Source of the DNA: Patescibacteria group bacterium
Lineage (GTDB): Bacteria > Patescibacteriota > Dojkabacteria > JAKAPS01
Assembly: GCA_025450075.1 (NCBI GenBank)
Contig: JANWIC010000011.1
Location: 902-64,901 of the forward strand
Length of the DNA: 64,000 bases
Reading direction: 5' to 3'
Part shown: piece after piece, positions 1-64,000 of the stretch
How the letters are laid out: the number at the start of each line of letters is the position of its first letter
How positions within the stretch are numbered: position 1 is the stretch's first letter
The notes under the pieces: generated by a model
What the model was told of the DNA's origin: nothing
Database searches by the model: none
The model's input: only the letters and a program-made list of their open reading frames with translations
Translations under genes and position numbers: made by a program

Positions 1-108
1 ACCATAATCCCAAGTATTTGCAAGTCCGCCATAAATTTCAGATGAAGGAAAAACAAAACCTCTTCGTTTTGCAAGCGAAACTATCGGATCCATCGTTTTA
101 TTATTCAT
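1..108 (-). CDS. glyQS: Glycyl-tRNA synthetase (dimeric alpha2 type), N-terminal fragment. Start at 108; the gene runs off the window edge.
   Basis: The reverse-strand translation from ATG at 108 reads [36 protein letters not shown]. This matches the conserved GlyRS N-terminus (KRRGF..SEIYGG..WDYGP). Confidence 0.6.
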
Positions 109-826
109 GTATAAAGGCTTTTGATCTAATTGATGAACCAATTGTATATTCAATCATATCCATTGTCAATAAATAGAGGGCTGATTTAAGGCTGCTAGTA
201 AGCGAAATCCGCTGAACTTCTGGAAGAGTACGTTCTTTCATAAACCGCAGCATTTTTATTTCATCATTTGAAATCTCAGATCCTGCTCCACATCTTTTAT
301 GTGCAATCCCGGACTTTTTGTATACTTTTTCATCCGATTCTACAATCTTATCATTACATATGAGACAAGTATATAATTCAAGAAATACACCAGAAAAAAG
401 CAGGAGCTTACAATGGACATATGCAATACTCTTTATAACATCTCCATCTGGATGCGATTCATGATAGGAAAGTGTTTCTTCTAAAACATTGTATATTTCT
501 GCACTGATTTCACCATCATAAACCATCTTTGTTACCAACTCATCCAAATAGAACAGGAAAAAGACATCTTTTTCTTTTTCCCGTAACGATCCATATGGGT
601 TAATGAGTTGGACTTCCGTTAAGACATCAAGATTCTTCCCTTCAGCAAGTGAAAACTTACACAGATTTAATAACTCAAGATTTCCTGATTTCCTACTTGA
701 AAATTTCTTTGCTCCTTTTGCAATACAGGATATTTTCCCATGCTCTTTTAGGAACAATTGCAATATCCTATCATCATTCAACAAATCATTCTTTTTAATT
801 ACAAAACCAATATCAGAATACAGCAT
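101..826 (-). CDS. recO: DNA repair protein RecO
   Basis: 241 aa. N-terminal OB-fold region typical of RecO (GIVLK.. LGESD-like, [11 protein letters not shown]). C-terminal C-x2-C...C zinc-finger (CLICNDK...HKRCGAG). Confidence 0.65.
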
Positions 827-862
827 AAATTAATCTTATACCTATATTATACACTGCAAATG

Positions 863-2584
863 TTAGAATGAGAACGTTTTATCGCTTAATAGTGAATCTT
901 TTTGGGTTTTACCGTTAAAGCTGACTGATACTCCTAAAGAAGATGTACCTGGTTGCTTGTATATATACATACTATACCCGTCTGTTGAAAAGTTTGAAGG
1001 CAAGCTGTACTTTATCACTAATTGCAGTTGTGAAGGTGTGCTTGAAACAGAATCTGTTGAAGGAACTGAAATATGGTCATCTGCAACCGAATACCCCATT
1101 TCACGGTAAGCTCTTAGTGTCCCATCTGCACCTAAAATACTTTCAACCCTGCTTCCTGAAGGTAGATAGATCCGTACCCATGCTTCATACTTTCCATTTT
1201 TTGCAGGATCCTTATCATAGTTATTTACATATGTAATGGTAAGTGTATGTTCCAAGCCGTTTAACTGACTATTCAAACTTCTTGATATATCAGTTATATC
1301 TTTTTGTCCTCCAAGGTTCTCTTCACTCAAACCGATAAAATCTGATCCTGTATTAAGTGGAAATGCTCCACCTAATCCATATTGATTAACAGTATCCTCA
1401 GTTTGTTGATCATCAGCATACAGTATAATATCTTTTTGCATAAATGCTGATTGCAGCATTTTCATAACTGAAACAAGTGAATCACCCTGTGTGTTAAATA
1501 GTTGATTTCCTAAACTCTCTAAAAATATAGGATTTGAAATATATTGTGATAGGTTTAAATCTGTTACTTGGATATGAGAAGAAGGGAGTGAAACCGGTCC
1601 TATTGTTTGTATTACACGAGAAATGAATGAGTGATCTATTGTAACGATCCCGCTCGTATGTTCAATAGAAGGTATTGAGTAATATAATTTTTCAAATTGT
1701 TGCGCACTTGTTACAAAATCCGGGCTTTGATTTGCCCTATCAATACCTAAATTTGCAGTTTTAACATATGCCTGGAGTGTTACTGATGGGCTTGTAGTGC
1801 TCAAAAGCATTTGGTTTAATCCGGATATTGCATTTATCTTAATAGGATTTAATTTCCCCTGAACAAAATCGAGATACCCATACCCGTTTATTTTTCCTCC
1901 TGTCGGAAGAAGTGTTGTTTCATCTTGTATCAAAAGAAGATATGACCTGTTACTAAAAGACCTTTCAAGAATCGGAGTCAATGAATCAAGTTTTGGAAGG
2001 AATGCTATAACGGATTGAAAAGAATCATTAAACGAATTATATGAAGTTTTTAAATCTTTTCCTAAAAATGTTTCTTTCGGTATATAGTGTGGATCAACGA
2101 GCGCAAATGAATTTTGTGCATAGGTAAAATCTGTCATTGCATTATCAATTGTTGGGATAAGTGCTGGAAGTGCATTTAAAAAGGAATCAGTAGAATCTCC
2201 AAAACCTAATGCATTTGCAACTTGTGCGCTATGTTGTGCAATGTTATTTGCACCTGTCGCAATAGATTGGAACCCGGAAATCATATTATCAGCATCCTGA
2301 TAATATTTACTTGTAAAAGGAAGAAGGTTTAAAAGACTAACGGAATGTAATTGTGTATGAAGATTATCAAGATCAGGTCCTAACTTTTGAATACCAATTA
2401 CCAGTCCTTCATAGGAATGTGATGCATATTGTGTTTGAATATATGAGACATCCTGATTTACTTTATCATAAGCGGATGAGATACTTCTCATGCCATTGAT
2501 TAAATATCCACCGATTAAGATTGCAATAATTCCAAGAAAAATACTCAAACAGGAGAATTTTTTATGTTTTGATATCATTCTCAT
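863..2584 (-). CDS. DUF4012-family membrane-anchored protein associated with cell-surface polysaccharide loci
   Basis: 573 aa with an N-terminal TM helix. Signature stretch YLLLIQDETTLLPTGGKINGYGYL resembles the DUF4012 LLL-QN-ELR-TGG-G motif. Sits directly beside a run of GT4 glycosyltransferases. Confidence 0.5.
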   Translation of the reverse strand: MRMISKHKKFSCLSIFLGIIAILIGGYLINGMRSISSAYDKVNQDVSYIQTQYASHSYEGLVIGIQKLGPDLDNLHTQLHSVSLLNLLPFTSKYYQDADNMISGFQSIATGANNIAQHSAQVANALGFGDSTDSFLNALPALIPTIDNAMTDFTYAQNSFALVDPHYIPKETFLGKDLKTSYNSFNDSFQSVIAFLPKLDSLTPILERSFSNRSYLLLIQDETTLLPTGGKINGYGYLDFVQGKLNPIKINAISGLNQMLLSTTSPSVTLQAYVKTANLGIDRANQSPDFVTSAQQFEKLYYSIPSIEHTSGIVTIDHSFISRVIQTIGPVSLPSSHIQVTDLNLSQYISNPIFLESLGNQLFNTQGDSLVSVMKMLQSAFMQKDIILYADDQQTEDTVNQYGLGGAFPLNTGSDFIGLSEENLGGQKDITDISRSLNSQLNGLEHTLTITYVNNYDKDPAKNGKYEAWVRIYLPSGSRVESILGADGTLRAYREMGYSVADDHISVPSTDSVSSTPSQLQLVIKYSLPSNFSTDGYSMYIYKQPGTSSLGVSVSFNGKTQKDSLLSDKTFSF

Positions 2585-3000
2585 GGCTTAAAGCAAAGTA
2601 CACCTATTATAACTGGAAAAAAATCATGAATCAAACCTTGCAAACTCAACTATTTAAGAATATAATCCCCATAATTATCTTATTAAAATGAGACAATCCC
2701 CTACTATTGAAACAAATGATGACCCAAATCATTTTTCTTTATCAAAAAATGCAAAAAGAAGAGTTTTATATTTAATCGGTACACTTTCTTCTATAACGAT
2801 AACAACAGTTGGAATGGGTATTTTTATTTTACGATTTACTTATAAATAATGGCGGTCCATTAGGAGATTATGAGGGGAATCTTGGTTGGGAAGGCTTGGC
2901 AGTTGCTTTACTTGGAGTAGCTGTTGCTAGAGCTACAACAAAATTATACACACAGCCCCCTATATTACAAATGGAGCCGGTTGCCATACATGCAAATTCT

Positions 3001-4101
3001 TCACAGGCTGAATGAAGTTTTGTATTCCTTATATACTTCTTCTATATAATGTTTCAAAGCATATTTAATATTCTTTTTTGAAAACTTCATTGCCTGTTTT
3101 CGAATTTCTTCAGGATTCCAATCTCTTCCTTCTATTTTCACCATTGCGCCATATAGGTCATCTTCACTTTGATCTGAAAAATAGATTCCGGTTTGATTTT
3201 CGACTATTGTTTCCAAAGCACCATCTTTTGCATACGCAATAACTGGTGTACCACAAAGTTGCGCTTCAATAGGAACTAAACCAAGATCATCTGCTCCAGG
3301 AAAAAGTAACGCTTTTGCGGTATTGTAATGTCGAAGCAATGTATGATCATCTACTAAGCCTAAGAAATCAACTTGACCCTGTGCAATATCTTCAAGATAC
3401 CTTCTTTGAGGTCCATCACCGATAATCTTTAACTTTCTTTTATATTTCAAGCAAGTTTGAATAGCTAACTCAATGTGCTTATACGGTTCCATTCGGGATA
3501 CAATCAGATAAAAATCTTCACGAGGAATTGTGGATAATGTGAAGAATGATTCATCAACAGGAGAGTATATGACTTTTGCATTCCTTGCATAAGATTTTGC
3601 TATTCTTTTTTTGGTTGTTGCAGAATTTGCAAGGAAATAATCAACTCGATCCGATGCTACTTTATCCCAAATTCTTAAATAGTTATTAATAAAAGGGAGA
3701 GCTATATTCCTTTGGTGTCTTACTTGCGTACTTGTTTCATATCCCCATAAGAATCTTGGTACAGTTAGAGTATATGAAATATGGCACGTTGAAACAGGTG
3801 TGATAATGCCTTTTGCAAAGCCAGCTGAAATGGATAAAACCAAATCATAATTCTCAAAATGTAAGGATTCTATTGCAGTTGGCATACATGGGACATACAG
3901 CTTTCGTGCATATGATTTAAATGGAAATTTTTGAAGAAAAGAAGAATGAATGTCCCATGTTCTCATGCATTCAGGCATGGAAGATGGAGTGTACAAAAGA
4001 GTATATACTGGAGCATGAGGGTATATTTCATGAAAAAGCTCAAGCATCCTCTCCCCTCCTCCATATACTGTCAGGTAATCATGCACTAATGCTATTTTCA
4101 T
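3001..4101 (-). CDS. Glycosyltransferase family 4 (GT-B, group 1)
   Basis: 366 aa. N-terminal VHDYLTVYGGGERMLE. C-terminal FPGADDLGLVPIEAQLCGTPVIA...ETIVENQTG, the GT1/GT4 E-x7-E-type motif. Confidence 0.75.
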   Translation of the reverse strand: MKIALVHDYLTVYGGGERMLELFHEIYPHAPVYTLLYTPSSMPECMRTWDIHSSFLQKFPFKSYARKLYVPCMPTAIESLHFENYDLVLSISAGFAKGIITPVSTCHISYTLTVPRFLWGYETSTQVRHQRNIALPFINNYLRIWDKVASDRVDYFLANSATTKKRIAKSYARNAKVIYSPVDESFFTLSTIPREDFYLIVSRMEPYKHIELAIQTCLKYKRKLKIIGDGPQRRYLEDIAQGQVDFLGLVDDHTLLRHYNTAKALLFPGADDLGLVPIEAQLCGTPVIAYAKDGALETIVENQTGIYFSDQSEDDLYGAMVKIEGRDWNPEEIRKQAMKFSKKNIKYALKHYIEEVYKEYKTSFSL

Positions 4102-5284
4102 CTATGATGCTGTCAATATATTTTCCAAAAGTTGCTATGAATTTCTCTTTCTTAAAACGTTGGGCATGAGATATACAAATTTCAGGATCAAATTTTAATT
4201 GAGAAAACCGTTGCATTGCTTCGTATAATGAAGAAGAATCCTGTTTATCAAAAAATATTCCCGTTATTCCTTCTTCAATAATATCCTTCGCTCCCCCTCT
4301 ATTAAATGCAATTACCGGTTTGCCTGCAGCCAATGCTTCTACCGGAGCAATACCAAAATCTTCAACTCCTGGCCAGATAAGAGCACGACTATTTGCTAAT
4401 TGTTTTGCAACCTGGTCATCAGATTGTTTTTCAAAAAAAGTGATGTTTGCATTAGATCTTTTTTTTAGTTTTTCAATATACTTTTTGTCTCCGTTTCCAA
4501 CCATATGAAGAGAAAGACCAAGTTTATTAAAAGTATCCACAACAATCTCGAGCTTCCGTAATGGAATGAATCGGCCAATATATATATAATAGCCATTTGT
4601 ATCAGATTTTTCTAAAATTTTAAAACGAAGAGTATCGACAAATGGATGAATAACCACAGATTTCCGTTTATAGAATTTAATAATTCGTTGCTGGGTATAT
4701 CGTGAATTAGCGATAAAATAGTCTACCCTATCGGCTGCAACCCGATCCCAAATACGAAGATAGGAGATAATATATGGATATATCCGTCGAAGGAAAAACC
4801 CTAAATGAAGAGAATCACGATATTGGAAATAGTCCCATGCATATCGGGAAGGGCTATGCATATAACAGATGTGGATTGTATCAGCAGTTGTAATAACTCC
4901 ATGAGCAAATCTGGAGGATGAACTAATGACAAGATCATAACCGCTGAAATCAAAACGCTCAAATATTGCAGGATACAAAAATACAAGTGCTTTTGCATAT
5001 TTCAACATATATTTATTTCTGCCAAAGCGTGGAGTAATAATCTGTATACCTTCATCTTTAAAACCATGTTTTGTCATCCTGCCCGCGTTATAAAAGGAAG
5101 TATAAACAGGAGCTTTTGGATACATTTCATGAATAATTTCGACTATTTTCTCTGCTCCTCCATACTGGTCAAGAGAATCACAAACAATTGCTATTTTCAG
5201 ATCTTTTTTATCTTTCATATTGTAATAAGATATCTCGTACTTTTGAATAAGTATTATCCCAGGTATAAAATCGTGATTTTTCAA
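4079..5284 (-). CDS. Glycosyltransferase family 4. The true start is probably the internal Met near 5218.
   Basis: 401 aa. IAIVCDSLDQYGGAEK... and WPGVEDFGIAPVEALAAGKPVIAFNRGGAKDIIEEGITG motifs. The N-terminal 22 aa overlap the upstream GT. Confidence 0.75.
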   Translation of the reverse strand: MKNHDFIPGIILIQKYEISYYNMKDKKDLKIAIVCDSLDQYGGAEKIVEIIHEMYPKAPVYTSFYNAGRMTKHGFKDEGIQIITPRFGRNKYMLKYAKALVFLYPAIFERFDFSGYDLVISSSSRFAHGVITTADTIHICYMHSPSRYAWDYFQYRDSLHLGFFLRRIYPYIISYLRIWDRVAADRVDYFIANSRYTQQRIIKFYKRKSVVIHPFVDTLRFKILEKSDTNGYYIYIGRFIPLRKLEIVVDTFNKLGLSLHMVGNGDKKYIEKLKKRSNANITFFEKQSDDQVAKQLANSRALIWPGVEDFGIAPVEALAAGKPVIAFNRGGAKDIIEEGITGIFFDKQDSSSLYEAMQRFSQLKFDPEICISHAQRFKKEKFIATFGKYIDSIIDENSISA

Positions 5285-6338
5285 GTCCTTTTTCCCGCAA
5301 AGAATCCCTCAATACCTTATCATCAACGATTTTCTTTAGCAACTCCGCAGCATAAGTCAGGTTAAATTCCTTTGAATCAATTGGCATGCGTAAAGCACTA
5401 TCCTGATATACCTCTTCATATACAGGGATATCAGATATCAGGCAAGGTATTCCGCATGCCATATTCTCAAGCACTGACAAACCAAAACCTTCATACGAAG
5501 AAAGATTGCAATATGCATCAGCATGCTGCATCAAACGAATCTTTTCTTCATCTGATACAAACCCTAAAAAATGGATGGATTCAGATGCATATGAACTGTA
5601 TGCCTCATAACCATCTCCTATGCATACTAGACTATATCCTTGTTCATCATATTGTTCTTTGAATTTTTTGAATACTTCTAATAATAATGAAACATTTTTA
5701 TTCGGTTCATATCCTCCGTAATACAAGATATATTTAGAAGGAACTTTATGTTCTGGAATACCCTGATCTTGCTCAAATCTGGATATATCAACTCCTAATG
5801 GGACAATATCTATTTGGTGCAAATTAAATTTCGATTCTAAATCAAGTTTGGATACTTCTGAGTTAGTTAAAATTCTGTCCGCATATTTTAACAACTTCCA
5901 ATCCTGCATGTATTGTTGTTTCTTCATGAAATTTATAGCTGGATTTAGTGAATACCTACCAGTTGTTGCCTGAATTATGTCATGTACAAAGCATACTGTC
6001 ACATACTGCTTTGGATTGTAAGGCACACCGGAATGGATAAACGGAGAAAAAAATGCTTTAAGTTTTTTACCTTGGCTTGATGAAATATATGTATTGATTC
6101 GGGAATATAGGCCACTTTTATATTTAAATTTTGTAATAGGGGTAAGCGCTATAGACATACCAATATCAACAAAGGAAACTTCTTTTGGAATTTGTATTGT
6201 CGAGCTTGTGGAAAATCCGAATAACACGATTTCTTCAGGGTGCTCCAGAATCCATCTAGAAACAATTTCTTTTGTTACATTTCCAATTCCTCTATATCGA
6301 AATTGGTTCTGGGTTGTGGTGATATCAATACCTATCAT
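5208..6338 (-). CDS. Glycosyltransferase family 4
   Basis: 376 aa. YEGFGLSVLENMACGIPCLISDIPVYEEV is the classic GT1/GT4 nucleotide-sugar binding motif. Confidence 0.75.
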   Translation of the reverse strand: MIGIDITTTQNQFRYRGIGNVTKEIVSRWILEHPEEIVLFGFSTSSTIQIPKEVSFVDIGMSIALTPITKFKYKSGLYSRINTYISSSQGKKLKAFFSPFIHSGVPYNPKQYVTVCFVHDIIQATTGRYSLNPAINFMKKQQYMQDWKLLKYADRILTNSEVSKLDLESKFNLHQIDIVPLGVDISRFEQDQGIPEHKVPSKYILYYGGYEPNKNVSLLLEVFKKFKEQYDEQGYSLVCIGDGYEAYSSYASESIHFLGFVSDEEKIRLMQHADAYCNLSSYEGFGLSVLENMACGIPCLISDIPVYEEVYQDSALRMPIDSKEFNLTYAAELLKKIVDDKVLRDSLREKGLEKSRFYTWDNTYSKVRDILLQYER

Positions 6339-6700
6339 TTTAAGAAGTTTCTGACTTCGTCAGTTAGCTGGCTTGGCAGGATGATTGCTTTAATGAGATA
6401 CCCGTCTGCTCCATTCGCAAACGCTTCATTTATAATTGCCGGTGCATCAATATTAGAGATTAACACAACTTTTATCCCTTTGTATTTCTCATCCGTCTTA
6501 ATTCGTTTTAATGCATCAATACCTGATCCATCAGGAAGCATTATATCAAGAAGAATTAAATCAGGCGAGAATTCATCAATTGATGGGAACATTTCAACTA
6601 TACTTCCGACAACTAAAGTTTCAAAACCATTAAACTCAAGTTCTGATTTATATATATTCGAGATATCCGTGTTGTCTTCAACTATTAATATCTTCGCCAC
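6335..6700 (-). CDS. Response regulator, stand-alone receiver (CheY-like) domain
   Basis: 121 aa. ILIVEDN...[16 protein letters not shown]...KVVLISN pattern with the conserved Asp pocket. No output domain. Start overlaps the GT stop by 4 nt (ATGA). Confidence 0.8.
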   Translation of the reverse strand: MAKILIVEDNTDISNIYKSELEFNGFETLVVGSIVEMFPSIDEFSPDLILLDIMLPDGSGIDALKRIKTDEKYKGIKVVLISNIDAPAIINEAFANGADGYLIKAIILPSQLTDEVRNFLK

Positions 6701-6702
6701 AG

Positions 6703-7938
6703 TTAATTTTTCTGATATGGAATATATATCATGAAATGAATTACATCATCATGATCTTTTTTTAATTCAATTCGTCCTTCATGCGATTCAATAATTAGTT
6801 TTGAAGTATATACTTTCAACATCGAGTTTTTATTCATTTTATTCTCAAATACATATTCATTACTGAATATCTCAAGATTGGCATATTTTTTTACTTCAGC
6901 GGTAACCTCAATGCATAAGTTATCATCAATATGTTTAAATGACATTTGGATCTTTTGACCGGAAATGTTGAAAAGATAGAAAAGTATATTTTTGATTGCA
7001 ATCTTTAACCTATATTCATCAATTCTTACTTGTTCTCCCTTAGCAGTTTCATCCTGGAACCCTATTTCGCATTTAAACAATTTAGAAAATGCTGCAGCAT
7101 CTTCTTTTAAAGTAGCAACAAATTCATTTACGGAGACTACCTTCCTTCGAAGTTTAATTGTATCTTCAATTTCAATAATATGGAGCAATTCTTCAACAAT
7201 ACTATCAACTTTTAAGACATTGGTCAAAATGTTATTAATATACTCAGTCACCCTTTCATCTAAATCTCCAACCCTGCCATGCAGCATCAAGTCAATATAT
7301 CCTTTAATTGCTGACATTGGAGTTTTTATGCTTTCTGCCGCATCAGTTACAAATGTATCTTTTAATTCATTTAATTCTTCTTCATGTACATCGTTTTCAA
7401 GAACTATATTTAACTTTCCTTCTTTTTCATACAGTTCATTTGCAAGCCATCCAGTAATCCAGCTTAAGAAAACTAAAATGAGGATACGGATGAAATATGT
7501 TGTGAAAAAAAGAGAAGAATCATAAGATGGAAGTGAAGCTAGAAGAAAGATTGCATAAGAAAAACCTGCAATAATTCCTTCAGTCATTGCACTTAAAAGA
7601 CCATATTCTGCTGTATTTATAGCAATCGAAAATAGGACAAAAAGATACAAATCAGTATTGAGTGCATTTGCAAAAAAAAGAGCACACGTGAGGGCTGCTC
7701 CGTCAAGTGCTGATACAAAAGCTCCAATTAGTCTTGGATTTGCACCGCGTGATATGAGTAATGAGGCAACATTCTTGTATAGTTCTGATAAAAATATAAT
7801 ACCGAGTAATATTAAAAGAGAAGGTATACTTGCATGGAGTAGAACTGCCGCAAATACAATCATAAGCTTTACCAACACTCGAAGCATAATGAGGACATAG
7901 GTTCGCATCATCATATTTTTGTCTTTAAGTGGGACCAT
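6703..7938 (-). CDS. Membrane sensor histidine kinase with a divergent, possibly degenerate ATP-binding domain
   Basis: 411 aa. Five or six N-terminal TM helices. HisKA-like H-box ESIKTPMSAIKGYIDLMLHG. The C-terminal N-box-like segment IKNILFYLFNIS is present, but no clear DxGxG or GxGxG G-boxes. Confidence 0.6.
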   Translation of the reverse strand: MVPLKDKNMMMRTYVLIMLRVLVKLMIVFAAVLLHASIPSLLILLGIIFLSELYKNVASLLISRGANPRLIGAFVSALDGAALTCALFFANALNTDLYLFVLFSIAINTAEYGLLSAMTEGIIAGFSYAIFLLASLPSYDSSLFFTTYFIRILILVFLSWITGWLANELYEKEGKLNIVLENDVHEEELNELKDTFVTDAAESIKTPMSAIKGYIDLMLHGRVGDLDERVTEYINNILTNVLKVDSIVEELLHIIEIEDTIKLRRKVVSVNEFVATLKEDAAAFSKLFKCEIGFQDETAKGEQVRIDEYRLKIAIKNILFYLFNISGQKIQMSFKHIDDNLCIEVTAEVKKYANLEIFSNEYVFENKMNKNSMLKVYTSKLIIESHEGRIELKKDHDDVIHFMIYIPYQKN

Positions 7939-7981
7939 ACAGGCAATATTTATGTATACTTAATCATATACTGCTCCAGCA

Positions 7982-9130
7982 TTATATACAAGAGGTAATT
8001 ACCTCATGAAGCTTTATTGCTGCACTTTCCCAGCTAAATCTGGAAGCAGCTTTCAATCCTTTGTAAATATATTCTTCCCGTACTTCAAAATGTTCTAAAA
8101 TTCTTTCCAAATGGTTTGCAAATGTATCTGCATCCCTTGGATCAGCAAACATTGCACCATTATCCATGACCTCTCGGATTGCACTAATATTTGATGCAAT
8201 GACACATGTACCACTAAATGATGCTTCAAGCGGGGTCAATCCAACACCTTCAAATCGAGATGGGCAGATAAGTGCAACAGATTTATTTAGGATTGCCTTT
8301 ACTTCAGAATTTTGCTGAACTCTCCCCAATACCAGGACATGCTTTGCAATATTTGTATAATGTTGAGACAAGAGCGTATCAATATCTACAGAATTTTTCA
8401 CTTTCTCCGTATCATATCCACCGATAAGGACAAGGTATAAAGAAGGGTACTTTGGAAGGATTTTTTGTAAAACTTGAAAGGCCGTTTCAAGATTTTTATG
8501 CGGACGTCTATTCCCTACATATACAATATATTGGGAAGGAAGTTGATATTTTTCAATTATTGATTGAATATATGTCTCATCTAAAGGTGCGATGTATTCT
8601 TGTGAAACGGATGGCGTAATGATATGGATACGTTTTGATGGAATATGAAAATATGTTTCAATATCATCTTTCACAGATTTAGTAGAAGCAATTAAACCAA
8701 CAGCAAAACGTGCCATATATGGATAGAATACCTTATCGTACAATTTCTGTTTGAATGAAGTTTTTGCAATATTATGAAAACCAATTAAATCATAAATAAT
8801 CAAAAGATATTTTGGCATGAAAGGAAATGATGACCAAATATCAGTAAGCAAAAGATCCGGTTTCAGCTTTCTATAGATAATTGCAAGATACCAAAAGAGA
8901 AAATATTGTTTAAGAGATCCTCCATTAATATTTACCCTTACATATCTGACTTGTAACTTTGCAAAACTTTCTTTTACAATCTTTTCTCCCCGATCATTAA
9001 AGATAATAATATACTCTTTATCAGGGAAACGTGAAATATATGATGATAATAATGAGAGATAATGACTTCCTATTCCCGTTGGAAAAGGTTTCATCATTCG
9101 AGTATCAATTAGGATCCGTTTGTTCTTCAT
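7982..9130 (-). CDS. Glycosyltransferase family 4
   Basis: 382 aa. PSRFEGVGLTPLEASFSGTCVIASNISAIREV motif. Confidence 0.75.
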   Translation of the reverse strand: MKNKRILIDTRMMKPFPTGIGSHYLSLLSSYISRFPDKEYIIIFNDRGEKIVKESFAKLQVRYVRVNINGGSLKQYFLFWYLAIIYRKLKPDLLLTDIWSSFPFMPKYLLIIYDLIGFHNIAKTSFKQKLYDKVFYPYMARFAVGLIASTKSVKDDIETYFHIPSKRIHIITPSVSQEYIAPLDETYIQSIIEKYQLPSQYIVYVGNRRPHKNLETAFQVLQKILPKYPSLYLVLIGGYDTEKVKNSVDIDTLLSQHYTNIAKHVLVLGRVQQNSEVKAILNKSVALICPSRFEGVGLTPLEASFSGTCVIASNISAIREVMDNGAMFADPRDADTFANHLERILEHFEVREEYIYKGLKAASRFSWESAAIKLHEVITSCI

Positions 9131-9144
9131 ATTTTCGTCATTTC

Positions 9145-9173
9145 ATTATATAGAAAATAGATGAGAAGAACAA
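9145..9173 (-). promoter_or_regulatory. Sigma70-like promoter for the GT4 gene at 7982-9130
   Basis: On the minus strand: TTGTTC, then a 17-nt spacer, then TATAAT, about 15 nt upstream of the start codon. Confidence 0.45.
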
Positions 9174-9206
9174 TTGGTTGTGAGTAAAGTAAAATAAAAG
9201 TATTAT

Positions 9207-9246
9207 AAAAACACATATCCCATATTTCAGGGATATGTGTTTTTTT
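9207..9246. terminator. Bidirectional intrinsic terminator hairpin
   Basis: Perfect 11-bp stem ACACATATCCC / GGGATATGTGT with an 8-nt loop. Flanked by an A-run on the 5' side and TTTTTT on the 3' side, so a U-tract follows the hairpin on either strand. Lies 17 nt downstream of the KGG peptide gene stop. Confidence 0.6.
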
Positions 9247-9263
9247 GTACCCTTTAGATTATC

Positions 9264-9401
9264 TTATTTATTGTTATTTCTTTCTTTTGCTTGCTCATGC
9301 ATCTGTCGACCGCGAGCTTCTCCGCCCTTTTTTGCGACTTCATGTCTGGTCTTTTCACTTGCCAGTGCAAGTCCTCTACCTTTTCCTGAATTTTTTGCCA
9401 T
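9264..9401 (-). CDS. Small KGG-repeat stress-induced protein (YciG/GsiB-like), 45 aa. Not in the ORF track because it is under 60 aa.
   Basis: Minus-strand ORF reads MAKNSGKGRGLALASEKTRHEVAKKGGEARGRQMHEQAKERNNNK. It is preceded by the RBS GGAGGTGG and followed by the strong terminator at 9207-9246. Confidence 0.55.
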   Translation of the reverse strand: MAKNSGKGRGLALASEKTRHEVAKKGGEARGRQMHEQAKERNNNK

Positions 9402-9533
9402 AGCTACCACCTCCTTTCATGCTACTAGTCTAAATAGTCCGACAGCAAAAATCGGTAACTTTTCTTACGCCAGGATAAAGTTTATCAATGACTTTTCCCG
9501 TTACATTAGTCAAAGCATAGATGATGGAGTATA

Positions 9534-12068
9534 ATGGATGCAATAAAAAATACAGCTTTGAAAGACATTATCTCTAGTATTACAGACTCTTTAATCTCCT
9601 ATTTACTGCAAAACTCTAAAGATGTTTTGTATGTAAACATGCCACCAGTAAAAATTCCTGAGAAGTTTGAACGTTATATTACTATTGATGACAGGATCCC
9701 TTCAAAGAAATTTGATACCATTATTATAAATATGGATAAAGAAGTAAATGCCGAAAAGGTGGCAAAATATGTCAATAAATTTCAAAAGTATCTCCTTTTG
9801 GTGCATGGTAACAATCAATTTTTTGATCCGCGAAGTTATCCTGAAGTACGAATTGCAATTAGTACATCTCCAATAATTGAACACGTTCATACATTCACAA
9901 AATTAAGTGAAGGCTACAAAGAATTTCGAGATTCACAAGAGAAATTACAAAAATTTATCAAAGAGCATCATTTAAAACTTGGCATAATTGCACCAACGAC
10001 ACAGAATCAATTTGACCATATCCTCATTTTCCATGACAATAATTTAAAGGATCTCTTTATATCATATATTGAAAATGAAAAGAATGAAGATATTTTTCAC
10101 GAATTCTATTCCATGACCTTTTCCCAATATGCAAAGCATATTGACAGCAGGAATATTCGTTTCCAGAAAAATGCTTCCTACCTTATTAAACAATTACAAA
10201 CTGGAAGCAATAGTACCAAAAGAGGAATATCATCGATTTTTCATTCATTGCAATTACATTTGCCTATCATCATACAAAAGATGCGAGGGAAATCAAATGC
10301 AATTGGATCAAAATTACAAAAAGGAATTCAGACTATTTCTAAAGCAAGAACAAATATTCCAAAAGTAGAAAACAAAGAAAAACTCACCAATAAAAAACCT
10401 CATATGCAGTTAAAAACTGCAACTATACAAAAGGAGAAAGTATCGTCTCAATTGGACAAATTAAAAGTTACACTTTATCAAAGACAACACATTCCTATGG
10501 TGAAAACGATGTCATATGAATCATTTCTTGCAAGACAAAAAAAAGGATTTTTAGAACAATTACAGGAACGACGTTCTTTGCAAACTCTCAAACTACAACC
10601 GAAAGTATCCATACTTTTGGTTGTTGATGATATTGATGAAATTTGGTTAAACAAATCTGTTCGATCAATTAAAGACCAGACATATAAACACTGGGAACTG
10701 GTTATAGTTGATAATTGTTCTCCTAGGACATATTTGAAATCATATTTATCATCTTTAAATGATCCACGAATTAAAACCCATTTCTATAACACAAAAAAGA
10801 CATATGCAGAATGTCTTTCCCATGCATATAAAGTGGCGAAAGGTGAATATTTAGCAATTCTTCATGAAGGAGATGAATTGGATATCAATCTTCTATATCA
10901 TTTTGTTCGGGAAATCAACAAAGAATCGTCACTCGAGTTTATCTATTGTGATGAAGATGAAATTAATGAACAGGGAAAACGAGTTCATCCATTTATCAAA
11001 CCTGCTTGGGATAAAACTCTCATTCTATCTTATCCATATGCAAAAAATATATTTGTTGCAAAGCGGGAATTGCTTGAAAGGATAGATGGATTTAAAAACC
11101 TTGCTACAAAAGACCCGTTATGGGATATCATGATCAAAACAAGAAGTGCAACAAATAATATTGGCCATATCTCTAAAATCTTGTACCATAAACGCCATCG
11201 TCCACTCCAGTCAGGAACACCAAAACAGGTCTATCCTGATGCAATTAAACAATTTATGGCAAGAGAAACAATCCAGGGTGTTGTTAAAGAATCACAATAT
11301 CCGGGAAGCTTTTATATCATTGATAAGCAAGTACAAAATCCACAAGTGTCTTTAGTATTGATTGAGCAAAACCCTGACAACCTCGCAAAGTTTCTGGAGA
11401 ATTTCTCCTGTTCATACAATCAATTTGATATTCATGCCGTATTACCAGTAAATACCCAATTCTCAAACAAGGAAAACATCTATCTCCATTCATTCCAAGA
11501 TTTCTCATTTAGCAAAATTACACAACAAATTCTTCAAGAAAGTAATAGTGACTATCTGCTCTTCATCGACAGTAGGATTCGACCTGTTAATTCGGATTTT
11601 TTATCTATTATGCTTAGTTACAGTCAAAATCGTGCTATAGTTGGAACTAAAATCCTTGATCCGGATGACATGGTTATTCATTCGATGTATGTCCTCAATC
11701 TCCGAGAGGTTGTATCAAGTCTTTATGAAGGACAGATTGATCAAGGCCAATTTGATATATCAATCACACGAGAATGCAGTGCTGTTTCAAGAAAATGTAT
11801 GCTTGTACCAAAGGAATTTCTTCTTACTCATCAATTAGATGATGGATATACTTCATCATATGCTGATATTGATTTGTGTCTGCAGGCACAAAAAGATCAA
11901 ATTCCAGTTATATATACTCCTGATGCATATGCAAAAGCAATTTATGCTTATTCCAAAGAAAAGTTTCACGAGGCAGATACGGTCTATTTTATAAAGAAGT
12001 GGAAAGAAAAGTTAAAAGGAAATGATCCATTCATAGATATCTCCCGTTTCCTATCAATCAAAGCGTAG
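9534..12068 (+). CDS. Large multidomain glycosyltransferase: unknown N-terminal domain followed by two GT2 (GT-A) domains
   Basis: 844 aa. First GT2 signature VSILLVVDDIDEIWLNKSVRSIKDQTYKHWELVIVDNCSP. Second GT-A-like domain runs from about aa 600 (QVSLVLIEQNPDN... DDGYTSSYADIDLCLQ). The N-terminal 350 aa have no recognisable motif. Confidence 0.6.
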   Translation: MDAIKNTALKDIISSITDSLISYLLQNSKDVLYVNMPPVKIPEKFERYITIDDRIPSKKFDTIIINMDKEVNAEKVAKYVNKFQKYLLLVHGNNQFFDPRSYPEVRIAISTSPIIEHVHTFTKLSEGYKEFRDSQEKLQKFIKEHHLKLGIIAPTTQNQFDHILIFHDNNLKDLFISYIENEKNEDIFHEFYSMTFSQYAKHIDSRNIRFQKNASYLIKQLQTGSNSTKRGISSIFHSLQLHLPIIIQKMRGKSNAIGSKLQKGIQTISKARTNIPKVENKEKLTNKKPHMQLKTATIQKEKVSSQLDKLKVTLYQRQHIPMVKTMSYESFLARQKKGFLEQLQERRSLQTLKLQPKVSILLVVDDIDEIWLNKSVRSIKDQTYKHWELVIVDNCSPRTYLKSYLSSLNDPRIKTHFYNTKKTYAECLSHAYKVAKGEYLAILHEGDELDINLLYHFVREINKESSLEFIYCDEDEINEQGKRVHPFIKPAWDKTLILSYPYAKNIFVAKRELLERIDGFKNLATKDPLWDIMIKTRSATNNIGHISKILYHKRHRPLQSGTPKQVYPDAIKQFMARETIQGVVKESQYPGSFYIIDKQVQNPQVSLVLIEQNPDNLAKFLENFSCSYNQFDIHAVLPVNTQFSNKENIYLHSFQDFSFSKITQQILQESNSDYLLFIDSRIRPVNSDFLSIMLSYSQNRAIVGTKILDPDDMVIHSMYVLNLREVVSSLYEGQIDQGQFDISITRECSAVSRKCMLVPKEFLLTHQLDDGYTSSYADIDLCLQAQKDQIPVIYTPDAYAKAIYAYSKEKFHEADTVYFIKKWKEKLKGNDPFIDISRFLSIKA

Positions 12069-14570
12069 AGGCTGGTTAGGGAGTATCTGAGTTCTTCTTT
12101 CTTCATGATGTGAACGTTCTTCTTCAAAAAGAGGTGCAGAAACATTTTTTATCTCTTCATGTTTGAATTGATATGCTTTCATACTCCATTCCTTTATCCA
12201 TTCGTTTACATCTGCTTCAGGGGATGCATACATTGTTCTACTGTATCGCAATATTTCATCCCGAATATGTGTAGCAGCAAAAGGCATTTGGATACTTGCA
12301 GCACTAAATGGTTTTGATACAACTCCTTGTATCATCAGCTTCACATAGACCTCATATCTATCAAGACTCATAAGATCATTTGCTGATAGAATTGGAAGAA
12401 ATTCTCTTTCCAGCACTTGCGCATCTGGGGACCCGAGAACAAAGGTAATGAGCGTTCCAATATTTCCCATGATCGCATCTTTTACATGTTCTTCAAGTTG
12501 TGAAAGATGTTGATGTGCAAGAATTAAATCAAGACGATATTTCCTTGCCTCTGAAAGGATTTTTGTAAATACATCGGTTGCAAACACCTGGAATTCATCG
12601 ATATAGAGATAGAAATCCTCTCTCTGGCTTTCTAAAATACTTACCCTTGCCATTGCAGCCATTTGCATTTTTGTAATTACTAGGCTACCAAGAAGTGAAG
12701 CATTTTCTTCGCCAATTTTCCCTTGAGAAACGTTGCATAAGAATATTTTCTTCTTATTCATGATTTCATCAAAATCAATTTTGTTATGTGTTTGACCAAT
12801 AATATTCCGAAGCATCGGTGATGAAACAAATCGTCCAACTTTGTTTTGAATCGGGGTAATTGCCTCAGTTACTAATCTCGGATTTCTTTCCATATATGCA
12901 TATTCTTCATTCCAAAACTTTTGCAGTATCGGATCTGTTATATTGGAAACGACATATTGTCGATATCCTTTATCAGTAAGCATACGGGATATACCAAGAA
13001 GAGTTGCATCAGGAGTATATAAAAGACTTAATATGACATTATGTAAAATATATTCTAGACGTGGTCCCCATGAATCAAAATGTTTTTTAAATACTGCAAG
13101 GATGCTTGCTGCAATATATTCTCTCTGGGAAGGATGGTCAAATGCAAATATGTTTAAAGAGGCAGGATAAGCAGAATCAGATGGATCAAGCAAGACCACA
13201 TCTTCAACCCGTTCAGATGGAATATGTTCAAGTATTTCATCAATCAGGTCGCCATGAGGATCTATTACACCAACCCCATTACCGGCAAGGATGTCTTGCA
13301 AAATCATATTGCACAGCATTGTCGTCTTACCGCTCCCAGTTTTTCCAAGAAGATACATATGTTTCCTTCTATCTTCTTTCAAAATCCCAAACTGTTTCCC
13401 TCCGCCTCGGTAATTTGTCTGTGCTATGGTAAGCATATTATCTGTCGGCAAATTTAATGGTGGATCAGATCTTCTTGCTTTGAGCCAAATAATTTCTGGT
13501 GTTGTTATGTTTGCATGAGGAAGATGATAAAGTGTAGCAATTTCTGCACAACTGAAAATATCCTGCGCTTCAACATCCAAAAATCTAGTTTTATAATGGT
13601 CAAGCATTTGAGCAGTATATTTATCATTATCCTGTAATACTTTTAATGAATTAAGATGGAATGAATCAACTTGTTTCAGTGCATGAATTACATTTAACAG
13701 GTGTTCTTCAGCCCTCTTTACATCTTGAGATGAAGAAACAATACGAATAGTGCCAGCATAACCATGCTGATGGAATTTTTCTTCGATGGAGTGAATTTCC
13801 TCTTCTTGTGTCTTATCAAGCATCACATTAGATTTTACTTTCCAATGTCTTACTCCAAATATCCATTCATAGATCCTTGTTGTTACGGTAAAAATTGATA
13901 GCCCTGCTTTCCAACCGCTTTTTATTTTAGTCCCTTTTTGCCACGCGGTTAAGTATTCTTTCCCTGCTTTGTGCCAGCTATCATGTAGCGGCCTTATGAC
14001 AAACTGTATTCCCATAGAATCAAACTGCTCCATCCCACCTAATGAAGATGTGATTGATGAAAGTAAATCAACATGAAATTGTTCTCCTGTTTTTATTGGG
14101 AAAAGTGATTCTTTTTCCAATTCGATTTCTGCAGCCTTTATGGTCATTTGCATTTCTCCCCCCATATGCAAACCCTGGGCATAATCATCAACGACATTAA
14201 TCTCTGCTGAAGGATAATGTGCATACCATTGTCCTTCTATATAGTTTTTGTATTGCCGGGGACATACGATATACCATTGGATACCAAAAGGTGTAGCATA
14301 ATATTCACAACTCAAATGGACATAAGAATGTCTCTTTTTTCCCACTATGCTGTGCATAGATGAAAAAAGTTGTTGCGCTTGATCATAGGAAGAAAGATCC
14401 TGTTTCGGGACAAGAATTCGTAATACAACACAATCTTGTATTGTTTCCTCAATATTGTCGATATCAAGATCCCGATTGCGGATAATTTCAATAATTACCG
14501 ATACTGAGATGATAACAATAATTGCAATGATCCAACCAATGCCAAACTCTGGTATTGAAAAAAGAGGCAT
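12054..14570 (-). CDS. Membrane-anchored FtsK/HerA/VirD4-superfamily P-loop ATPase (type IV coupling protein-like, DUF87-like)
   Basis: 838 aa with an N-terminal TM helix and a roughly 400-aa domain without recognisable motifs. Walker A GKTGSGKTT followed by VIDPHGDL. Walker B FYLYIDEFQ. AHQHLSQL resembles the TQS..QL motif of TraD/VirD4/HerA ATPases. Confidence 0.55.
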   Translation of the reverse strand: MPLFSIPEFGIGWIIAIIVIISVSVIIEIIRNRDLDIDNIEETIQDCVVLRILVPKQDLSSYDQAQQLFSSMHSIVGKKRHSYVHLSCEYYATPFGIQWYIVCPRQYKNYIEGQWYAHYPSAEINVVDDYAQGLHMGGEMQMTIKAAEIELEKESLFPIKTGEQFHVDLLSSITSSLGGMEQFDSMGIQFVIRPLHDSWHKAGKEYLTAWQKGTKIKSGWKAGLSIFTVTTRIYEWIFGVRHWKVKSNVMLDKTQEEEIHSIEEKFHQHGYAGTIRIVSSSQDVKRAEEHLLNVIHALKQVDSFHLNSLKVLQDNDKYTAQMLDHYKTRFLDVEAQDIFSCAEIATLYHLPHANITTPEIIWLKARRSDPPLNLPTDNMLTIAQTNYRGGGKQFGILKEDRRKHMYLLGKTGSGKTTMLCNMILQDILAGNGVGVIDPHGDLIDEILEHIPSERVEDVVLLDPSDSAYPASLNIFAFDHPSQREYIAASILAVFKKHFDSWGPRLEYILHNVILSLLYTPDATLLGISRMLTDKGYRQYVVSNITDPILQKFWNEEYAYMERNPRLVTEAITPIQNKVGRFVSSPMLRNIIGQTHNKIDFDEIMNKKKIFLCNVSQGKIGEENASLLGSLVITKMQMAAMARVSILESQREDFYLYIDEFQVFATDVFTKILSEARKYRLDLILAHQHLSQLEEHVKDAIMGNIGTLITFVLGSPDAQVLEREFLPILSANDLMSLDRYEVYVKLMIQGVVSKPFSAASIQMPFAATHIRDEILRYSRTMYASPEADVNEWIKEWSMKAYQFKHEEIKNVSAPLFEEERSHHEERRTQILPNQPLRFD

Positions 14571-14603
14571 ACGTTACAAACATATATATATTGATTGTAA
14601 CGT
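14571..14603. repeat. Inverted repeat (9-bp arms ACGTTACAA / TTGTAACGT, 15-nt AT loop) between the ileS stop and the ATPase start codon
   Basis: Seen directly in sequence. On the minus strand it is followed by AUGCCUCUUUUUU, the start of the next gene. Confidence 0.4.
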
Positions 14604-14630
14604 ATGACCTCTATTTTTACAATTTTCTCT

Positions 14631-17624
14631 TTAAGAAAATGATACGTAGAGAATTTTATCATCCACTCCTATAGGTTTTCCTTGTTGTTCACCTGTTTCT
14701 TTAACAGAAGATGCATTCACTGCTTTTTGCAATATCATCGAATTTTTTGCTACAAGATCTGTTAGTTCCTGGTTATCAGAGAAATATACAAGATGTATCT
14801 TATCATCCATCTTCAAATTTTCATCTTTTCGCATACTTTGGATATATCGGATGATTTCCCTAAGCATTCCTTCCTCTTTCAATTCTGGCGTGATACGGGT
14901 ATCTAGAGTTACAAAAAGGTGCATTGCTTCTCCATCTTCAGATTGAGTAACAAATCCTTCAGCTACTTTGCCATTTTGAGAATATATAACTTCCTTTACA
15001 TTCAGCTCATCTTTAATGATTTCTTGCATATCTTCATCTTTGATCGGCACAATTGCACTTGCAAGTGGCTGTCGAACTTTCAGACTGTTTGTCACTCGGA
15101 TACTTTGACCAAGAGATGAAAGCTTCCGGACAATTGCCATGCTTTCCAAAATCTTTGTGTTGATTTCTTTTGTCGTATCTGGATAAAATTCAAGATGCAC
15201 TGATTCCTTAGCTTCTTTTAACCCTGCACCTACAACAAGATTTTGGTAAATCTCTTCAGTTAGAAAAGGCATTTGTGGAGCAAAAGTCTTTGCATATTGC
15301 ACCATTACGGCATAAAGTGTTTGCAAGGCATCAGTGTCTCCCTCAGCAAATCTTTCCCTTGATCTTCTGATAAACCAGCTTGAGATCCCATCGATCGCTT
15401 CCTGTGCAAGTTTTACAGATGAAGGTATATTATATGCTTCTAGTCTGGAAGCATATTCTTTACTTATCATAAGCATGTATTCTCTTACCCAAATATCAAG
15501 CGGATTAGAAGATGTATATGCAGTTGTTTTTGGAGTCCAGTTATGGACATTTGCATAAATCACCAGATATTTATATGTATTCCAGATAGGAAGCAAAACA
15601 TTTTTAATCTGTTCTTTCAAAAGTTCATCTGACCAGTTCATATCATCTCCAACCATGATAGGAGATCCCATCATATACAATCGGAGTGCTTCTCCTCCAA
15701 TATGCTCAAGCACTTCCTTCGGATCAGGATAGTTTCCATAAGATTTACTCATCTTTCTTCCATCATTTCCTGCAAGAACTCCTGTACAAATGACATTTTT
15801 AAATGCAGTATCATCAAATATGATAGTTGAAAGCCTGAGAAGCACATTAAACCATGCCCGAACTTGGCCAATATATTCAATGATATAGTCGGCAGGACCG
15901 GATTGTTCATACACTTCTTTGTTTTCAAATGGATAATGGTATTCTGCAAATGGGACAGATCCTGAATCCATCCAGCAGTCTAATACTTCAGGTACACGGT
16001 GATATTCCTTACCATCTTTTTTCAGAACTATCTTATCTCCCACATCTTTATGAAGATCGAAGGGTTTATTCTCAAAGAAATATGATACTTTTCCATTTAC
16101 TTCCTTCTTACTCACCTGGTCAGTATATGTCAATAACTCTGCAATACTGCCGATGACAATTTCATCTCCATCTTCATTTACCCAGATTGGCATGATTGTT
16201 GCCCAGAAACGGTTTCGGGAAATACACCAGTCTGGAGATGTCGCAACAGTTTGAGCAAATCTTCCATCTTTAATATATTCCGGTATCCAATTTAATTCCT
16301 GGTTCAATTCAAGCATTCTATCCTTGATCTTTTGAATATTGATAAAATATGCATCCTGTGCCATATATATCAATGGGTTTTCACCTCGATAAAACGGTAA
16401 CCTGTGTGTATAGGGAAGCGATCGAAGTAATCGCTCTTTTTGCTGCATATCTTCCGCAACGAGTGGAGAGGCATCTCGAAGATATATTCCTACCCATGGA
16501 TCCAAAGTCATTTTCCCTGCTTCATCAATATCCGGGATTGCACTTAATTCATGTTTCAATCCAAAATTGAAATCGACCTCTCCAAATGCAGGAGCTATAT
16601 GAAGGACTCCAGTTCCTTCATCAAGAACGACATCATCACTTATATAAACATGAAAATCATTTTCCTGTTTTTTGTCTTCAAAAAATGTATAAACTGGTTC
16701 ATAAGCCAGTCCATCAAGCTTTTTCCCTTTAAAAGTATCACATATCTGGACAGCCATATCAGGCTCAGTTCCAACCTCGTTATCATGTACACCAAATGTA
16801 TAAGCCACCCTGTCTTTGGCAACAATAAAGTATTCACCAATATATTTGACTAGGCAATAATCTGCTTTTTCATTTACTGCTAATGCAAAGTTTGCAGGAA
16901 TCGTCCAAGGAGTTGTAGTCCATGCGACCATATATACAGGCTCAGTTTTGTTGAAAGGATTCTTTTCCTGAAGTGGAAACTTCACAAAGACGCTGAGATC
17001 TTCAACATCTTTATAGTTATCAGCATCCATAGCAACTTCAAATTGAGATACTGGTGTTGATGTATCTGTCGAAAACATTGATACCCGCTTTCCTTTATAT
17101 ATAAGACCTTTATCATAGATCTGCTTAAATCCCCATATAACTGATTCCATATATTCAGTACTCATGGTGTAATATGCATGATCCATGTCTACCCATCTGC
17201 CTATTTTATCAATATACCATCGCCAATCTGATGTGCATGTTTTGATATATTCCTTACATGCATCAATATAAGCATCAACTCCAACCCTATTTTCAATTTC
17301 TGCACTGGATTTAATTCCTAATTTTTTATTCACTTTTTCCTCAATTGGTAATCCATGGCAATCCCACCCCCATACTCTTCTTACTTTCTTCCCTTTCATA
17401 GTCCAGTATCTGGGTATAACATCTTTTGCAATAGAAGGCAGTAATGATCCGTAATGAGGATTTCCTGTTACAAACGGTGGTCCGTCAACAAACTTATACC
17501 TGTCATCATCAGGTCTTTGGTCGACTGACTTTTGAAAGATATCATGTTCTTTCCAGAATGCTGTGATTCGATCTTCCATCTGGGGAAAATTAACACGTTC
17601 ATCCACTTTTTTAAATGCTGCCAT
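14631..17624 (-). CDS. ileS: Isoleucyl-tRNA synthetase
   Basis: About 1000 aa class I aaRS. GWDCHGLPIE (IleS-specific), KMSKS (KMSKSYGNYPDP) and a HIGH-region variant PHYGSL. The ORF track begins at a TTG at 17645; the ATG at 17624 (MAAFKKVDERVNFPQ...) is the likelier start. Confidence 0.85.
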   Translation of the reverse strand: MAAFKKVDERVNFPQMEDRITAFWKEHDIFQKSVDQRPDDDRYKFVDGPPFVTGNPHYGSLLPSIAKDVIPRYWTMKGKKVRRVWGWDCHGLPIEEKVNKKLGIKSSAEIENRVGVDAYIDACKEYIKTCTSDWRWYIDKIGRWVDMDHAYYTMSTEYMESVIWGFKQIYDKGLIYKGKRVSMFSTDTSTPVSQFEVAMDADNYKDVEDLSVFVKFPLQEKNPFNKTEPVYMVAWTTTPWTIPANFALAVNEKADYCLVKYIGEYFIVAKDRVAYTFGVHDNEVGTEPDMAVQICDTFKGKKLDGLAYEPVYTFFEDKKQENDFHVYISDDVVLDEGTGVLHIAPAFGEVDFNFGLKHELSAIPDIDEAGKMTLDPWVGIYLRDASPLVAEDMQQKERLLRSLPYTHRLPFYRGENPLIYMAQDAYFINIQKIKDRMLELNQELNWIPEYIKDGRFAQTVATSPDWCISRNRFWATIMPIWVNEDGDEIVIGSIAELLTYTDQVSKKEVNGKVSYFFENKPFDLHKDVGDKIVLKKDGKEYHRVPEVLDCWMDSGSVPFAEYHYPFENKEVYEQSGPADYIIEYIGQVRAWFNVLLRLSTIIFDDTAFKNVICTGVLAGNDGRKMSKSYGNYPDPKEVLEHIGGEALRLYMMGSPIMVGDDMNWSDELLKEQIKNVLLPIWNTYKYLVIYANVHNWTPKTTAYTSSNPLDIWVREYMLMISKEYASRLEAYNIPSSVKLAQEAIDGISSWFIRRSRERFAEGDTDALQTLYAVMVQYAKTFAPQMPFLTEEIYQNLVVGAGLKEAKESVHLEFYPDTTKEINTKILESMAIVRKLSSLGQSIRVTNSLKVRQPLASAIVPIKDEDMQEIIKDELNVKEVIYSQNGKVAEGFVTQSEDGEAMHLFVTLDTRITPELKEEGMLREIIRYIQSMRKDENLKMDDKIHLVYFSDNQELTDLVAKNSMILQKAVNASSVKETGEQQGKPIGVDDKILYVSFS

Positions 17625-17830
17625 AACTATATTGATAAAATACAAAAAAACACCCTTATCTCAGGGTGTTTTAAAACACGTACCGTCCTGTTTCGTCATA
17701 GAGTTTATGACCTTTTTTCGCTGTTTCGGGCTTACCCGTCCGGTTCTACTTAGCTTTTCTGCTTTTCTTCCGGCTCCTTGCTGCTGATAACAGCTTAATC
17801 GGATGGCATCATTATATACAAAATATGAAT
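17625..17830 (-). promoter_or_regulatory. Candidate T-box riboswitch leader of ileS (transcription attenuation type)
   Basis: Minus-strand RNA contains hairpin GCUG-UUAUCAG-CAGC with the Ile codon AUC followed by A in the terminal loop (AUC at 17786-17788). Stem III-like hairpin GUCAUA/UAUGAC. T-box-like AACAGGACGGUACGUG. The antiterminator (CAGG - 7-nt bulge ACGGUAC - GUGUU/AACAC - CCUG) has a 3' strand that is the 5' strand of the intrinsic terminator. Confidence 0.5.
17643..17672 (-). terminator. Leader intrinsic terminator (attenuator) upstream of ileS
   Basis: Minus strand: AACACCCUGAGAUAAGGGUGUU followed by UUUUUUU, about 20 nt before the ileS ATG. It overlaps the putative antiterminator. 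Confidence 0.55.
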
Positions 17831-17835
17831 AAATG

Positions 17836-18597
17836 TTAAGGGTGCGTGTCGAGAAACTTGCAGGCCATTTCCCAAACTTGCTCTCGATCTCCATCTACTG
17901 GAAGACTATGAGCAGAATGTTCGAAATATGCGATATATTTATCTTTGCTTGTTATCAGGCTATATAGCTCTTCTCCGCTTCCTTGAGGGATAATACCATC
18001 ATGTTTGCCTATCATAATGAGTAAAGCTCCGGAATATTCCTTTGCTTGTGAACGCACCATTTGTACAAGATGTAAAAAGTGCGGAAGTGCTTCAATCGGT
18101 ACATGCGGATATGATATGGTAGTAAATGGTGGAGCATATCCAGACGGATCTGTTCCACCTTCGATAACATACCATTTGATAAAATACCTTGCTACTGGGA
18201 TGATATACCAGCGCCATTCAGGTTTAAACATGGGGGGCGACATAACAACGACGGTCTTTGTCTTGTTCTTTATCCCGAGTAAAATACTAATCAACGATCC
18301 CATCGATTGCCCGATGATATATATGTCTTTGTATTTTTTTTGCAGTTCATCATATGATGCCTGGCTTTTATCTAACCAGTCTTTCCATGTTACTTTTTTC
18401 ATATCTTCTGGAATTGTACCATGTCCCGGTAAGAGAATTGCTGAAACTGCATACCCGTTCCGGAATAAATAATCAGCAAAACCTTTAAATTCACCTGCGC
18501 TTCCGCTAAACCCATGAATTAAAAGGACAGCCTTTTGACCGTCATTATGGAGTGTAAATGCTTCTGGATTGATATAGTAGTCGTCTTTTGTTTCCAT
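17836..18597 (-). CDS. Alpha/beta-hydrolase, carboxylesterase (Est/YvaK-like)
   Basis: 253 aa. LLIHGFSGS...GQSMGS (GxSxG nucleophile elbow). Size and motif spacing match the small carboxylesterase family. Confidence 0.65.
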   Translation of the reverse strand: METKDDYYINPEAFTLHNDGQKAVLLIHGFSGSAGEFKGFADYLFRNGYAVSAILLPGHGTIPEDMKKVTWKDWLDKSQASYDELQKKYKDIYIIGQSMGSLISILLGIKNKTKTVVVMSPPMFKPEWRWYIIPVARYFIKWYVIEGGTDPSGYAPPFTTISYPHVPIEALPHFLHLVQMVRSQAKEYSGALLIMIGKHDGIIPQGSGEELYSLITSKDKYIAYFEHSAHSLPVDGDREQVWEMACKFLDTHP

Positions 18598-18674
18598 AAG
18601 ATCACTCTAGCAAAGATCATATAATTATACCAGAGTTGTTTGACTTTCATTGGGTAAATCAATACAATCCATAT

Positions 18675-19067
18675 ATGCAAATACGTATCGAAACAATTTT
18701 TGTTTCTACAACCCCATATTATGCTCCACATATTGCACAATATATATATGACAAAAAGTCCGGGAAAAAAGCTTCAATAGGTGCGGGATTATCTAGAGGG
18801 AAACGAATTTCAAAAAGTTACCGAGAAGTCCTTGAGAAGCATCATATCCAATCCGTTCAAGATGTTGTATTGGTTTCTCCTGAATTATTAGCAAATGCAG
18901 AAAAGATAATAGTGTTTTGCGATAAAAATGCCTGTCCTTCATATTTTGCAAACTTTATTGAGAAAATCTTTTTTTTCCCTATTATTGAAGAAGCACATAC
19001 GAATACACAATGGGAAAATATGATTAATGAAATACAGGAATTTATTGAAGCACTATTCCAAGATTAA
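18675..19067 (+). CDS. Low-molecular-weight phosphatase / ArsC-fold-like protein with a degenerate (Cys to Ser) P-loop. Hypothetical.
   Basis: IETIFVSTTPYYAPHIAQ aligns to the V-C-x-G-N-x-C-R-S P-loop of LMW-PTPs but lacks the cysteines. The ORF track start at 18636 is likely too early. Confidence 0.3.
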   Translation: MQIRIETIFVSTTPYYAPHIAQYIYDKKSGKKASIGAGLSRGKRISKSYREVLEKHHIQSVQDVVLVSPELLANAEKIIVFCDKNACPSYFANFIEKIFFFPIIEEAHTNTQWENMINEIQEFIEALFQD

Positions 19068-19981
19068 GCAGCAAGAGAATCTTCTTCATCCAAAACTATC
19101 TTGAAACCAACTCCATCTAAACGTCTTATCACATCGTTCATCTTATCATGATGGATTTGTATCGTTCCCCTAATATAAATTTTCCTGCGTCTTGCATCAA
19201 TTTCATCTTGTTGTTTTCGCTGCCTCAATCCTGCAGGACTGCTTATACTTAGACCGTTCATAATTTTTCCAAAAGAAGCAATAGAGACCGGTTCCTCCAT
19301 ATCATTTTTTCTTGCAATATAGCCAATTCTATTTCCAAATTCATCAAGAACTTCTGTTTGGATAAGTGAGGATTCGAGGGTATGCAATTCATATATAATT
19401 TCTCCCTCACCTGTATCAACTCGAATATTCAGATAATCTCCCTCATGCGGATCAATCTTTATTCCCAAAGTAAGATGTTCGATGCTTATATCTTCCCTGG
19501 ATAAATCTGCAGCAAGTTGTTGCAATTCTGTTGCACCAAGCGAGAAGCAAGCCAACTGCCTGTATTCATCTGGAATTGAATCATCCAATGTAACAACACG
19601 TGGGTCATACAACATATCCATTTCTACACTTTGTTCTTTATGGCGAAAGCTTAATATTGGATGACGCGTTGATACCACTACTTCGATAGGAAAAACAATA
19701 ATTAGATCCCCTAACTGGATTGGGCTATTATTTACAATGATAAAATCAACATGAAACCCTTCATGGGCATACCTATCCCGAATTGCTCTTAAAGCATTAC
19801 CCTGTTCTCCAATTTCAACAACATGTTTAACATCCTCTGCATTTTCTCCCAATACACATTGTGTGAATCCTTCTGAACCAGGGACATATACCCATGCAGC
19901 CCTATTACCATCCCGGGTTTTAAAGGTCGAGATTTCGTCTCCGGCAATACCAAGATATTTTTCCTCATGTGAATTTGACAT
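19064..19981 (-). CDS. Hypothetical protein (305 aa), function not recognised
   Basis: Long ORF with coding-like composition and a basic C-terminal segment (RRRKIYIRGTIQIHH). No motif I can assign. Confidence 0.4.
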   Translation of the reverse strand: MSNSHEEKYLGIAGDEISTFKTRDGNRAAWVYVPGSEGFTQCVLGENAEDVKHVVEIGEQGNALRAIRDRYAHEGFHVDFIIVNNSPIQLGDLIIVFPIEVVVSTRHPILSFRHKEQSVEMDMLYDPRVVTLDDSIPDEYRQLACFSLGATELQQLAADLSREDISIEHLTLGIKIDPHEGDYLNIRVDTGEGEIIYELHTLESSLIQTEVLDEFGNRIGYIARKNDMEEPVSIASFGKIMNGLSISSPAGLRQRKQQDEIDARRRKIYIRGTIQIHHDKMNDVIRRLDGVGFKIVLDEEDSLAA

Positions 19982-20051
19982 AGTCTCTTAAAAATAGCCA
20001 CCGATTCTAACACAAGAAGAGAGTAAGTTCAATAACCTGGATTACCTGGGA

Positions 20052-20435
20052 TTAAGATGGTTTTTGGATACCGAGTTCAAATAATGCTTGTTCATTGATC
20101 ATACTTGGATTCCATGGTGGATCAAAAGTAATGTCAACATTCACATGTTTCACATCTTGAATGCCATCCAAGATACCCTGTTTAATGCTTTCCATAAATT
20201 CGCTTATCAATGGGCATCCCATAGCAGTGAGTGTCATAGTTACATCAACTACATTATCCGCTAGTATTTCAATATTATAGATAAGGCCAAGATCAACTAC
20301 ATTTGCAGGTATTTCAGGATCATATACTCCACGTAGTACTTCCCGGATATTATCTACGGTAAATTCTTTTTTTTCCATATTAAAAATTTGGTTTTTGTAA
20401 AGCTGCGAGTAATCCTTCCGGATCATCCGTACCAA
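20052..20435 (-). CDS. sufT: Fe-S cluster assembly protein SufT / DUF59 (MIP18 family)
   Basis: 127 aa. VYDPEIPANVVDLGLIY...V.MTLTAMGCPL is the DUF59 signature. Confidence 0.7.
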   Translation of the reverse strand: MVRMIRKDYSQLYKNQIFNMEKKEFTVDNIREVLRGVYDPEIPANVVDLGLIYNIEILADNVVDVTMTLTAMGCPLISEFMESIKQGILDGIQDVKHVNVDITFDPPWNPSMINEQALFELGIQKPS

Positions 20436-20844
20436 TTAAAGAAGTTTTTCCATTCTGAAATGTCAGTTTTATTGCTTTATTTCCGGCTACATTGTACAAG
20501 ACTCCTTGCGGAGTAAAGCGAATACCATATCCATACCACCAGGGATAGATGATACTTTCGGATTTCTCGATTTTCGACAACTGAATTTTCTTTCGAAATA
20601 ATCCGGGACCGAACCAGAAATACAACCATGTCTCATCTACTTCAACATGCAAATCTCCAAACAAAAAAACAAGGATAAGGACAAAAAATGCTGGTATGAT
20701 TGTACCAATAATTGCCCGTGAGTCCATATGATAAAAAGAAGTTAGAAACAGATTAAGGATAATAATGATTAGAATGAGAAGCTCAACAGCTCCCCATAAA
20801 ACAAAAGATCCTTTTTGTGTATGTGAGTATGTTATCTTTGCCAT
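20380..20844 (-). CDS. Membrane protein with a bacterial PH (bPH_2/YdbS-like) domain
   Basis: 154 aa. Two N-terminal TM helices, then a WLYFWFGPG...IRFTPQGVLYNVAGN pattern. Overlaps the downstream sufT-like gene by 56 nt. Confidence 0.5.
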   Translation of the reverse strand: MAKITYSHTQKGSFVLWGAVELLILIIIILNLFLTSFYHMDSRAIIGTIIPAFFVLILVFLFGDLHVEVDETWLYFWFGPGLFRKKIQLSKIEKSESIIYPWWYGYGIRFTPQGVLYNVAGNKAIKLTFQNGKTSLIGTDDPEGLLAALQKPNF

Positions 20845-20952
20845 ACTCCAATTGTATCACACAAGTAACGGAGAAGGTACTCCAGTTATGAACGGTTCAA
20901 TGTTATTTGCATCAAATTTCCATAGGTTATATACTTCGCTTAAGGAGGAGAT

Positions 20953-21483
20953 GTGAAATATATTCTTATCGTTTTTCTTTTTCCCTTAACCGTTCTTATC
21001 CTCTATCCCTTGTTTCCGAAGATTTCGTATGAGTTTCATAAAAACACATACGAAAAATCCTATCAGGCATTTACAACATCCTTTCATACTAGCCTTCATC
21101 AAAATATGCTCATCATGCCACAAATCGGGGTCTTTGCTCCAATTAAAGAAGGGGATCAAAACCAAGCACTTCGGGAAGGAGTATGGCATGAAACCTATAC
21201 AGGAACTCCGGATAGGGGGAATATGGTTCTTGCTGGACATCGATTTTTATATCTTCCTCCAAATAACACAACACTATATAACCTGGATGAGGTAAAAATT
21301 GGTGAAAAAATATATGTTTTCTGGAACACTAAGATGTATACCTTCAAAATCTCATCCATTCAAACAGTGACTCCTGATGATTTACATATACTTGATCAGT
21401 CATCCCACCAGCTTACCATTTATACATGTACGCCACTTTGGACAGCAGCTAATCGGCTTGTTGTTATATCAAAGCTTATATAA
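20953..21483 (+). CDS. srt: Sortase (class A/E-like transpeptidase)
   Basis: 176 aa. N-terminal TM anchor. Catalytic triad context LAGHR (His), LTIYTCTP (TLxTC Cys) and ANRLVV (Arg). GTG start at 20953, 4 nt after AAGGAGG. Confidence 0.75.
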   Translation: MKYILIVFLFPLTVLILYPLFPKISYEFHKNTYEKSYQAFTTSFHTSLHQNMLIMPQIGVFAPIKEGDQNQALREGVWHETYTGTPDRGNMVLAGHRFLYLPPNNTTLYNLDEVKIGEKIYVFWNTKMYTFKISSIQTVTPDDLHILDQSSHQLTIYTCTPLWTAANRLVVISKLI

Positions 21484-21988
21484 TCCAGAAACGATACAGT
21501 TTATGAGCCCACTGCTTTGCATAGCCAACTCCAATCCTTTCACCTTTTTGGATATTTTTAGCAGGTGGAGCATCAAAGATATAACAATTAGGATTAGTAA
21601 CAATATCCGTATAGTTGTATGTCTTATCTATGCCAAGATATGCTGAAAACTTTCCAGGTCCTTTCACAAGTATGCCCTCTTCTGTTTTTCCTGCTCGAAG
21701 CAGTACGGCACCCGGCTGGTTTTCTTCACCCATAACAAAATTTGTGCAGTAATGCAACCCATAAACTACAAAGACATAGAGGATACCACCTGCATGGAAT
21801 AACGGATCAGTTCTAGTAGTTTTTCCAAACCTTGCATGTGAAGCCAAATCTTCTGGTCCAAGGTAACCTTCAGTTTCGGTTATAATAAGTGATTTATCAT
21901 TGACTATAAACTTTTTTCCAAGGAGCAACTTTGCACAAGAAATTGGATCTTGCAAAAAAAATTGTTTGGTAAGTCGATTTCTTATCAT
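21476..21988 (-). CDS. mpg: DNA-3-methyladenine glycosylase (Mpg/AAG family)
   Basis: 170 aa. ITETEGYLGPEDLASHARFGKTTRTDPLF..GGILYVFVVYGLHYCTNFV matches the MPG family core. Confidence 0.8.
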   Translation of the reverse strand: MIRNRLTKQFFLQDPISCAKLLLGKKFIVNDKSLIITETEGYLGPEDLASHARFGKTTRTDPLFHAGGILYVFVVYGLHYCTNFVMGEENQPGAVLLRAGKTEEGILVKGPGKFSAYLGIDKTYNYTDIVTNPNCYIFDAPPAKNIQKGERIGVGYAKQWAHKLYRFWII

Positions 21989-22039
21989 TTAAAATATGCT
22001 AACAATTAAGAAATAATATTGCAAATATATATTTCTTAG

Positions 22040-22200
22040 GTTACAATACAAACAGAAAGCGTATGAGGCAGATTTTCCACCTGCCGAGCTGTTCGAGGTA
22101 ACAATCGAACCGGGATGCCCGTAATAGCAATAATCAAGTATTCGTTAAGGTGGCACCTTCAAGCCTAGCTTGACCTTAACATAATGTATATTATGTTACC
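22040..22200 (+). promoter_or_regulatory. Candidate T-box riboswitch leader of serS (translational type, no terminator)
   Basis: Hairpin GGCAG-AUUUUCCAC-CUGCC at 22067-22085 with the Ser codon UCC followed by A in the loop. Textbook antiterminator at 22144-22178: UUAAGG / 7-nt bulge UGGCACC / UCAAGC-CUA-GCUUGA / CCUUAA. UGGC is complementary to the GCCA end of tRNA-Ser (discriminator G). An alternative 9-bp hairpin at 22176-22197 abuts the start codon. Confidence 0.6.
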
Positions 22201-22203
22201 CTT

Positions 22204-23448
22204 ATGGTCAATCTAAAAGATCTTCTTCAAAATCCAGAAAAATACAAAAAAGCAATAATTGATAAAGGATATAATCCTGAACTTGTTGATTCTGTAGTAC
22301 AATTTAGTATGAAACAAAAAGAATTAGTTTCAGAAGTTGAAAATCTTAGAGCAGAAAGGAAACAATTAGGAAAGAATAACAATACTTCCATAGATGAAGG
22401 GAAACTCATTAAAGAAAAATTGAAGCAATTAGAACCGGAAGCAGACAAAATCCAGGAGGAATTGCAGCGTGTTCTTAACCAGATTCCTAATCCCGCATTA
22501 CCTGATGTTCCTGTTGGAAAAGGTGAAGAAGATAATGTAGAAATTAAAAAATTTGGAAATATACCTCAATTTTCATTTGAACCAAAAAACCATCTTGAAC
22601 TTGGTGAAAAGTTGCATATTCTCGATTTCACAACAGGAAGCAAAGTTACCGGTACCCAATTCTATTTCCTTTTAGGTGATGGAGCAATGCTAGAACTTGC
22701 ATTAACGCAATTTGCATTTAAGAAACTCATCAATAAAGGATTTACACCTGTCATTACCCCTGATCTTGCAAAATCCCGCTTCTACTTAGGAACAGGATAT
22801 GTACCAAAGGGAAATGAAGCGCAAACATACGTCATTGAAGGAGAAGATCTCGGACTAATTGCAACCTCAGAAGTCACTCTTGCTGGGAGACATGCAGATG
22901 AATCAATACCAGAAGAATCACTGCCGCTAATGTATGTAGGTTTATCTCATGCTTTTAGACAGGAAGCAGGTGCATACGGAAAATATTCTAAAGGATTATA
23001 CCGTGTTCATCAATTTTCAAAAATTGAAATGTTTGTCTACTCAACACCTGAGGAATCTGCAAAATACCATGACATGCTTCTTGGCATTGAAGAGGAAATT
23101 TATCAGGATCTTCAAATTCCATACCGAGTACTGGAGATGTGTACAGGTGATCTTGGTGCAATTGCTGCAAAAAAATATGATATAGAAGCATGGATGCCGG
23201 GAAGAAACGGATATGGTGAAGTAACATCTACTTCAAATTGTACGGATTACCAGGCAAGAAATCTTAATATTAGGATTAAGATGGGAGATGGAACACACGT
23301 ATACGCACATATGCTCAATGGTACAGCGATAGCAATATCCAGAACACTCATTGCAATACTTGAAAATTATCAGCAAGAAGATGGATCTGTGATAATCCCT
23401 GAAATATTACGGTCATATATGGATAAAGATGTCATTCGAGCAGCATAA
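22204..23448 (+). CDS. serS: Seryl-tRNA synthetase
   Basis: 414 aa. N-terminal coiled-coil arm, then class II core motifs (e.g. FRQEAGAYGKYSKGLYRVHQFSKIEMF and GTAIAISRTLIAILENYQ). Confidence 0.9.
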   Translation: MVNLKDLLQNPEKYKKAIIDKGYNPELVDSVVQFSMKQKELVSEVENLRAERKQLGKNNNTSIDEGKLIKEKLKQLEPEADKIQEELQRVLNQIPNPALPDVPVGKGEEDNVEIKKFGNIPQFSFEPKNHLELGEKLHILDFTTGSKVTGTQFYFLLGDGAMLELALTQFAFKKLINKGFTPVITPDLAKSRFYLGTGYVPKGNEAQTYVIEGEDLGLIATSEVTLAGRHADESIPEESLPLMYVGLSHAFRQEAGAYGKYSKGLYRVHQFSKIEMFVYSTPEESAKYHDMLLGIEEEIYQDLQIPYRVLEMCTGDLGAIAAKKYDIEAWMPGRNGYGEVTSTSNCTDYQARNLNIRIKMGDGTHVYAHMLNGTAIAISRTLIAILENYQQEDGSVIIPEILRSYMDKDVIRAA

Positions 23449-23520
23449 GTACTAACTGGTGATATTTGACATTTACATACGTATACATCTTTGCTATCCT
23501 AGATATATAATTCATAAAAT

Positions 23521-24093
23521 ATGGCTACAACATTACAAACCAATTTCCGTGGACTGAAACCAACGAAATCAATTGAGGAATATATTGAAAAGAAATTGGA
23601 TTTTCTTGACCGGTATGATAAATATATTGAGCATATCAATATTGAAGTTAATGACAATCGTTCAGAATCTCTTTCCATTACGTACCAGGTCACAATTTCA
23701 GTAAAAGGGGGACTTCTTAGAGTGGAAGAAAAAGGCGCAGATTTATACGCAACAATTGATTTGGCTAATGACATCCTGAAGATGAAGATGGAAAAATATA
23801 AGGAGAGAATAACGAACAAAAAGACAGAAAAAGAGAAAATTTCTCTTACCGAAGAAATACAGGAAGTGAATGAGGATGATAGCTATACAGATGGAGCTTA
23901 CTATACTCCAAAAATTGCAAAAAGGAAAATATATTCAGATAACAGACCACTTCATCCCATTGAAGCCATTGAACAAATGGAAATGCTTGGCCATACGTCG
24001 TTTCTGTTTAAAGATATTGAGACAGGAAAATACGGTATGGTATACAAACGAACTGATGGTGATTACGGATTAATTGAACCGGAAAATCCTTAA
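23521..24093 (+). CDS. hpf: Ribosome hibernation-promoting factor, long form
   Basis: 190 aa. N-terminal RaiA/YfiA fold (EEYIEKKLDFLDRY...SITYQVTISVKGGLLRVEEKGADLYATIDLA) plus a C-terminal dimerisation extension. Confidence 0.8.
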   Translation: MATTLQTNFRGLKPTKSIEEYIEKKLDFLDRYDKYIEHINIEVNDNRSESLSITYQVTISVKGGLLRVEEKGADLYATIDLANDILKMKMEKYKERITNKKTEKEKISLTEEIQEVNEDDSYTDGAYYTPKIAKRKIYSDNRPLHPIEAIEQMEMLGHTSFLFKDIETGKYGMVYKRTDGDYGLIEPENP

Positions 24094-24929
24094 TACAAAA
24101 ACTTAAGCATAAAAAATGCAATAAGCCCAAATATCCAACAGTAATAAGCGAAAGGAAGTAAAGTTCCTGATTGGAAATATTTCACTAAAAATTTTGTACT
24201 TACATATGCACATATTCCAGCAACGATTCCGCTTATTAGTGCGGTGATAAATGTTCCGGATGTATGGAATAGATAATGAATTTCTAGTAAAGAAGCTAAT
24301 AAAATTGCAGGAGCGGCAAGCATAAACGAAAATTTTGCGCTGTCTTCATGATTAAGACCCTGGATAAGTCCACCGACAATACTTGCTCCAGATCTGGAGA
24401 TTCCAGGTATTAAAGCAAATGATTGACATATACCAACAATTCCTGCCTGAACATAACTAAAACCTTGGAGTGTTTTTAATGGTTTTTGTTCTGTTCCTTT
24501 TCGAAGCTTTTCACCAAACAGAAGAATGAACCCGTTAACGATAAGAAATGCAGCAGCAATAGCAGGACTTACAAACAAACTTTTAACTTTTTTCTCAAGT
24601 AATAACCCAAGTAACCCAACCGGAATTGTACCAGAAATTAATAACCAGGCTAGATGTTCATAGGTGTCATTTCCAATCTTTTTGTTTTGAACAGTTCTGA
24701 TAAACCCTTGTATTACTGCAATCCAGTCATTCCTGTAATACCAGATCAAAGCAATTGAAGTACCTAAATGCAACATTACAAGAAATGCAAGATATAAAGT
24801 GCTGTCTTGTTGAATTGACCATTTAAATAATGTAGGTACTACGACGCTATGCCCCAGGCTGCTTACAGGAAATAGCTCAGATACACCTTGTAGTATTGCA
24901 AGAAAAATTGATTGGAAAAAGTTCAACAT
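24090..24929 (-). CDS. uppP: Undecaprenyl-diphosphatase
   Basis: 279 aa. LQGVSELFPVSSLGHSVVV and PGISRSGASI motifs. Eight-TM profile. Confidence 0.85.
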   Translation of the reverse strand: MLNFFQSIFLAILQGVSELFPVSSLGHSVVVPTLFKWSIQQDSTLYLAFLVMLHLGTSIALIWYYRNDWIAVIQGFIRTVQNKKIGNDTYEHLAWLLISGTIPVGLLGLLLEKKVKSLFVSPAIAAAFLIVNGFILLFGEKLRKGTEQKPLKTLQGFSYVQAGIVGICQSFALIPGISRSGASIVGGLIQGLNHEDSAKFSFMLAAPAILLASLLEIHYLFHTSGTFITALISGIVAGICAYVSTKFLVKYFQSGTLLPFAYYCWIFGLIAFFMLKFLY

Positions 24930-24931
24930 AT

Positions 24932-25453
24932 TTAAATGAAATGAAATAAATGAAAAAGGACACTTAAGAATAACAATAATACAAGGATGAAGATGAAAAT
25001 ATTCAAATCAATCTTTTTATTAAAGAATATTGTTAACCCGACTATAATTAAAAACATCGGCCACAGGAATACATACGTGAGCGCCGACAATATATTCAAG
25101 TTATACAGTAGAATAAACAAACCAATCAAAGCTATGATTAAGCCAAATGTATTTTTTGGTTCTCCAGACACATTGATCGGATTTTCCTGGATAGTTGATT
25201 TGACAGTTTCAGCTTGCTGATTAAAATATTTTCGTAAATTATTTACACCTTCTTTTATATCAAGCGGTTTGTTATCATCGCTAGGCATGATGATCGCCAA
25301 AGCAAAATATAAAAGGAAAGAAGCACCCCCTGCAAATGACATGACAATAAAAATGATGCGGACAAAATTCGCATCAATTTCAAAATACTCACCTAATCCT
25401 GCACAAACTCCTAAAAATATTCCTTTCGCTTTAATTCTATAAAGTTCTTTCAT
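24932..25453 (-). CDS. PspC-domain membrane protein
   Basis: 173 aa. LYRIKAKGIFLGVCAGLGEYFEIDANFVRIIFIV matches the PspC domain. Additional C-terminal TM helices. Confidence 0.65.
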   Translation of the reverse strand: MKELYRIKAKGIFLGVCAGLGEYFEIDANFVRIIFIVMSFAGGASFLLYFALAIIMPSDDNKPLDIKEGVNNLRKYFNQQAETVKSTIQENPINVSGEPKNTFGLIIALIGLFILLYNLNILSALTYVFLWPMFLIIVGLTIFFNKKIDLNIFIFILVLLLFLSVLFHLFHFI

Positions 25454-25657
25454 ATGTTGTTGGGTTAACTAATCAAGTATAATATATTCACCAACATTTG
25501 AAAAGAATTCGGAATTTTAACTTCTAAGTATTCATAACAGAAATCTCACTCTGCCATATAGCATTTTTGTAAGGTAAATTACCAACTTTCCATTTTCAAT
25601 TATATATAATAAGTCATCGGAAGAACCTAATTATGCCCATATTATCGTCCAAACTAT

Positions 25658-26743
25658 ATGTTTACAACCCCAACAGCATCTCCAGATGGAGTAGAAACAG
25701 TTCCGGCTCAACAAGCTAATTGGTCCATTTTATTTGAATCTCCTGAAAAATTACAAACTGCAGAAGATTATGATCCATATATTGAAGAAATCATCCGAAT
25801 TTGCAATGCTTCCCCATTTATCGCAGATGTCATCCGGCAATCAATACATGTATTGATTGCATATGATACTGATCAATCAAAAAAAGATGTTGCTCCACAT
25901 TTGTATGAGCCATATACAGCAAGACATTCCACAATAGAACATTGTCTTCGTACTGCATATAATTTTATGCATGTTTTATCTTCATGCCCTGATCAAGAAT
26001 ATTTTACCAAAAACGTGATTGCAATGCTTTTGCATGATATTGGAAAAGGTGCATATGAAGAGGAAACATATGAATCCATTTTTAGTCAAGACCTATTGTA
26101 TAGACAAGGTAGAATAAGCGAAGAAGAAAGGAATCATATTAATAAACATCCATATTACAGCAGTTATATTATCCAGCAAATTGCTGAAAAACTTATTGAA
26201 AGCGGATTAATGCCTGATGAGAAGGATATTGTTATGCTCCAGGAGATCACTCAACGTGTACAGATCCATCATTGTTTCTTTCCATATAACCAATGCAGTC
26301 CTCGAGCAATGGTTGTAGATATTGAGCATATCCTCCAATCTGACCAGATTCCTGAAACAATTTCGCATCTTTTTGAAATTTTTACCGACACGGCTATGAT
26401 TGCAGTCATTGATGCCCTTGATGCCCGATGTATGAGAACCGATTGGGATAAAGGACAAAAGATTCAGCATACGTCTGAAAAAGTTTATGCAATCCTATCT
26501 TCACTATTCATTCACCCTGATTTATATACAAAAATCTATGCTGCACAATTTTACAAAAGCTATGATGAAGTAAGCTGCAGGAGAGCAGAAAGATATACGA
26601 GCACATACATGCGTACATTAGTTGCACGTGTCATTTTCGAATTTATGGATAGATATGATATCAATCATGAAACTGATGTCAATCTGGTACAGGTTGATTT
26701 CTCTAAAGTAGCAGTACCTGTTCACATGCATACAAGGCGCTAA
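25658..26743 (+). CDS. HD-domain phosphohydrolase family protein
   Basis: 361 aa. LLHDIGKG plus downstream His/Asp residues. The N-terminus is unusually GC/Pro-rich. Confidence 0.5.
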   Translation: MFTTPTASPDGVETVPAQQANWSILFESPEKLQTAEDYDPYIEEIIRICNASPFIADVIRQSIHVLIAYDTDQSKKDVAPHLYEPYTARHSTIEHCLRTAYNFMHVLSSCPDQEYFTKNVIAMLLHDIGKGAYEEETYESIFSQDLLYRQGRISEEERNHINKHPYYSSYIIQQIAEKLIESGLMPDEKDIVMLQEITQRVQIHHCFFPYNQCSPRAMVVDIEHILQSDQIPETISHLFEIFTDTAMIAVIDALDARCMRTDWDKGQKIQHTSEKVYAILSSLFIHPDLYTKIYAAQFYKSYDEVSCRRAERYTSTYMRTLVARVIFEFMDRYDINHETDVNLVQVDFSKVAVPVHMHTRR

Positions 26744-26754
26744 GGGAAACATTC

Positions 26755-29577
26755 TTATGCTAATTTAGAAATCCTTGCCTCATGAACAGGCGAATGGATT
26801 TCTCCACATTTCTTGTATTTTAATCCTGAGCCGCATGGGCATGGGTCATTTCTACCTATCTTGCCAGTTGATTTTATTGGAGCAGAATTTCCGCTCGGTC
26901 TGTTAGTGATGAATTGTTTTTGTACATTTTGTGGTTCCCCGCCTTTGAGAATAGCTTCAATTTGAGCTTCATTGGTAATTTGTATCTCAGGAGCAATATT
27001 TTGCTGTACAACTTCAAGGTTAAAAAGATGTAATACAATTTCTGCCTCCACGGTAGCAATGAAGTTTTCAAATAACAGGTAAGCCTGGTTTTTGTATTCG
27101 ACAAGCGGATCGCGTTGGGAATATTGAGATAATCCGACAGTTTCTTTCAATGATTCAATTGCATCAAGATGCTCCATCCATAAGATATCGATTACACGAA
27201 GCATATCCTGCTTGTTTTTTTCCACAAAAATCTGAGGAGTAAAGACTGTTTCACAAAGGTTGTATGCTTCGTCTAGAAGGAATCTTGTTTGTTCTTTTAA
27301 CTTATCAGTTGATAATTTTTTTGTTCCCAGCAACAGAAGTTTTTCCCATTCTTCATGGTTTGTTCCAGCTGCTTCAAAAATTTTTGCAAGCAAACTTGTT
27401 GGGATAACCAATGCAAAATCTTTCATAAACGAAGTAAATGATTCATCATCAATCTCACCATACGCTGCATGTTCATCTATCATCCTTTCAACCTGAGCTT
27501 GCGCTTTATCAAGAATATATTCTCTTCTCTCTTCGGATATTTTTTCATTAATTACTTCATTGTTAAACAAGGTAAGAATAAACCTTCTTCGTTTATATAT
27601 GATTTCTCTTTGCGTATTTAATACATCATCATATTCAACAAGCTGTTTACGTCTGTCAAAATTTAAGTTTTCAACCTTTTTTTGTGCAGATTCTATTTGA
27701 CGGGAGAAAATCGAAAATTCTAAAGGAATATTTTCATCAAATTTTAGGCTATTCATTATTGATGCTACTCGAGCTCCTCCAAAGATTCGCATTAAATTAT
27801 CCTCTAGAGAAATATAGAAACGGCTTTCACCCGGATCTCCCTGTCGGCCTGCACGACCACGTAACTGGTTATCAATTCGACGAGATTCATGTCTTTCCGT
27901 ACCAATAATTGCAAGACCTCCAATTTCTTTCACCCCTTCACCTAATGTAATATCGGTTCCACGTCCTGCCATATTAGTTGAAATGGTAATCTGTCCTTTT
28001 TCACCTGCATGGCTAATAATTTCTGCTTCCTTTTCATGATATTTTGCATTTAGTACCTGGTGTTCCAACCCTTCCCGACGAAGAAGTTCTGATAATATTT
28101 CTGACCTTTCAACCGAAATGGTACCTACCAATACAGGTTGACCTTTCTCATGCCTTTCCTTAATTTCATCAATAACATGTCGGAATTTTGCCGATTCTGA
28201 TTTATAAACAACATCATTATGGTCTTTTCGAATAAGTGTCTTATGAGGAGGGATGACAATAACATCGATGCTATAAATTTTTGCAAATTCTTCTGCCTCA
28301 GTCAAAGCAGTTCCTGTCATACCTGCAAGAATCGGGTAGAGCCTGAAAAGATTTTGGAAAGTAATTGTTGCAAGAGTCCTTGATTCTTCCTGGATATGGA
28401 CACCTTCTTTTGCCTCAATTGCCTGATGGATTCCTTCAGCAAATCGTCTACCTTCCATAAGTCGACCAGTGAATTCGTCAACAATAAGGACCTGGTCATC
28501 TTTGACAATATATTCAGAACCATTTTTAAATAGCTCTTTTGCAGATAATGCATTTTCCAGATGGTGTGCAAGCAAAAAATCTTCCCATAAATTCTTTACA
28601 TTTAATATTTTCTCAACAGTATCAATTCCTGAATCAGTAATGACCACTCTTCTATCTTTTTCGTTTACTGTATAATGCTCATCTTTATTAAGTTGTATTA
28701 CGATCTGAGCAAAAGTTGCATAAAGGTCATTTGATTGTTGTGCAGGTGAAGAAATAATTAAAGGTGTTCGGGATTCATCAATAAGGATAGAATCAGCTTC
28801 ATCGACAATACAAAAGAATAATGAACGCATAACCATGTCCTGAAGATGCATACTCATGTTATCCCGCAGATAATCAAATCCCAATTCATTATTCGTACAA
28901 TAAGTGATGTCACATGCATATGCTTCTTTTTTACTGCAGGGGACGAGATGCAATCCATGCATCTGGTTCAATCTAGGCTGTGATTTTGCATCTTTTTCAA
29001 TCTCATCTTCACTAACTATTCCTGTTAAATCTTTTACGAATTTAAATCCTCCCGCTGATGTGACAACGCCGGTACTCAATCCCAATGCATGATAAATATA
29101 TCCACACCATTCTCCATCACGTCTTGCAAGATAATCGTTCACCGTTACCATATGTGCACCCTTTTTGAGTAATGCATAAAGTACCATTGGAAGTGTTGCA
29201 ACTAGTGTTTTTCCTTCTCCTGTTCCAAGTTCAATTAATCTTCCTTCAAAAAGAGCAATCCCACCCATTAACTGCACATCAAAGTGCCTGTGAGATGCAA
29301 CAAGGTCTGCCGCTTTTCGTACATATGAAAATGTTTGGGGAATCAAAGTTTTTAATACTGATTGGATAGTTTCAACATCTTCTTTAGAAAAGGAATCTTT
29401 TTCCAAAATATCTTTCAAATTTTGTAAAACTTCCTTTTGCAATTTCTCTGTTTTTTTTGGAAGGTTGTCAAGAGTCAGCTTCTTATCATCAATCGCATTG
29501 ATTTCAGAAACAATCTTTGCTATTCTTCGTATTTGTTTATCGTTTGAATCTAAAATTTTTGAAAAAATATTTACCAT
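26755..29577 (-). CDS. secA: Preprotein translocase ATPase SecA
   Basis: 940 aa. DEAD-like motor motifs (MGGIALFEGRLIELGTGEGKT, DEADSILIDE). C-terminal zinc finger GRNDPCPCGSGLKYKKCGEIH. Confidence 0.95.
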   Translation of the reverse strand: MVNIFSKILDSNDKQIRRIAKIVSEINAIDDKKLTLDNLPKKTEKLQKEVLQNLKDILEKDSFSKEDVETIQSVLKTLIPQTFSYVRKAADLVASHRHFDVQLMGGIALFEGRLIELGTGEGKTLVATLPMVLYALLKKGAHMVTVNDYLARRDGEWCGYIYHALGLSTGVVTSAGGFKFVKDLTGIVSEDEIEKDAKSQPRLNQMHGLHLVPCSKKEAYACDITYCTNNELGFDYLRDNMSMHLQDMVMRSLFFCIVDEADSILIDESRTPLIISSPAQQSNDLYATFAQIVIQLNKDEHYTVNEKDRRVVITDSGIDTVEKILNVKNLWEDFLLAHHLENALSAKELFKNGSEYIVKDDQVLIVDEFTGRLMEGRRFAEGIHQAIEAKEGVHIQEESRTLATITFQNLFRLYPILAGMTGTALTEAEEFAKIYSIDVIVIPPHKTLIRKDHNDVVYKSESAKFRHVIDEIKERHEKGQPVLVGTISVERSEILSELLRREGLEHQVLNAKYHEKEAEIISHAGEKGQITISTNMAGRGTDITLGEGVKEIGGLAIIGTERHESRRIDNQLRGRAGRQGDPGESRFYISLEDNLMRIFGGARVASIMNSLKFDENIPLEFSIFSRQIESAQKKVENLNFDRRKQLVEYDDVLNTQREIIYKRRRFILTLFNNEVINEKISEERREYILDKAQAQVERMIDEHAAYGEIDDESFTSFMKDFALVIPTSLLAKIFEAAGTNHEEWEKLLLLGTKKLSTDKLKEQTRFLLDEAYNLCETVFTPQIFVEKNKQDMLRVIDILWMEHLDAIESLKETVGLSQYSQRDPLVEYKNQAYLLFENFIATVEAEIVLHLFNLEVVQQNIAPEIQITNEAQIEAILKGGEPQNVQKQFITNRPSGNSAPIKSTGKIGRNDPCPCGSGLKYKKCGEIHSPVHEARISKLA

Positions 29578-29623
29578 TTCTTAAAAAATAATGACAGTCC
29601 ATTATATATCATAAACCCGAAAA

Positions 29624-29929
29624 TTACATGGCATCAAGATCTCCACCCCAGGAAACTATTAAATCTACTACGTCAGCATTCGTTGTATCTTTTAACCAAT
29701 TGATACTTGAAAGTCTAATTTTATCAGGTAAAGGTTGATTAGTATCACCGTATATAATTACAGTACCATTTTTAGTTTCCATTCCCCAAGCTATTACTAC
29801 TCCATTATCATTTTTCAGTTGTATAACATCTACATATCCAAGCTCTTTCAAAGGGATAAGAACTGTATTTATAAAATCTTGGCATGTACATGTTGATGAA
29901 GACTCATTATCTAAGATCATTTGTTCCAT
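29624..29929 (-). CDS. Hypothetical small protein (101 aa)
   Basis: ORF with coding-like composition between secA and the HD hydrolase. No recognisable motif. Confidence 0.3.
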   Translation of the reverse strand: MEQMILDNESSSTCTCQDFINTVLIPLKELGYVDVIQLKNDNGVVIAWGMETKNGTVIIYGDTNQPLPDKIRLSSINWLKDTTNADVVDLIVSWGGDLDAM

Positions 29930-29977
29930 AGGAAAAATTGATTATGTGTTTGTATAGTAGCACAATTGGAAAAGATG

Positions 29978-30517
29978 TCAAATACCAAGTATTTCCCTAT
30001 TAGCTTTCAGGGCATCTATCACATGTTGCATGTGATCTTCGAGTATAATACCTAAAAGTTCTGCTCCTTTAGCCATATCTTCTCTTGAAACGGCTTTTGC
30101 AAATCCTTTATCTTTAAATTTCTTTTTTACACTTGATACTTCCAATCCATCTATAGTCTTTCCCGGACGGACCAAAACACAAGCATATACGAATCCTGAT
30201 AATTCATCGCATGCAAAAAGAGCTTTATCCAATTTTGATTCTATCCTATCTGTATATTTATGTGCTGCAATTGCATGTATCATTGCAGAATTTTCACCTT
30301 TTTGCGAAAGGATTTCAAGACATTTGTCCGGATGGATATCCGGATATTTCTCATAGTCCAAATCATGGAGAAGTCCCGTAATTTCCCATACTTTTTCATC
30401 TTCTGAAAACAGTTTTGCGTATTCTTTCATCGAAGCTGCAACGCATAAACAATGAGTTTTTAGGCTTTCTGATGATAAATATTCGTTTAGTAAAGTTTTC
30501 GCTTCATTATATGTCAT
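29978..30517 (-). CDS. HD-superfamily hydrolase (small, about 180 aa, COG2316/YqeK-like)
   Basis: HCLCVAASMKEYA...GLLHDLDYEKYPD is an H...HD motif arrangement. Confidence 0.6.
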   Translation of the reverse strand: MTYNEAKTLLNEYLSSESLKTHCLCVAASMKEYAKLFSEDEKVWEITGLLHDLDYEKYPDIHPDKCLEILSQKGENSAMIHAIAAHKYTDRIESKLDKALFACDELSGFVYACVLVRPGKTIDGLEVSSVKKKFKDKGFAKAVSREDMAKGAELLGIILEDHMQHVIDALKANREILGI

Positions 30518-30975
30518 TGAATATCGATAATTTTGTATTTATTGATTCCTGTAGGGATACTTACCTGAACAATTTCATCTTTCTTCTTTCCTATTAATGC
30601 TTTTCCAAGAGGTGATTCATTTGATATCGCGTGGTTAAGCGGATCCGCATCAACCGGTCCAACAATTTTGAAAATGACTTTTTTAGAATGACCAATTCCT
30701 TTTAATACGACAGTTGAACCTAAACGAACTTTTCCCGATTTTCTTTCTTTTATAATGCTGGCATTTTCGAGTACTTCTTCAATCTCATCAATTTTTTCTT
30801 CAAGGTTAGCCTGTTCTAACAAGACATCTGCATAGGATGAGTCTTCACTTAGGTCGACAGAGTCCCTGTATTGACTGAGCTTGTCAGCAATTACTTTCCT
30901 ATCGATAAGTTTCAAGTTCTTAACCTCTTGTTTTAAGGATTTGAACTTTTCTAATGTTATAAATACTTTTTTCAC
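30514..30975 (-). CDS. greA: Transcription elongation factor GreA (paralog 1)
   Basis: 153 aa. N-terminal coiled coil with DLSED acidic tip. C-terminal FKBP-like domain (VVLKGIGHSKKVIFKIVGP...SPLGKALIGKKKDEIV). GTG start with RBS GAGG. Confidence 0.8.
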   Translation of the reverse strand: MKKVFITLEKFKSLKQEVKNLKLIDRKVIADKLSQYRDSVDLSEDSSYADVLLEQANLEEKIDEIEEVLENASIIKERKSGKVRLGSTVVLKGIGHSKKVIFKIVGPVDADPLNHAISNESPLGKALIGKKKDEIVQVSIPTGINKYKIIDIQ

Positions 30976-31001
30976 CCTCGATATACAAGATAGAAATGGG
31001 G

Positions 31002-31478
31002 CTATTCGACTTTCTCAATAACGAATTCAACATTTCCTGAAGGGATATGTACTTTTACGACATCTCCTTCTTTCTTGCCGATTAGGGATTTCCCGAGGGG
31101 GGATTTATCGGAAATCCAGCTTTTTTCAGGATCAGATTCTTCTGCCCCTACAATTTTATATTTAACAACTCCTTTTCCATTTTTTAAATGGACGAGAGAT
31201 CCGAGAGAAACAATTCCCCTTACAGAATCTTTTACTACAACGCTATTATGTATCAATCCTTCAAGCTCTTCAATTCGTGCTTCATTAAAGTTCTTTTCTT
31301 CCATTGCAGAAGAATATGCATTGTTTTCAGATAAGTCACCGAATCTTCTTGCTTCATCTATTTTTGTAGCAATTTCATTTCTGGCAACTGTAGTCCGCTC
31401 TTCATACTCTTTTTTCAAAAGATCTAAGCCTTCTTTAGTAATATAACTGGTTGTACTATTTTTTATTCCTTTTTTCAT
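31002..31478 (-). CDS. greA: Transcription elongation factor GreA (paralog 2)
   Basis: 158 aa. RRFGDLSENNAYSSAMEE (catalytic D/E tip). C-terminal SPLGKSLIGKKEGDVVKV. Confidence 0.85.
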   Translation of the reverse strand: MKKGIKNSTTSYITKEGLDLLKKEYEERTTVARNEIATKIDEARRFGDLSENNAYSSAMEEKNFNEARIEELEGLIHNSVVVKDSVRGIVSLGSLVHLKNGKGVVKYKIVGAEESDPEKSWISDKSPLGKSLIGKKEGDVVKVHIPSGNVEFVIEKVE

Positions 31479-31523
31479 TTTAAACTATATAAAAATACAT
31501 ATCCGTTGATATGATTTGACTGA

Positions 31524-31533
31524 TTATACCAAA
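31524..31533 (-). promoter_or_regulatory. Extended -10 promoter (TGGTATAAT) upstream of greA paralog 2
   Basis: Minus-strand TTTTTTTGGTATAAT, about 45 nt upstream of the start codon. Confidence 0.4.
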
Positions 31534-31588
31534 AAAATCGAATTAGTACACTAACCTCGATTATCCCGTTAATGAAGGAAGAATTACC

Positions 31589-32041
31589 CTAAAAGCCAAG
31601 GATTCGAATTCGTCGGTTACGTACTCGTTTCCCCCGTTTCCTTTTAGGAGGAGTGATGTATGCATGCCAATATTTCCTCATCCATTGCTTGCTTTTTTCA
31701 TGAATCTCGCCAAGTCCCCGAAGCTCCATTTCTTTTTGAATAATACCACCCTGATGGGGATATTTAAATGTTTTTTTCATTTTAGAACTAAAACCATGGA
31801 TATAATGGATGAGCTCATGGGCAATTGTCTCATGGACCACATACTCAGGAACTGATTCATCCATAAAAATACCCGTAATCGTTATCCTGCTGATAGAATC
31901 ATCAACAAGGACGATTGAGCCTAACCTTCTTCCTGATTTCCTTCCGAAGCGGATGAGGATTGGATTACTTTTCGTGACATCTGAAAAATGTTGTTCCCAG
32001 ATGGATACTAATGTATCGTCAAGCCATTTGGCGTCTCGCAT
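31589..32041 (-). CDS. DUF45/SprT-like zinc metallopeptidase-fold protein
   Basis: 150 aa. HETIAHELIHYIHG (HExxH). Confidence 0.5.
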   Translation of the reverse strand: MRDAKWLDDTLVSIWEQHFSDVTKSNPILIRFGRKSGRRLGSIVLVDDSISRITITGIFMDESVPEYVVHETIAHELIHYIHGFSSKMKKTFKYPHQGGIIQKEMELRGLGEIHEKSKQWMRKYWHAYITPPKRKRGKRVRNRRIRILGF

Positions 32042-32100
32042 GGGAAACTTGATTAATCACCCAAATTATACTACAGTATATATGAAAAATATATTCATCT

Positions 32101-32472
32101 ATGGAAACAGAAGAAAAACAAATTAAAACTATGCCCCACACTCTTACAAGAGGAATTGGGAAATTTGTTAATAAAGATGAAGGGATAAGTTTGAATATGC
32201 GGATTGTCATCATTATCTGTATTTTCTCATTAATTCTTGTTACGATCGGTACTATTATTCTTCTTAATTCATATAATCCGAAAGCAAAAACACTGAATAG
32301 CTACCAAGTGAAAAAGACAACATCTATTAAGACTGCATTAAAAAATGATATTGTTCTTCCCACTGATTTCACGAAGTCCAGCTTATATGATTTTGAATCG
32401 CAAACCGCTGGCTATACACAAAACCTGAATAAAGACGAACAGGAATACGAACAGATCCAACAATTACAATAA
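32101..32472 (+). CDS. Hypothetical membrane-anchored protein
   Basis: 123 aa. One TM helix (IIICIFSLILVTIGTIILL). Confidence 0.35.
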   Translation: METEEKQIKTMPHTLTRGIGKFVNKDEGISLNMRIVIIICIFSLILVTIGTIILLNSYNPKAKTLNSYQVKKTTSIKTALKNDIVLPTDFTKSSLYDFESQTAGYTQNLNKDEQEYEQIQQLQ

Positions 32473-32475
32473 AGC

Positions 32476-33138
32476 ATGAAAAAACTGCCAGTTATTGCAC
32501 TCGTTTTAATTATACTTATTCTTCCTTTTTCCGTCCATGCTTCAGTTCTCTCCGGATCTGATATGATCCAAAAAAGAATGACGGATATAAATTCTTTTAT
32601 AACTGACTATAAAGCAAATACTACATTTGTAAGTTCATCAGATGCACAGCAGATTGAATCACAGTATCAAAGCCTGCTAGCTTCCTTAACCATTATTCAG
32701 GCAAATATAGCAAAAGATAGCGGTGCTAATCTTTCGGATGATATAGATGCCATAAATAAATTAATGGTATATGAAATTAGGCTTCCTCAACTATATAGTG
32801 AACTGTATATATCCAAAGCTTCCTACTTGTATACTAAGTTCGACTTATTTGACAAGAATATTCTCCCGGGGGTTGTCCAAACAATTTCAAAAGAATCCTA
32901 CCAGCAGGGCCTAACTTTATCCAATACTTTCTCTCAAACAATGAGCGATGCACTGATTGAAATACAAAATGTTCGGACTGATTATTTGACCATTGCCCAA
33001 ATACAATCAACAAAAACAGGAGCTGATCTGATAGCTTCTTCAAAAAACATCTTTAAAGATATCCAAACAAGACAAAAAGCATTACTGGCAGATTTCAACG
33101 TTTGTAATACCTCCCTTACCCAGCTTGCTAGCCTGTAA
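32476..33138 (+). CDS. Hypothetical secreted protein
   Basis: 220 aa. N-terminal signal peptide (MKKLPVIALVLIILILPFSVHASV). Confidence 0.4.
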   Translation: MKKLPVIALVLIILILPFSVHASVLSGSDMIQKRMTDINSFITDYKANTTFVSSSDAQQIESQYQSLLASLTIIQANIAKDSGANLSDDIDAINKLMVYEIRLPQLYSELYISKASYLYTKFDLFDKNILPGVVQTISKESYQQGLTLSNTFSQTMSDALIEIQNVRTDYLTIAQIQSTKTGADLIASSKNIFKDIQTRQKALLADFNVCNTSLTQLASL

Positions 33139-33949
33139 TAGTAAATAGACTGTCAATTCCATCATAAACTCCGAAAAACAACTTCTTTAGATTCCAGACA
33201 AAGGAAGTATCCGTTTCGAGTTTCGTTTGTGTGAAAGTGATGCATGCAACATCACCATCCATCTCATAAAAATCTCCAGCTGCTGTAAAATTGCCAAAAA
33301 CAGGGGGGTCAAATGCTGCATTCTTTATAGCAGCAACTTTACCAGTTTTAAACAAATCATTTGCCACACGATCTCTCTCAAAATCGAGTATTCCTGATGT
33401 ATGGTGGGTTGGAACATGCGAAGATTGATCAACAATAATTCCGTTATCATAAGAAGCTGCAGCAATCCATATATCATTCCCTTGATACGCATTTCCGGTG
33501 TCCCATAACCTGATATGATCCCGAAACCGGACATCCTTTCCAGGAAATTCAAATGCTAAGTCTTCTTTTCTTCCATATTCATAAAGATTACTTATGGGAG
33601 CTGTAGGATAGGACTTGTGAAGCAGACTATCAATGATTATTTTTTTAGATGAATTAAAAGTAATCGGGTCAGGAACTTTCCAATGAGCTGCTAAAAATGT
33701 TTGAGTTATTTCATTTTTTGATCCGAATATCAGGATGTTTATAGGATCCGCATGAGCAGAATTTTCACTTGTCCCATTTAGTGTATATCGCGGTAAATTG
33801 GAAAAGATATATGTATAATGATAAATTTTTATAAGGAAATAATTTTCAAAGATAAAAATGGTAAAACAAGTAAGGATAATTACAAAGGCAATACTTAATT
33901 TTGTAATGTGATGTCTTGTTGATCTCATATTATTCAGTCTAGCAGTCAT
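33128..33949 (-). CDS. Membrane-anchored hypothetical protein, LssY_C-like
   Basis: 273 aa. N-terminal TM helix. The HIRLWDTG segment is reminiscent of LssY C-terminal domain proteins. Weak assignment. Confidence 0.35.
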   Translation of the reverse strand: MTARLNNMRSTRHHITKLSIAFVIILTCFTIFIFENYFLIKIYHYTYIFSNLPRYTLNGTSENSAHADPINILIFGSKNEITQTFLAAHWKVPDPITFNSSKKIIIDSLLHKSYPTAPISNLYEYGRKEDLAFEFPGKDVRFRDHIRLWDTGNAYQGNDIWIAAASYDNGIIVDQSSHVPTHHTSGILDFERDRVANDLFKTGKVAAIKNAAFDPPVFGNFTAAGDFYEMDGDVACITFTQTKLETDTSFVWNLKKLFFGVYDGIDSLFTITG

Positions 33950-34155
33950 TTACTTAGCAAGCAATAGGGGTAATGGAAAAAAGAAAAGAAAAATATGAAA
34001 TATTAAGAATTAGCTCTTTGGTTGGAATATTATGATACAAACTAGTCTCATATGCTTCAACTCAATATGCTTACACCTACTTGTTTAGTACTAGATTTGA
34101 TATGAAGAAATAGAATATTCTCAGTTATTAATAAATTAAATCTGTTTTCTTGCAC

Positions 34156-34803
34156 TTAATAAAAAATACAGTCATCTGGAGTAGCAATTACTAGACATTT
34201 AGCCATTTGATTTAATTCAATAACATTACTATCCGGAGTAATTGGCCCTGAAAAGAATTCAAAAGGAAGAGGATGTGGAAGTATCCGAATACCCCCTATA
34301 TTTTGTGCACTAACCATAAAGCTAAAACATACTTGTGCTTCAGGTGTTTCACCATAATATACAGAATACATTTTAACTATCCATTCATATGGAATTGAAG
34401 TATATGGAGGTGTTATATTGAAAGTAGCATTTGTTATGACTAACGATCGTATTGCATTTTTATCCATAAAGCATTTCAATTCCCCATCATAATCTCCTAA
34501 AATACCATCCAAATCGACAATAGCAGTATTTTCTTTAGAAATACTTGCCCCTCGGGGAAAATCAAGCATACGAGTGAATGCAAAATATAAACCGAAAACT
34601 GAAATGCCTGTCTTTGATTTCAGTTCCCTTTCCAATTCCTTACCTCCGCTAGTTCCACTAAATTTTTGTAATAAGAATGTAACGAATTCGTCTGATATTT
34701 CGTGTCTATCCAAATGAGAATCAATGAAAGCTTGTAATCCTCCTTGTTCTTCTATAAATGCATCCCAAAAAGAATTATTATCTGAAAAGTTTTCTGAAGT
34801 CAT
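34156..34803 (-). CDS. Hypothetical protein (215 aa)
   Basis: ORF with coding-like composition. No recognisable motif. Confidence 0.35.
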   Translation of the reverse strand: MTSENFSDNNSFWDAFIEEQGGLQAFIDSHLDRHEISDEFVTFLLQKFSGTSGGKELERELKSKTGISVFGLYFAFTRMLDFPRGASISKENTAIVDLDGILGDYDGELKCFMDKNAIRSLVITNATFNITPPYTSIPYEWIVKMYSVYYGETPEAQVCFSFMVSAQNIGGIRILPHPLPFEFFSGPITPDSNVIELNQMAKCLVIATPDDCIFY

Positions 34804-34886
34804 AATTATTATGAAAAATGTAGAATTTATTCCTCAAAATATAAGAAAAACACAGGCTTTGGGGGAATTAAAAGCATTTTTCAATA

Positions 34887-34959
34887 TGACCCTACCGGGA
34901 TTCGAACCCGGATTGTTGGAATGAGAATCCAATGTCCTAAACCATTAGACGATAGGGCC
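34887..34959 (-). tRNA. tRNA-Glu (anticodon CUC)
   Basis: Cloverleaf folds cleanly: acceptor GGCCCUA/UAGGGUC, T-loop UUCGAAU with a 5-bp GC stem, anticodon stem UUGGA/UCCAA and loop UUCUCAU. No encoded CCA. A TATAAT box lies about 13 nt upstream. Confidence 0.8.
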
Positions 34960-35053
34960 TAAAGTACGGTAATTATACTAAGATTGCAGCAATTAGTACA
35001 GTATTGTCTCTCTTTGATGAATTTGTGTACAATGGGGTATATAACAGGCCCAG

Positions 35054-36064
35054 ATGATTAAAGATTTTTTTCTACCAACAGCATCAAATAAATATTATCC
35101 ATTAAGCTTACAACCTCATTTTTTGTATACGTATCTAGTATTTATGGTTATCTTTAATCTGTTTGCGGGTAGATTTCTTTCAGATTTTCCAGCCAGTGTT
35201 CTTGCCCAAAGTACATATTCGGGAAGCGATATTATCAGTCTTGCAAATCAGGATAGATTAGGAGTAGGTCTCACTTCATTAACTGAAAACCAGCTTCTTG
35301 ATAATGCAGCAAGTGCAAAAGCCACGGATATGCTGAAGTATCAATATTGGGCTCATGACAATCCAACTACAGGTGCAACACCATGGTCCTTTATCGTTGC
35401 AAGTGGCTACAGCTATCACTTTGCAGGAGAAAACCTTGCACAAGGGTTCACCACTGCTGCTGATGTCAACACTGCATGGATGAATAGTCCAGAGCATAAA
35501 GCAAATATCTTAAATTCAAATTATACAGAAATTGGTGTGGCTGTTGTAGATGGAGTATTACTTGGCGGGGATGTAACTCTTGTCGTTGAAATGTTCGGAA
35601 CTCCAAATCCAGTTGTTCAACCAACTGCAATTCCTGCGGCAATTATCCAACCTCCAACCGAAACACCAACAACCACCTCGATTCCACTTGTGCATATTCC
35701 TGCGTATGTAACATCCACTCCAACGCCTACATTAACAGAAACAACGACTCTCTCACCAACATTTACTGTCATACCAACTCAGGTTAACAAAACAGTAAAA
35801 GTAGCGTATAATCAAACGAAGAAGGCACAGCAACCAAAAGTTGTCGAGAATATAACGACAAAAATTGAAGGGATGAAATTTACGAATAGAGTAAATTTAT
35901 TTGTAGGAGTATTTCTTCTTATTATTTTTGCATTGGATGCGCTGTACTATTACAGGGTAAGAAATATTCATAAAAATAACAGGCCGAATTCTATTGCTCA
36001 TCTGCCATTACTGATTTTATTAATCATGATGTGCATAATGGGAGCTACTGGAGTAACAATCTAA
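35054..36064 (+). CDS. CAP/SCP/PR-1-like (YkwD-type) secreted protein with a Thr/Pro-rich linker and C-terminal TM anchor
   Basis: 336 aa. CAP signature region YWAHDNP...HFAGENLAQG...WMNSPEHKANIL...YTEIGVAVV. TPT repeats. C-terminal hydrophobic helix. Confidence 0.65.
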   Translation: MIKDFFLPTASNKYYPLSLQPHFLYTYLVFMVIFNLFAGRFLSDFPASVLAQSTYSGSDIISLANQDRLGVGLTSLTENQLLDNAASAKATDMLKYQYWAHDNPTTGATPWSFIVASGYSYHFAGENLAQGFTTAADVNTAWMNSPEHKANILNSNYTEIGVAVVDGVLLGGDVTLVVEMFGTPNPVVQPTAIPAAIIQPPTETPTTTSIPLVHIPAYVTSTPTPTLTETTTLSPTFTVIPTQVNKTVKVAYNQTKKAQQPKVVENITTKIEGMKFTNRVNLFVGVFLLIIFALDALYYYRVRNIHKNNRPNSIAHLPLLILLIMMCIMGATGVTI

Positions 36065-36065
36065 T

Positions 36066-36878
36066 ATGGGAACTAATTTTGAAAAATATCATAGTGTAAT
36101 ATTTTCTCTTGTTAGTGCAATAGGATTGGAACTGATTGCAATCTTTTATACTTTTCAGGGAATTAACAGCTTTATCATTCTTACGGTACTTTTTTTTATG
36201 GTATTCGTTATTGAAAGCTATTTCAGTTATCAATATGCAAGCCAGCTTAAATCAAAACTTCCTCTTCCCCATCTAGTAGATGAAATTAAGCATATCCATA
36301 TTAGCCATCATATACTCCTTCCCTTTTTGCTTTATTCAAGTATCTGCGCATTCATATTTTTTAATGGAATGCTCTTTCAAACCCAACTAATTATTTTCAT
36401 TGGGATGCTGACGTTCTTCTCCATTTTTGAAGGACAAAGAACAAGTTTTCGAAAAGAATTTATATTTGATGAGCCATTACACTATATTTACGACTCAATA
36501 AAAATTATCATATATTTTTTGGGAATTGATTGCATAATTCAAGGCTCAATATATTTTTCTTGGAATCAACTAATATTTTTTATTCTTTCAGAGGTTCTCG
36601 CATTTACTTTATTCCTTCTTATCATTGTCAGGAAATCACAATTTAACAGTATCGGCATGCTCTATATTTTTGCTGCCTCTGTTCTCATTTCCCTGGTTAC
36701 ACTTACACTTATGCCACATGTTACTATCGCGACTGCAGCTATTCTCTCATCAGTCTTGTATTATTTACTAGTGGGATTGATTCATCATAAGATAAATGCA
36801 TCACTTACCGCAGCTGTCATTAGCGAATATGTGATTATTGCACTCATTGTAATACTCGCAGTAAAGGGAATTTCCTAA
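36066..36878 (+). CDS. Polytopic integral membrane protein, hypothetical
   Basis: 270 aa, about eight predicted TM helices. Confidence 0.4.
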   Translation: MGTNFEKYHSVIFSLVSAIGLELIAIFYTFQGINSFIILTVLFFMVFVIESYFSYQYASQLKSKLPLPHLVDEIKHIHISHHILLPFLLYSSICAFIFFNGMLFQTQLIIFIGMLTFFSIFEGQRTSFRKEFIFDEPLHYIYDSIKIIIYFLGIDCIIQGSIYFSWNQLIFFILSEVLAFTLFLLIIVRKSQFNSIGMLYIFAASVLISLVTLTLMPHVTIATAAILSSVLYYLLVGLIHHKINASLTAAVISEYVIIALIVILAVKGIS

Positions 36879-36882
36879 CTAA

Positions 36883-38172
36883 TTAATATAATGCATAAGC
36901 ATCACCCATTTCACTGAGTGAATAGTATTCATGGGTTCCGCCTCCAGTACCGAGGAATGTTAATCCTGAGCCATACCATGGGTCGTTGATGAGGTAATTA
37001 CCTCCGCCCAGTACCTGGTAAAGAACAACCCAGTGTTCACCTGACGGAGCACTTAGATAGACAATAACCGGATGTCCTTGATTAATTTGAGAATCGATAT
37101 CTGATTGACTATATAGTAAATGTGGGCCGATCGGTAAGCTTGGCCATGCAGCCATATAGTTTCCACTGAACCATGTTCGTGCAGCAATCTCCGGTGGGGT
37201 ATATCCAGCGCCTAATTCTTTAGTTGCTACCATTGCAATATCTGTTATAAGACAGCCATAGGTCATATCGATCGATGTTCCATACATACCCTGGAGTCTT
37301 CCATAACACTGTTGGTTAAAGTACCACCAATTTCCTGCAACACATCCTGTATTTCCACCATATACTGCCACCTGCATTGAGTTCATCTGGCTGACAAGCT
37401 CCTCATATTTTACCTGGTCAGAGCTTAATTGATGGGTTATTGAATTTTTTGAATAATTTAAAGAAGCAAGCTGAGTTTGCAATTGTGATTGCTGATCCTT
37501 TAGGCCATTTTGTTCGTTAACTAATTGTGATTGAGCTGTAGCCAGATCAGCTTCCTGAACACTCAAATCATTTAATTTCTGTTGCATGGTAAACTGATTA
37601 TCTTTCATCTGGCTTAACAAATCAGAATCTTGTTTTCTGGTATTGGTAAAATATTCCAGGTTTGCGAATACATCAGTAATAGATTTATTCCCTAATGTAA
37701 TTAACAAAGGATCGACATAGGAGTTTTCATAACTTATTCGCGCTCGCTGTACAAAATCTGCATACAACGAATTGATTTTTGCATTTAATGCATCAATTTG
37801 TGTTTTCTCATCAGAAATGGATTGGTTTAACAAATCAATTTGCGATTGTTTTTCAGATATTAATTGCTGTTTTTGCGAAATGATATCCTGCAATTGGGAA
37901 ATAGTTTGGGTATTGGATTGTATCTTTCCTTGCAATGATTGTAACTGGCCGACTTCCTGTTGAATTCGAGTGCTTAACTGGGACATCTGACCTTGCAATT
38001 GGTTTATTTCATTCCATAATCCTGAATTTGACTGGGCATTAATATCTGCCGGTTTTGTATAGATGCTTGATGCGGAAATAATTGCGATACACGCAGTGAA
38101 AAAAATAATAGTTTTCCTTTTTAATTTCTTTTTTAGTATTTGTTTATCAGGGAGCAGTTTCATATATTTCAA
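36883..38172 (-). CDS. PcsB/EnvC-like secreted coiled-coil protein with a C-terminal papain-like (C39-like) cysteine peptidase domain. Putative FtsEX-controlled cell-wall hydrolase.
   Basis: 429 aa. Signal/TM, then about 200 aa of Q/L-rich coiled coil. C-terminal domain with Cys (GNTGCVAGNWWYF) and His (GEHWVVLYQ) in papain/C39-like order. Directly upstream of ftsX-ftsE on the same strand. Confidence 0.55.
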   Translation of the reverse strand: MKYMKLLPDKQILKKKLKRKTIIFFTACIAIISASSIYTKPADINAQSNSGLWNEINQLQGQMSQLSTRIQQEVGQLQSLQGKIQSNTQTISQLQDIISQKQQLISEKQSQIDLLNQSISDEKTQIDALNAKINSLYADFVQRARISYENSYVDPLLITLGNKSITDVFANLEYFTNTRKQDSDLLSQMKDNQFTMQQKLNDLSVQEADLATAQSQLVNEQNGLKDQQSQLQTQLASLNYSKNSITHQLSSDQVKYEELVSQMNSMQVAVYGGNTGCVAGNWWYFNQQCYGRLQGMYGTSIDMTYGCLITDIAMVATKELGAGYTPPEIAARTWFSGNYMAAWPSLPIGPHLLYSQSDIDSQINQGHPVIVYLSAPSGEHWVVLYQVLGGGNYLINDPWYGSGLTFLGTGGGTHEYYSLSEMGDAYALY

Positions 38173-38190
38173 ATATTTTTCACATCTATT

Positions 38191-39111
38191 CTAACTCAAT
38201 TTGCTACGTATAGCAATGAAACTCCCAATTGAGCCTACCAAACCGCCAAGAACCATTTCCCCTAAAATGACTAAAAGAATTTGTTCAACTCCTATGGCAG
38301 GAACAGGAATTCCTTTGAAGTATGAAAGAAGAACAATATAGGTAGATGAATAGAATCGAGTAAGAACGAAATACAAAATCCCTACCATTAAAATCGATAC
38401 AAATGCACCGATAATACCATAAATCGCTCCTTCCACAATATATGGAAGTTCAATAAATGAACGTGTGGCACCCACGAGTTCCATTATTTCAATTTCATCA
38501 GAATGAGATGTAAGAGCAATTCCAATTGTAATCCAAATAATGAGGAGAGAAATGCCTGCTAGGAACGAAATGAATGCAAGCGCAGAAATCCTGACAACTT
38601 TAATGAATTCTTTCAAAAAGTCTTCGACATTTTTGTAATACAATATCTTATCAATATTTTTGCTTTGATTTTGGTAGGAATACAAAACATTTGCAATCTT
38701 TTGCAAATCATCAATATTTGTTGTTTTAATTTCCAAACTAGGAGGAAGCTTATCCTCATTAACTGATTGAGATAAAGAAGGGCTATCCTGTTTTAGGAAA
38801 GTCAAATATTTCACATAAGCCTCATGTTTTGATACATAATGAATTTGCGTAGGGACATGTTCTGCAAGAACTGCATTTTTTATCGTATTCATATAGTCAT
38901 CAGCGTATGTGTCGGGATTAAAAAAAACTATAATTTGAGATTGGTTTTCAAAATAGTTAAGGATAATTCCAGCTCCGTAAAGAGATACAATAAAAAGAGA
39001 GGAAACAAAAAAAGTCAAAGCCATAATCAAAATCGAAGCAGCTGATAATTTTGCATTTCTTCTAATATGCAGGTAACTTGTGCGAATAATTCGAGATAGG
39101 TTTAACATCAT
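38191..39111 (-). CDS. ftsX: Cell division permease FtsX
   Basis: 306 aa. One TM, a large extracellular domain, then three TM helices. Adjacent to ftsE. Confidence 0.7.
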   Translation of the reverse strand: MMLNLSRIIRTSYLHIRRNAKLSAASILIMALTFFVSSLFIVSLYGAGIILNYFENQSQIIVFFNPDTYADDYMNTIKNAVLAEHVPTQIHYVSKHEAYVKYLTFLKQDSPSLSQSVNEDKLPPSLEIKTTNIDDLQKIANVLYSYQNQSKNIDKILYYKNVEDFLKEFIKVVRISALAFISFLAGISLLIIWITIGIALTSHSDEIEIMELVGATRSFIELPYIVEGAIYGIIGAFVSILMVGILYFVLTRFYSSTYIVLLSYFKGIPVPAIGVEQILLVILGEMVLGGLVGSIGSFIAIRSKLS

Positions 39112-39117
39112 AATTCG

Positions 39118-39795
39118 TTATTCAAGATATCCTCCTTTTGAATCTCTTACCAATTTTCCACCTTCGATAGCAAGTACTCGTTTTTGTAATGAATTAACCA
39201 CATCAGTAGCATGAGTAGCCATTATGACCGTGGTTCCCCAGTTATTGATTTTGTTTAAGAGTTGTATGATATCCCATTGCATAGATGGGTCAAGATTTCC
39301 CGTCGGTTCATCTGCTATTAATACTTGTGGATCATTAATCATAGCCCTCGCTATTGCGGTTCTTTGTCGTTCTCCTCCGGATAACTGATTAGGAAAGTTT
39401 TTTGCTTTTGTAGTAAGATCAACAAGTTCTAACATATAGTCGACGGATTTTTTAATTTCTGCCTGAGGCTTACCCGCTACTTCCATAGCAAAAGCAACAT
39501 TCTCATATACAGTTTTTGTCGGAAGCAGTTTATAGTCTTGGAAAACAACACCAATTTCACGACGTAAATGCGGTAATCCCTTATTTTTTAATTTCACCAC
39601 ATCAAATCCGGCAAATTTAATACTTCCCGTTGATGGAAGTTCTTCTCGAATCAAAAGTCTAATAATGGTTGATTTTCCTGCGCCTGATGGACCAACGACA
39701 AAGATAAATTCTCCTTCAGCTATGGTAAAAGATACATCATCAAGAGCGATAATATTCTGGTTATACTTTTTTGTTACGTTTTGAAATGTAATCAT
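39118..39795 (-). CDS. ftsE: Cell division ATP-binding protein FtsE
   Basis: 225 aa. GPSGAGKST, LSGGERQRTAIARA, VLIADEPTGNLD. Confidence 0.85.
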   Translation of the reverse strand: MITFQNVTKKYNQNIIALDDVSFTIAEGEFIFVVGPSGAGKSTIIRLLIREELPSTGSIKFAGFDVVKLKNKGLPHLRREIGVVFQDYKLLPTKTVYENVAFAMEVAGKPQAEIKKSVDYMLELVDLTTKAKNFPNQLSGGERQRTAIARAMINDPQVLIADEPTGNLDPSMQWDIIQLLNKINNWGTTVIMATHATDVVNSLQKRVLAIEGGKLVRDSKGGYLE

Positions 39796-39888
39796 ACTAT
39801 TTTCCTATACAGCATAATCTATTATTGCTATATTTTCAAGGCTTAAAAGAATAAAATACTGAAGAAACAGGAATAATAGTAGTATTTA

Positions 39889-40995
39889 TTACAGAGATAA
39901 CTCCGCTTTCACAAAAGGTTCTAAATTTCCATCGAGAACACCATCCGCATCTGAGGTTTCCACTCCTGTCCTAAGATCTTTCACAAGTTTATATGGCTGA
40001 AGAACATAATTCCTAATCTGGTTTCCCCATCCTGCAACTTTGTATTCTCCTTTGATATCAGATTTTTCTTTTGCTGCTTTTTCTAACTCAAGTTGGAAAA
40101 GTTTTGCGCGAAGTCTTTTAAGAGCCATATCTTTGTTTTGATATTGCGTACGTTCTGATGATGAGACGACCACAATACCAGTTGGTTTATGAGTCAGCTG
40201 TACTTTTGTATTTACTTTATTCACATTCTGTCCGCCCGCTCCACCACTTCTGGATGCTTGAAATTCAATATCATCATCTTTAATATTTACTTCAGCATTA
40301 GATTCAATCACTGGCATTACTTCAACCAGAGCGAATGATGTTTGTCTTAATCCTTGTGCGTTAAATGGAGAGATACGAACAAGGCGATGTGCACCCATTT
40401 CATGTTTTAAGTAGCCATATACAAAAAGTCCAGATACAACAAGGGTAGCATTATCTATCCCTGCCTCACTTCCTTTTACCACTTCTTCTTCACTAATCTT
40501 CCATCCTTTGGATTGGATATATCGGGTATACATGCGATAAAGTATCTGAGCCCAATCACATGCTTCAGTTCCACCCTGGCCTGCATGGATGGAGATGATT
40601 GCATTTCCTTTATCATATTTACCTGATAAATAAGTGATTATCTCCAGATCCTCAGTTTTGTTCATGAGTGAAATGAGTGAGGTAGACATATCCTGAAGAA
40701 GATTTGAAATCTCTTCTTCACTCATTCCTGCATCATACATTTCTTTAAGTATTTCTTGAATATCTTTTGCTTCAGATTCTATTGATGAAATTCCTGTAAT
40801 CTGGTTTTCAAGAAAAGAAATTTCTTGCATAACTTTTTGAGCATGATCCGTATTTTGCCAAAAATCGGAAGTTAATGATTCTGCTCGAAGCATCTCAACC
40901 TTTTTTTCTAATGTAGGAATATTAAGTGAATCTTTAATTGTATGAATCTTTTCTAAAAGTTCAGCAAGCTTTTTTTCAATTTCGTATTTATCCAT
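39889..40995 (-). CDS. prfB: Peptide chain release factor 2 (no programmed frameshift)
   Basis: 368 aa. GGQ motif ([12 protein letters not shown]) and SPF tripeptide (RISPFNAQG). The N-terminal region is in-frame. Confidence 0.9.
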
Positions 40996-41033
40996 AAATG
41001 TGGAAACAATGCTGCTATTATAGCATAAAAAGG

Positions 41034-41414
41034 TCAGTTTTTAGCAGTAAAGAATGTTTTTACTTCATCCTTTATTTGTGATGGAGAGAATGTAGCTTTA
41101 ATTATATAGCCATCTGCTTGTTCTTGGAATCCTTGAGTAATAACAGATTCATCAGAAACATTTGTAAGCAATATAACCGGAATTGCTGCGGTAAGCGGAT
41201 CAGATTTGAGAGCTTTTAATACTTCAAGCCCGCTCATCAAAGGCAACATAATATCAAGTAGGATAATATCTGGATGATATTCTAATGCGACTTTTAATCC
41301 TTCTTTTCCATCCAGAGCATTTTTTACTTCAAAACCATCTAGTTGGAAACTTTCCGCATAGATTTTTGCTAAATCTTTGTCGTCTTCAATAATGAGAATT
41401 TTTTTATTTGTCAT
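41034..41414 (-). CDS. Response regulator, stand-alone receiver domain
   Basis: 126 aa. [11 protein letters not shown]...[21 protein letters not shown]. Confidence 0.8.
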
Positions 41415-41419
41415 ATATC

Positions 41420-41953
41420 TTAAATATTAAATGCCTTTTTAATTGCGTCTGACATTGCTGTGGTAAACGCAACACTAATATTATCATACCCACTTATAGG
41501 AGAAACTTCAACTACCTGATTTTTCACGGCCTCACTGGCAAGTTGCTCGAGTATTGACATGTCTGTATTTTTAGGCAAAGTTAAAAAATCTACATTTGCT
41601 AATACCCCTTTTGAAATTGTAATCTTGATTATGAGTACACCATCTTGGGTAGAGGAAACACCAGTATATGTACCATCTTTGTATGCACCTGGCGGATTTA
41701 ATTTTGATCCATTAAGTGGTTGAACTGATTGAGCTCCTGTAGCGATTCCAACAGAAAATGTAGTTTCACTTCTGCTTGGATTTTTTTGGTTTGCTGAAGG
41801 TGCCGGATTTGTAACACCTGCAATTACACTTCCAAGAACAGGAACTTTTCTAAAATACTGGGGATCAGTTTTTCCAAGAATGAAAAGGATACCAAGTGCA
41901 GCGATCAGGATAGCAATGAGTACGGTATTTCTTCGGGTTTGTTTCTCTTCCAT
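41420..41953 (-). CDS. FMN-binding domain membrane-anchored protein
   Basis: 177 aa. N-terminal TM. YKDGTYTGVSSTQDGVLIIKITISKG matches the FMN_bind pattern. Confidence 0.5.
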   Translation of the reverse strand: MEEKQTRRNTVLIAILIAALGILFILGKTDPQYFRKVPVLGSVIAGVTNPAPSANQKNPSRSETTFSVGIATGAQSVQPLNGSKLNPPGAYKDGTYTGVSSTQDGVLIIKITISKGVLANVDFLTLPKNTDMSILEQLASEAVKNQVVEVSPISGYDNISVAFTTAMSDAIKKAFNI

Positions 41954-41965
41954 TGATACTCTTAA

Positions 41966-42026
41966 AACACTAAATAGTATACTTCTTTAGTGTTAAATTG
42001 ACAACTTCGCTCGACAAGACTATACT
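41966..42026. promoter_or_regulatory. Divergent overlapping promoters with an inverted repeat
   Basis: Plus strand: TTGACA (41998-42003), 17 nt, TATACT (42021-42026) for the SPFH gene. Minus strand: TTGTCA (rc of 41999-42004), 17 nt, TATACT (rc of 41976-41981) for the FMN-binding gene. 9-bp inverted repeat AACACTAAA/TTTAGTGTT at 41966-41994 encloses the palindrome AGTATACT. Confidence 0.5.
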
Positions 42027-42047
42027 CCTAATATTATCCTCATATAC

Positions 42048-42965
42048 ATGCCAAATAATTCTTCTTCACAATATCCAGGTGCCCATCTTAGTGCAGTTTC
42101 AGGAATTCTTTTTTTCATTATTATTGTTATAGGTGGCGTAATCGGACTAGGCTTTTTAAGTATTTCAACTACCGCAGCAATTGTACTTTGGGCAATAACA
42201 TTTCTAACAGCATGGGCAGCTTCTTCATCTTTAAAGATTGCCTCTCAATGGGAGAAAGCAGTCATTTTACGCTTAGGTAAATTTGCTTCTTTAAAAGGAC
42301 CTGGTATTTTTTTCATTGTCCCCTTTATTGACACCATCCCATACTGGATTGATCTTCGAACAATCACATCTACATTTAAAGCTGAACAGACACTAACAAA
42401 AGATAATGTTCCAGTAGATGTGGACGCAATTCTTTTTTGGAGAGTAATAGATCCAAAAAAAGCAGCACTTGAAGTTGCGGACTATTACGCTTCAGTAAGT
42501 CTTGCATCTCAAACAGCACTTCGGGATATGATCGGGAAAACAGAATTATCAATGATGCTTGCTGGAAGAGAGTCAATTGATGCAGGATTAAAAGAAATAA
42601 TTGATAAAAGAACAGAACCTTGGGGTATCGAGGTAATCAGCGTAGAGATCCGGGATGTGAATATTCCTCCTGCATTGCAATCTGCCATGAGTCAACAGGC
42701 ACAAGCTGAAAGAGAAAGACAAGCTCGTGTAATTCTTGGAGATTCTGAAAGACAAATTGCAGAAAAATTTGCAGAAGCTGCAAAACAATATGAGAACAAT
42801 CCGACAGCACTCCATCTAAGAGCCATGAATATGCTTTATGAAGGATTAAAAGAAAAAGGTGCTCTCATTATCGTTCCATCATCTGCACTTGATACGATGA
42901 ACCTTGGAACCATTTCTGGATTAAGTGCAATGGAACAAGAATCAAGAAGCAGAAGAACGTCATGA
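42048..42965 (+). CDS. SPFH/Band-7 (stomatin/slipin-like) protein
   Basis: 305 aa. N-terminal TM helices, SPFH core, Ala/Gln-rich coiled-coil tail. Confidence 0.85.
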   Translation: MPNNSSSQYPGAHLSAVSGILFFIIIVIGGVIGLGFLSISTTAAIVLWAITFLTAWAASSSLKIASQWEKAVILRLGKFASLKGPGIFFIVPFIDTIPYWIDLRTITSTFKAEQTLTKDNVPVDVDAILFWRVIDPKKAALEVADYYASVSLASQTALRDMIGKTELSMMLAGRESIDAGLKEIIDKRTEPWGIEVISVEIRDVNIPPALQSAMSQQAQAERERQARVILGDSERQIAEKFAEAAKQYENNPTALHLRAMNMLYEGLKEKGALIIVPSSALDTMNLGTISGLSAMEQESRSRRTS

Positions 42966-43486
42966 TCATTTTGCTTTTAACACTTTTTTTTGTAGCGATC
43001 ATAACAATATCCCTCCTGATAGGTGCAATAGGAGTTCCATATGTACCGACCCCTTCAAAAGTTATACGTTCAATTGACCAGTTAGGACTAATTAAGGATG
43101 GGACAAATATTGTTGAATTAGGATCAGGAGATGCAAAATTTTTGAGGTATTTTTTTTCTAAATATCAAGTTAATGCTCAGGGATATGAAATTGCGCCGAT
43201 GTTAATCTTTGCCTCGTTTCTTTTGTGCTGGAGGACTAAATGCAAAACAAAAAGAAAAGAGCTTGTCATCCATGCAAAAAGTTTTTCATCTGCAGATATC
43301 TCCAAAACTGATGTAGTCTATTGCTATCTCCTTCCTCAAACATTAAAAAAACTTGCACCAAATTTTCAAACGATGAAAAAAGGATCCTTAATAATCTCCT
43401 ATGATTTTGCAATCCATGAACTCCCTGTTGAGCAGGTTTTGAAGCTGCCAAAAGGAAAGAAAATCCTTGTTTATAGAATAGTCTAA
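42962..43486 (+). CDS. Membrane-anchored putative class I SAM-dependent methyltransferase
   Basis: 174 aa. N-terminal TM. IVELGSGDAKF (GxGxG motif I). Confidence 0.4.
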   Translation: MIILLLTLFFVAIITISLLIGAIGVPYVPTPSKVIRSIDQLGLIKDGTNIVELGSGDAKFLRYFFSKYQVNAQGYEIAPMLIFASFLLCWRTKCKTKRKELVIHAKSFSSADISKTDVVYCYLLPQTLKKLAPNFQTMKKGSLIISYDFAIHELPVEQVLKLPKGKKILVYRIV

Positions 43487-43555
43487 AAGTACTGTTCAGC
43501 TAGCATTTTTCACTCCATTCAGTTAGAATAATCACAGTATTTTATTCCATATTTA

Positions 43556-43816
43556 ATGGCAGCATTTCAAAAAATCCGACAGCAGCTAAGCAAGCTACAT
43601 GGGTTCTATTTCCCGAAAAACATGCTTCCCCATTCGTTTATCCATGGGGTACTCGGATTTTTAGGAGCAGCCTTAGGAGCAAAGATTGCCACGCTTTATC
43701 AAGTACAAAGTACTTTATTACTTTTAGTTTGCATCATTTGTGCTTACTTCATCATTTCTACACTTTTCAGTTTACTTGTATTGATCTTCCAATCATTCCT
43801 GTTTGGAGAGAAATAG
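43556..43816 (+). CDS. Small hypothetical membrane protein
   Basis: 86 aa with two hydrophobic helices. Confidence 0.3.
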   Translation: MAAFQKIRQQLSKLHGFYFPKNMLPHSFIHGVLGFLGAALGAKIATLYQVQSTLLLLVCIICAYFIISTLFSLLVLIFQSFLFGEK

Positions 43817-43855
43817 CTTTTGTATCTAACGAACTGATAGGTATATAATGCGATC

Positions 43856-44782
43856 ATGAAAATGATGGTTATTATACAAGGACAAACCGGTACAGGAAAA
43901 ACTGATCTTGCATATCAAATTGCAAAAAGTTGTAACGGTGAGATCATCAGTGCTGACTCCCGACAAATTTATAGGATGGCAGATATCGGGACGAATAAGG
44001 AGGTGTTTTCTGATATCCCAACTCATTTAATTGATATAGTTAATCCAAATGAATCTTATAGCGCATGGGAATTTAGAAAGGATTGCCTAGAAACGTTACA
44101 CACAATTCTTGCAAAAAATAAATTACCAATTATTGTCGGCGGTACCAATTTTTATATTGATGTACTAACTGGAAGAAGGAAACTTTCACCGATTGATGAA
44201 GCATTCAAGCTCTTTGAAAATGAACAACAAAAGCTTCTCAAAGATATTGATTTGACTTCTCTTCATAAAATGCTTTCTAATATCTCCCCGGAAGTATTCT
44301 CATCCTTGAATAACAGTGAAATGCATAACAAGATGCGTTTAATTCGAAAAATTGCCATGCATAGTTATTACAAATCACTTCCGCAGTATGAAGAAATCAA
44401 TCCTTTGGATGGATTTTTCATCATGCAAATTGGAATACAGGTTGATAAGCAATCATTGGAAGATATTATTGCAACACGCACAGAGAAAATGTTTCAGAAG
44501 GGGTTGATAAAAGAAGCGGCAGATATTGCAATACAATTTGGTACAGGTTGTACAATTATGCAAACAATTGGATACAAAGAGTTAATTCCAGTTATCAATC
44601 ATGATAAGCATGAATTGAAGAAGATAAAAAATGAAATTATGGTACATACCCTGCAGTATGCAAAACGCCAATTGACTTGGATGAAAAAAGATGAAAACAT
44701 TTCATGGATAGATAAAAGAGATGACCTTAGCAATAAGGTCATCTCTGAAGTTATTAAAAAAATAGAAACCAGTGTTATTTAA
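43856..44782 (+). CDS. miaA: tRNA dimethylallyltransferase
   Basis: 308 aa. P-loop GQTGTGKT. ISADSRQIYR...IGT. IVGGTNFY. Confidence 0.8.
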   Translation: MKMMVIIQGQTGTGKTDLAYQIAKSCNGEIISADSRQIYRMADIGTNKEVFSDIPTHLIDIVNPNESYSAWEFRKDCLETLHTILAKNKLPIIVGGTNFYIDVLTGRRKLSPIDEAFKLFENEQQKLLKDIDLTSLHKMLSNISPEVFSSLNNSEMHNKMRLIRKIAMHSYYKSLPQYEEINPLDGFFIMQIGIQVDKQSLEDIIATRTEKMFQKGLIKEAADIAIQFGTGCTIMQTIGYKELIPVINHDKHELKKIKNEIMVHTLQYAKRQLTWMKKDENISWIDKRDDLSNKVISEVIKKIETSVI

Positions 44783-45047
44783 CAGCTGCTTTCAGTGCCT
44801 TTCCTGCTCTGAATGCTGGAGTCTTTGTTTCAGCAATCTTTAACTGTGCACCAGTCTGTGGATTTCTTCCAACTCTTGCTGATCTCATTCTGACTTCAAA
44901 TTTTCCGAATCCAGTAATTAATACTGTTTCGCCATTCTTAAGAGCTTTTGTAACAGAATCAATGAATGCATTGACTGCTTCTTCTGCACTCTTCTTCGTA
45001 AGGCCACATCGATTTGCAACCTCATCTACAATATCTTGTTTTAACAT
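44775..45047 (-). CDS. hup: DNA-binding protein HU
   Basis: 90 aa. GFGKFEVRMRSARVGRNPQTG...PAFRAGKALK is the HU/IHF signature. RBS AAGGAGG. Confidence 0.9.
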   Translation of the reverse strand: MLKQDIVDEVANRCGLTKKSAEEAVNAFIDSVTKALKNGETVLITGFGKFEVRMRSARVGRNPQTGAQLKIAETKTPAFRAGKALKAAVK

Positions 45048-45083
45048 TTGTATCGCCTCCTTTCTGTTTTCAATATTTTCTAG

Positions 45084-45112
45084 AGTATAAATGTTTTGTT
45101 GAACAATTGCAA
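45084..45112 (-). promoter_or_regulatory. Sigma70-like promoter for hup
   Basis: Minus strand: TTGCAA, 17 nt, TATACT, about 30 nt upstream of the RBS. Confidence 0.5.
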
Positions 45113-45131
45113 GTTTTTCCTATACTGACAA

Positions 45132-45938
45132 CTAATTCACGACATGATTAATTCTTTCTATTGATTTAACAACATTTTTTTCATCAATTGTTACAAGTAC
45201 TGAATTAACCATCCACGGCTTTTTTTCTTCAACTTCAAAACGTTCAAAGTGATATGGATTTAGCATCTTATTTATTATCGTTTCATATTTCACCCATAAA
45301 ACAGAATTGAGAGATCCAGCCATACCAACATCAGTAATGTATGCTGTTCCTTTATCTAATATCCGATCATCAGAAGTTTGCACATGAGTATGCGTCCCGA
45401 CAACAGCTTGTACTCTTCCGTCAAGGAAAAAGCCCATTGCAACTTTTTCACTTGTAGCTTCAGCATGAAAATCAACAAATATGATATCTACTTTGTCAGG
45501 AACATCATGTAGTTGTCCAAATTGTACTTTACGTAAAAATTCATCAGCAATACGAAAAGGGTTAAGCACTTCTTCTTTAATAAATACTTTTCCGATTAAG
45601 TTTAAAAGAAGAATTGTTTTATCTCCTACTTGTATCACTTTGTATCCTTTTCCAGGAAAATATTCAGGATAGTTGTACGGACGGATAACCAAAGAATCTT
45701 CTTTATTTAAATATTCAACAAAAGCCTGTTGATGCCATATGTCATTACCGGAAGTAAAATAGTCAACACCATAACTTTGTAATTCATTGATGACTTCTAC
45801 AGTTGCACCAATACCATGCGCAGCATTTTCACAATTTGCTATAACAAGATCAACTTCTTGTTTATACTTTTGTAAGAAATCTTTTACAGCAAGTCGTCCG
45901 GGCTTCGCAGAAATATCACCGATAAAAAGTATTTTCAT
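45132..45938 (-). CDS. ymdB: YmdB-like metallophosphoesterase (2',3'-cyclic-nucleotide phosphodiesterase family, TIGR00282)
   Basis: 268 aa. MKILFIGDISAKPGR...ANCENAAHGIG...GNDIWHQ. Confidence 0.75.
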   Translation of the reverse strand: MKILFIGDISAKPGRLAVKDFLQKYKQEVDLVIANCENAAHGIGATVEVINELQSYGVDYFTSGNDIWHQQAFVEYLNKEDSLVIRPYNYPEYFPGKGYKVIQVGDKTILLLNLIGKVFIKEEVLNPFRIADEFLRKVQFGQLHDVPDKVDIIFVDFHAEATSEKVAMGFFLDGRVQAVVGTHTHVQTSDDRILDKGTAYITDVGMAGSLNSVLWVKYETIINKMLNPYHFERFEVEEKKPWMVNSVLVTIDEKNVVKSIERINHVVN

Positions 45939-46456
45939 GAGGGTAGTATATTATATTTTTTTATGTATTCGTTGAGATCTTTATCTTTCCAAATTCTTGC
46001 AGGGTTAGATACATAGCGTAAAAAGATATGACCATCCATATGATCTATTTCATGCTGAAAGATATGTGCAAGAAATCCATTGCATTGACGAGTAATACTT
46101 TTATTATCTTTTGTCAGGTATTTTACCGTAATCTTAATGTCTCTGCTGACTTTGCTAAATAATTGGTCATCTCCTACACCAACACTCATGCATCCCTCCC
46201 ATTCTTCACTTGTCTCTCCAGAGCGATATATTATTTCCGGATTAATAATATGGATGTACTTATTTCCCAGCTTTATAACACTTAAACGAAGAGGAATACC
46301 AACTTGAATAGCAGCAAGTCCGACACAATTATCTGTTGTCTTACATGTTTCAATCATATTTGCAATAAGGGTGGATAATTTCTCATCAAACTCTGTTATG
46401 GGTTGAGAAATTTGCAGGAGCGTATCATTTGGATATTGCAGGATCGGTAGTATCAT
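45935..46456 (-). CDS. def: Peptide deformylase
   Basis: 173 aa. GLAAIQVG, EGCMSVG, QHEIDHMDG. Confidence 0.85.
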   Translation of the reverse strand: MILPILQYPNDTLLQISQPITEFDEKLSTLIANMIETCKTTDNCVGLAAIQVGIPLRLSVIKLGNKYIHIINPEIIYRSGETSEEWEGCMSVGVGDDQLFSKVSRDIKITVKYLTKDNKSITRQCNGFLAHIFQHEIDHMDGHIFLRYVSNPARIWKDKDLNEYIKKYNILPS

Positions 46457-46461
46457 ATGTA

Positions 46462-48525
46462 TTAAGTTATATTGACCCGTTCAACATGAGAAACTTTTTG
46501 AATCTTTTTTAATTTTCTAATCAGTGTCTCAAGTTGACCTTTGGAAGTAACATTTACTGCGATTCTACCATTAAATCCATTATTATTCCATGAATCAAGT
46601 TTTTCTATCCCAATTTTCATATCAGATAAGAGTTTTGAAATCTCTTTGATCATCCCGGTATTATCCTGGGATGTCGTTTGAATATATAGACCTGTCAAAA
46701 ACTCTTTTTTCATGTTTGCCCATTCTGCTTCCAAAAGGACTTTGTAATCCAAAATTTCAAGTTCCTTACAATTTTTCCTATGAATCCTTATCCCTCGCGT
46801 TTTTGTTACATGTCCGATTATATCATCACCGGGTATTGGTGAACAACATTTTGCGATGCTGCAATCAATATTTTCAATTCCTTTTATCTTAACCAGATTC
46901 GCTTCTGAAATTTTTTCCGAAATGACTTTCCTCTCTTCATCCTCAAAAGGAATAAATTCAAGCTTTTCTTGCAATCGATTGGATTCTTCATTCTCTTTTT
47001 CGTCTTCTGCCTGTTCTTCTATTGCTTCCTCTTCCCGAAAAGCTCTTCGTATATTAGCACGGGCATAAGGAGTTTTGGCAAAATTAAGCCAGTCCATACT
47101 TGGCTTCACTCTTTTTTTATCAAGTAATACTTCAATTACATCACCAGTTTGAACTTCATAACTTAATGGTTTTATTACACCGTTCACTTTTACGCCTCTG
47201 CATGCATTTCCGATATTTGTATGGATAAGATATGCAAAATCTATTGCAGTTGCTCCTTTAGGAAGTTCTTTCACGTCTCCGTTAGGTGTAAAGACAAAGA
47301 CTTTGTCTTTAAAAACATCCACTTTATAGTATTCAATATTTTTTATTTCATCTCTCCATCTGACAAGGCTTTTTAAAAAGCCAATTTTGGATCCTAGGAT
47401 TGAAACATTCTTTTCCTTTTCTTTGTAATAGATATGTGATGCTGGCCCATATTCGTTATATTCCTGCATCTTGTAGGTTTTAATCTGCAATGCTGTCTTC
47501 ACTCCTTCTTTGCTAACAAGACATGTGTGGATTGATCGGTATCCATTACTTTTTGGTTTTGCAATATAGTCGTCAAAAAGATAAGCTAAATGCTCATGCT
47601 GACTATGCATAATACCGAGTACCCTATAACACTCTGAGATTGAATTAACAAGAATGGTTATACCGATAAGATCATTTACCTCTTTTATATCTTCGACAAG
47701 AAATTCACCATGTTTTTTCAACAACTTCCTGTAAATACTATACACACCTTTATGCCTGCCGAATACTTCTCCTTTAATATGATAGTCTTTTAATATCTTT
47801 GAAAAGTATGCAACATGCTTAGTGATAAAAGTTTCGCGATTAATACTTTTTCCTCCTTCTTTCAAAGCATTTGTGCGAAGATATGTTTCTATTTGCTCAT
47901 AAATTTCTGGCTCAATAATCTTGAAAGAATAATCTTCCAGTTTTTTTCGAAAGAAATTAATGCCGACAAAATCAGCCAACGGAGCATAGAATTTCAACGT
48001 TTCCAGTGCATTCTCCCTTTGTCTGTCTAGAGCAAGTGCTTGCACAGTCATAATATTATGCATCCTGTCTGCAAGCTTGATAAGAATTACTCTGATATCT
48101 TTTGTAGATGCAATCAGAAGTTTCCGAAGTGTTTCAAAATCATCTTGGGAATGCTTTACTTTTTTAGTTACTTTTTTGATTTTTGTTAATCCATCTACTA
48201 AAAATGCGGTATCTTCTCCAAATTTCTCTTTTATTTCATCAAGTGTCAGAGGTGTATCTTCAACTGTATCATGGAGAAGTGCGGCAATAACTGAGGATTC
48301 ATCAAGCTTAATTAATGCAGTGAAATATGCTACATAGAGAGGATGATGAATATATGCCTCTCCGGTTTTTCTTTTTTGTCCTTCATGGGAAAGAGAGGCA
48401 AGCGTGTATGCATCTTCTACTCGGGAAGTGTTCGATTTAGGGAAATTTGTTTTGAGAATCTTTATGATGCTCTCTATTGTAATATCTTCCCGTTCAATAT
48501 CTTCAAGGGTCTGGTAACCAATCAC
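46462..48525 (-). CDS. rel: Bifunctional (p)ppGpp synthetase/hydrolase RelA/SpoT homolog
   Basis: 687 aa. HD hydrolase (HDTVEDT), synthetase (RSIHTCL... YRS), TGS and C-terminal ACT-like domains. Confidence 0.9.
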   Translation of the reverse strand: MIGYQTLEDIEREDITIESIIKILKTNFPKSNTSRVEDAYTLASLSHEGQKRKTGEAYIHHPLYVAYFTALIKLDESSVIAALLHDTVEDTPLTLDEIKEKFGEDTAFLVDGLTKIKKVTKKVKHSQDDFETLRKLLIASTKDIRVILIKLADRMHNIMTVQALALDRQRENALETLKFYAPLADFVGINFFRKKLEDYSFKIIEPEIYEQIETYLRTNALKEGGKSINRETFITKHVAYFSKILKDYHIKGEVFGRHKGVYSIYRKLLKKHGEFLVEDIKEVNDLIGITILVNSISECYRVLGIMHSQHEHLAYLFDDYIAKPKSNGYRSIHTCLVSKEGVKTALQIKTYKMQEYNEYGPASHIYYKEKEKNVSILGSKIGFLKSLVRWRDEIKNIEYYKVDVFKDKVFVFTPNGDVKELPKGATAIDFAYLIHTNIGNACRGVKVNGVIKPLSYEVQTGDVIEVLLDKKRVKPSMDWLNFAKTPYARANIRRAFREEEAIEEQAEDEKENEESNRLQEKLEFIPFEDEERKVISEKISEANLVKIKGIENIDCSIAKCCSPIPGDDIIGHVTKTRGIRIHRKNCKELEILDYKVLLEAEWANMKKEFLTGLYIQTTSQDNTGMIKEISKLLSDMKIGIEKLDSWNNNGFNGRIAVNVTSKGQLETLIRKLKKIQKVSHVERVNIT

Positions 48526-48531
48526 AAATTT

Positions 48532-50190
48532 TTAGGTAATGTCGATAATATTAATCTGGAACTTTTCTTTATTATTCCAAACATTCTTATGTACATTATA
48601 CACTATATCTCTTTGTTCGCCACGTGAAATTCCCTTTTCTCCCATATTGAAGGCAACAGCCTCATGAATAATACCGGTGTCATCATTCTGCCGAAGTTTC
48701 AATCGTAAATGTTTTCCGTTTTCTCCCATATGGTCAACACTCACAATGAGAACATGGGAAAGAAATACAGGACGCGGATTTGTTTCACCATATGGTTCAA
48801 GGAGTTGTACAAGATTATATAGATAAAACAAATCCAGGTCTTTCATACTCAATTCCATATCTATATCCAATCTCTTTTCACGGCTTTTTCCATCTAGTTC
48901 CTGTTTTGCCAGGACATCCATCTTCTCCTGCAATTCCAGCAAATGTTCTTTTTTTAGCTTCAATCCTGCAGCTTTTTTATGTCCTCCATAAGAAATGAAA
49001 AGTTCTTTCATGCTATCCAGTGCTTTTGTAATATCAAAATCATCTACCGATCTGCAGGAACCTGAAAGGATTCCTTCATGGCTGTCATCAGTTAGGACAA
49101 TACTTGGTCTGTTTGTGCTTTCGGTAATTTTTCCTGCTACAAGACCTATTATTCCAACACTGATTCCTGGAAGATAAATAACATTACTATGTCCTTCCGA
49201 AACTATTTCCTGTAACCCCTTTTTTATTGCTTCTCCCATTGCATCCTGCCTCTGCTTATTTATATCATGGAGTAGCATTGCACTCTCACGCGCTTCTTGT
49301 TCGCTTGTAGTCACAAGGAGTTTAAGGCTTTCTTGGGCAGATGTTAACCGACCGGATGCGTTCAGCCTTGGTCCAATGATATATCCTAAATGATATGTTT
49401 CAAGTGTATTTTTAGCAATACCTGCCAATGTTAAAAGAGCGTCAAGACCTGGCCGATTTGTTTCTTTAAGCTTTTCTACTGCCTTTTTTACAATGATGCG
49501 GTTTTCTCCGCGAAGCTCCATAATATCGCAAACGGTTCCAAGCCCAGCAAGATCAACAAAATCTTTTGATGAATCAATTTCTAGCCGAATATCTAATGCC
49601 TGGGTAATTTTAAAAGCAACTCCTGCTCCAGAAAGTGTGTGATAAACATAATCTTTAGGATGAATAATCGCACTCGCTTCAGGAAGTGTAGGGCCTGGAG
49701 TATGATGGTCGGTTATGATTACAGCAATACCTGCTTTAATTGCCATTGCAACAACTTCAACATCTTTAATACCACAATCAACCGTAATGATTAGATCAAC
49801 TTGCTCTTTTATACATCTTTCAACAGTATTTTTAGAAAGTCCATATCCCTCATCAAGACGATTTGGGATGTATACTTCTACATTTGAAATTCCTAAGACC
49901 CTGGTAAGATAAAGGTACATAATAGCAGAAGAAGTTATACCATCCACATCATAATCTCCGTGGATCAAAACTTTTTCCTGATTCTTTTGAGCCATGAGAA
50001 TACGGTCCACACATTTTTCCATTTCAGGAAACAAGTATGGATCGGTAAAATCCGTAGCATGTAAAAATTTCTCTATTGCCTCTTTATCCTTTATGCCTCT
50101 ATTAAACAGAAGCTGGAGTAAAATCTGGTCAACTTCAGGAAATTTATTGTACTCTTCTTGTGGTACTGTATTGTGTAAAACCCATCTCAT
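48532..50190 (-). CDS. recJ: Single-stranded-DNA-specific exonuclease RecJ
   Basis: 552 aa. DHH motifs (IHGDYDVDGITS, ITDHHTPG) and a DHHA1 region (GGHKKAAG). Confidence 0.9.
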   Translation of the reverse strand: MRWVLHNTVPQEEYNKFPEVDQILLQLLFNRGIKDKEAIEKFLHATDFTDPYLFPEMEKCVDRILMAQKNQEKVLIHGDYDVDGITSSAIMYLYLTRVLGISNVEVYIPNRLDEGYGLSKNTVERCIKEQVDLIITVDCGIKDVEVVAMAIKAGIAVIITDHHTPGPTLPEASAIIHPKDYVYHTLSGAGVAFKITQALDIRLEIDSSKDFVDLAGLGTVCDIMELRGENRIIVKKAVEKLKETNRPGLDALLTLAGIAKNTLETYHLGYIIGPRLNASGRLTSAQESLKLLVTTSEQEARESAMLLHDINKQRQDAMGEAIKKGLQEIVSEGHSNVIYLPGISVGIIGLVAGKITESTNRPSIVLTDDSHEGILSGSCRSVDDFDITKALDSMKELFISYGGHKKAAGLKLKKEHLLELQEKMDVLAKQELDGKSREKRLDIDMELSMKDLDLFYLYNLVQLLEPYGETNPRPVFLSHVLIVSVDHMGENGKHLRLKLRQNDDTGIIHEAVAFNMGEKGISRGEQRDIVYNVHKNVWNNKEKFQINIIDIT

Positions 50191-50873
50191 ATATTATCTA
50201 TTGTATCAAAAAACTCGTCGATTTCCACTAGGGAAAACCCTTTTGAAAAAAGGTATGATCGCATTTTCGCTTTAAATTCTCTTTTCTTATTACTGCTTCC
50301 TTTTTTTTGTATCCTTGCAAGCATGCTATCATGCTTTTTTTCATATTGTTTTCTAATGGCATTATGGACATCATACTCTTCACTAAGCGCTTTTTGTATG
50401 ATATCTTCATCTACTCCTTTTTCTTTCAGTTTTTGTCTGATCAGCCTGTCACCTTTTGGATTATGAGATCTTTCCTTCTGGACAATATATTCTGCATATA
50501 CCTTATCATCAACAAGTTCGGAGAGTCTCTCAAATATGAGCTGAACAGTTCGTTCATTATCAGCAAGTCTGGCAAGAAAATCATTGATTTCCTTTATACT
50601 TCTTGGCCGGATAGATACGAGACGGAGGCATCTGTTATACAGATAACCTCCTTCATAAAACCAAACAATATCGTCTAAATGGTCATGAACTACTGTCTCA
50701 ATTTCTTGTATTATATCCTGCTGATTGTCAGGAGTAACTCTTTTTGGTAATGGATTTTGCAGAAGAGTACCGTATGCATAGCTGACATATCCAACAACTT
50801 TTCGAAATCGGTTCTGTTTAAATCGTGCATCCCCTACTTGGAGGATCTCGCTTTTTTTTGCTATGTATCTCAT
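50187..50873 (-). CDS. recX: Recombination regulator RecX
   Basis: 228 aa, immediately downstream of recA. LRLVSIRPRSIKEI matches the RecX repeat motif (LRLLS.RPRSE.EL). Tandem helical repeats. Basic tail. Confidence 0.7.
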   Translation of the reverse strand: MRYIAKKSEILQVGDARFKQNRFRKVVGYVSYAYGTLLQNPLPKRVTPDNQQDIIQEIETVVHDHLDDIVWFYEGGYLYNRCLRLVSIRPRSIKEINDFLARLADNERTVQLIFERLSELVDDKVYAEYIVQKERSHNPKGDRLIRQKLKEKGVDEDIIQKALSEEYDVHNAIRKQYEKKHDSMLARIQKKGSSNKKREFKAKMRSYLFSKGFSLVEIDEFFDTIDNI

Positions 50874-50876
50874 CCC

Positions 50877-51911
50877 TTATGATAGCATTCTCTCTCTTAT
50901 CTGTTTTTCTATTCCATCATAAAGCTTTTTATCTTCTTTCAAAAGCTGTTTAACAGCTTCACGACCTTGAGCTAACTGTTTGTCTCCCATCTTAAACCAC
51001 GCTCCAGCTTTTTGAATAATCCCTAATGTTACAGCTGTTTCAAGTAAACTTGATTCTTTTGAAATTCCATATGGATAAATGATGTCAAAATCAGCTTCGC
51101 GAAATGGTGGAGCTACTTTGTTCTTTACAATTTTGACATGTGTCTGGTGTCCAAGTACCTGTTCTCCTTCTGCAATCTTATCTTTCTTTCTAATATCCAT
51201 TCTTACAGAAGCATAAAATTTTAATGCATTTCCTCCTGTTGTTGTTTCTGGGTTTCCAAACATCACACCAATTTTCATACGAATCTGGTTGATAAAGACA
51301 ACTGTACATCCTGACTTTCCAATAATTGCAGTCAATTTTCTCATTGCTTGCGACATAAGTCGTGCCTGCATTCCCATCACCGCATCCCCCATTTCACCTT
51401 CAATTTCAGCACGGGGAGTAAGTGCTGCAACAGAATCAACAACTACTATATCAACTGCTCCGGATCGGATTAATGTTTCAACAATTTCCAGTGCTTGTTC
51501 CCCATTATCAGGTTGCGAGAGTAACATATTATCTATATCTACTCCAATATTTTGAGCATATTTCGGATCCATTGCATGTTCTGCATCAATATATGCAGCT
51601 GTTCCGCCAAGTTTTTGGCATTCAGCAATTATATGCAATGCAAGTGTTGTTTTTCCACTTGATTCCGGCCCATAGATTTCAATTATTCTTCCTTTTGGAA
51701 TGCCGCCGATTCCCAATGCGAGATCTAATGAGATTGCGCCAGTAGGTATTGCTGGAATTCTTTCATGTACCTTATCTCCCATTTTCATAATTGCACCTTT
51801 TCCAAATTGTCGTTCAATTTGTGCCATTGCAATTTTTACAGCTTCATTTTTCCCATCTTCGGTTCGGGCAGGTGCTGCAACCTCTTTTTTCTGTTCTTGT
51901 TTAACCGCCAT
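50877..51911 (-). CDS. recA: Recombinase RecA. Start placed at the internal Met (MAVKQEQKK...); the ORF track extends to 51977.
   Basis: GPESSGKTT Walker A, VVDSVAAL and the L2 loop region. Highly conserved throughout. Confidence 0.9.
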
Positions 51912-52046
51912 AATATAGTTAGTAATATAATGTGCATAGCAGTATGCATATGCATTATACCATACGAATGCAACCACAAAAAATGAAACCAGATGTGCTG
52001 TTACTGATAGATTGAAAATCGAACTAAACTGTAGATACAGAATAAA

Positions 52047-52949
52047 TTAGTTCTTTGGATGTGCCTCTTTCCAATTGTAATACAAGACGAGTGCCTGGCT
52101 TGCAACAAAAATACTTGAATACGTACCGCTGGTAATTCCGATCAAAAGTGTTAACACAAACCATCGAATTGATTCACCACCAAGTAAGAACATAGCAAGC
52201 AAGGTTAAGATTACAGTTAAGGATGTGTTTATGGATCTAGCCAATGTTTCCATCAGTGAGGTGTTCACCACATCAGCAAATTCCTGACTAGTATTTTTTA
52301 ACAGATTTTCACGAATTCTATCAAACACAACAATCGTATCATGTACGGAAAAACCGATAACAGTTAAAATGGCTGTGACAAATAGGGTATCAATTCTTGC
52401 ATTGAAAAAATATCCAAGAATTGCAAATGCACCAAGAACAATTAAAATATCATGTCCCATGGCAAGAACTGCTGTGATTCCGAATGTCCAGCTTGAAGCC
52501 GGATGAGGAACTCTCCTGAATGCCCAGGCTATGTATAGAATGATAGCACCACCGATTAATAAGATAGATTTAATCGCATCGGATGTGAGTTCTGATCCGA
52601 TAACAGGTCCAATTGTTTGGACAGAATCAGGATTTGCAGAGTTAAAATTAGTATCAAGATGTGTTTCTAAAGATTTTAATTGATCCTGTGAAAGAGGTTT
52701 TGTTGTTATTGTATATGTAGAAGAGTTGGTATTTTGTACAGAAATTGGATTATATGTCTTGGTATTTATACCTTTTAATGTCTGATCCTGAGAAACTGTT
52801 TTATTCGATTTATATGTAAGGACAGTTCCTCCAGTAAAATCAATACCGAATTTCAGGCCAAGAGTAAAGATGGAGATCAAGCCAAATATTACTAGGACTA
52901 ATGATACAAGTAATAGATATTTTCCGTTTTTTACAATATTTAAGTCCAT
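52047..52949 (-). CDS. secF: Protein translocase subunit SecF
   Basis: 300 aa. Six-TM SecD/SecF core (FGIDFTGGTVL...). Confidence 0.85.
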   Translation of the reverse strand: MDLNIVKNGKYLLLVSLVLVIFGLISIFTLGLKFGIDFTGGTVLTYKSNKTVSQDQTLKGINTKTYNPISVQNTNSSTYTITTKPLSQDQLKSLETHLDTNFNSANPDSVQTIGPVIGSELTSDAIKSILLIGGAIILYIAWAFRRVPHPASSWTFGITAVLAMGHDILIVLGAFAILGYFFNARIDTLFVTAILTVIGFSVHDTIVVFDRIRENLLKNTSQEFADVVNTSLMETLARSINTSLTVILTLLAMFLLGGESIRWFVLTLLIGITSGTYSSIFVASQALVLYYNWKEAHPKN

Positions 52950-52950
52950 G

Positions 52951-54300
52951 TTACACCAGATGAAGTATCCTTTCTTTAAAAAGGTTCATAAAATTAAAAA
53001 GTATTGTCCTTGTAACAACAACTGCAGTAAACATACTGACCAGCACACCAATTGCAAGTGTCAGTGCAAATCCTCTAATAACACTCGTACCGAATGCGTA
53101 AAGAATTGCTGTTGTAATTAAAGATGAAATATTTGAATCACGAATGGATGGCCAAGCACGTTTGAAACCAAGATCAATCGCAGGACGGATATTTTTCCCT
53201 TTTCGTAATTCTTCTTTAGTTCTTTCAAAAATAAGGATATTTGCATCCACAGCCATACCAATTGAGAGAATGAATCCAGCTATTCCTGCCAGTGTTAGGG
53301 TAATTGGAATTGTTTTAAACACAGCAAATGCGATAAGCGCATATATTAAAAGAGCAAGATCTGCAAATATTCCTAATATCCGATAGTTCCATAGCATAAA
53401 GAGCAGGACAATCAAGATACCAATAAGGCCAGCTATGAGACTTGCCTTTACTGAAGATTCCCCAAGAGTTGCTGACACGGTGCTTTCCTGAATAATAGAT
53501 ACTGGGACAGGTAGCGCACCTGCATCAAGTTGGGTAACAATTTGTTTTGCCTGATCCAATGTGAAATTTCCTTCAATCACAGGGTTGCTGACAACCCCAC
53601 CTGCGAGATCACTATTGATAACCGGATTTGAAATAACTTGTCCATCAAGCACAATATACACTGGCCTATTCACATTAGCCTTAGCAATATTTGAAAATTT
53701 GGTCAAGCCTTCTGATTTAAACAATAATTGAATACTTGGAGTTGTCGAGTTTTGCTGATATGTAATAGTAGCACCGGTTAAGTCCGCTCCGGTGATACCA
53801 GCTGAAATGAGATCACTTGCAGTAGTGGGGGAAGATAGCCCTGGTCTTAGAGTGTAAAATTCAAGCTTTGCAGTTTGCCCGATCAAGGATTTTGCCTGGT
53901 TAAGGTCTTTTACTCCAGCAAGATCAACAATAATCTTATATATATTTCCTGTTACTTCAGTATAGATAGTCGGTTCAGAAATACCATAAAGGTTAATTCT
54001 ATTTTCTATGACACTTCGAGCACTATCCAATGCTTGTGCACGGTCAGATGGTGCAATCTTTGACATGTCTGCCTGTAGGACAATTTCTGAACCCCCTTTT
54101 AAGTCAAGGCCTAAAACTGTATTAAAGTTTTTTTGAATTTTTGCTCCTCCCAGATTCAAATTTATGTTAAGGTGACCTATTTTTCCGTTATAGTGGAATT
54201 TTCCTACATTAATATTGACAGGAAAAGTAGGAATATCAATTGCAAGAGCAAGTATTGCTAGCAACGTGATAATGAGTAGCAAAATCCTATTGGGCTTCAT
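52951..54300 (-). CDS. secD: Protein translocase subunit SecD
   Basis: 449 aa. Periplasmic domain plus RND-like TM core (LGLDLKGGSEIVL..., MAVDANILIFER). Confidence 0.85.
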   Translation of the reverse strand: MKPNRILLLIITLLAILALAIDIPTFPVNINVGKFHYNGKIGHLNINLNLGGAKIQKNFNTVLGLDLKGGSEIVLQADMSKIAPSDRAQALDSARSVIENRINLYGISEPTIYTEVTGNIYKIIVDLAGVKDLNQAKSLIGQTAKLEFYTLRPGLSSPTTASDLISAGITGADLTGATITYQQNSTTPSIQLLFKSEGLTKFSNIAKANVNRPVYIVLDGQVISNPVINSDLAGGVVSNPVIEGNFTLDQAKQIVTQLDAGALPVPVSIIQESTVSATLGESSVKASLIAGLIGILIVLLFMLWNYRILGIFADLALLIYALIAFAVFKTIPITLTLAGIAGFILSIGMAVDANILIFERTKEELRKGKNIRPAIDLGFKRAWPSIRDSNISSLITTAILYAFGTSVIRGFALTLAIGVLVSMFTAVVVTRTILFNFMNLFKERILHLV

Positions 54301-54345
54301 TCTTCTTGGTATCTCCTAAATTACCATGTGATTATATACTAAGCT

Positions 54346-54687
54346 TTACCTGGAATACAATAAAACACCTTCGTTAAGGATATTATCAATAAAAGAATCA
54401 CCTTCCCGCAATAATTGGTTCACTTCTGAGGGAGTATAGACTATCGGGTCTACCGGAGGATCTCCGTAGGAAACCCGTATTGCTTGTTTTAATCTTTCAT
54501 AAAAAGGAGCTTGAGTACGGGCAATTACTAAAATATCTATCGAGCTATTCTCACCTTCCGAACCTCTTGCAAAACTGCCAAACAGTAAGATCCGTTCTAC
54601 TTCAAACTCTTTTGTAAAAATGGATATAAGAAAGTTTATTCTTTCTAAAACTTCCGGACTGAATTGTACATCACTTAATTTCTTCAT
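54346..54687 (-). CDS. Minimal nucleotidyltransferase (MNT/MntA-like antitoxin)
   Basis: 113 aa. ILLFGSFARGSEGENSSIDILVI is the GS...D.D polymerase-beta NTase motif. Confidence 0.7.
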   Translation of the reverse strand: MKKLSDVQFSPEVLERINFLISIFTKEFEVERILLFGSFARGSEGENSSIDILVIARTQAPFYERLKQAIRVSYGDPPVDPIVYTPSEVNQLLREGDSFIDNILNEGVLLYSR

Positions 54688-55163
54688 GATTCTAATACTT
54701 CTTTTACAAATAATAACACAGCCTCCGCTTCATGGATACATTCATCAGCAATCTGGTTCGACATAAAATCATGTGGAGTCAAGTTATCACCTGGAATAAT
54801 AAATGGGTAACGAGAAATAAAAGTCACCGCCTGCAGACTTTCTGTAATAATTTTCGAGGAAATATCTGGACGGATCTGCTTCACTATTTTAAATAATATA
54901 GACAACTTATGAACTTTGGGAGGTTTTGCTCCACAAAAAACCATTAATGCTTTCAATGCTTTTTCAGCAGATTGTTCAGATTGGAAACACGCCCATTCAA
55001 AAAAGCCATTTCCCAAAGAAAGTTTAGCTGCATCTAGATCATATTCAGCTTGCTTGATCCATACTTTATACCTATATGTCTTTAATCCTCCCATATCAGC
55101 GAAGTAAATGTTTGTAAGTCTCTTGTAACAACAAGGCATCAGTTTCATGTTCCGGACTTTCAC
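54684..55163 (-). CDS. HEPN-domain protein (HepT-like toxin partner). True start is possibly the internal Met at 55094.
   Basis: Helical HEPN fold region (AEYDLDAAKL...QSAEKALKALMVFCGAKP). 4-nt overlap with the downstream MNT gene. Confidence 0.6.
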   Translation of the reverse strand: MKVRNMKLMPCCYKRLTNIYFADMGGLKTYRYKVWIKQAEYDLDAAKLSLGNGFFEWACFQSEQSAEKALKALMVFCGAKPPKVHKLSILFKIVKQIRPDISSKIITESLQAVTFISRYPFIIPGDNLTPHDFMSNQIADECIHEAEAVLLFVKEVLES

Positions 55164-55956
55164 AGATTAAGATCCCTTCTGCATCATAATCAATAAGAGC
55201 CTTCAGTACTTGGGCATAATTAGCATCAGAATCTTTAAATGAAAGATGTCTTCTCTCCCCTTTTTCACTGTATTCAATTCCTGAATAATGGATATGAAGC
55301 TGTTTAATCCCCCTATCCCCTAACCCGTTTTTCAGCTGATCAAGGATTGTATAGATTTCTTCAGTTGAATTCATATCTCCATTTGATCGGGCGTGTAAAT
55401 GTGCAAAATCAATACAGGGCAAGACATTTTCAAATTCGTTTGAAAGTTGGATTAATTCACTAACACTGCCAAATTGTATTGGTTTTCCAGTTGTTTCTGG
55501 CCTGAAAGTAACTGTTATTCCATTCGGCATGATTTCCTGTTGATATTTTTTCACAAGGATCCGCATGGATGCAAGAACTTTTTTGTAAGCTTCTTCAGGA
55601 GAAGATTTTAAGTAGAATCCAGGATGAAAAACAATATTCATTGCTCCTGCCATACCACCCCGTTCTGTTGATTTTAAAATCCGTTCAATACTTTCCCCGA
55701 TTTTTTTATCATCATGAGCATTTAAATTCACATAATATGGGGCATGCACACTCAATGCAATTTGTTTTCCAGACTCTTTTTTTATCTCATCTAAGGTATC
55801 ATGAAAAACTTGAGCAGTTTCTTCACTCATATTGACGAAATGAACAAATTCAAGTTCAAAAGCATCAAGTCCTATATTTGCAACATGCTTAAGTCCTTCA
55901 ATATATCCGGGTTTAGGAGTGGATTTTGGAATACCTGCAACACCAAAATGAATCAT
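55096..55956 (-). CDS. Xylose-isomerase-like TIM-barrel protein, AP endonuclease family 2 (endonuclease IV-like)
   Basis: 286 aa. HAPYYVNLNAHD, IVFHPGFY, IDFAHLHARSNG resemble Nfo metal-binding motifs. Confidence 0.5.
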   Translation of the reverse strand: MIHFGVAGIPKSTPKPGYIEGLKHVANIGLDAFELEFVHFVNMSEETAQVFHDTLDEIKKESGKQIALSVHAPYYVNLNAHDDKKIGESIERILKSTERGGMAGAMNIVFHPGFYLKSSPEEAYKKVLASMRILVKKYQQEIMPNGITVTFRPETTGKPIQFGSVSELIQLSNEFENVLPCIDFAHLHARSNGDMNSTEEIYTILDQLKNGLGDRGIKQLHIHYSGIEYSEKGERRHLSFKDSDANYAQVLKALIDYDAEGILICESPEHETDALLLQETYKHLLR

Positions 55957-55976
55957 CGGTGACTTTTCAATTATAT

Positions 55977-56555
55977 TTAGGTGAGGAATTCATCCTCATT
56001 ACCAATTAAGAATAGTTTAGACTTATCGAGAAAGTTTTTCAAATATCCTTCCCGTCTTTTCATCTGTAGTTCAAACTGGTCAGAACTTAAAACAGCATAA
56101 TTAATTTCACGTTGGTTATCCAGCTCTGCCGTCTTGACAATAATATTCAATCTCTCCATTGCTACCTGATCTCCAACAATTAAAAGGTCAAGTTCAGATT
56201 GGTCCATTGGTTTATTATGGATATATAATGAGCTAAGAACAGCAAAGGTAACATTCCCTAGATTTTCCCTTTCTTTAATAATGCTTCCTCCTAATCCAAA
56301 TTCTTTAAATATCATTGCACGAAGCTCAGATAGGAGCGGATAATTTTCATTGAGAACATAGTAGACGCGATTAAATTTCGGTTCTCTTCGAAAAAGACCA
56401 GCTTTTTCCAGATTTATTAGTTCACGTCTGACTGCATTGATTTCTTCTTTAGTCTGCCTGACGATATCGCGTACATGAAATGAATTTTGTTGGTGTTCAA
56501 GATATAAGCGTAATATTTTGACCCTGACTTTTGATATGAAAAAAGATTCCAGCAT
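55977..56555 (-). CDS. Winged-helix DNA-binding domain fused to a nucleotidyltransferase-like domain, hypothetical regulator
   Basis: 192 aa. N-terminal ArsR/MarR-like wHTH segment. LDLLIVGD in the C-terminal half. Confidence 0.35.
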   Translation of the reverse strand: MLESFFISKVRVKILRLYLEHQQNSFHVRDIVRQTKEEINAVRRELINLEKAGLFRREPKFNRVYYVLNENYPLLSELRAMIFKEFGLGGSIIKERENLGNVTFAVLSSLYIHNKPMDQSELDLLIVGDQVAMERLNIIVKTAELDNQREINYAVLSSDQFELQMKRREGYLKNFLDKSKLFLIGNEDEFLT

Positions 56556-56557
56556 AC

Positions 56558-57790
56558 TTATTTATAACTAAAGGTTCCTGAATCTGTTACAAGAACAGTA
56601 ATCCAGGTATTTCCGCGATTAAATTGCACAGGATTGTTGTTTTGGTCATAAAACATGGTACGGTCTGTCAAGGAAATTTTCTTCCATGACCCATCGATCT
56701 CTTTTCCGTCTAAAAAGATACTTGCCTTTCCGGTTCCTGTTGTATCAAGATGGAAGACATCTTTTCCGCCTGAAGACGTATATATGTTGCCGTTAACAAA
56801 TTGTACCACAATATTTTTTGCAGTTACAGGCGTTCCGGTAAGTCTGTCCTGTTGTGAAAGAGTTGTATCTCCGTAATCATAACGAGTATAGGTATTATTG
56901 GCCCTGCTATATAACCATTTAACTGAATAATAAGGATCATCACTCATGAAGTCAATATTTAAAGCAGAAAGATCAATACCTCTGTTTGCAAGCACTGCAT
57001 CATCTTTAAATGTCCATTGGTTGAAATTAGAAGGAAGATTCCATCCAGAGGAAGCACCATCATTCCATATCTTTTGTGGGAATCCATACCCATTATGTGG
57101 TGCATCACGAGATTCATCACGGCAAAATAATCCGGTTGCACTGTTACAACTTTGGTCAGTACCCGGCTGAAAAATCGCATCAATGTTCCTGATTCCATCG
57201 GGTCCTAGAGAAGGTGCAACATCGCTGTTTTGCCCCCAATGGGCATATATTGCATTGTACTCATTAACCCAATCAAGGAAGTAAGTCCTTGCACTTCTGA
57301 CAGGTCCGACAAGAGACGGCGTATTCCCTAAAAACACAGCCATAAACCTTGTAATGCCACCTTCAGCGAGTGTTTCATAGACAATATCTGCCTGACTTAA
57401 CCCGGTTTGAGGACGGGCAGAAATCGAGTTTTCAATCATAACTGCAAGAGGTGGACGATTCAAATTACTTACGGATTGACCGGTATAGGTGACTCCTGTT
57501 AACGGATCAATTTTTGTTATTGGAGTTGGGGTTGGGGTTGGTGTAAACGTGGATGTAACTTTTGTCGTTTCAGGCTTTTGGTATCCATGGGCAATTATAT
57601 AAATGTATATTCCAATTGCAAAAAGAATAGCTATTGCAAATATGATACTGACTAAAATTACCATTCTTTTAAATGGAACTTGATAGGTATACCAACGGTA
57701 AACTCTTTTAAGTAAAGGTATTTTACCTGTATTGGTCATCGATTCGGGAATATCTGGAGATGCACTGATCCCTCCGAGAGTTGTTTCCAT
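56558..57790 (-). CDS. DUF3048-family secreted/membrane-anchored protein (YerB-like)
   Basis: 410 aa. N-terminal TM. ARPQTGLSQADIVYETLAEGGITRFMAVF matches DUF3048. Confidence 0.6.
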   Translation of the reverse strand: METTLGGISASPDIPESMTNTGKIPLLKRVYRWYTYQVPFKRMVILVSIIFAIAILFAIGIYIYIIAHGYQKPETTKVTSTFTPTPTPTPITKIDPLTGVTYTGQSVSNLNRPPLAVMIENSISARPQTGLSQADIVYETLAEGGITRFMAVFLGNTPSLVGPVRSARTYFLDWVNEYNAIYAHWGQNSDVAPSLGPDGIRNIDAIFQPGTDQSCNSATGLFCRDESRDAPHNGYGFPQKIWNDGASSGWNLPSNFNQWTFKDDAVLANRGIDLSALNIDFMSDDPYYSVKWLYSRANNTYTRYDYGDTTLSQQDRLTGTPVTAKNIVVQFVNGNIYTSSGGKDVFHLDTTGTGKASIFLDGKEIDGSWKKISLTDRTMFYDQNNNPVQFNRGNTWITVLVTDSGTFSYK

Positions 57791-58073
57791 GAGGCGCTGA
57801 AAACTTAAAATATTGGTTACCTACACTATAGCATATATATCTTATTAAGTGTCAAGAAGCCTGAAAGTAGGGCAAATTCGCCCTTCTGTTTTGGTGTATG
57901 ATATATTACAGATTCCTTCCTTCTTCTACGGCTAGAATATAATAGTAGAGAAAAGGGTATACTATATATTTCGGAACATGATTATTATTGTGTATACCAT
58001 CAATTTTATTCATGAGTCCTTGCTTTTTTAATGATTTTGTGCTAAACTATAGGTTAGTTAATCTAAATAAATT

Positions 58074-59903
58074 ATGTATAAGACTAAAGCAAACAAGTTC
58101 TTTGTAGCCTTTCAGATATTTCTGATTGTAACGGCAGGTGTTTTCACGTTTTCTTACTTTTCGGCAAACAGTAATGCAAGTCCGAGCGGTATGGCATCTT
58201 TAGCTGCAACTACTGCAAGCGGATGTACTATTAACCCGGTAAATGTTTGGAATTGTCCTCACTATACAACAACGCTTCCATCTAATGTAGCGTATAGCGG
58301 TATTCCGACTTCATTAACTTTGAACCAACCTTATACATTTAATGTCAGCGTTCATGTAAATAAACTCCTTTCCAATTTAATCAATGGAAAAAGTGACAAT
58401 TTTGGAATTAGTCTTGCCAGAGTTGACCAATCACCTATAGGAACATCAATTGATACACCAAATAATACCATTACAGTAGAATCCCTTTCTCAAAACAGAG
58501 GTGCTGATTCTAATCTTGGAGATTTGCAAGAAGCAGTATATAACAATGCTTCTCCAATCGGTGCAGGAAAACAATGGAGTACATATCAATGTGCAGGAAG
58601 TTTAAAAAGTGTAGCGAATGTAACAGTCGGACAGACATATGCATTTTCATGTATATTCACTCCAACTCGAACAGGATTTTATCAGGTTGATGTAAACAGT
58701 CAGGCATATTACAACAATTCGACACAAAATTGTGTTCAGGGATTGTGTGGACCTATCGCAGCATTATTTGTAAAAGTAGATAAGACTGTTCCAACAGAAA
58801 CACCTACAGCAACAGCAACACCAACACCTACATCTACACCAACTGGTACTCCAACACCAAGTGCTGAATGTACAAATATCATTCTTTCAGATGCAACAAA
58901 TACGAGCCAAGTATACCCAAATAACAGCCAGGTAACTCCAATTCAAGTAAACGGACAGGCTACAAATAATAGCAGAAATATAAATGCTACGATTACTGGT
59001 ACTGCAAATAACATTTCATCTCTTGGAGTAAAATGGGCAGTTACCGGAACTGATGCAACAACATCTCAAGCAATAACTGTTGATGAATCAAGCCAATTAT
59101 CCAATATTCAAACCAATGGAAATGGACAGTATAGCGCAACATATACATTCCGCTTCGGCCCATTTGACAGTGGAAAGAATTTCGATTCATCAAATATTAC
59201 AGCTAACCATAATTACGTATATTCAATAAATCCTTCACTATACATAAACAATCAGTTATTCAGTTCAAACATTCCAAATTGTAATGGAAGACTTCTTACA
59301 ACTTCAGTAGGAACGGTGCTTCCTACACAGACTACTGCTAGCATTACTGTTACAAAAACAAGAATAACAAATGAACCAATAACAGTAGGACAGGATGCAA
59401 CATTTAAAATTACGATCACAAACTCAGGAACTGAACCACTTACAAATGTTATGTTTGACGATAACTATGGAAATACCGGTGTAATGTCATACAAATCCGG
59501 AAATGTATTTGAAACAAATAGCGGAACAAACAGTGGAACTGTTGATATCTCACAACAATTGGTAAACAGTGCAAACAACGGTACAACAACTACAATAAAC
59601 CTAACCTCTCTTAATGGGATGAAGAATCTGCAACCAAATGACAGCTTCACTTTGATGCTGACATTTACCGGACAAAGTGCAACTGCAAATAATAACACAA
59701 CAACAGATGTTGCAACTGGAACAGGTACTTCAACTGTATCCAATAACAAAGTAACAAATTCTGCTGAAGCAACGGTGACTTTCTCACCTATCCCTTCATC
59801 TCCAAATACTGGAGCTGATACAGGAATAACATTTGGTGCATTAGCTCTATTGTTAGCTTCTATCGCAGGAAAGAAATACTTTTTGAAATTTTTAATAGGG
59901 TAA
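58074..59903 (+). CDS. Cell-surface protein with DUF11-like repeat, TP-rich linker and a C-terminal sortase-type sorting signal (SPNTG + TM + KK tail)
   Basis: 609 aa. Signal/TM at the N-terminus. TPTATATPTPTSTPTGTPTP linker. VGQDATFKITITNSGTEPLTNV (DUF11-like). C-terminus IPSSPNTGADTGITFGALALLLASIAGKKYF. Confidence 0.5.
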   Translation: MYKTKANKFFVAFQIFLIVTAGVFTFSYFSANSNASPSGMASLAATTASGCTINPVNVWNCPHYTTTLPSNVAYSGIPTSLTLNQPYTFNVSVHVNKLLSNLINGKSDNFGISLARVDQSPIGTSIDTPNNTITVESLSQNRGADSNLGDLQEAVYNNASPIGAGKQWSTYQCAGSLKSVANVTVGQTYAFSCIFTPTRTGFYQVDVNSQAYYNNSTQNCVQGLCGPIAALFVKVDKTVPTETPTATATPTPTSTPTGTPTPSAECTNIILSDATNTSQVYPNNSQVTPIQVNGQATNNSRNINATITGTANNISSLGVKWAVTGTDATTSQAITVDESSQLSNIQTNGNGQYSATYTFRFGPFDSGKNFDSSNITANHNYVYSINPSLYINNQLFSSNIPNCNGRLLTTSVGTVLPTQTTASITVTKTRITNEPITVGQDATFKITITNSGTEPLTNVMFDDNYGNTGVMSYKSGNVFETNSGTNSGTVDISQQLVNSANNGTTTTINLTSLNGMKNLQPNDSFTLMLTFTGQSATANNNTTTDVATGTGTSTVSNNKVTNSAEATVTFSPIPSSPNTGADTGITFGALALLLASIAGKKYFLKFLIG

Positions 59904-59916
59904 GGTATAATCGCCA

Positions 59917-59948
59917 TAGACTCAATACTATTGATCTATGGCGAAACC
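59917..59948. repeat. 9-bp inverted repeat CGCCATAGA/TCTATGGCG enclosing the start codon of the next small ORF
   Basis: Seen directly in sequence. 14 nt after the surface-protein stop. No U-tract. Confidence 0.35.
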
Positions 59949-60222
59949 TAACTTAAGAAGCGAAATTCAAGCTCTCAGAAATCAAGCAAAAGCTAGAGGA
60001 CATGACAGTAAAGTCAGTAATGAAGAACTAAAGAAGAAAGCTTTTACACACAACGAATCTGATAAATCCACACATAAGTATGTGTACAGGGATATATTTC
60101 GTACTTTCCTGTTTCTTCTTGTTGCGCTTATTATTTTGTTTTTGGCATCAGTCAAGATGAGTTCTCTTCTTCCATTTGAACATGCCAGACAAGCACTTCA
60201 TATTACCCAATTTTCATTCTAA
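59938..60222 (+). CDS. Small hypothetical membrane protein
   Basis: 94 aa. Basic N-terminal half, then one TM helix. Confidence 0.3.
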   Translation: MAKPNLRSEIQALRNQAKARGHDSKVSNEELKKKAFTHNESDKSTHKYVYRDIFRTFLFLLVALIILFLASVKMSSLLPFEHARQALHITQFSF

Positions 60223-60252
60223 GGACTGCTTTTATGTGATATAATATGCGCG

Positions 60253-60562
60253 CCAGTAGTTCAAGTGGCTGCGTATATGGATTCCATATATGAGGAAAGT
60301 CCGAGCTCAGGCAGACCTAGTCTGCAGACGTGCTGGGTAACACCCAGGGGGGAGTGATCTTCCGAATAGGGCAACAGAAAATATACAGCTAAGGTTTCTT
60401 AGCAATGGTGAAATGGCAGGGTAAGAGCCTACCGCTTGCCTAGTAATAGACAAGGCAGTGCAACCTCCACATGAGCAAGTAGAGAACTACGCATGAGCTT
60501 TAGTGAGAACTAGAGCCTAGATAGATAGCCACATAAACAGAACTCGGCTTACGGACTACTGG
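60253..60562 (+). ncRNA. rnpB: RNase P RNA, bacterial type A
   Basis: P1 CCAGUAGU...ACUACUGG. P4 GAGGAAAGUCCGAGCUC. GGGUAACACCCAGGGGGGAG. GGGCAACAGAAA. GGUGAAAUGGCAGGGUAAGAGCCUACC. ACAGAACUCGGCUUA. All align to the M1 RNA consensus. No ORF in this span. Confidence 0.9.
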
Positions 60563-60578
60563 TATTAAATATTTACAT

Positions 60579-62162
60579 ATGTATCTAAAAATCACAAATT
60601 TACGAAAACGTTATGACGGCAGAAATGTCTTGAATAAGGTAACATTTATTGCCGGTAACGGCGAAAGGATTGGCTTAATCGGCAAGAATGGAGCTGGAAA
60701 AACGACTCTTTTACGCCTGATTGCAGGATTAGATATCCCTACTTCAGGGAAAATCGAAAAAGACCCACCTCGAGCAAGCATCGGTTATCACCAGCAAGTA
60801 GTCATGGAAAGGACGATGCGTATCGAAGAGTTTATCCTCTCTTCAATCTCCTATCTTTGGGAAATTAAGGAGAAATTGCAACAGGCATTTGACCAAAAAT
60901 TGCTTGAAGAATATGAAATACGGGGTGGCTTTATTGCTGAATCACGAATTAAGGCAACGCTGCAAAAGCTTGGTCTTGGGGCATATAATGAACGAACACC
61001 AATTGCAACGTTATCGGGAGGTGAGAAAACAAGACTGCAACTTGCTCCAATCCTACTAATAAAGCCAGATATCCTTCTACTTGATGAACCGACTAACCAT
61101 TTGGATATAGATGGAATTACCTTTCTGGAAAACTACATTAAGAATTACCAGGGACTTGTCATCATTGCTACCCATGATGTTGAACTGTTAAAAAACTGTG
61201 CCAGTCGAATGATGGAACTTGATGAAGGAAAACTCCTTGATATTCATACCAGTTATACCAATTTTTATGACGAAAAAGACCGGATAAAAAAACACAGCCA
61301 GGAAGAGTACAAAATGCAAAAGCAAGAATTAAAAAAACTTCATGAGAATCTTGCGATGTTTCAGGAATCCCAATATCTTGCAGAAAACCAAAAAAGAATT
61401 GTTCGAAAAGATAATGACAAAATGGGTTTTAATTTCCTCGCTGAAAAAGCTGCAAGAAAATTCTCCAGGCGGGCTGATGTAGTTCGAAGGAAAATTGACA
61501 ATTTTGAGAATTTAGAAAAGCCACAGGAAGGGTGGAAAATGATGCTTGATTTGCATACAACTCCCCAAAACAAACTTGTATGGACTCTCAAAGACATATC
61601 CATTACCTACGGGAAGCAGCAAGTAATCCGGAATTTCTCATATGATATCTATTCTCATGAAAAAATTGCATTAGTCGGACCAAACGGATCTGGAAAAACA
61701 ACCCTGCTCAAAACATTAGCTAATCAGATGAAACCTGATAGCGGTGAAATTACAAGGAATGAATCCGTCCATGTAGGATATTTAAGCCAGGACCATTTGG
61801 AGATTGATGTGACAAAAACAATTATTGAAGATTTCTTAAACAGCACAGAAGTGAATGAAGCTGTTTCTAGAACCTATCTTCATCGTTTTCTTTTTAAAGA
61901 CAGTGAAGTCTATCGCCACATCAGCACATTCTCCCAAGGAGAAAAAGCAAAATATGCATTCGCAAAGATGCTATTCTTCAAACCGGATTACCTACTGTTA
62001 GATGAACCTACAAACTATATGGATATTGAATCAAAAGAAATTATCATACAGGCTCTTGATGAATTTCCAAATGGCATGATAATTGCAACGCATGACAGGC
62101 AGCTTTTAAAAAAGCTTTCCATAGACCGAATGATTACATTGGATAAAAACACTAAGTCGTAA
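60579..62162 (+). CDS. ABC-F family ATPase (two tandem ABC domains, no TMD)
   Basis: 527 aa. Two Walker A (GKNGAGKTT, GPNGSGKTT), two LSGGE signatures and an inter-domain linker. Confidence 0.85.
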   Translation: MYLKITNLRKRYDGRNVLNKVTFIAGNGERIGLIGKNGAGKTTLLRLIAGLDIPTSGKIEKDPPRASIGYHQQVVMERTMRIEEFILSSISYLWEIKEKLQQAFDQKLLEEYEIRGGFIAESRIKATLQKLGLGAYNERTPIATLSGGEKTRLQLAPILLIKPDILLLDEPTNHLDIDGITFLENYIKNYQGLVIIATHDVELLKNCASRMMELDEGKLLDIHTSYTNFYDEKDRIKKHSQEEYKMQKQELKKLHENLAMFQESQYLAENQKRIVRKDNDKMGFNFLAEKAARKFSRRADVVRRKIDNFENLEKPQEGWKMMLDLHTTPQNKLVWTLKDISITYGKQQVIRNFSYDIYSHEKIALVGPNGSGKTTLLKTLANQMKPDSGEITRNESVHVGYLSQDHLEIDVTKTIIEDFLNSTEVNEAVSRTYLHRFLFKDSEVYRHISTFSQGEKAKYAFAKMLFFKPDYLLLDEPTNYMDIESKEIIIQALDEFPNGMIIATHDRQLLKKLSIDRMITLDKNTKS

Positions 62163-62562
62163 TTGGCACAGGAGGTGCAATTTGAAGATTATTTGCATTA
62201 TCCATTTCTTTTTTTGATTCAGCAATAAACATGATCACGAGTATGACCCAGATGATGATAAGACCTCCAGCAATGGGAATTGTCCACCAATAATTTTTCA
62301 AAAAATCAGAACTTCCTGCCTGGAGGCTTTCTGAAAACGTTTGTGTTGCATTCGTAACTTGTGTAACAGATGGAGATATGAAAGACTGGATTGTTCTTGT
62401 AGGGGTTAGGGAATCTGCTGAGGAAGAAATACTGCTACTTCCGCGATAAATCTGGGTAATCGTAACCGGAATTGCAAATGTTACAAACAAGATTAAAAAA
62501 GCCGTCACATACTTTTTTATACGGCTAAACCGGCCTTGTTCTTCAAGCATTTCTGTAATCAT
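62152..62562 (-). CDS. Small hypothetical membrane protein
   Basis: 136 aa. Two TM helices flank a Ser/Thr-rich segment. Confidence 0.3.
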   Translation of the reverse strand: MITEMLEEQGRFSRIKKYVTAFLILFVTFAIPVTITQIYRGSSSISSSADSLTPTRTIQSFISPSVTQVTNATQTFSESLQAGSSDFLKNYWWTIPIAGGLIIIWVILVIMFIAESKKEMDNANNLQIAPPVPITT

Positions 62563-62612
62563 ATGGCAGTTTTTCTACTCTATCCTATCTTACACTAACT
62601 TGAGATATATAA

Positions 62613-63554
62613 TCAAATACCCAGCTTTTTTCCATACCCATTTACAAACTCAGCACCTGACATTTCACGTTTGCCCGTCGGCTTTACTGTTAAAAGTTCT
62701 AACATACCATCTTTACATCCAACATATAGGTGTCGAATACCTTCTTGTTTTATCGAACGAAACTCCCCTGGATTAATGGTTAAGTCAAGAATCTGTTCGC
62801 TTGGCCTGACGGAAATGAGTTGAAATGTGATATCCCCTATTGATTTTGTAATATATTCAAATGGCGCAATACTTCTGACTGCACGATCTATTTCGATAGC
62901 ACGATGTGTCATCCAATCTACTTCTTTTATTTCTTGTATCTGCTTGATATAGCAATAGGTTGCATCTGATGCATTTTGCTTTATTAATGGAAGTTCACCT
63001 TTTCCATATGCCGAAATCACTGTGACTAAAATCCTGACCCCAATTTCTGCTATTCGGTCTGCTAATGATCCGAATGTTTCTTCAGATTGTAATGAAAGTT
63101 TCTCCTGGATGAGAATATCTCCCGTATCCATCCCTTCATCCATCTTTATAATACTTACACCACTTTCGGTAAGCCCATCAAAAATTGCTTTTTGCATAGG
63201 TATGGCACCTCGAAGTTTTGGTAAATATGAGCCATGAATATTTAAAAAGCCCTTTGGAGGAATAGAAAGTATTTTAGCTGAAATGATTTTTCCATACGAG
63301 GCAACGATACATAGGTCTGGGTTAAGGTTTTGTAAAAAAGATGGAATCTCAGGTGTATTGACACAACTGGGGATTTGAAATTTATCAGCGATCTGTTTTA
63401 CTACATTTGGTGTAACGGTCATACCTCTTCCTGATGAGGCATCAGGTTTTGTTACCACTCCTGTTATGGAATACCCTTCATCTTCTTGTTTTTCAAGAAG
63501 ATGAAAGAGAGTTTTTTGAGCAAATTGGGAACTTCCAAAAAAGACAATTTTCAT
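62613..63554 (-). CDS. fmt: Methionyl-tRNA formyltransferase. Start at the internal Met (MKIVFFGSS); the ORF track extends to 63620.
   Basis: KIVFFGSSQFA N-terminus. NIHGSYLPKLRGAIPMQKAI (formyltransferase H/D motif region). C-terminal Fmt domain. Confidence 0.85.
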   Translation of the reverse strand: MKIVFFGSSQFAQKTLFHLLEKQEDEGYSITGVVTKPDASSGRGMTVTPNVVKQIADKFQIPSCVNTPEIPSFLQNLNPDLCIVASYGKIISAKILSIPPKGFLNIHGSYLPKLRGAIPMQKAIFDGLTESGVSIIKMDEGMDTGDILIQEKLSLQSEETFGSLADRIAEIGVRILVTVISAYGKGELPLIKQNASDATYCYIKQIQEIKEVDWMTHRAIEIDRAVRSIAPFEYITKSIGDITFQLISVRPSEQILDLTINPGEFRSIKQEGIRHLYVGCKDGMLELLTVKPTGKREMSGAEFVNGYGKKLGI

Positions 63555-63613
63555 CAGTTTGTTGTAATGATAGAGACATAATACCAAACTTTTACCATAT
63601 TTAAAAGGTTTTA

Positions 63614-63643
63614 TTGACATTGCTGTAATGAATGCGGTAATAT
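63614..63643 (+). promoter_or_regulatory. Sigma70-like promoter for rny
   Basis: TTGACA, 18 nt, TAATAT, about 55 nt upstream of the ATG at 63699. Confidence 0.45.
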
Positions 63644-63698
63644 ATACCCATTAGATCCGTGGAATTGCGGCTGTATTATTATTTTACTATGACTAATT

Positions 63699-64000
63699 AT
63701 GGAATCCATATTACTCGCACTGCTGGGGGCAGCTCTAGTAGGAACTGGTGGGTTGAGCGCCTACCTGTACAAATCTCTGTCTGATGAAAAAGTTAAGAGG
63801 GAAAAGGAAATAAATGCCCTCAAAAATATCCCTGAAGAAAGGCAATTAGAGCTTGTTGGCACGAAGGCAAAAGAAATCTTGCTAAGTGCTGAAAGAAAGG
63901 CTCTCGAAATCCAAGCGGAAATGGACAAAAAGTCCCAAACTGCACGTGAGGAGATAGCTAACCTGGAAAGACGACTTATCACCCGGGAAGAGGCTGTAGA
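63699..64000 (+). CDS. rny: Ribonuclease Y, N-terminal fragment (runs off the window)
   Basis: Translation MESILLALLGAALVGTGGLSAYLYKSLSDEKVKREKEINALK...ERRLITREEAV gives an N-terminal TM helix then a charged coiled coil, as in RNase Y. The track lists only a minus-strand 73-aa ORF here, probably spurious. Confidence 0.65.
   Translation, partial: MESILLALLGAALVGTGGLSAYLYKSLSDEKVKREKEINALKNIPEERQLELVGTKAKEILLSAERKALEIQAEMDKKSQTAREEIANLERRLITREEAV

Follow-up and report, generated by a model that had tools for sequence, protein, structure and literature searches.

A large share of bacterial diversity belongs to the Patescibacteria, which are epibionts with minimal genomes. To our knowledge, their T4SS is the first that has been shown to be essential for the bacterium carrying it. 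The VirB4 ATPase of such a system is held to VirB3/VirB8 and to the membrane by its N-terminal half, and in Patescibacteria its gene is normally flanked by those of TrsD, VirB3 and VirB6. T4SS that lack a relaxase are widespread in the phylum, and the T4SS cluster of Southlakia has no recognisable coupling protein (PMC10633639). Homologues of the coupling protein (T4CP) have been surveyed across the phylum: there are 5,713 of them in 2,918 genomes, only 148 lie near virB4, and VirB4 itself is found in 2,417 of 3,035 genomes, that is, in fewer than the T4CP homologues (Quinonero-Coronel et al. 2025, PMC12102498). The same study reports essential T4SS genes in Southlakia and a T4CP homologue that is not essential there, and its authors raise a possible exaptation of the Patescibacterial homologues. 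The orphan T4CP phenomenon in this phylum is thus already published (PMC12102498, 2025).

We consider here an 838-aa protein encoded in a 64-kb stretch of Patescibacterial DNA (the window, by which we mean the whole stretch analysed). Like the homologues of that survey, it is of the VirD4 type, far from virB4 and without relaxases. Its DUF8128 domain, the VirB4-like predicted fold of this domain and its split or fused arrangement are undescribed in that account, and the window protein may or may not belong to the surveyed set. The protein is an uncharacterised variant of the Patescibacterial T4CP-family motor, with an N-terminal domain that is catalogued but unstudied; a full-text literature search for "DUF8128" found no papers that mention it.

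The gene and its surroundings

The open reading frame listing of the window gives one 838-aa frame with an ATG start and a stop codon at 12054-14570 on the minus strand. This complete frame encodes a fusion of DUF8128 and a T4CP-type ATPase; P0001, a protein 100% identical to it, carries PF26449, PF10412 and PF01935, and the full-length AlphaFold model has a pLDDT of 90.0 and a pTM of 0.83. The frame is far beyond chance, because the protein has at least 623 homologues (best non-self match E=6.5e-286) and an alignment of 109 homologous sequences has 42 invariant columns. This type of motor ATPase is common in the ultra-small Patescibacteria, and the homologue search thereby bears out the expectation that such ATPases are conserved in ultra-small bacteria.

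On one side, the gene converges with a GT2 glycosyltransferase gene (844 aa, 9534-12068, plus strand), the two 3' ends overlapping by 15 nt. The original prediction had described a convergent double-GT2 neighbour; the convergence stands, while the doubling does not, as Pfam recognises one GT2 domain in the 844-aa protein (residues 372-467). On the other side, ileS (14631-17645, minus strand) lies 60 nt upstream, adjoining as had been said, and its identity as IleRS is clear (E=5e-186). A scan for promoters and terminators around the 838-aa gene gives counts at chance level.

Unlike the genes of canonical T4CPs, the window gene is unlinked to relaxase/Dtr genes or to T4SS (Mpf) genes. Pfam annotation of the roughly 60 open reading frames of the 64 kb finds no VirB4, VirB6, VirB8, relaxase or pilin, which extends to the whole window what had been claimed for the near neighbourhood. 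The content of the window is core housekeeping genes and its GC is even, between 0.33 and 0.39.

Relatives of the gene are found on contigs of 0.7-1.1 Mb amid housekeeping genes, and no T4SS or relaxase gene lies within 10 kb of the relatives in loci L001, L003 and L010-L013. The orphan status that was proposed for the gene therefore holds both in the window and in relatives on contigs of about 1 Mb. ileS and a GT4/HK cluster recur beside the gene in the closest relatives only (the contig scan was queried with a single protein and reached 6 close relatives), and the position by ileS and the GT4 cluster is kept in relatives of just 44-46% identity. No neighbour common to all 12 diverse loci was found. 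The glycosylation neighbourhood is then a matter of lineage synteny and no universal association, and the description of the gene as embedded in a glycosylation locus turns out to be incidental. Given the housekeeping window, its even GC, the recurring ileS and GT4/HK genes and the relatives on 0.7-1.1 Mb contigs, the gene is chromosomal and vertically inherited.

The C-terminal ATPase

The C-terminal half of the protein had been assigned to the VirD4-type coupling-protein ATPases of the HerA-FtsK superfamily, and Pfam, HHalign and Foldseek all agree with this assignment. The module spans residues 376-800 (12171-13445, minus strand, as for all features below). Three Pfam profiles lie above their cut-offs, TrwB_AAD_bind (PF10412, 39.9 bits against 20.5), DUF87 (25.6 against 23.2) and TraG-D_C (PF12696, 24 against 22), while FtsK_SpoIIIE (PF01580) at 15.9 bits stays under its cut-off of 24. 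A PDB profile search gives TrwB at 1.2e-6 and DotL at 2.1e-5. HHalign matches the module to TrwB over 280 columns (Prob 97%, E=8.6e-11), and Foldseek superposes it on TrwB (TMt 0.66-0.69, rmsd 4.4-4.8 A), with Cagbeta and DotL next. The best NCBIfam matches, TraD and VirD4-like, are all below the equivalog cut-offs (TraD 40.5 bits against 366, VirD4 CD1115 30.7 against 250, TrbC 25.4 against 800), and HerA reaches 11.7 bits against 970. The matches are to T4CP-specific profiles, so the module is not a generic AAA+ ATPase, and judged by its sequence the C-terminal half is of the TrwB/VirD4 type.

All four motifs that had been read from the translation are present. The Walker A motif GKTGSGKT (residues 409-416, 13323-13346) has G409, G412, G414 and K415 invariant in 109 sequences. 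The VIDPHGD motif (residues 435-441, 13248-13268), with D437, P438, H439 and G440 invariant, aligns with IVDPNGD in the region of residues 84-90 of TrwB. The Walker B motif FYLYIDEF (residues 653-660, 12591-12614) is accompanied by invariant D658, E659 and Q661. The stretch EARKYRLDLILAHQHLSQL (residues 674-692, 12495-12551) contains the AHQHLSQL motif (residues 685-692) and joins a candidate arginine finger, R676, to a Q-rich sensor motif; E674, R676, K677, Q687 and Q691 are invariant, and the PDB profile and HHalign both align the region with ...KGRKAGLRVVAGLQSTSQL of TrwB. The role of R676 as an arginine finger is one that we presume by analogy with TrwB. With Walker A, Walker B, R676 and Q687/Q691 invariant in the 109 homologues, the ATPase appears catalytically complete by its motifs.

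The same set of elements, namely Walker A, the DPxGD strand, Walker B, the R/K pair and the Q-rich motif, is found in the T4CPs TrwB of R388 (PDB accession code: 1E9R), DotL and Cagbeta. As in T4CPs, an all-alpha insertion lies between the two Walker motifs (residues ~480-605, 12756-13133), where the model has helices at 480-605 within the HHalign match to TrwB. Its near-invariant residues include W501, G502, P503, R504, E556, R588, N589 and Q593. The insertion corresponds to the all-alpha domain of T4CPs and is conserved to an unusual degree; that domain is variable in plasmid T4CPs, and in this family it is highly conserved. The protein ends with a charged tail (residues 801-838, 12057-12170) that is predicted to be disordered (pLDDT 43-53) and is not conserved in the family.

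The kinship with HerA and FtsK/SpoIIIE is that of a common P-loop superfamily, as indicated by DUF87 above threshold and a Foldseek match to HerA (PDB accession code: 4D2I, E=8.8e-14). Unlike HerA, the protein has no HAS-barrel, its N-terminal domain matching VirB4 in predicted fold, and unlike FtsK/SpoIIIE it has a single transmembrane helix with neither a multi-pass membrane domain nor a gamma domain.

The N-terminal half

Canonical T4CPs have a two-helix N-terminal membrane domain with a short external loop. This domain is absent here, and one transmembrane helix followed by the 335-aa DUF8128 takes its place. The helix (residues 11-33, 14472-14540) is seen in the hydropathy profile, in both structural models and in a check of the sequence, in agreement with the one that had been predicted, and a hydrophobic helix at about this position is kept in 28 of the first 30 homologues. 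R31 and R33 follow it, and the remainder of the protein is therefore predicted to be cytoplasmic by the positive-inside rule.

The region behind the helix had been described as about 400 aa of novel sequence with no recognisable motifs. This description has to be revised: residues 40-375 (13446-14453) form DUF8128 (PF26449), an alpha/beta domain of about 335 aa with strongly conserved motifs, whose family comprises 4,214 clusters at 50% identity. The assignment comes from the precomputed Pfam annotation of the identical P0001; nearly all homologues carry PF26449 as well, and a standalone DUF8128 protein of locus L017 matches the domain at E=3e-24. The model of the domain is confident (pLDDT 88.5, pTM 0.84). 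Within it, the helix at residues 218-246 (13833-13919) is variable, hydrophobic and of low confidence (pLDDT 46-55), with a hydrophobic segment at the equivalent site in P0007 and P0013; this inserted helix may associate with the membrane.

What does the fold of DUF8128 resemble? In a Foldseek search with the model of the domain, the best 14 PDB matches are all TrwK/VirB4 (E=2.1e-6 to 3.4e-4), with modest TM-scores of 0.37-0.43, after which the E-value worsens more than 1000-fold and unrelated folds appear. By Foldseek, then, the predicted fold resembles the N-terminal half of VirB4. HHalign finds no sequence similarity between DUF8128 and TrwK (0.37), PrgJ (0.54), TrsD (0.24) or a VirB4-NTD profile of 19 sequences (0.23), and because these four profile comparisons are negative (E=0.23-0.54) the link to VirB4 is a structural one only. 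A permissive PDB profile search with DUF8128 returns de novo designed proteins only.

Fused and split forms

The two halves meet at a linker motif (...EIATLYHLP...RRSDPPLNLP, residues 340-375, 13446-13553) with invariant E343, H349, P351 and P371, and this is the point of fusion or fission. Standalone DUF8128 proteins of 400-450 aa terminate exactly at the linker motif. In two Parcubacterial loci (L017 and L018), a T4CP-like ATPase without a transmembrane helix is encoded on the same strand 20 and 117 nt 3' of the DUF8128 gene, and BLASTP maps the split boundaries to window residues 375/376. The separate ATPase of L017 (523 aa) is 47% identical to the ATPase module of the window protein and has no transmembrane helix. 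In all 75 metagenome loci that could be evaluated, DUF8128 and the ATPase occur as a fusion. Since the two genes are separate and adjacent in Parcubacteria, with the split at 375/376, DUF8128 and the ATPase constitute a two-part module, of which we infer DUF8128 to be the membrane anchor. The split Parcubacterial ATPases have a zinc-ribbon (zf_Tbcl_2) in place of the charged C-terminal tail.

A model for the protein and its alternatives

Combining the information of the two halves, we arrive with moderate confidence at a model in which the 838-aa protein is a vertically inherited, membrane-anchored, two-module motor for NTP-driven translocation or coupling, with the Patescibacterial T4SS as its likeliest conduit. 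The first module (residues 1-375), the transmembrane helix and DUF8128, would be an alpha/beta domain on the cytoplasmic side, tethered to the membrane, that serves as anchor and adaptor where canonical coupling proteins have their two-helix membrane domain. The second (residues 376-800), the TrwB/VirD4-type P-loop ATPase with its all-alpha insertion, would assemble at the membrane into a hexameric ring, as TrwB does. Hydrolysis of ATP would drive the engagement of a polymer, either DNA or unfolded protein, and its delivery into a membrane conduit. This conduit is most likely the chromosomal T4SS without relaxase (VirB4/TrsD/VirB3/VirB6/VirB2-like) that the majority of Patescibacteria have elsewhere in the genome and whose cluster has no coupling protein. 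Against cooperation with a T4SS stands the finding that T4SS genes are missing from the 64 kb of the window and from the 10 kb around the gene in every relative examined. One transmembrane helix per subunit is also a slim basis for a channel.

A tentative but real alternative is that the same molecule has been exapted to housekeeping work independent of any T4SS, as an autonomous membrane translocase of DNA or polymer with DUF8128 as its dedicated membrane platform. Examples would be the handling of DNA at division or recombination, or the transport of nucleic acid or another polymer into or out of the cell. The rarity of T4CP genes near virB4, the exaptation already raised and the essentiality data all favour this alternative (PMC12102498). 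The presence of T4CP homologues in more genomes than VirB4, together with the non-essentiality in Southlakia of a homologue that may or may not be of the DUF8128 type, argues for an independent or accessory role. The module also has an anchor of its own in place of the canonical T4CP membrane domain, and its all-alpha domain is among the best-conserved parts, which suggests one conserved substrate. On the other hand, we know of no established function for TrwB-type ATPases besides T4SS coupling, and the VirB4-like N-terminal domain would dock naturally onto the T4SS inner-membrane complex. The neighbours of one clade (yebC-ruvCAB and dnaB) also favour the alternative, but the clade is fairly narrow (the main protein has a median identity of 70%) and neither the window nor any of 10 other loci has these DNA-repair neighbours.

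A further step, speculative and rather improbable as we see it, would make DUF8128 with its T4CP-type ATPase a phylum-wide, self-anchoring translocase independent of the T4SS, an architectural intermediate between VirB4 and VirD4 that moves DNA, nucleic-acid fragments or another polymer through the membrane or along it. If this were true, its uses might be the scavenging of host-derived material or the handling of chromosomes and recombination. If the NBD branch of the family were basal to the plasmid T4CPs, the family would retain the ancestral form, and coupling proteins would have arisen by losing the VirB4-like N-terminal domain.

It is unlikely that the protein is instead a divergent assembly ATPase of the VirB4 type. 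The architecture does invite the comparison: VirB4 (TrwK of R388, PDB accession codes: 7O42, 7O43, 8RTD) likewise joins an N-terminal domain of ~400 aa to an ATPase of ~400 aa, ~800 aa in all. The best Foldseek match of the full-length model is full-length TrwK/VirB4, collinear over ~930 columns (E=4.5e-16), with low TM-scores of 0.26-0.33, and the N-terminal domain matches VirB4 only. As with TrsD+TrsE of pGO1, which the split DUF8128 and ATPase mirror, the N-terminal domain is found in a fused form and also as the product of a separate gene upstream. Unlike VirB4, however, the protein has no match to CagE_TrbE_VirB (PF03135) or PF27097, its N-terminal domain shows no similarity to the VirB4-NTD profile, and its ATPase is nearer to TrwB, the HHalign E-value of 8.6e-11 comparing with 0.036 for TrwK and 0.0054 for PrgJ when the family profile is aligned to VirB4. 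NCBIfam VirB4_CagE gives 13.1 bits against a cut-off of 643, and the usual flanking genes of VirB4 (TrsD, VirB3, VirB6, and VirB8 as well) are absent from the window.

Could the gene belong to an integrated mobile element, conjugative or of another kind, as its cargo or remnant, with the other genes of the element decayed or outside the window? Divergent relatives of the ATPase do occur on IMG/VR contigs, on one of which (L025) an SF1 helicase and a second TraG-D_C protein are encoded as well, and the source contig of 69,361 bp extends beyond the window by ~5.4 kb. We regard this origin as very unlikely. No integrase, relaxase, phage or T4SS gene was found in the 64 kb, so no conjugative element is visible, and the base composition is uniform. 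The position by ileS and GT4 has been kept at 44-46% identity, and the contexts across the phylum are housekeeping ones. The IMG/VR relatives are divergent and mostly ATPase-only, without DUF8128, and do not explain the copy in the window.

An anti-phage defence ATPase, HerA-like or like mad8 of MADS, is hardly credible: besides weak matches to HerA models, PADLOC matches mad8 over residues 401-745 (E=9.5e-16, 56 bits), but no MADS, Sir2, nuclease or methylase/methyltransferase partner is nearby, and, in contrast to defence islands, the gene has been kept across the phylum by vertical descent in tiny genomes. The mad8 match is an artefact of the T4CP profile, because the conjugative TrwB, run as a control, scores 3.5e-77 (258 bits) with the same model; a literature search on MADS found nothing useful on mad8.

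We return to the two-module motor, for which the concrete candidate is a DUF8128 anchor with a TrwB-type motor, fused or split by lineage. The predicted VirB4-like fold suggests that the N-terminal domain may dock at the T4SS inner-membrane complex or, alternatively, work alone. This gives a structural hypothesis for a DUF that counts over 4,000 sequence clusters, and it bears on the evolutionary relationship of VirB4 and VirD4. In epibionts with minimal genomes, any phylum-wide gene is likely to matter for the lifestyle, and with the genetics now available for Southlakia and Nanosynbacter the question can be tested directly.

One further observation comes from a single clade. A membrane protein of ~396 aa, which has no PDB relative and is absent from the window and from the other clades, is encoded there directly upstream of the gene in 72 of 72 cases.

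The target gene and its ATPase half

The ORF listing gives only one ORF in the span 12054-14570 on the minus strand, coding for 838 residues. A sequence check places the motifs GKTGSGKT, VIDPHGD, FYLYIDEF and AHQHLSQL at residues 409-416, 435-441, 653-660 and 685-692 respectively; the ORF, motifs and coordinates of the original prediction are all found as described. Residues ~11-33 form one strongly hydrophobic helix, then come R31 and R33, and the helix is kept in 28 of the first 30 homologues. On the same strand, ileS lies 60 nt upstream of the start (identity confirmed at E=5e-186 against a solved IleRS). At its 3' end the gene overlaps by 15 nt the 3' end of a convergent GT2 gene. This neighbour (9534-12068, plus strand, 844 aa) had been described as a double GT2, but Pfam recognizes a single GT2 domain (residues 372-467) and has no match for the first ~360 residues. 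The IleRS (14631-17645, minus strand) appears to be of type 2, because eukaryote-type (cytoplasmic) and Thermus structures score far better (E~1e-186 to 1e-176) than the S. aureus and E. coli types (1e-75 to 1e-60).

The ATPase half (residues 376-800) matches TrwB_AAD_bind (39.9 bits, cut-off 20.5), DUF87 (25.6, cut-off 23.2) and TraG-D_C (24, cut-off 22) in Pfam, with FtsK_SpoIIIE under threshold. NCBIfam puts TraD and VirD4-like models at the top, with scores that in every case fall far short of the equivalog cut-off. When a profile of 109 family members is searched against all PDB sequences, TrwB comes first (1.2e-6), followed by DotL (2.1e-5) and 9x1l, a "DNA helicase" entry (6.7e-3). HHalign aligns the family profile with TrwB over 280 columns, including the stretch between the Walker motifs (Prob 97%, E=8.6e-11); for PcfC the value is only 0.013, and the VirB4 proteins TrwK and PrgJ reach only 0.036 and 0.0054. 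AlphaFold models the full-length protein with confidence (pLDDT 90.0, pTM 0.83) and shows an all-alpha block at ~480-605, in the interval that separates the two Walker motifs. When the C-terminal half of the model is superimposed on TrwB, TMt is 0.66-0.69 at an rmsd of 4.4-4.8 A, the next structures being Cagbeta and DotL. Invariant in the family are Walker A, the DPHG strand, Walker B (D658, E659), R676/K677 and Q687/Q691. Taken together, Pfam, HHalign, the superposition and the invariant motifs agree with the expectation of a T4CP-like C-terminal half, and argue that the motor is, as predicted from profiles and model, a catalytically complete TrwB/VirD4-type ATPase.

DUF8128 and the ATPase as a two-part module

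The N-terminal domain had been taken as novel; it is part of a catalogued family, DUF8128 (PF26449) plus T4CP, to which the target belongs. The lengths of the DUF8128-profile matches are bimodal, with fusions of 800-1,100 aa and a sharp peak at 400-450 aa. The shorter proteins stop exactly at a conserved linker motif (...EELATVYHFP...KK.EPP..LP-stop), which occupies residues 340-375 in the window protein. This standalone subfamily counts more than 2,155 proteins from Azambacteria/Parcubacteria, labelled "hypothetical protein", with PF26449 as sole domain. In two Parcubacterial loci on contigs longer than 100 kb (L017 and L018), a T4CP-like ATPase gene lies 20 and 117 nt 3' of the standalone DUF8128 gene, on the same strand (11266-12837 and 11288-12916). 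These ATPases (523 and 542 aa) carry TrwB_AAD_bind, T4SS-DNA_transf and TraG-D_C, and end in a zf_Tbcl_2 zinc ribbon that is absent from the window protein. The surrounding block is conserved: HPF-SecA-PDDEXK-MPG-SecD-SecF-sigma70-[DUF8128][ATPase]-EF-P-RNR.

By BLASTP, residues 46-375 of the window protein are covered by the standalone protein (E=3e-24), and the neighbouring ATPase, from its own residue 2, matches residues 376-817 (47% identity, E=7e-149); no TM segment is found in the separate ATPase. Among 80 metagenome loci retrieved with a DUF8128-only alignment, 75 have the ATPase in the same ORF and the remaining five are cut by a contig end, with no case of DUF8128 lacking an ATPase. 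The pattern of fission and fusion shows, at the level of gene organization, two parts that probably work together as one module, and it implies that the DUF8128 part would supply the membrane anchor. The separate-gene arrangement parallels that of TrsD and TrsE (VirB4) in pGO1. In one candidate division WS6 genome (OLB20, JYNZ01000003.1), the family gene at 9411-11977 is broken inside DUF8128 into ORFs of 197 and 658 aa that overlap by 4 nt; a frameshift, a pseudogene or a fault of the assembly may account for the break.

Genomic context

Pfam annotation of ~60 ORFs describes core chromosome throughout the window, with even GC content. The genes include RecO, four GT4 and one GT2 glycosyltransferases with a two-component pair, IleRS, sortase, SerRS, HPF, UppP, SecA, two GreA, FtsEX, RF2, MiaA, Def, RelA/SpoT, RecJ, RecX, RecA, SecDF, an NTase/HEPN pair, an ABC-F protein and Fmt. 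Genes for VirB4, VirB6, VirB8, relaxase, integrase or pilin are found nowhere among these ORFs across the 64 kb of the 69,361-bp source contig. The original prediction of a T4CP-like ATPase without partner genes holds up: the gene is real, and its type was correctly named. Relatives on contigs of 0.7-1.1 Mb likewise sit among housekeeping genes.

The gene had also been described as embedded in a glycosylation locus. Besides the target family itself, no gene family is common to all 12 diverse loci. Loci L005 and L007 again have IleRS beside the family gene, and L006 and L008 (relatives 44-46% identical) share the GT4/histidine-kinase cluster, which points to a vertically inherited position and not to a functional link with glycosylation. 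The cluster itself (863-9130, minus strand) comprises a DUF4012 protein and four GT4 genes, with the response-regulator/histidine-kinase pair in between (6335-7938); its GT4/HK part is syntenic in L006 and L008, and DUF4012 with GT4 also occurs ~6 kb from the family gene in L003.

Several other features of the window deserve mention. A nucleotidyltransferase gene (Polbeta/NTP_transf_2, 113 aa) and a HEPN gene (159 aa) overlap by 4 nt at 54346-55163 (minus strand), a typical MNT-HEPN toxin-antitoxin pair, flanked by SecD and AP endonuclease. Two GreA/GreB-family paralogues (153 and 158 aa), both of them with the complete pair of domains, lie in tandem at 30514-31478 (minus strand). A single tRNA gene, tRNA-Glu(CTC) at 34887-34959 (minus strand), is detected in the 64 kb.

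Possible mechanism and alternatives

Orphan T4CPs in ultra-small bacteria are an already-published phenomenon. Quinonero-Coronel et al. 2025 (PMC12102498) report 2,474 VirB4 homologues, spread over 2,417 of 3,035 genomes of Patescibacteria, and 5,713 VirD4-type T4CP homologues in 2,918 genomes, only 148 of them near virB4; relaxases are few, the Southlakia T4CP homologue is non-essential, and the authors raise exaptation as a possibility. Wang et al. 2023 (PMC10633639) describe an essential Southlakia T4SS cluster without recognizable coupling or relaxase proteins, and a 2025 review gives the same picture. As far as the searchable library reached, we find no mention of the DUF8128 module, its predicted VirB4-like fold or the split/fused relationship; the structural hypothesis for DUF8128 and the two-part module are what this analysis adds.

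A complete TrwB-type motor is fused to, or encoded beside, a conserved membrane-anchored DUF8128 domain and is inherited with the chromosome. With an N-out/C-in topology, both domains would be cytoplasmic and lie at the membrane, where the protein may form hexamers by analogy with TrwB and engage a polymer substrate, driven by ATP, through the conserved all-alpha domain. The setting that we consider most likely, with as much doubt as belief, is that it works together with the relaxase-less T4SS which the phylum encodes elsewhere; an N-domain resembling that of VirB4 would offer a natural means of docking to partners of the VirB3/VirB8 type.

The serious rival, possible and distinctly less probable, is an exapted role independent of any T4SS. 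In its favor are the distribution of T4CP homologues, wider than that of VirB4, the dispensable homologue of Southlakia, the self-contained anchor and the unusually conserved all-alpha domain. That the protein is a divergent VirB4 is unlikely. For this copy the glycosylation, mobile-element and defence readings are excluded, with a very slight chance still granted to a mobile-element remnant and a yet slighter one to defence. The PADLOC match to mad8 (PDLC04140) is a T4CP-profile artefact: the conjugative TrwB of R388 itself scores 258 bits (E=3.5e-77) on this model, and therefore mad8 matches alone are not evidence of a MADS defence system.

A clade-specific partner and more distant relatives

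A rather narrow clade (L040-L119 and L001; identity 70% at the median) has, in 72 of 72 cases, a gene for a membrane protein of ~396 aa immediately upstream in the same orientation, typically 42-46 nt (modal) from the family gene (e.g., 4658-5848 in L071 and 8705-9724 in L001). The protein is fast-evolving and N-terminally anchored, with a weak LytR_C label; neither the window nor the other clades have it, and a search of PDB finds no sequence relative. Often yebC, ruvC, ruvA, ruvB, dnaB and an RluD-like gene lie within 6 kb.

A Desulfobacteraceae MAG (CAYRFN010000002.1, 8873-11467) encodes an 864-aa protein with the linker and ATPase module, 32% identical from window residue 336 on, joined to an unrelated N-domain of ~375 aa; this suggests that outside Patescibacteria the same motor may be combined with other N-domains. 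Genes for an AAA+ ATPase and for a TPR protein adjoin it, followed by metabolic genes. On IMG/VR contigs (L020-L039) the divergent relatives are mostly ATPase-only (385-456 aa, 40-46% identity), without a gene for DUF8128 in the vicinity. Two paralogous ATPases are present at several loci (L029, L032-L035). In L025 a DUF8128 fusion of ~1,035 aa is accompanied by an SF1 helicase, by a 2OG-Fe(II) oxygenase protein and by another protein with TraG-D_C. One IMG/VR contig with a relative looks like a mobile element.

Follow-up and report, generated by a model that had tools for sequence, protein, structure and literature searches.

The leader of the isoleucyl-tRNA synthetase gene ileS, about 165 nt long and located within a 64,000-nt stretch of DNA from a Patescibacteria group bacterium (hereafter, the window; G+C about 35%), is very probably a tRNA-Ile-responsive T-box riboswitch of the rare ultrashort-Stem-I (US) type, acting by transcription attenuation. 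Judged by evidence that is computational throughout, the leader is a departure from the described US members in its terminator output, in the phylum of its host, in a conserved remodelling of the T-box bulge and in having a Ser-specific sibling in the same genome.

Read on the minus strand, the leader fills the gap between an alpha/beta-hydrolase gene (17836-18597) and ileS (14631-17624 (-), ATG at 17622-17624), whose translation is an isoleucyl-tRNA synthetase (IleRS) of 997 aa; homologues of this protein contain the Pfam domains tRNA-synt_1 and Anticodon_1, and are named isoleucyl-tRNA synthetase in their sources. A sigma-70-type promoter, TTAACA-17 nt-TATAAT (17811-17839 (-)), was identified by a promoter scan with 11/12 matches and overlaps the stop codon of the hydrolase gene, which puts the inferred transcript start near 17804. 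About 10 nt separate this start from a small hairpin, GCUG-UUAUCAG-CAGC (17780-17794 (-)), and a long Stem I carrying an elbow-binding platform is absent. The hairpin, already described in the original prediction, has a 4-bp stem (GCUG/CAGC) and a 7-nt loop, UUAUCAG, which contains the specifier AUC (17786-17788) with an A directly 3' of it.

Stem II (17740-17773 (-)) is composed of a lower helix, CCGG/CCGG, an internal loop, AAGAAA / AGUAGAA, predicted by its sequence motif to be of the S-turn type, and an upper helix, AGC/GCU, in the strand order CCGG-AAGAAA-AGC...GCU-AAGUAGAA-CCGG. The Stem IIA hairpin, CGGG-UAAG-CCCG (CGGGUAAGCCCG, 17727-17738 (-)), was recognised by sequence and by its covarying pairs; together with the purine-rich tail that follows it, AAACAGCGAAAAAAGG, it spans positions 17711-17738 (-), and the putative IIB pseudoknot is limited to 2 bp (GC/GC). 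The promoter, Stem II and Stem IIA are additions to the original prediction. The hairpin originally called Stem III-like, GUCAU-AAACUCU-AUGAC (17695-17711 (-)), is present in both the minimum free energy (MFE) and the centroid folds. Purines border it at both ends, AAAAAAGG 5' and GAAA 3' of the hairpin, and GAAACAGGACGGUACGUG (17677-17694 (-)) lies downstream of it.

The antiterminator (17662-17690 (-)) comprises helix A1 (CAGG/CCUG), a 7-nt T-box bulge, ACGGUAC (17680-17686, with CGGU at 17682-17685), and helix A2 (GUGUU/AACAC). The predicted fold, with an energy of -5.4 kcal/mol, reproduces exactly the helices and bulge that had been proposed. A terminator scan placed an intrinsic terminator at 17640-17672 (-), in the form AAAACACCCUG-AGAUAA-(C)AGGGUGUUUU followed by a U run; the hairpin, AAAACACCCUGAGAUAAGGGUGUUUU-U7 (17643-17672), has 10 pairs, a 6-nt loop and a T-run, and ends about 19-20 nt before the ileS ATG. 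As had been claimed, the 3' strand of the antiterminator is the 5' strand of the terminator: AACACCCUG is common to both arms, and the two forms are mutually exclusive. The energy comparison suggested at the same time favours the terminator hairpin, at a predicted -13.6 kcal/mol vs -5.4 kcal/mol, and both values are within the usual T-box range: TBDB gives antiterminators a mean of -7.4 +/- 4.2 kcal/mol and terminators one of -19.5 +/- 7.9 kcal/mol.

Sequence and comparison show a promoter that places the transcript start about 10 nt ahead of the small hairpin, with AUC-A in its loop, and a T-box strand able to adopt either the weak bulged antiterminator or, by means of the shared AACACCCUG, the stronger U7 terminator. 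If the established T-box mechanism applies, the anticodon of uncharged tRNA-Ile(GAU) would pair with AUC and be held by the Stem II purines, while the 3' ACCA of the tRNA would pair with the bulge (U-A73, G-C74, G-C75, with C opposite A76). Docking of the tRNA would stabilise the antiterminator, letting RNA polymerase read through into ileS; charged tRNA-Ile could not dock, the terminator would form and transcription would stop about 20 nt before the start codon.

A score below threshold with the Rfam T-box model, RF00230, had been named in the original prediction as speaking against it, and the leader did score below threshold. RF00230 gave no match at the gathering threshold (93 bits) in the window, none in the 341 nt around the ileS leader, even at E <= 10, and no T-box match in 20 related ileS loci. 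More generally, neither a T-box nor any other meaningful Rfam family was found in the window, in the ileS leader (E <= 10), in the serS leader described below or in the 20 related loci; weak matches of CRISPR-DR63 and SpF41 within the ileS leader correspond merely to the terminator hairpin and were rejected. By the comparative evidence reported here, the missing match reflects the reliance of RF00230 on a long Stem I and not the absence of a T-box. The best RF00230 match among the homologues, in a Saccharibacteria genome (L011), reached 30.8 bits (E 0.0033) in a full-length alignment; here 78 distal Stem I positions are deleted, and the S-turn, IIA, Stem III and AAGGUGGUACCGCC are matched.

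Homologous leaders were searched by using nhmmer, with the ileS leader as query. Weak yet significant matches were found immediately 5' of ileS, or of an operon whose last gene is ileS, in Pacebacteria (L056), Saccharibacteria (L011, L059) and two unclassified genomes (L003, L006) of the candidate phyla radiation (CPR). Metagenome contigs were scanned with a pattern built on the conserved motifs of the leader (TATCA-N14-GAAGAAA-gap-AKTAGA-gap-GGTAC), and at least 120 loci were obtained. Among the matches listed, 39 are low- or mid-GC leaders in which a 4-bp stem carries a YUAUCAN loop; 30 have an ileS match downstream, and in the remaining 9 the contig mostly stops before ileS could be seen. 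A second set among the matches listed consists of 41 high-GC leaders sharing the same core motifs (for example GGGGUAUCACCGGGG...GAAGAAA...AGUAGAACCGGACGGGAGGGCCCGACACAGCC...GGGGUGGUACCGCGGG), with an ileS match downstream in 29 and more than 400 nt of downstream sequence in 27; they are taken to be the actinobacterial translational ileS T-boxes known from the literature. The remaining matches listed were discarded as chance matches in coding DNA.

In order to evaluate the structure, 44 low- or mid-GC leaders were aligned by MAFFT (alignment A3) and scored against a hand-written structure including Stem I, lower and upper Stem II, IIA, A1 and A2. Over the 25 pairs and 44 leaders, 92.8% of the cells are paired, vs 65.3% in shuffles and 30-48% when partners are slid by 1-3 columns; the covariation score is 0.767, vs 0.243 in shuffles and at most 0.19 in the slid alignments. 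Changes on both sides are seen in 22 of the 25 pairs. All four Stem I pairs covary, a support which is partly circular for the metagenome leaders, as these had been pre-selected for the 4-bp stem; the other helices were not selected for. Within Stem II, GAAGAAA is invariant and AGUAGA nearly so, and both motifs also occur in the high-GC, actinobacterial-type ileS leaders; the lower helix is 95.9% paired and covaries with double changes, and the upper helix is 88% paired. In IIA pairing reaches 99% and the third pair covaries, as do both antiterminator helices, A1 and A2. In many relatives the IIB loop-tail pairing also covaries (AAGC/GCUU, GUCU/AGAC, CGAU/AUCG, UCGCCA/UGGUGA), and the Stem III position is occupied by a hairpin of variable sequence. 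The proposed comparison with related ileS leaders revealed a conserved leader with covarying stems.

A covariance model, R2, was derived from 39 leaders by using the RNAalifold consensus structure and leaving out the window together with its whole clade. R2 matched the ileS leader of the window over its full length with 107.9 bits (E about 1e-21), and its clade relatives with 34-71 bits; the other model, R1, also matches high-GC ileS leaders, with about 34-85 bits. The fold of the ileS leader beats 200/200 dinucleotide shuffles (z = -2.8), which, together with the 107.9 bits assigned by a model blind to this leader, indicates a structure above chance. The window IleRS is closest to Patescibacteria (CPR) proteins: its N-terminal 278 aa are 65-69% identical to Dojkabacteria and unclassified CPR proteins, and the full-length protein is 60-67% identical to its nearest proteins among 5.8 billion, which belong to Patescibacteria/CPR. 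No T-box was detectable upstream of ileS in the closest named relatives, one labelled Dojkabacteria (L001) and one unclassified (L002).

The specifier was evaluated on the 19 ileS leaders found by protein homology or covariance model, that is, the set found without AUC in the query. AUC is present in the loop of all 19, and A is next to it in 18, while the other loop positions vary (UUAUCAG, CUAUCAC, CGAUCAA, CAAUCAC, CCAUCAC and others). The specifiers of the window, AUC for ileS and UCC for serS, are both NNC codons, the type reported as preferred in TBDB. Homologous leaders upstream of ileS in CPR genomes and metagenomes, covarying stems and an invariant AUC all agree with the transcriptional T-box first proposed for this gene. 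No tRNA-Ile gene was found in the window. Leader-peptide attenuation was considered and rejected, because the sole short ORF at the 5' end, AUGAUGCCAUCCGAUUAA, contains no Ile codons.

A second ultrashort-Stem-I T-box, recognised by covariance models and sequence, is located at 22062-22198 (+), before serS (22204-23448). The suggestion of a second T-box with a terminal-loop specifier at this gene was confirmed by the models derived from ileS leaders, R1 giving 38.2 bits and the leave-out model R2 36.2 bits (E about 4e-6; 22062-22199). A motif search over the window (GAAGAAA...AGUAGA...YGGNAC) had the ileS leader as its sole match, the serS leader being found by covariance model. In the serS leader the loop, AUUUUCCAC, contains UCC-A, and the bulge sequence is UGGCACC. 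The discriminator of bacterial tRNA-Ser is G73, which the fourth bulge base, C (UGGC), would fit. A promoter, TTGCAA-17-TACAAT, lies in the 22019-22213 (+) region. No U-run terminator was found in the serS leader, and serS (uuacccuuAUG; 22190-22203) is without a recognisable Shine-Dalgarno sequence. GGUCAA, located at codons 1-3, is able to base-pair with UUGACC, with predicted energies of -11.6 kcal/mol vs -8.4 kcal/mol for the anti-structure; this pairing suggests that the leader may act by start-codon occlusion, and a translational output is plausible.

Another Ser-type ultrashort T-box was found on a different contig (L209, 387-561 (+)), upstream of a His_Phos_1-serS operon, with loop AAUCCA, bulge UGGCACC and a U7 terminator. 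The SerRS encoded there is 65% identical to that of the window, and its nearest named relatives are Microgenomates. In three further serS relatives (L207, L208, L210) no leader was found, and serS is directly 3' of another gene.

The bulge of the ileS leader had originally been read as an imperfect acceptor match, CGGU. The reading is correct, and the variant is not a one-off, since AGG-A-CGGUA is conserved in 8 genomes (the window, L003, L006, L201, L202, L203, L204 and L206), corresponding to all the leader-bearing ileS loci with available DNA among the nearest IleRS relatives. Every true family member among the metagenome matches listed has UGGUACC. Compared with the common form, GGA-UGGUACC-G, the variant carries a U to C change at the base expected to pair with A76, a U to C change at alignment column 243, which deprives the preceding A of its partner and leaves it unpaired, and a C to G change at column 216, paired with C243. 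By these three joint changes the bulge is kept at 7-8 nt, one position further 5', and the base of A2 becomes a G-C pair; in the 44-leader alignment, G-U is the commonest pair at this position, and in a review this G-U wobble is named as the barrier against 3'-aminoacyl groups; it is described as belonging to the steric sieve. GGU fits A73-C74-C75, with C opposite A76; having C instead of the near-universal U as first bulge base, the variant would leave A76 unpaired or in an A-C mismatch. An unusual tRNA 3' end is not the cause, as UGGC is retained in the serS T-box of this genome. The CGGU variant has been conserved among IleRS proteins of 60-69% identity, which speaks for a functional role.

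What the variant does to the reading of the tRNA 3' end is the point on which the strongest alternative is based. A leader derived from a T-box might still bind the tRNA-Ile anticodon through a remodelled bulge (A-CGGU-AC, with G-C at the A2 base) blind to charging, and thus serve as a reporter of tRNA-Ile abundance or as a fixed attenuator. The C opposite A76 in 8/8 clade genomes and the missing G-U wobble at the A2 base would be expected of such a leader, and low 3'-end selectivity has been described, by published cryo-EM work, even in the Mycobacterium smegmatis ileS T-box. Pairing of GGU with A73-C75 is, however, preserved, and so are, across 60-69% IleRS identity, the bulge of 7-8 nt and the overlap of antiterminator and terminator, which argues for continued selection on acceptor-end docking; the bulge of the serS T-box in this genome has also stayed canonical. 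A charging-blind leader is accordingly regarded as improbable, and a T-box responsive to uncharged tRNA-Ile is preferred.

The output of the switch was evaluated in the relatives. By a strict criterion, a hairpin and a U-run directly after the antiterminator were found in 22 of the 44 evaluable low-GC relatives, a U-run was found in 1/41 high-GC leaders, and in the clade of the window 7/7 relatives have a hairpin with a U-run that overlaps the antiterminator. Translational control is known for the closest relatives that have been characterised, and about half of the low-GC relatives are without a clear terminator, so that a switch acting mainly on translation or on mRNA stability, as in the actinobacterial relatives, with an incidental hairpin and U-run, has to be weighed. 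It is judged very unlikely for the ileS leader of the window, where the hairpin is directly followed by U7, ending about 19 nt before the ATG, where no Shine-Dalgarno sequence is recognisable (uauaguuAUG; 17625-17645) and hence none is there to be sequestered, and whose clade relatives also have the overlapping hairpin and U-run in every case. It is hardly credible that the unit from promoter to terminator encodes a separate small RNA, or serves to terminate the upstream hydrolase gene, rather than regulating ileS: an sRNA gene would also consist of a promoter, some 160 nt and a terminator, but the 19 nt after the terminator leave no room for another ileS promoter, and the element travels with ileS or ileS-ending operons across phyla, whatever the upstream gene.

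The gene context of the leader varies among relatives. A GNAT acetyltransferase gene is found between the Ile T-box and ileS in L006 (2321-2877, apparently frameshifted), L203 (750-1289) and L206 (1949-2485), a position in which it would be co-regulated by tRNA-Ile; in L204 a GNAT gene (5534-6061) is located just downstream of ileS, and in the window there is none between leader and ileS. On an unrelated contig, L136, found by a chance pattern match, a T-box-like leader (2106-2281 (-); AAGGUGGUAAC, R1 25.4 bits) is positioned upstream of a GNAT acetyltransferase gene. In L005, L009, L050, L007, L061 and L078, which represent Gracilibacteria, Peribacteria and one unclassified Patescibacteria, the Ile T-box is 0.6-1.9 kb upstream of ileS, with at least one unrelated small gene in between, and the regulated unit would therefore be an operon. 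Saccharibacteria relatives have AAGGAG, vs no recognisable Shine-Dalgarno sequence at ileS and serS in the window. Directly downstream of ileS the window contains a TrwB-like coupling-protein gene (12054-14570 (-)), and the ileS-TrwB synteny is shared by the contig that encodes the nearest IleRS relative (P0002). The window further contains a class A RNase P RNA (60253-60566 (+), 215.9 bits), a tRNA-Glu(CUC) (34887-34959 (-)) and a RelA/SpoT homologue (46462-48525 (-)).

Some features were counted against the T-box reading, namely the missing Rfam match, C as first bulge base, G-C instead of G-U at the A2 base and a IIB of 2 bp. Against a transcriptional US reading was counted the published view, set out in a review (PMC7583486), that transcriptional T-boxes generally depend on the platform of a long Stem I to capture tRNA quickly. 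A broader proposal, tentative and rather doubtful at present, would be that CPR bacteria have their own lineage of US T-boxes, making a co-transcriptional decision without elbow contact, which spread to serS and acquired a remodelled 3'-end pocket in the clade of the window. If this is true, the pocket so altered, with an A left unpaired, C facing A76 and G-C for the G-U wobble, would be a variant form of acceptor-end docking or of charging discrimination. A US aptamer joined in nature to an intrinsic terminator would make the kinetic argument for a long Stem I directly testable, as would the use of the US architecture for serS and the conserved change at the base facing A76. Nothing relevant on T-boxes in CPR, Patescibacteria or Saccharibacteria was found in the searchable full-text literature, the coverage of which is incomplete; as far as this literature shows, regulation by a T-box would here be described for the first time in the candidate phyla radiation, whose organisms have tiny genomes and few known regulators.

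Compared with the canonical transcriptional T-box (RF00230; Bacillus subtilis tyrS and glyQS), the ileS leader shares the antiterminator/terminator competition in the leader of an aminoacyl-tRNA synthetase gene, the NNC specifier followed by a purine, the T-box strand with its GGNAC core, and the order of Stem II, IIA (with a putative IIB) and Stem III. It differs in its Stem I, a 15-nt hairpin in place of a stem of about 90 nt that includes a K-turn, an internal specifier loop and a platform of double T-loops, in giving no match to the Rfam model and in the C at the first bulge base.

An abstract by Sherwood, Grundy and Henkin from 2015 reportedly refers to "many", not all, actinobacterial US leaders as translational, so that transcriptional ultrashort leaders may already have been noted within Actinobacteria. 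Elsewhere the US class is described as translational (bioRxiv 10.1101/2023.02.28.530422; PMC1262725) and as restricted to ileS, and in TBDB, where it corresponds to 'class II', it is equated with translational control and was searched in Actinobacteria only (PMC7778990). The leader of the window resembles the actinobacterial US ileS T-boxes of M. smegmatis and M. tuberculosis in presenting AUC-A in the terminal loop of a short hairpin, in having no distal tRNA-elbow platform, in the GAAGAAA/AGUAGAA S-turn motif of Stem II, in the CGGG..CCCG IIA element, Stem III and 7-nt bulged T-box helix, and in its target, ileS; high-GC members of the class were both retrieved by the pattern derived from the window and matched by R1. 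Unlike them, it appears to act through an intrinsic terminator, not a Shine-Dalgarno sequestrator, its bulge reads A-CGGU-AC vs UGGU-ACC, with G-C at the base of A2, its host belongs to Patescibacteria/CPR and not to Actinobacteria, and the same genome uses the architecture, described for ileS only, for serS too.

Follow-up and report, generated by a model that had tools for sequence, protein, structure and literature searches.

A compact T-box-type leader with an apical-loop serine codon upstream of serS in a Patescibacteria genome

A Probable T-Box Derivative Upstream of serS

The seryl-tRNA synthetase gene (serS) of the window, by which we mean the whole stretch of 64,000 nucleotides analyzed here, is preceded by a leader that we read, with a modest leaning toward belief, as a compact T-box riboswitch for tRNA-Ser(GGA), most likely controlling translation initiation. 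We are far more confident about the descent of this element, which is very probably an ultrashort-Stem I derivative of the T-box, because its anatomy, its gene context, its homology with other leaders, and its covariation agree on this point. A first-pass annotation of the same sequence had proposed a tRNA-Ser-specific leader of the T-box type whose specifier sits in an apical loop, and this proposal was borne out by the invariance of UCC-A in six serS leaders.

The same annotation had suspected a CPR-like genome, and the protein comparisons agree with it. The best named matches of the seryl- and isoleucyl-tRNA synthetases (SerRS and IleRS) came from Microgenomates, Woesebacteria, Amesbacteria, and Dojkabacteria, with 60-68% identity, and these two proteins place the organism, as judged by sequence similarity, in the Patescibacteria.

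Anatomy of the serS Leader

The elements of the leader and the order in which they occur (table 1) match both the Rfam T-box consensus and the feature list given in PMC7583486. A gap of 215 nt separates serS from the divergently transcribed methylpurine glycosylase gene upstream. A transcript made from the candidate promoter P1 would have its 5' end a few nucleotides upstream of the first helix, and in the other leaders whose 5' end lies on the contig a -10-like hexamer was found 3-9 nt upstream of that helix.

Table 1. Coordinates and sequences of features in the serS and ileS leaders of the window and in the related serS leader L016
Feature	Position	Strand	Sequence or description	Basis
serS T-box leader, whole	~22052-22203		~125 nt in total	
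Candidate promoter P1	22019..22047	+	TTGCAA-17-TACAAT	Consensus scan, 9/12 matches; activity predicted
K-turn and ultrashort Stem I	22058..22090	+	AGC/GUAU/GA/GGCAG-AUUUUCCAC-CUGCC/GA/GCU	Rfam T-box consensus match; covariation
K-turn, 5' side	22058-22066	+	AGC/GUAU/GA	
Stem I, 5 bp	22067-22071, 22072-22080, 22081-22085	+	GGCAG, 9-nt loop AUUUUCCAC, CUGCC	
Specifier and conserved purine	22076-22078 and 22079	+	UCC (Ser codon) and A, apical loop	Invariant in six Stem I-bearing serS leaders
K-turn, 3' side	22086-22090	+	GA/GCU	
Short Stem II	22091..22110	+	GUUCGA-GGUAACAA-UCGAAC	RNAalifold with L016; manual parse
Stem IIA and F-box-like segment	22111..22129	+	CGG(G)/(C)CCG and CCCGUAAUAGC	Rfam consensus CGg..cCGUUA
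Single-stranded A-rich linker	22130..22143	+	AUAAUCAAGUAUUC, 14 nt, at the usual Stem III position	
Discriminator core	22144..22180	+	A1/bulge/A2	Descriptor scan; all pairs standard
Helix A1, 7 bp	22144-22150 with 22174-22180	+	GUUAAGG with CCUUAAC	
T-box bulge, 8 nt	22151-22158	+	UGGCACCU	UGGC directly 3' of A1
Helix A2, 6 bp	22159-22164 with 22168-22173	+	UCAAGC, loop CUA, GCUUGA	
AU hairpin, 9 bp	22177-22185 with 22190-22198	+	UAACAUAAU-GUAU-AUUAUGUUA	In minimum-free-energy and centroid structures
Candidate internal promoter P2	22170..22197	+	TTGACC-16-TATGTT	Consensus scan, 9/12 matches
serS, proposed regulated gene	22204..23448	+	Seryl-tRNA synthetase, 414 aa	ORF; homologues named seryl-tRNA synthetase with PF00587 and PF02403
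ileS (IleRS)	14631-17624	-	190-nt leader upstream	Pfam
ileS T-box-like leader	17640-17812	-		
ileS Stem I			GCUG-UUAUCAG-CAGC, AUC-A in apical loop	
ileS Stem II			AAGAAA/AAGUAGAA internal loop (S-turn signature)	
ileS IIA block			CGGG-UAAG-CCCG-AAACAGC	
ileS Stem III			GUCAUA-AACUC-UAUGAC, purine flanks	
ileS A1 and A2			CAGG/CCUG and GUGUU/AACAC	
ileS U-tract terminator			AACACCC-UGAGAUA-GGGUGUU-U7	
L016 serS leader	942-1072		Same plan as the window leader, A-rich linker included	
L016 K-turn			UGCG/CAG/GA..GA/UGCA	
L016 Stem I			GUCCG-AAUUCCAU-CGGAC	
L016 Stem II			GCUCGG-UGUCGCAA-CCGGGC	
L016 IIA/F-box block			CGGG-UUAG-CCCG-UUAAAGC	
L016 A1 5' strand and bulge			GUUGAGG-UGGCACCU	

In the 5' half, the hairpin GGCAG/CUGCC with UCC-A in its terminal loop, reported in the first-pass annotation, is present at 22067-22085, and the specifier agrees with the T-box rules of PMC7583486 both in having C at its third position and in being followed by A. 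Stem I is limited to this short helix and its loop; the distal part, whose AG-bulge and distal-loop T-loops contact the tRNA elbow in the long-Stem-I class, is absent. The K-turn below it has a 4-nt bulge in the window; the canonical 3-nt form occurs in the related serS leaders L016, L170, and L172. No S-turn (AGUA/GAA internal loop) is visible in Stem II. The IIA block that follows reads CGGG-AUG-CCCG-UAAUAGC (22111-22128) and recurs in L016 and in all ileS leaders, and a IIB pseudoknot is possible between UGC at 22116-22118 and GCA at 22127-22129. A Stem III with RRRxG...AA purine flanks is absent, and no conserved hairpin occupies the linker position in any serS leader; in the other serS leaders, the motif AAAUURAGUAC is conserved before A1.

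The discriminator core had been annotated at 22144-22178 as a "textbook" antiterminator with a 7-nt bulge between A1 and A2. The elements are present there, but A1 has 7 bp and not 6, the bulge has 8 nt (one U had been dropped), and the coordinates shift by 1 nt. The epithet itself could not be kept, since the bulge has 8 nt, A2 has no G-U pair at its base, and no Stem III precedes the core. Where the wobble pair is expected, the window has U22159-A22173 and an extra unpaired U22158; the L016 leader does carry G-U at this place. The discriminator base of bacterial tRNA-Ser is G73, and the predicted pairing of the bulge fits it: UGGC is complementary to the G73-C-C-A end of tRNA-Ser, with the C matched to G73. 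No tRNA-Ser gene was found within the 64-kb window.

Between the core and the gene, a mutually exclusive 9-bp hairpin had been described 6 nt from the start codon. The hairpin exists, at 22177-22198, with 5 nt (CCCUU) between it and the AUG at 22204, but it is exclusive with A1 only in part, sharing no more than 4 nt (22177-22180) with the 3' strand of that helix, and it re-registers when the core is forced to form. Taken alone, this AU hairpin is worth about -5 kcal/mol; it is weak and is not conserved among relatives. No Shine-Dalgarno sequence was found before serS, and the scan for terminators detected no terminator-like site across 21400-23600, as the first-pass annotation had stated.

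Homologous Leaders and Covariation

A strict descriptor (A1 of at least 4 bp, a bulge beginning with UGGNACC, an A2 hairpin, and the 3' strand of A1) matched only 5 sites in 1.74 Mb comprising the window and the other loci analyzed. The window site tied for the top score, and two other sites, in L097 and L016, also lie upstream of serS. A relaxed A1/bulge/A2 descriptor was set aside, its 93 matches being essentially noise.

The contig L016, found by searching for the IIA/F-box block, is labeled Gammaproteobacteria, and its SerRS is nearest to those of Microgenomates and Paceibacterota. The window and L016 leaders produced a local alignment with a score of 49 (z = 16.7) that covers 104 nt and extends from the K-turn as far as the bulge; shuffled sequences scored 14.8 +/- 2.05 with a maximum of 27 (n=2000), and among 13,573 unrelated real windows of 140 nt the highest score was 30. 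RNAalifold folded the two leaders into the C-stem, Stem II, and Stem IIA, three of whose pairs are compensatory. A compensatory change separates the two C-stems, and the 6 pairs of Stem II include 2 compensatory changes and 1 one-sided change, in agreement with the manual parse. Stem I contributes two compensatory pairs beyond the three of RNAalifold, and the proposed IIB pairing one compensatory change, from U-A in the window to A-U in L016. Because MAFFT mis-registers Stem I loops of differing length, the pair counts were taken from a manual parse checked against the sources.

Relatives of the L016 SerRS yielded five further leaders (L428, L168, L169, L170, and L172). In L428 the leader is truncated and only its 3' part, with bulge and terminator, is retained, in a form similar to that of L016. 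The remaining four are mini leaders without the Stem II/IIA domain, of which L170 retains one small hairpin at that place. The K-turn, or its 3' half, is common to five other serS leaders. Across the six serS leaders that include Stem I, every one of its 30 cells is paired and three positions covary, and the six apical loops holding UCC-A read AUUUUCCAC, AAUUCCAU, CUUCCAA (three times), and CAUCCAA. Including the window, the bulge UGGCACC occurs in 6 of 7 serS leaders, with UGGCAAC in L172. The first-pass annotation had named conservation of loop and bulge in related serS leaders as a check, and this conservation was found: UCC-A is present in five other serS leaders, and UGGCACC in five of the six others. 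Each of these seven leaders stands upstream of serS or of a His_Phos_1-serS operon.

The distribution of the leader is patchy, and it is absent from most related serS loci. The closest readable SerRS relatives have no such leader, and among the closest serS loci, which were drawn from genome and metagenome contigs, a short leader or none stands before serS in L001, L081-L085, L161-L163, L031, and L171. In the closest relative, P0002 (68% identity), the gap upstream of serS measures 207 nt. Three motif scans of viral contigs returned chance matches only, among them two contigs from the sample of P0002.

Searches with Covariance Models

The Rfam T-box model RF00230, also suggested as a check in the first-pass annotation, gave a negative result. 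It produced no window match at the gathering score and, even at E<=10, no match on 21980-22260, on the ileS leader, or on six related loci, thus missing all relatives as well. This outcome does not refute the T-box assignment because the canonical control, the serS T-box of L097, itself reaches only 32.3 bits compared with a gathering score of 93. About half of the RF00230 positions belong to the long Stem I that is absent from the window leader. The alignment of this control displays the model consensus, whose landmarks have counterparts in the window: gCgaUGA..GGAGc of the K-turn corresponds to GCGUAUGA..GAGC in the window, CGg..cCGUUA of Stem IIA and the F-box to CGGG..CCCGUAA, and the T-box landmark aGGGUGGUACCGCG to AAGGUGGCACCUUC. 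A second covariance model, R1, built from four mini serS leaders, placed the window leader at rank 4 with 11 bits (E = 2.6). Since this score is insignificant, homology to the mini type is not supported by R1.

A Sibling Leader Upstream of ileS

The genome is, on sequence grounds, one with two predicted synthetase leaders built on one plan, each with the cognate codon in its apical loop. The second precedes ileS on the minus strand (table 1), and its fold has a z-score of -3.2. Homologous ileS leaders were found in three other Patescibacteria contigs (L165, L166/L167, and L164), with AUC in the loop every time and with terminators present. Covariation is seen in Stem I, which reads ACCG/CGGU in L166, and in IIA, which reads CAGG/CCUG in L165.

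The serS and ileS leaders of the window share the genome, the apical-loop specifier, the CGGG..CCCG.AA.AGC block, and the order of elements. The ileS leaders differ from the window serS leader in having an S-turn in Stem II, a purine-flanked Stem III, and a canonical U-tract terminator, as well as in the bulge, which is ACGGUAC in place of the serS-type UGGNACC. In all four ileS leaders, this bulge is oddly ACGGUAC(C)/ACGGUAAC and not UGGN-ACC.

The Output Step

The anatomy of the leader, its homology with other serS leaders, and its covariation are direct observations; the binding of tRNA is an inference, and the output step even more so. In the mechanism that we propose, the K-turn and the 5-bp Stem I would offer UCC and the following A to the anticodon in the apical loop, the short Stem II and the Stem IIA/B-F-box element would come next, and the 3' domain (A1, the bulge UGGC-ACC-U, and A2) would pair with the G73-CCA end of uncharged tRNA. 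Without tRNA, the 5' strand of A1 would shift register onto CUUGAC (22169-22174), so that UGGC would be masked and the AU hairpin adjoining the AUG would be complete; the start codon could also be buried in an alternative helix, UUGACC:GGUCAA. Stabilization of A1 and A2 by uncharged tRNA would cost the hairpin 4 nt and take away the strand able to cover the start codon.

Translation initiation is the most likely point of control, since serS has no terminator and Shine-Dalgarno sequences are scarce, being found before 11 of 58 window genes under a loose criterion. The absence of a serS terminator can be taken as real because ileS in the same genome has a canonical U-tract terminator. With a window so poor in Shine-Dalgarno sequences, a classical sequestrator of such a sequence cannot apply.

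In folding of the region 22140-22230, the OFF minimum free energy is -18.4 kcal/mol, the best fold with A1 and A2 forced reaches -14.3 kcal/mol, and A1 and A2 alone account for -12.5 kcal/mol. The minimum-free-energy fold places the A1 5' strand on CUUGAC (22169-74), pairs UGGC with GCC.A of the A2 loop, and contains the complete AU hairpin, while a fold lying 1.3 kcal/mol above it pairs UUGACC (22170-75) with GGUCAA (22206-11) across the start codon. The gap of 4-6 kcal/mol could plausibly be paid by tRNA pairing and stacking. Enforcing the ON fold changed the mean unpaired probability over positions -23..+12 from 0.45 to 0.44 (0.53 with the linker kept single-stranded), and the AUG was unpaired with a probability of 0.60 before and 0.26-0.56 after; the AU hairpin re-registered as a 7-bp stem. 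Of the translational control put forward in the first-pass annotation, together with the advice to fold both conformations, the missing terminator and the existence of alternative folds stood, but constrained folding did not clearly open the start region, whose accessibility was about unchanged. Competition between A1 and the AU hairpin is a plausible route to translational control, weakly supported by folding. Because start-region accessibility hardly changes and the hairpin is weak and not conserved, we treat translational control, considered on its own, as a tentative proposal about which we keep more doubt than belief, the rest of the weight being shared by a non-switching relic or promoter bypass and by some other output.

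Comparison among relatives shows that the output module is labile. Directly 3' of the bulge, L016 and L428 carry hairpins that differ from each other and that both run into U7; behind the mini leaders, which stop 12-15 nt short of the AUG, there is nothing recognizable and no alternative helix.

Alternative Explanations

One alternative, which we consider unlikely while granting it real weight, is that the leader descends from a T-box but has lost its switching function, with the tRNA-binding parts persisting in a leader whose serS gene is expressed constitutively, for instance as a leaderless mRNA from an internal promoter. Candidate promoter P2 ends 6 nt before the ATG, its use would give a leaderless serS mRNA starting near 22204, and many window genes have a similarly close -10-like box, 6-14 nt upstream of the ATG; promoter-like matches are, however, common in this AT-rich DNA (18 found vs 8.9 expected). 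A relic of this kind would also suit the missing Stem III and A2 G-U pair, the lack of a terminator, Shine-Dalgarno sequence, or conserved sequestrator at serS, the lack of a clear ON/OFF difference at the start codon in folding, and the many related serS loci without a leader. Yet every helix is intact and perfectly paired, and the specifier and bulge are invariant in the relatives except for the single L172 substitution. Moreover, the window and L016 leaders are ~60-70% identical despite SerRS proteins that are only 49% identical, which argues for purifying selection.

We assign a somewhat smaller chance to a functional T-box that acts on something other than translation initiation or intrinsic termination. 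Its output could be Rho-dependent or pause-dependent attenuation, or binding of tRNA could shield the 5' end of the mRNA from decay. This reading would agree with the position of the element, which in all relatives begins within a few nucleotides of the 5' end predicted for the transcript, with the lack of a convincing sequestrator in constrained folding, and with mini leaders that stop short of the AUG without an alternative helix; the hairpin plus U7 in L016 and L428 shows that coupling to transcription is possible in this family. Finally, a chance resemblance, in which an unrelated structured 5' UTR happens to combine GGUGGCACC with a UCC hairpin, is close to refuted: although Rfam gives no match, the nonamer GGTGGNACC has a single match in the window where 0.56 would be expected over both strands (not significant alone), and the fold z-score of the whole leader is only -1.89, the L016 alignment is significant, the same order of elements recurs with covariation upstream of serS in six other contigs, the K-turn, F-box, and T-box sequences agree with the Rfam consensus, and the sibling ileS leader bears its cognate AUC.

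Implications for tRNA Sensing in Patescibacteria

We found no literature linking T-boxes or natural riboswitches to CPR/Patescibacteria, in a search with incomplete literature coverage, and to our knowledge hardly any work on regulatory RNAs exists for these ultrasmall, host-dependent organisms. The catalogues of T-boxes (Rfam and TBDB) are built on covariance models; their class I model is dominated by leaders with a long Stem I, and TBDB applied its class II model to Actinobacteria alone. Since RF00230 detects neither the window leader nor any of its relatives, present counts of tRNA-sensing regulation in Patescibacteria are probably too low. The Patescibacteria, specifically Microgenomates-like lineages, might harbor an uncatalogued clade of minimal T-boxes of ~85-125 nt, with no elbow platform, no Stem III, and scarce Shine-Dalgarno sequences, an idea that we advance with reserve. 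The output modules of these minimal T-boxes appear interchangeable, being an AU hairpin at the start codon in the window, a terminator formed in A2 and the A1 3' strand in L016 and L428, and none recognizable in L168-L172.

Should these minimal leaders prove functional, they would be the smallest natural sensors of tRNA charging, and the tRNA 3' end would be readable without Stem III. Natural minimal designs without elbow contact, without Stem III, and sometimes without Stem II test which parts of a T-box are needed to recognize tRNA identity and charging, and they raise the question of T-box control without a terminator or a Shine-Dalgarno sequence. A sensor of serine and isoleucine charging would also inform on how Patescibacteria handle their amino-acid supply.

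Comparison with Known T-Boxes

Sherwood et al. reportedly described, in 2015, actinobacterial ileS T-boxes with an ultrashort Stem I. These leaders, found in Mycobacterium and Nocardia, have a translational output and known structures (6UFG and 6UFM; PMC7583486), and theirs is the closest described class to the window serS leader. As in that class, a K-turn carries a short Stem I whose apical loop holds the specifier, there is no double T-loop for binding the elbow, and a Stem II region, a IIA/B-F-box element, and a UGGN bulge between A1 and A2 follow, with no intrinsic terminator. The window leader departs from it in gene (serS), specifier (UCC), and phylum (Patescibacteria). Its Stem II forms a simple hairpin of 6 bp and has no S-turn, an element that the actinobacterial class cannot do without and whose string of 5 purines clamps the codon-anticodon duplex there (PMC7583486). 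It also lacks both a Stem III, reported as indispensable for binding the tRNA 3' end (PMC7583486), and a Shine-Dalgarno sequence of the kind that the actinobacterial class holds in a sequestrator helix.

With the canonical transcriptional T-boxes (RF00230; e.g., Bacillus subtilis tyrS and serS), the window leader shares the K-turn GCG.UGA...GAGC, the F-box-like CCCGUAA, helices A1 and A2, a UCC-type specifier with C in third position followed by A, and an aminoacyl-tRNA synthetase gene downstream. It differs from them in lacking the internal specifier loop with S-turn, the AG bulge, the distal loop, Stem III, the terminator, and the G-U pair at the base of A2, in having a bulge of 8 nt, and in being missed by the covariance model. 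The glyQS-type T-boxes, which have neither Stem II nor IIA/B, resemble the mini leaders L168, L169, and L172, which run from Stem I through a linker to the discriminator, and the codon is likewise G+C-rich, UCC pairing with GGA. Unlike these mini leaders, glyQS has a long Stem I with an elbow platform, a Stem III, and a terminator, and unlike the glyQS type, the window leader retains Stem II and IIA.

Architecture of the serS leaders

In two of the related serS leaders, a hairpin lies directly 3' of the UGGCACC bulge and is followed by a run of seven U residues (1049-1075 in contig L016; 20-56 in L428, which retains only the 3' part of the leader). The terminator therefore occupies the site of helix A2 and the U-tract that of the 3' strand of A1, the helices that flank the T-box bulge. 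The post-bulge hairpins of the two contigs differ in sequence. The record of L016 (CAZWKN010000002.1) is titled 'uncultured Gammaproteobacteria'; the closest proteins to its SerRS belong to Paceibacterota and Microgenomates (61-78% identity), which suggests that this contig is mislabelled or mis-binned.

Four other contigs (L168, L169, L170 and L172) carry mini T-box-like leaders of approximately 85-105 nt upstream of serS, in which a K-turn precedes a Stem I with the loop CUUCCAA or CAUCCAA and an A-rich linker is present. Helix A1 is formed by CUUCAGC/GCGGAAG and A2 comprises 3 bp, enclosing a UGGCACC bulge in all of them except L172 (UGGCAAC). The Stem II/IIA domain is missing, with one small hairpin left in L170, none of the four mini leaders has a terminator, and the leader ends 12-15 nt from the AUG.

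Within the serS leader of the window, the specifier region CCACCU (22077-22082) is complementary to the T-box AGGUGG (22148-22153), and GCC.A in the A2 loop (22163-22167) is able to pair with UGGC (22151-22154), thereby mimicking the 3' end of the tRNA. Both pairings are possible self-masking contacts when tRNA is absent.

Gene starts and genomic context

Shine-Dalgarno-like motifs were scarce across the window (11 of 58 genes under a loose rule) and TATAAT-like boxes were located 6-14 nt upstream of the ATG in many of its genes; short-leader or leaderless mRNAs are thus suggested to be widespread there. Public gene calls at L165:563 and L170:1601 begin within the leaders. The IleRS of L165, a locus with a homologous ileS leader, is annotated as 1021 aa, reading through the terminator, and the SerRS of L170 as 418 aa, from an AUG within the discriminator; both are likely over-extended annotations.

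The PF00300 gene, which lies behind the T-box leader in L016 and L169, may encode a phosphoserine phosphatase co-regulated with SerRS. At gathering score, the Rfam scan of the window matched only the RNase P RNA and tRNA-Glu(CUC).

Coordinates of leaders, neighboring genes and other features
Feature	Location	Strand	Remarks
Mini serS leaders	L168:1-83; L169:866-959; L170:1508-1612; L172:1495-1587		
Histidine-phosphatase-family gene (PF00300)	L016:1120-1737; L169:970-1593; L161:779-1504		directly upstream of serS
Second T-box-like leader	window 17640-17812	-	upstream of IleRS gene (14631-17624)
838-aa ORF	window 12054-14570	-	TrwB/TraG-type coupling-protein domains (type IV secretion); adjoins ileS
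tRNA-Glu(CUC)	window 34887-34959	-	Rfam
Bacterial class A RNase P RNA	window 60253-60566	+	Rfam, 215.9 bits

The ileS leader of the window

The ileS leader presents AUC-A in an apical loop and carries an S-turn in Stem II; it also has an F-box block, a Stem III and a terminator with a U7 tract. In its bulge, ACGGUAC replaces UGGNACC, a variant conserved across the homologous leaders of the Patescibacteria loci L164, L165 and L166/L167.

Follow-up and report, generated by a model that had tools for sequence, protein, structure and literature searches.

A Coiled-Coil Protein with a Peptidase_C39_2-like Head Encoded Beside ftsEX in Patescibacteria

The ftsEX Locus and Its Gene Order

The window analyzed in this work is a 64-kb stretch of DNA whose minus strand carries prfB, ftsE, ftsX, and a gene for a protein of 429 amino acids (aa), in this order, as read from ORF calls and profile matches. 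All genes of the window described below lie on the minus strand. The ftsE gene (39118..39795) encodes the 225-aa ABC ATPase of FtsEX, which matches NCBIfam TIGR02673 FtsE with 290.7 bits (cutoff 264.85) and Pfam ABC_tran at 4.4e-37. The ftsX gene (38191..39111) encodes the 306-aa membrane subunit, which is permease-like and has an extracellular domain; Pfam FtsX_ECD covers residues 59-146 (35.4 bits, cutoff 23.5) and the FtsX C-terminal domain covers residues 179-294, and the match to NCBIfam FtsX_Gpos (1.8e-44, 152.3 bits) lies under the cutoff of 225. Both are bona fide genes situated immediately upstream of the 429-aa gene, with a gap of 6 nt between ftsE and ftsX and one of 18 nt between ftsX and the gene that follows.

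The third gene (36883..38172, stop codon at 36883-36885) is an open reading frame for a coiled-coil protein with a predicted C39-like cysteine peptidase domain. Its length of 429 aa is counted from a TTG codon at 38172; translation may instead begin at the ATG codon at 38163, because a public record 100% identical to the window protein (P0162) is 426 aa long. A search of the 64-kb window with local profiles detected no second C39-like, M23, or CHAP gene, which is a weak test, as the seeds for M23 and CHAP were single sequences.

Upstream of ftsEX lies prfB, the gene of peptide chain release factor 2 (39889..40995; Pfam PCRF 1.9e-47, RF-1 1.8e-35), which is probably co-transcribed with ftsEX. 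It is preceded by a gene for a receiver-only response regulator (41034..41414; Pfam Response_reg 4.7e-23), and such a gene is also found upstream of prfB in three relatives (L002, L003, and L005). The best promoter-like sites were located at 41976-42026.

A preliminary description of this DNA had likened the gene order to that of pcsB-ftsEX and envC-ftsEX. The hydrolase gene, ftsX, and ftsE do adjoin on one strand, but the likeness to envC-ftsEX fails for Escherichia coli, where ftsYEX is followed by rpoH and envC does not adjoin ftsEX. In Streptococcus pneumoniae, pcsB is presumably also unlinked to ftsEX, and the 429-aa gene differs from it in this respect. Adjacency of hydrolase genes to ftsEX is common in lineages other than E. 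coli.

The N-Terminus and the Coiled Coil

In its modeled layout, the 429-aa protein begins with a signal or anchor segment, continues with a coiled-coil hairpin of two helices (residues 48-271), and ends in a C-terminal domain (residues 277-429), the latter two being joined by a short linker at about residues 272-276. The signal peptide or membrane anchor is predicted at about residues 18-47 (38032..38121), where KRK, the hydrophobic stretch TIIFFTACIAIISASSIY, and then ...INAQ can be read from the sequence; the hydrophobic segment comes after a KKKLKRK stretch. AlphaFold places an N-terminal helix at residues 13-29, followed by a disordered stretch.

The hairpin (37360..38031), presumed to be the module that binds FtsX and transmits its signal, was modeled by AlphaFold as two long antiparallel helices spanning residues 48-151 and 165-271, with pLDDT of about 80-97. 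Foldseek matched it to PcsB (4cgk, rank 3), to EnvC and RipC in their FtsEX complexes (8tzl_E and 8idc_E, respectively), and to the RipA N-domain (6ewy), and the viral library returned only coiled-coil look-alikes (SMC, tail fibres). The sequence family CC_PcsB (Pfam PF24568) is matched weakly by the window protein at residues 126-199 (E 0.015, 15.6 bits, cutoff 27) and by 18 of 113 relatives, the best at 1.2e-8. Along the coiled coil, the columns are about equally conserved, and the hairpin tip does not stand out. The preliminary description had called the coiled coil Q-rich and repetitive. Its Q content is indeed 17.5%, compared with a family median of 11.8%, which ranks it tenth among the 113 aligned members; its repetitiveness exists in the heptad and compositional sense only, since Tandem Repeats Finder reported no repeat in the DNA coding for the coiled coil.

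The C-Terminal Head and Its Predicted Catalytic Residues

The C-terminal head (residues 277-429, 36886..37344) is predicted to be a papain-fold domain similar to Peptidase_C39_2. A word-indexed search with the head alone gave 2 matches only, and an exhaustive HMMER search was used instead, which defined a family of 271 cluster representatives at E<=1e-3; 113 aligned members of it served for the conservation counts. Most of the 271 representatives have the same architecture as the 429-aa protein. Among the 113 aligned homologues, 96 match Pfam PF13529 (Peptidase_C39_2) at E<=1e-3, the best at 5.7e-35, and a profile of the head reaches PF13529-positive proteins at 1e-16 and weaker. The window head itself scores 18.0 bits against PF13529 (E 0.0044), under the gathering cutoff of 24, and also has a C70 match; the full-length window protein has no PF13529 match at E<=1. 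The case for family membership is thus made by profile links together with conserved residues, and the window head appears, from these comparisons, to be a divergent relative of PF13529 rather than a member defined by the model.

The preliminary description had proposed comparing the head with the CHAP, C39, and NlpC/P60 families, and that comparison places it nearest to C39_2. CHAP (PF05257) and NlpC/P60 (PF00877) gave no match to the window protein at E<=1 in full length or at E<=10 with the head alone, and neither belongs to the 25 commonest families among the 113 relatives. When the head was used in a profile search of the PDB, it matched 3erv, a 'putative C39-like peptidase', at 4.5e-6.

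In the head, six positions (Q287, G306, C307, P326, H380, and D397) are the same in 113/113 members, and P398 is found in 112/113. Four of them form the putative catalytic set, in the order Gln, Cys, His, Asp that is also the papain order: Gln287 (codon 37312..37314) as the predicted oxyanion-hole residue, Cys307 (37252..37254, within TYGCLITDIAMVA) as the predicted nucleophile, His380 (37033..37035, within GEHWVV) as the predicted base, and Asp397 (36982..36984, within INDPW) as the predicted third residue of the triad. C307 is aligned to the cysteine of 3erv in 'dRGCEVTSLAMML', and its invariance marks it as the predicted catalytic cysteine. Another residue, C277 (GNTGCVAGNWW), was considered as the nucleophile and rejected; this position is Cys in 9/113 members and L, I, or V in most. 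The Cys-His pair of the preliminary description therefore stands for the histidine, as GEHWVVLYQ holds H380, and has to be corrected for the cysteine, for which C277 had been named in place of the invariant C307 in TYGCLITDIAMVA.

A single-sequence AlphaFold run left the head unmodeled, with pLDDT <50, and a run with a multiple sequence alignment resolved it, with pLDDT of mostly 84-96 in its core. The resulting topology appears papain-like: C307 lies at the N-terminus of a helix (306-320), H380 near the start of one strand (378-389), and D397 at the end of the next (392-397). Foldseek matches of the head to SpeB, with rmsd of 4-5 A over about 92 columns, offer modest support at the level of the fold. 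Within the window sub-clade, identity is about 63% in the head and about 30-50% in the coiled coil; no other part of the protein is conserved as well as the head, a pattern that suggests a stronger constraint on the head.

These observations bear on whether the C-terminal domain could be catalytically dead and serve as an activator or adaptor of another hydrolase. EnvC, with its degenerate LytM domain, shows that the head carried by an FtsEX coiled coil can be non-catalytic (PMC11627006), and the window protein stays below the Pfam PF13529 threshold. Since the catalytic set is invariant, the window protein included, and the conservation of the head is unlike that of a degenerate active site, we reject this explanation as very improbable.

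Linkage to ftsEX in Relatives

The linkage of the coiled-coil C39 gene to ftsEX was assessed by gene neighborhood only, at loci spanning about 25-47% identity. In 11/12 informative loci, the gene lies directly after ftsX or within 2.2 kb of it, so that co-occurrence with ftsEX, a point raised in the preliminary description, extends to relatives as distant as about 25% identity. The order ftsE-ftsX-(coiled-coil C39) occurs in L002, L003, L005, and L098, whose proteins are 39-47% identical. At about 23-27% identity, two contexts were found: prfB-x-ftsEX-(coiled-coil C39)...VanZ-CAP (P0152 from Roizmanbacteria, and P0157) and secA-ftsEX-(coiled-coil C39)-S41 protease (P0154, P0159, and P0160). 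The prfB gene precedes ftsEX in L002, L003, L005, L006, L007, L013, L014, and L037.

The linkage speaks against the view that the protein, whether secreted or anchored, is a lytic enzyme that acts independently of FtsEX, perhaps as an autolysin or as a weapon against neighboring or host cells, with the adjacency due to co-expression or chance. A close homologue (L004) does have other neighbors than ftsEX, namely YfhO-like, GH18, and subtilisin-like genes; the head also occurs as a stand-alone copy of 163 aa (P0001/L001); and bacteria of the candidate phyla radiation are often epibionts. Against this, the adjacency persists in nearly all informative loci across that range of identity and in two flanking contexts, and the coiled coil is probably related to those of proteins known to bind FtsX. 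Moreover, a LysM-C39_2 relative without the coiled coil is not near ftsEX, and hence the adjacency goes together with the coiled coil. We consider an FtsEX-independent enzyme quite unlikely.

Other Heads in the Same Slot

A further scan was seeded on FtsX only, with no reference to the partner gene, and covered FtsX proteins at 27-35% identity. All 16 of the 16 loci with readable downstream sequence have a coiled-coil M23 gene in the same slot. The window coiled coil aligns in register with those of the M23 partners in BLASTP, at up to 50.4 bits, compared with <=23.1 for 20 shuffled controls. One groundwater contig, L037, carries ftsEX followed by a coiled-coil CHAP gene, an IS200-like transposase gene, and a coiled-coil C39_2 gene. 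The two coiled coils of L037 are 38% identical (E 2e-41), their heads are unrelated, and the C39_2 protein matches CC_PcsB with 30.1 bits, over the cutoff. The coiled-coil C39 gene is positionally equivalent to the coiled-coil M23 and coiled-coil CHAP genes. The coiled coil thus looks like a portable FtsX-docking scaffold on which hydrolase heads are swapped, and in L037 a single ftsEX is followed by paralogous scaffolds that bear two different heads.

Comparison with Known FtsEX Partners

Like PcsB of S. pneumoniae (4CGK), the 429-aa protein would be secreted and combines an N-terminal coiled coil with a C-terminal Cys/His hydrolase of the papain clan, the head being a prediction in our case. 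The head of PcsB is CHAP, in contrast to the Peptidase_C39_2-like head described here, and its coiled coil has a five-helix arrangement, whereas our model is a simple two-helix hairpin. PcsB depends on FtsEX (PMC11627006).

The likeness to CwlO of Bacillus subtilis and RipC of Mycobacterium tuberculosis (8IDC/8IDD) consists in a coiled-coil hairpin with a papain-clan head. CwlO and RipC, from monoderm-type or mycolate envelopes, are hydrolases that FtsEX activates directly, and their heads are of the NlpC/P60 type. The 429-aa head differs from them in having no PF00877 match and in holding its Gln/Cys/His/Asp set in the C39_2 order. The linker of RipC is proline-rich, unlike the short linker of the 429-aa protein; the coiled-coil C39_2 protein of L037 has a proline-rich linker. 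Coiled-coil M23/LytM proteins of the EnvC type share the hairpin and, in the nearest FtsX relatives (16 loci), the slot directly after ftsX. The head of EnvC has a zinc-metallopeptidase fold, is degenerate in E. coli, and activates amidases, whereas the 429-aa head is, judging by its residues, an apparently active cysteine peptidase.

For the head, the best sequence-family match is PF13529, exemplified by the putative C39-like peptidase 3ERV of Bacillus anthracis. The window head departs from this family in a QQCYG motif, which replaces the usual QRDxRW motif in the window sub-clade, in an extra Cys pair (C277 with C289 or C286), in a GTGGGTHEYY insertion, and in its fusion to a coiled coil of the FtsEX type. 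Peptidase_C39 (PF03412; ComA, PCAT1) belongs to the same clan, arranges Gln, Cys, His, and Asp in the same order, and gives weak profile matches. True C39 domains are cytoplasmic, stand N-terminally on ABC exporters, and cleave leader peptides. The window head, unlike them, is C-terminal, follows a predicted signal segment and a coiled coil, lacks a transporter fusion, and pairs with FtsEX, which, to our knowledge, does not transport anything.

Substrate of the Head and Proposed Role in the Cell

The relatives of the head leave room for an FtsEX-controlled protease whose substrate would be a protein or peptide in place of peptidoglycan; a pilin, a surface or S-layer protein, or a precursor that is secreted and carries a double-glycine-type site could be such a target. 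The nearest characterized relatives by profile include the C39 domains of the leader peptidases ComA and PCAT1, AvrRpt2, and the deamidase OspI, with PeiR as a further PDB profile match; 47/113 homologues also match PF03412; and an S41 protease and a T2SSG-like protein adjoin at some loci. Other clan relatives found in the PDB profile search are proteases or deamidases acting on proteins. On the other side, the scaffold and the locus position are those of the coiled-coil M23, CHAP, and NlpC/P60 wall enzymes, and the ABC-exporter fusion that defines true C39 leader peptidases is absent. The same head is fused to LysM (9), SH3_3 (3), and GH25 (2) in relatives. A catalogue of endolysin catalytic domains includes Peptidase_C39_2 (PMC8223927), and the N5 domain of mycobacteriophage LysA matches the B. 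anthracis C39-like peptidase (PMC3314691). The window head had no match in PHROGs, and one relative had a marginal one, to the endolysin phrog_10051 (E 0.0038). We know of no PF13529 member with a biochemically defined peptidoglycan bond specificity. On balance, a protein or peptide substrate seems unlikely. A specific form of this idea, in which the FtsEX-gated head would serve episymbiotic bacteria with reduced genomes as a protease for a surface-layer, pilus, or host-cell envelope protein, is rather improbable; if it were true, FtsEX would be a mechanotransmitter controlling extracellular proteolysis and not wall cleavage.

We consider it likely that the 429-aa protein works outside the cytoplasm as an FtsEX-coupled cell-wall hydrolase of the same type as PcsB, CwlO, and RipC, with a Peptidase_C39_2-like papain-fold head that uses Gln287, Cys307, His380, and Asp397. 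The lineage-specific variant of an FtsEX coiled-coil protein with a papain/C39-like head, put forward in the preliminary description, is supported by the PF13529 profiles, the invariant Gln-Cys-His-Asp set, the AlphaFold topology, the synteny, and the coiled-coil M23 genes in the same slot. As a cell-wall hydrolase, the protein would rely on its N-terminal hydrophobic segment for export or anchoring, and the extracellular domains of an FtsX dimer would hold the tip of the two-helix hairpin. At the division site, FtsE would bind and hydrolyze ATP and thereby change the conformation of FtsX, and this change would be passed along the coiled coil, so that a presumably autoinhibited peptidase head is released or positioned. 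The head would then cut peptide or amide bonds of septal peptidoglycan, allowing the daughter cells to separate.

A Probable Fourth Head Type on FtsEX Coiled Coils

Reviews of FtsEX list three types of heads on coiled-coil partners, namely LytM/M23, CHAP, and NlpC/P60 (PMC11627006). The FtsEX-linked coiled coil with a Peptidase_C39_2-like head is a fourth type beside them, and it recurs in genomes of Patescibacteria/candidate phyla radiation. We found no description of an FtsEX-C39 pairing in the literature on FtsEX or FtsX with C39 or C39-like domains or in Patescibacteria/candidate phyla radiation, nor in that on PcsB, CwlO, or EnvC of Patescibacteria. The conceptual model of FtsEX, a well-understood system, is left unchanged by this variant. 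Division-linked wall cleavage would give a functional context to a large, poorly characterized peptidase family, and the finding points to a division enzyme of probable importance in a radiation whose members are difficult to culture. As for the names already in use, annotation pipelines call relatives of the protein 'C39 family peptidase' or 'CwlO-like', and JGI labels relatives 'peptidoglycan hydrolase CwlO-like protein'.

Gene Order at the ftsEX Locus

A compact run of minus-strand genes spans positions 41953 to 36883, from an ORF for a 177-aa protein without a family match in Pfam to an ORF for a 429-aa coiled-coil protein with a C39-like C-terminal head (36883-38172). The latter directly follows ftsX (38191-39111; Pfam FtsX_ECD and FtsX) after a gap of 18 nt, and ftsX is in turn separated by 6 nt from ftsE (39118-39795), which scores 290.7 bits with TIGR02673 (cutoff 264.85). 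Upstream of ftsE on the same strand are prfB (39889-40995; 368 aa, PCRF and RF-1 domains), a receiver-only response regulator (41034-41414), and, 5' of the regulator within 41034-41953, the gene of the 177-aa protein. The top promoter-like sites lie at 41976-42026, in the divergent region. The placement of the regulator and the 177-aa gene directly upstream of prfB-ftsEX hints at co-regulation with the division genes. The response regulator is also kept upstream of prfB in three homologous loci on other contigs (L002, L003, and L005). Many bacterial prfB genes carry a +1 programmed frameshift; here, prfB is one unbroken ORF, and signs of such a frameshift were not seen.

Identity of the C-Terminal Head

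The head (residues 277-429) was resolved by AlphaFold only when an alignment was supplied; the model contains a helix at 306-320 and strands at 369-375, 378-389, 392-397, 401-405, and 422-428. Compared alone with Pfam, the head remains below threshold for both Peptidase_C39_2 (E 0.0044, 18 versus 24 bits) and Peptidase_C70 (E 0.0086). Exhaustive searching in HMMER with a profile of the head returned 271 cluster representatives at E<=1e-3; among the 150 matches listed out of this total, 114 are 360-475 aa long, and nearly all of these bear the head at the C-terminus, as the window protein does. PF13529 (Peptidase_C39_2) was found in 96 of the 113 aligned full-length homologues (best 5.7e-35), together with PF03412 in 47, LysM in 9, SH3_3 in 3, and GH25 in 2, while CHAP and NlpC/P60 are absent from the 25 commonest Pfam families among these members. 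Relative to PF13529, the window protein represents a divergent branch below the Pfam cutoff, with a QQCYG motif and a GTGGGTHEYY insertion. A PDB profile search with the head retrieved 3erv, a "putative C39-like peptidase" (4.5e-6, with an alignment that passes through the Cys), together with OspI, the C39 domains of ComA and PCAT1, AvrRpt2, and the pseudomurein endoisopeptidase PeiR; in Foldseek, run with the full model, SpeB matches the head with probability 1.0 but an rmsd of 4-5 Å over ~92 columns.

All 113 homologues share six invariant columns: Q287, G306, C307, P326, H380, and D397. Four of them, Q287, C307, H380, and D397, are the predicted papain-clan Gln/Cys/His/Asp set, and the model places C307 where a helix begins, with H380 and D397 on consecutive strands. 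The catalytic His proposed in the preliminary description, within GEHWVVLYQ, is upheld as H380. Its catalytic Cys, C277, was rejected as a nucleophile, since this column holds Cys in only 9 of the 113 sequences and mostly Leu, Ile, or Val in the others; the invariant Cys is C307. C277 (37342-37344) is nevertheless invariant in the five proteins of alignment A3, which covers the closest relatives of the window protein. A second Cys accompanies it at position 289 in the window protein (37306-37308), P0005, and P0006, or at 286 in P0003 and P0004, and this pairing suggests a putative disulfide specific to this sub-clade in the exported head.

Two unusual relatives were also noted. P0001 (L001, 188-679) consists of the head alone: it is 163 aa long, shares 52% identity with the head of the window protein, is encoded on a 2-kb contig, and is devoid of both signal peptide and coiled coil. 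It could stem from a fragmented mobile or phage gene, or from truncation of the assembly. P0019 (573 aa) carries two C39_2-like domains in tandem, and its C-terminal segment appears, by eye, SleB/CwlJ-like; if so, this would be a further pairing of a C39_2-like head with wall-lytic modules.

The N-Terminus and the Coiled Coil

Residues ~18-47 run from a basic stretch through 18 hydrophobic residues to INAQ and, as read from the sequence, are a predicted signal peptide or anchor. They are followed in the AlphaFold model by two long helices (48-151 and 165-271) with a short turn between them, obtained both without an alignment and with 113 sequences, the latter giving a mean pLDDT of 80.3. The coiled coil had been described as unusually rich in Gln, and this is borne out (17.5% versus a family median of 11.8%); no tandem DNA repeats were found in its coding sequence.

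For Pfam CC_PcsB, the window protein gives a weak match (126-199, E 0.015) and 18 of the 113 aligned relatives give significant ones. The full-length family profile also picks up coiled-coil proteins bearing M23, CHAP, or NlpC/P60 heads. Foldseek matches for the full model include PcsB (4cgk, rank 3), EnvC within FtsEX (8tzl_E), RipC within FtsEX (8idc_E), and the RipA N-domain (6ewy). In BLASTP, residues 41-272 align in register with coiled-coil M23 proteins whose genes follow related copies of ftsX, at up to 50.4 bits, against a best score of 23.1 bits for 20 composition-preserving shuffles.

Linkage to ftsEX among Homologues

Linkage to ftsEX is kept in 11 of 12 informative loci, L037 (described below) included, in a sample of a dozen loci rather than a census. 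Among the closest relatives (39-47% identity), the order ftsE-ftsX-(coiled-coil C39) occurs in L002, L003, L005, and L098, where, as in the window, a convergent polytopic membrane protein and/or CAP-domain gene lies 3' of the coiled-coil C39 gene. At ~23-27% identity, two locus types are found, both with the coiled-coil C39_2 gene directly after ftsX: prfB-x-ftsE-ftsX-(coiled-coil C39_2)...VanZ-CAP (P0152 from Roizmanbacteria, and P0157) and secA-ftsE-ftsX-(coiled-coil C39_2)-S41/CtpB-like protease (P0154, P0159, and P0160). P0155, at a contig end, was left out as uninformative for linkage. The gene of a LysM-C39_2 protein that has no coiled coil lies away from ftsEX.

The exception, itself a close homologue, is L004, whose coiled-coil C39 gene has a YfhO-like membrane protein on one side and a GH18 protein on the other. 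The latter has RCC1-like repeats, and the same repeat tail is present in a nearby 704-aa ORF that, by eye, resembles subtilisin; this region (3159-11394) may be a cell-envelope remodelling cluster.

The convergent genes of the window encode a 270-aa polytopic membrane protein (36066-36878, plus strand) and a CAP/SCP (PR-1-like) protein (35054-36064, plus strand) that also has a linker rich in Thr and Pro and ends in TM helices. A CAP-domain gene recurs near such loci (L002, L003, L005, L098, L006, L008, and L013), even at ~25% identity.

Exchange of Heads on a Common Scaffold

A scan of metagenome contigs seeded on FtsX alone, and therefore independent of the partner gene in its selection, yielded 80 loci, of which the head HMM detected a C39-like gene in one, L037. 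Sixteen loci have an FtsX with 27-35% identity to that of the window and retain the sequence downstream of it; in every one, the gene immediately after ftsX encodes a coiled-coil M23 protein. C39_2 is therefore not the standard partner across the broader neighbourhood. The C39_2 head sits in a slot filled elsewhere by M23.

L037, from Hainich groundwater, has the order prfB, ftsE, an extra FtsX-ECD fragment, ftsX, coiled-coil CHAP, IS200-like transposase, and coiled-coil C39_2. The fragment, within 3785-8692, is a 143-aa ORF with one TM segment and an FtsX extracellular domain, just 5' of full-length ftsX. The coiled coils of the CHAP and C39_2 proteins are 38% identical (E 2e-41) and nearly identical around the hairpin tip, while their heads are unrelated, which is direct evidence that heads have been exchanged on a common FtsEX-type scaffold. 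The arrangement in L037 resembles a duplication and an exchange of heads caught midway.

Proposed Function and Relation to Known Systems

The proposed mechanism is drawn by analogy with PcsB, CwlO/RipC, and EnvC (reviewed in PMC11627006). The coiled-coil hairpin would be gripped by the extracellular domains of FtsX, presumably at its tip (~140-175), where EnvC meets FtsX in a crystal structure (PMC7668044) and where PDB 8IDC likewise has its interface; the ATPase cycle of FtsE would be passed along the coiled coil, and the head would thereby be freed or positioned to cut septal peptidoglycan. Because the catalytic set is intact, the 429-aa protein is expected to be a direct hydrolase, similar to PcsB or RipC, rather than an activator of the EnvC type. 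This function is inferred throughout, with wall peptidoglycan as the probable substrate of the head. The basis for a wall substrate is indirect: relatives carry LysM, SH3_3, and GH25 fusions, endolysin catalytic domains include Peptidase_C39_2 (PMC8223927), and the N5 domain of mycobacteriophage LysA matches the Bacillus anthracis C39-like peptidase (PMC3314691).

The working mode would thus resemble that of PcsB, CwlO, or RipC with FtsEX, but the head is C39_2-like, whereas those of PcsB, CwlO, RipC, and EnvC are CHAP, NlpC/P60, or M23. In NCBI, relatives already bear the annotation "C39 family peptidase", and in JGI that of "peptidoglycan hydrolase CwlO-like protein". The view that the gene order mirrors envC-ftsEX and pcsB-ftsEX is inexact: in E. 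coli K-12, rpoH comes after ftsYEX, and in pneumococcus pcsB is not known to be linked to ftsEX. The searchable library consulted yielded no description of an FtsEX-C39 pairing or of an FtsEX partner in Patescibacteria. A 2024 review of FtsEX mentions only LytM, CHAP, and NlpC/P60 heads (PMC11627006).

Wider Genomic Setting

The 64 kb are ordinary chromosomal DNA of a genome with a low GC content (~35%), which also encode IleRS, SerRS, SecA, RecA, RecJ, SecD/F, RelA/SpoT, MiaA, YmdB, UppP, and a GT4 cluster. MAGs labelled "bacterium" or "Patescibacteria group bacterium" are the source of the closest homologues, and the farther ones are labelled Candidatus Roizmanbacteria or Patescibacteria. 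An 838-aa protein with a TrwB/VirD4-type coupling-protein domain (12054-14570, minus strand) adjoins a cluster (3001-12068) of four GT4 glycosyltransferases, one GT2 protein, and one HisKA-domain protein.
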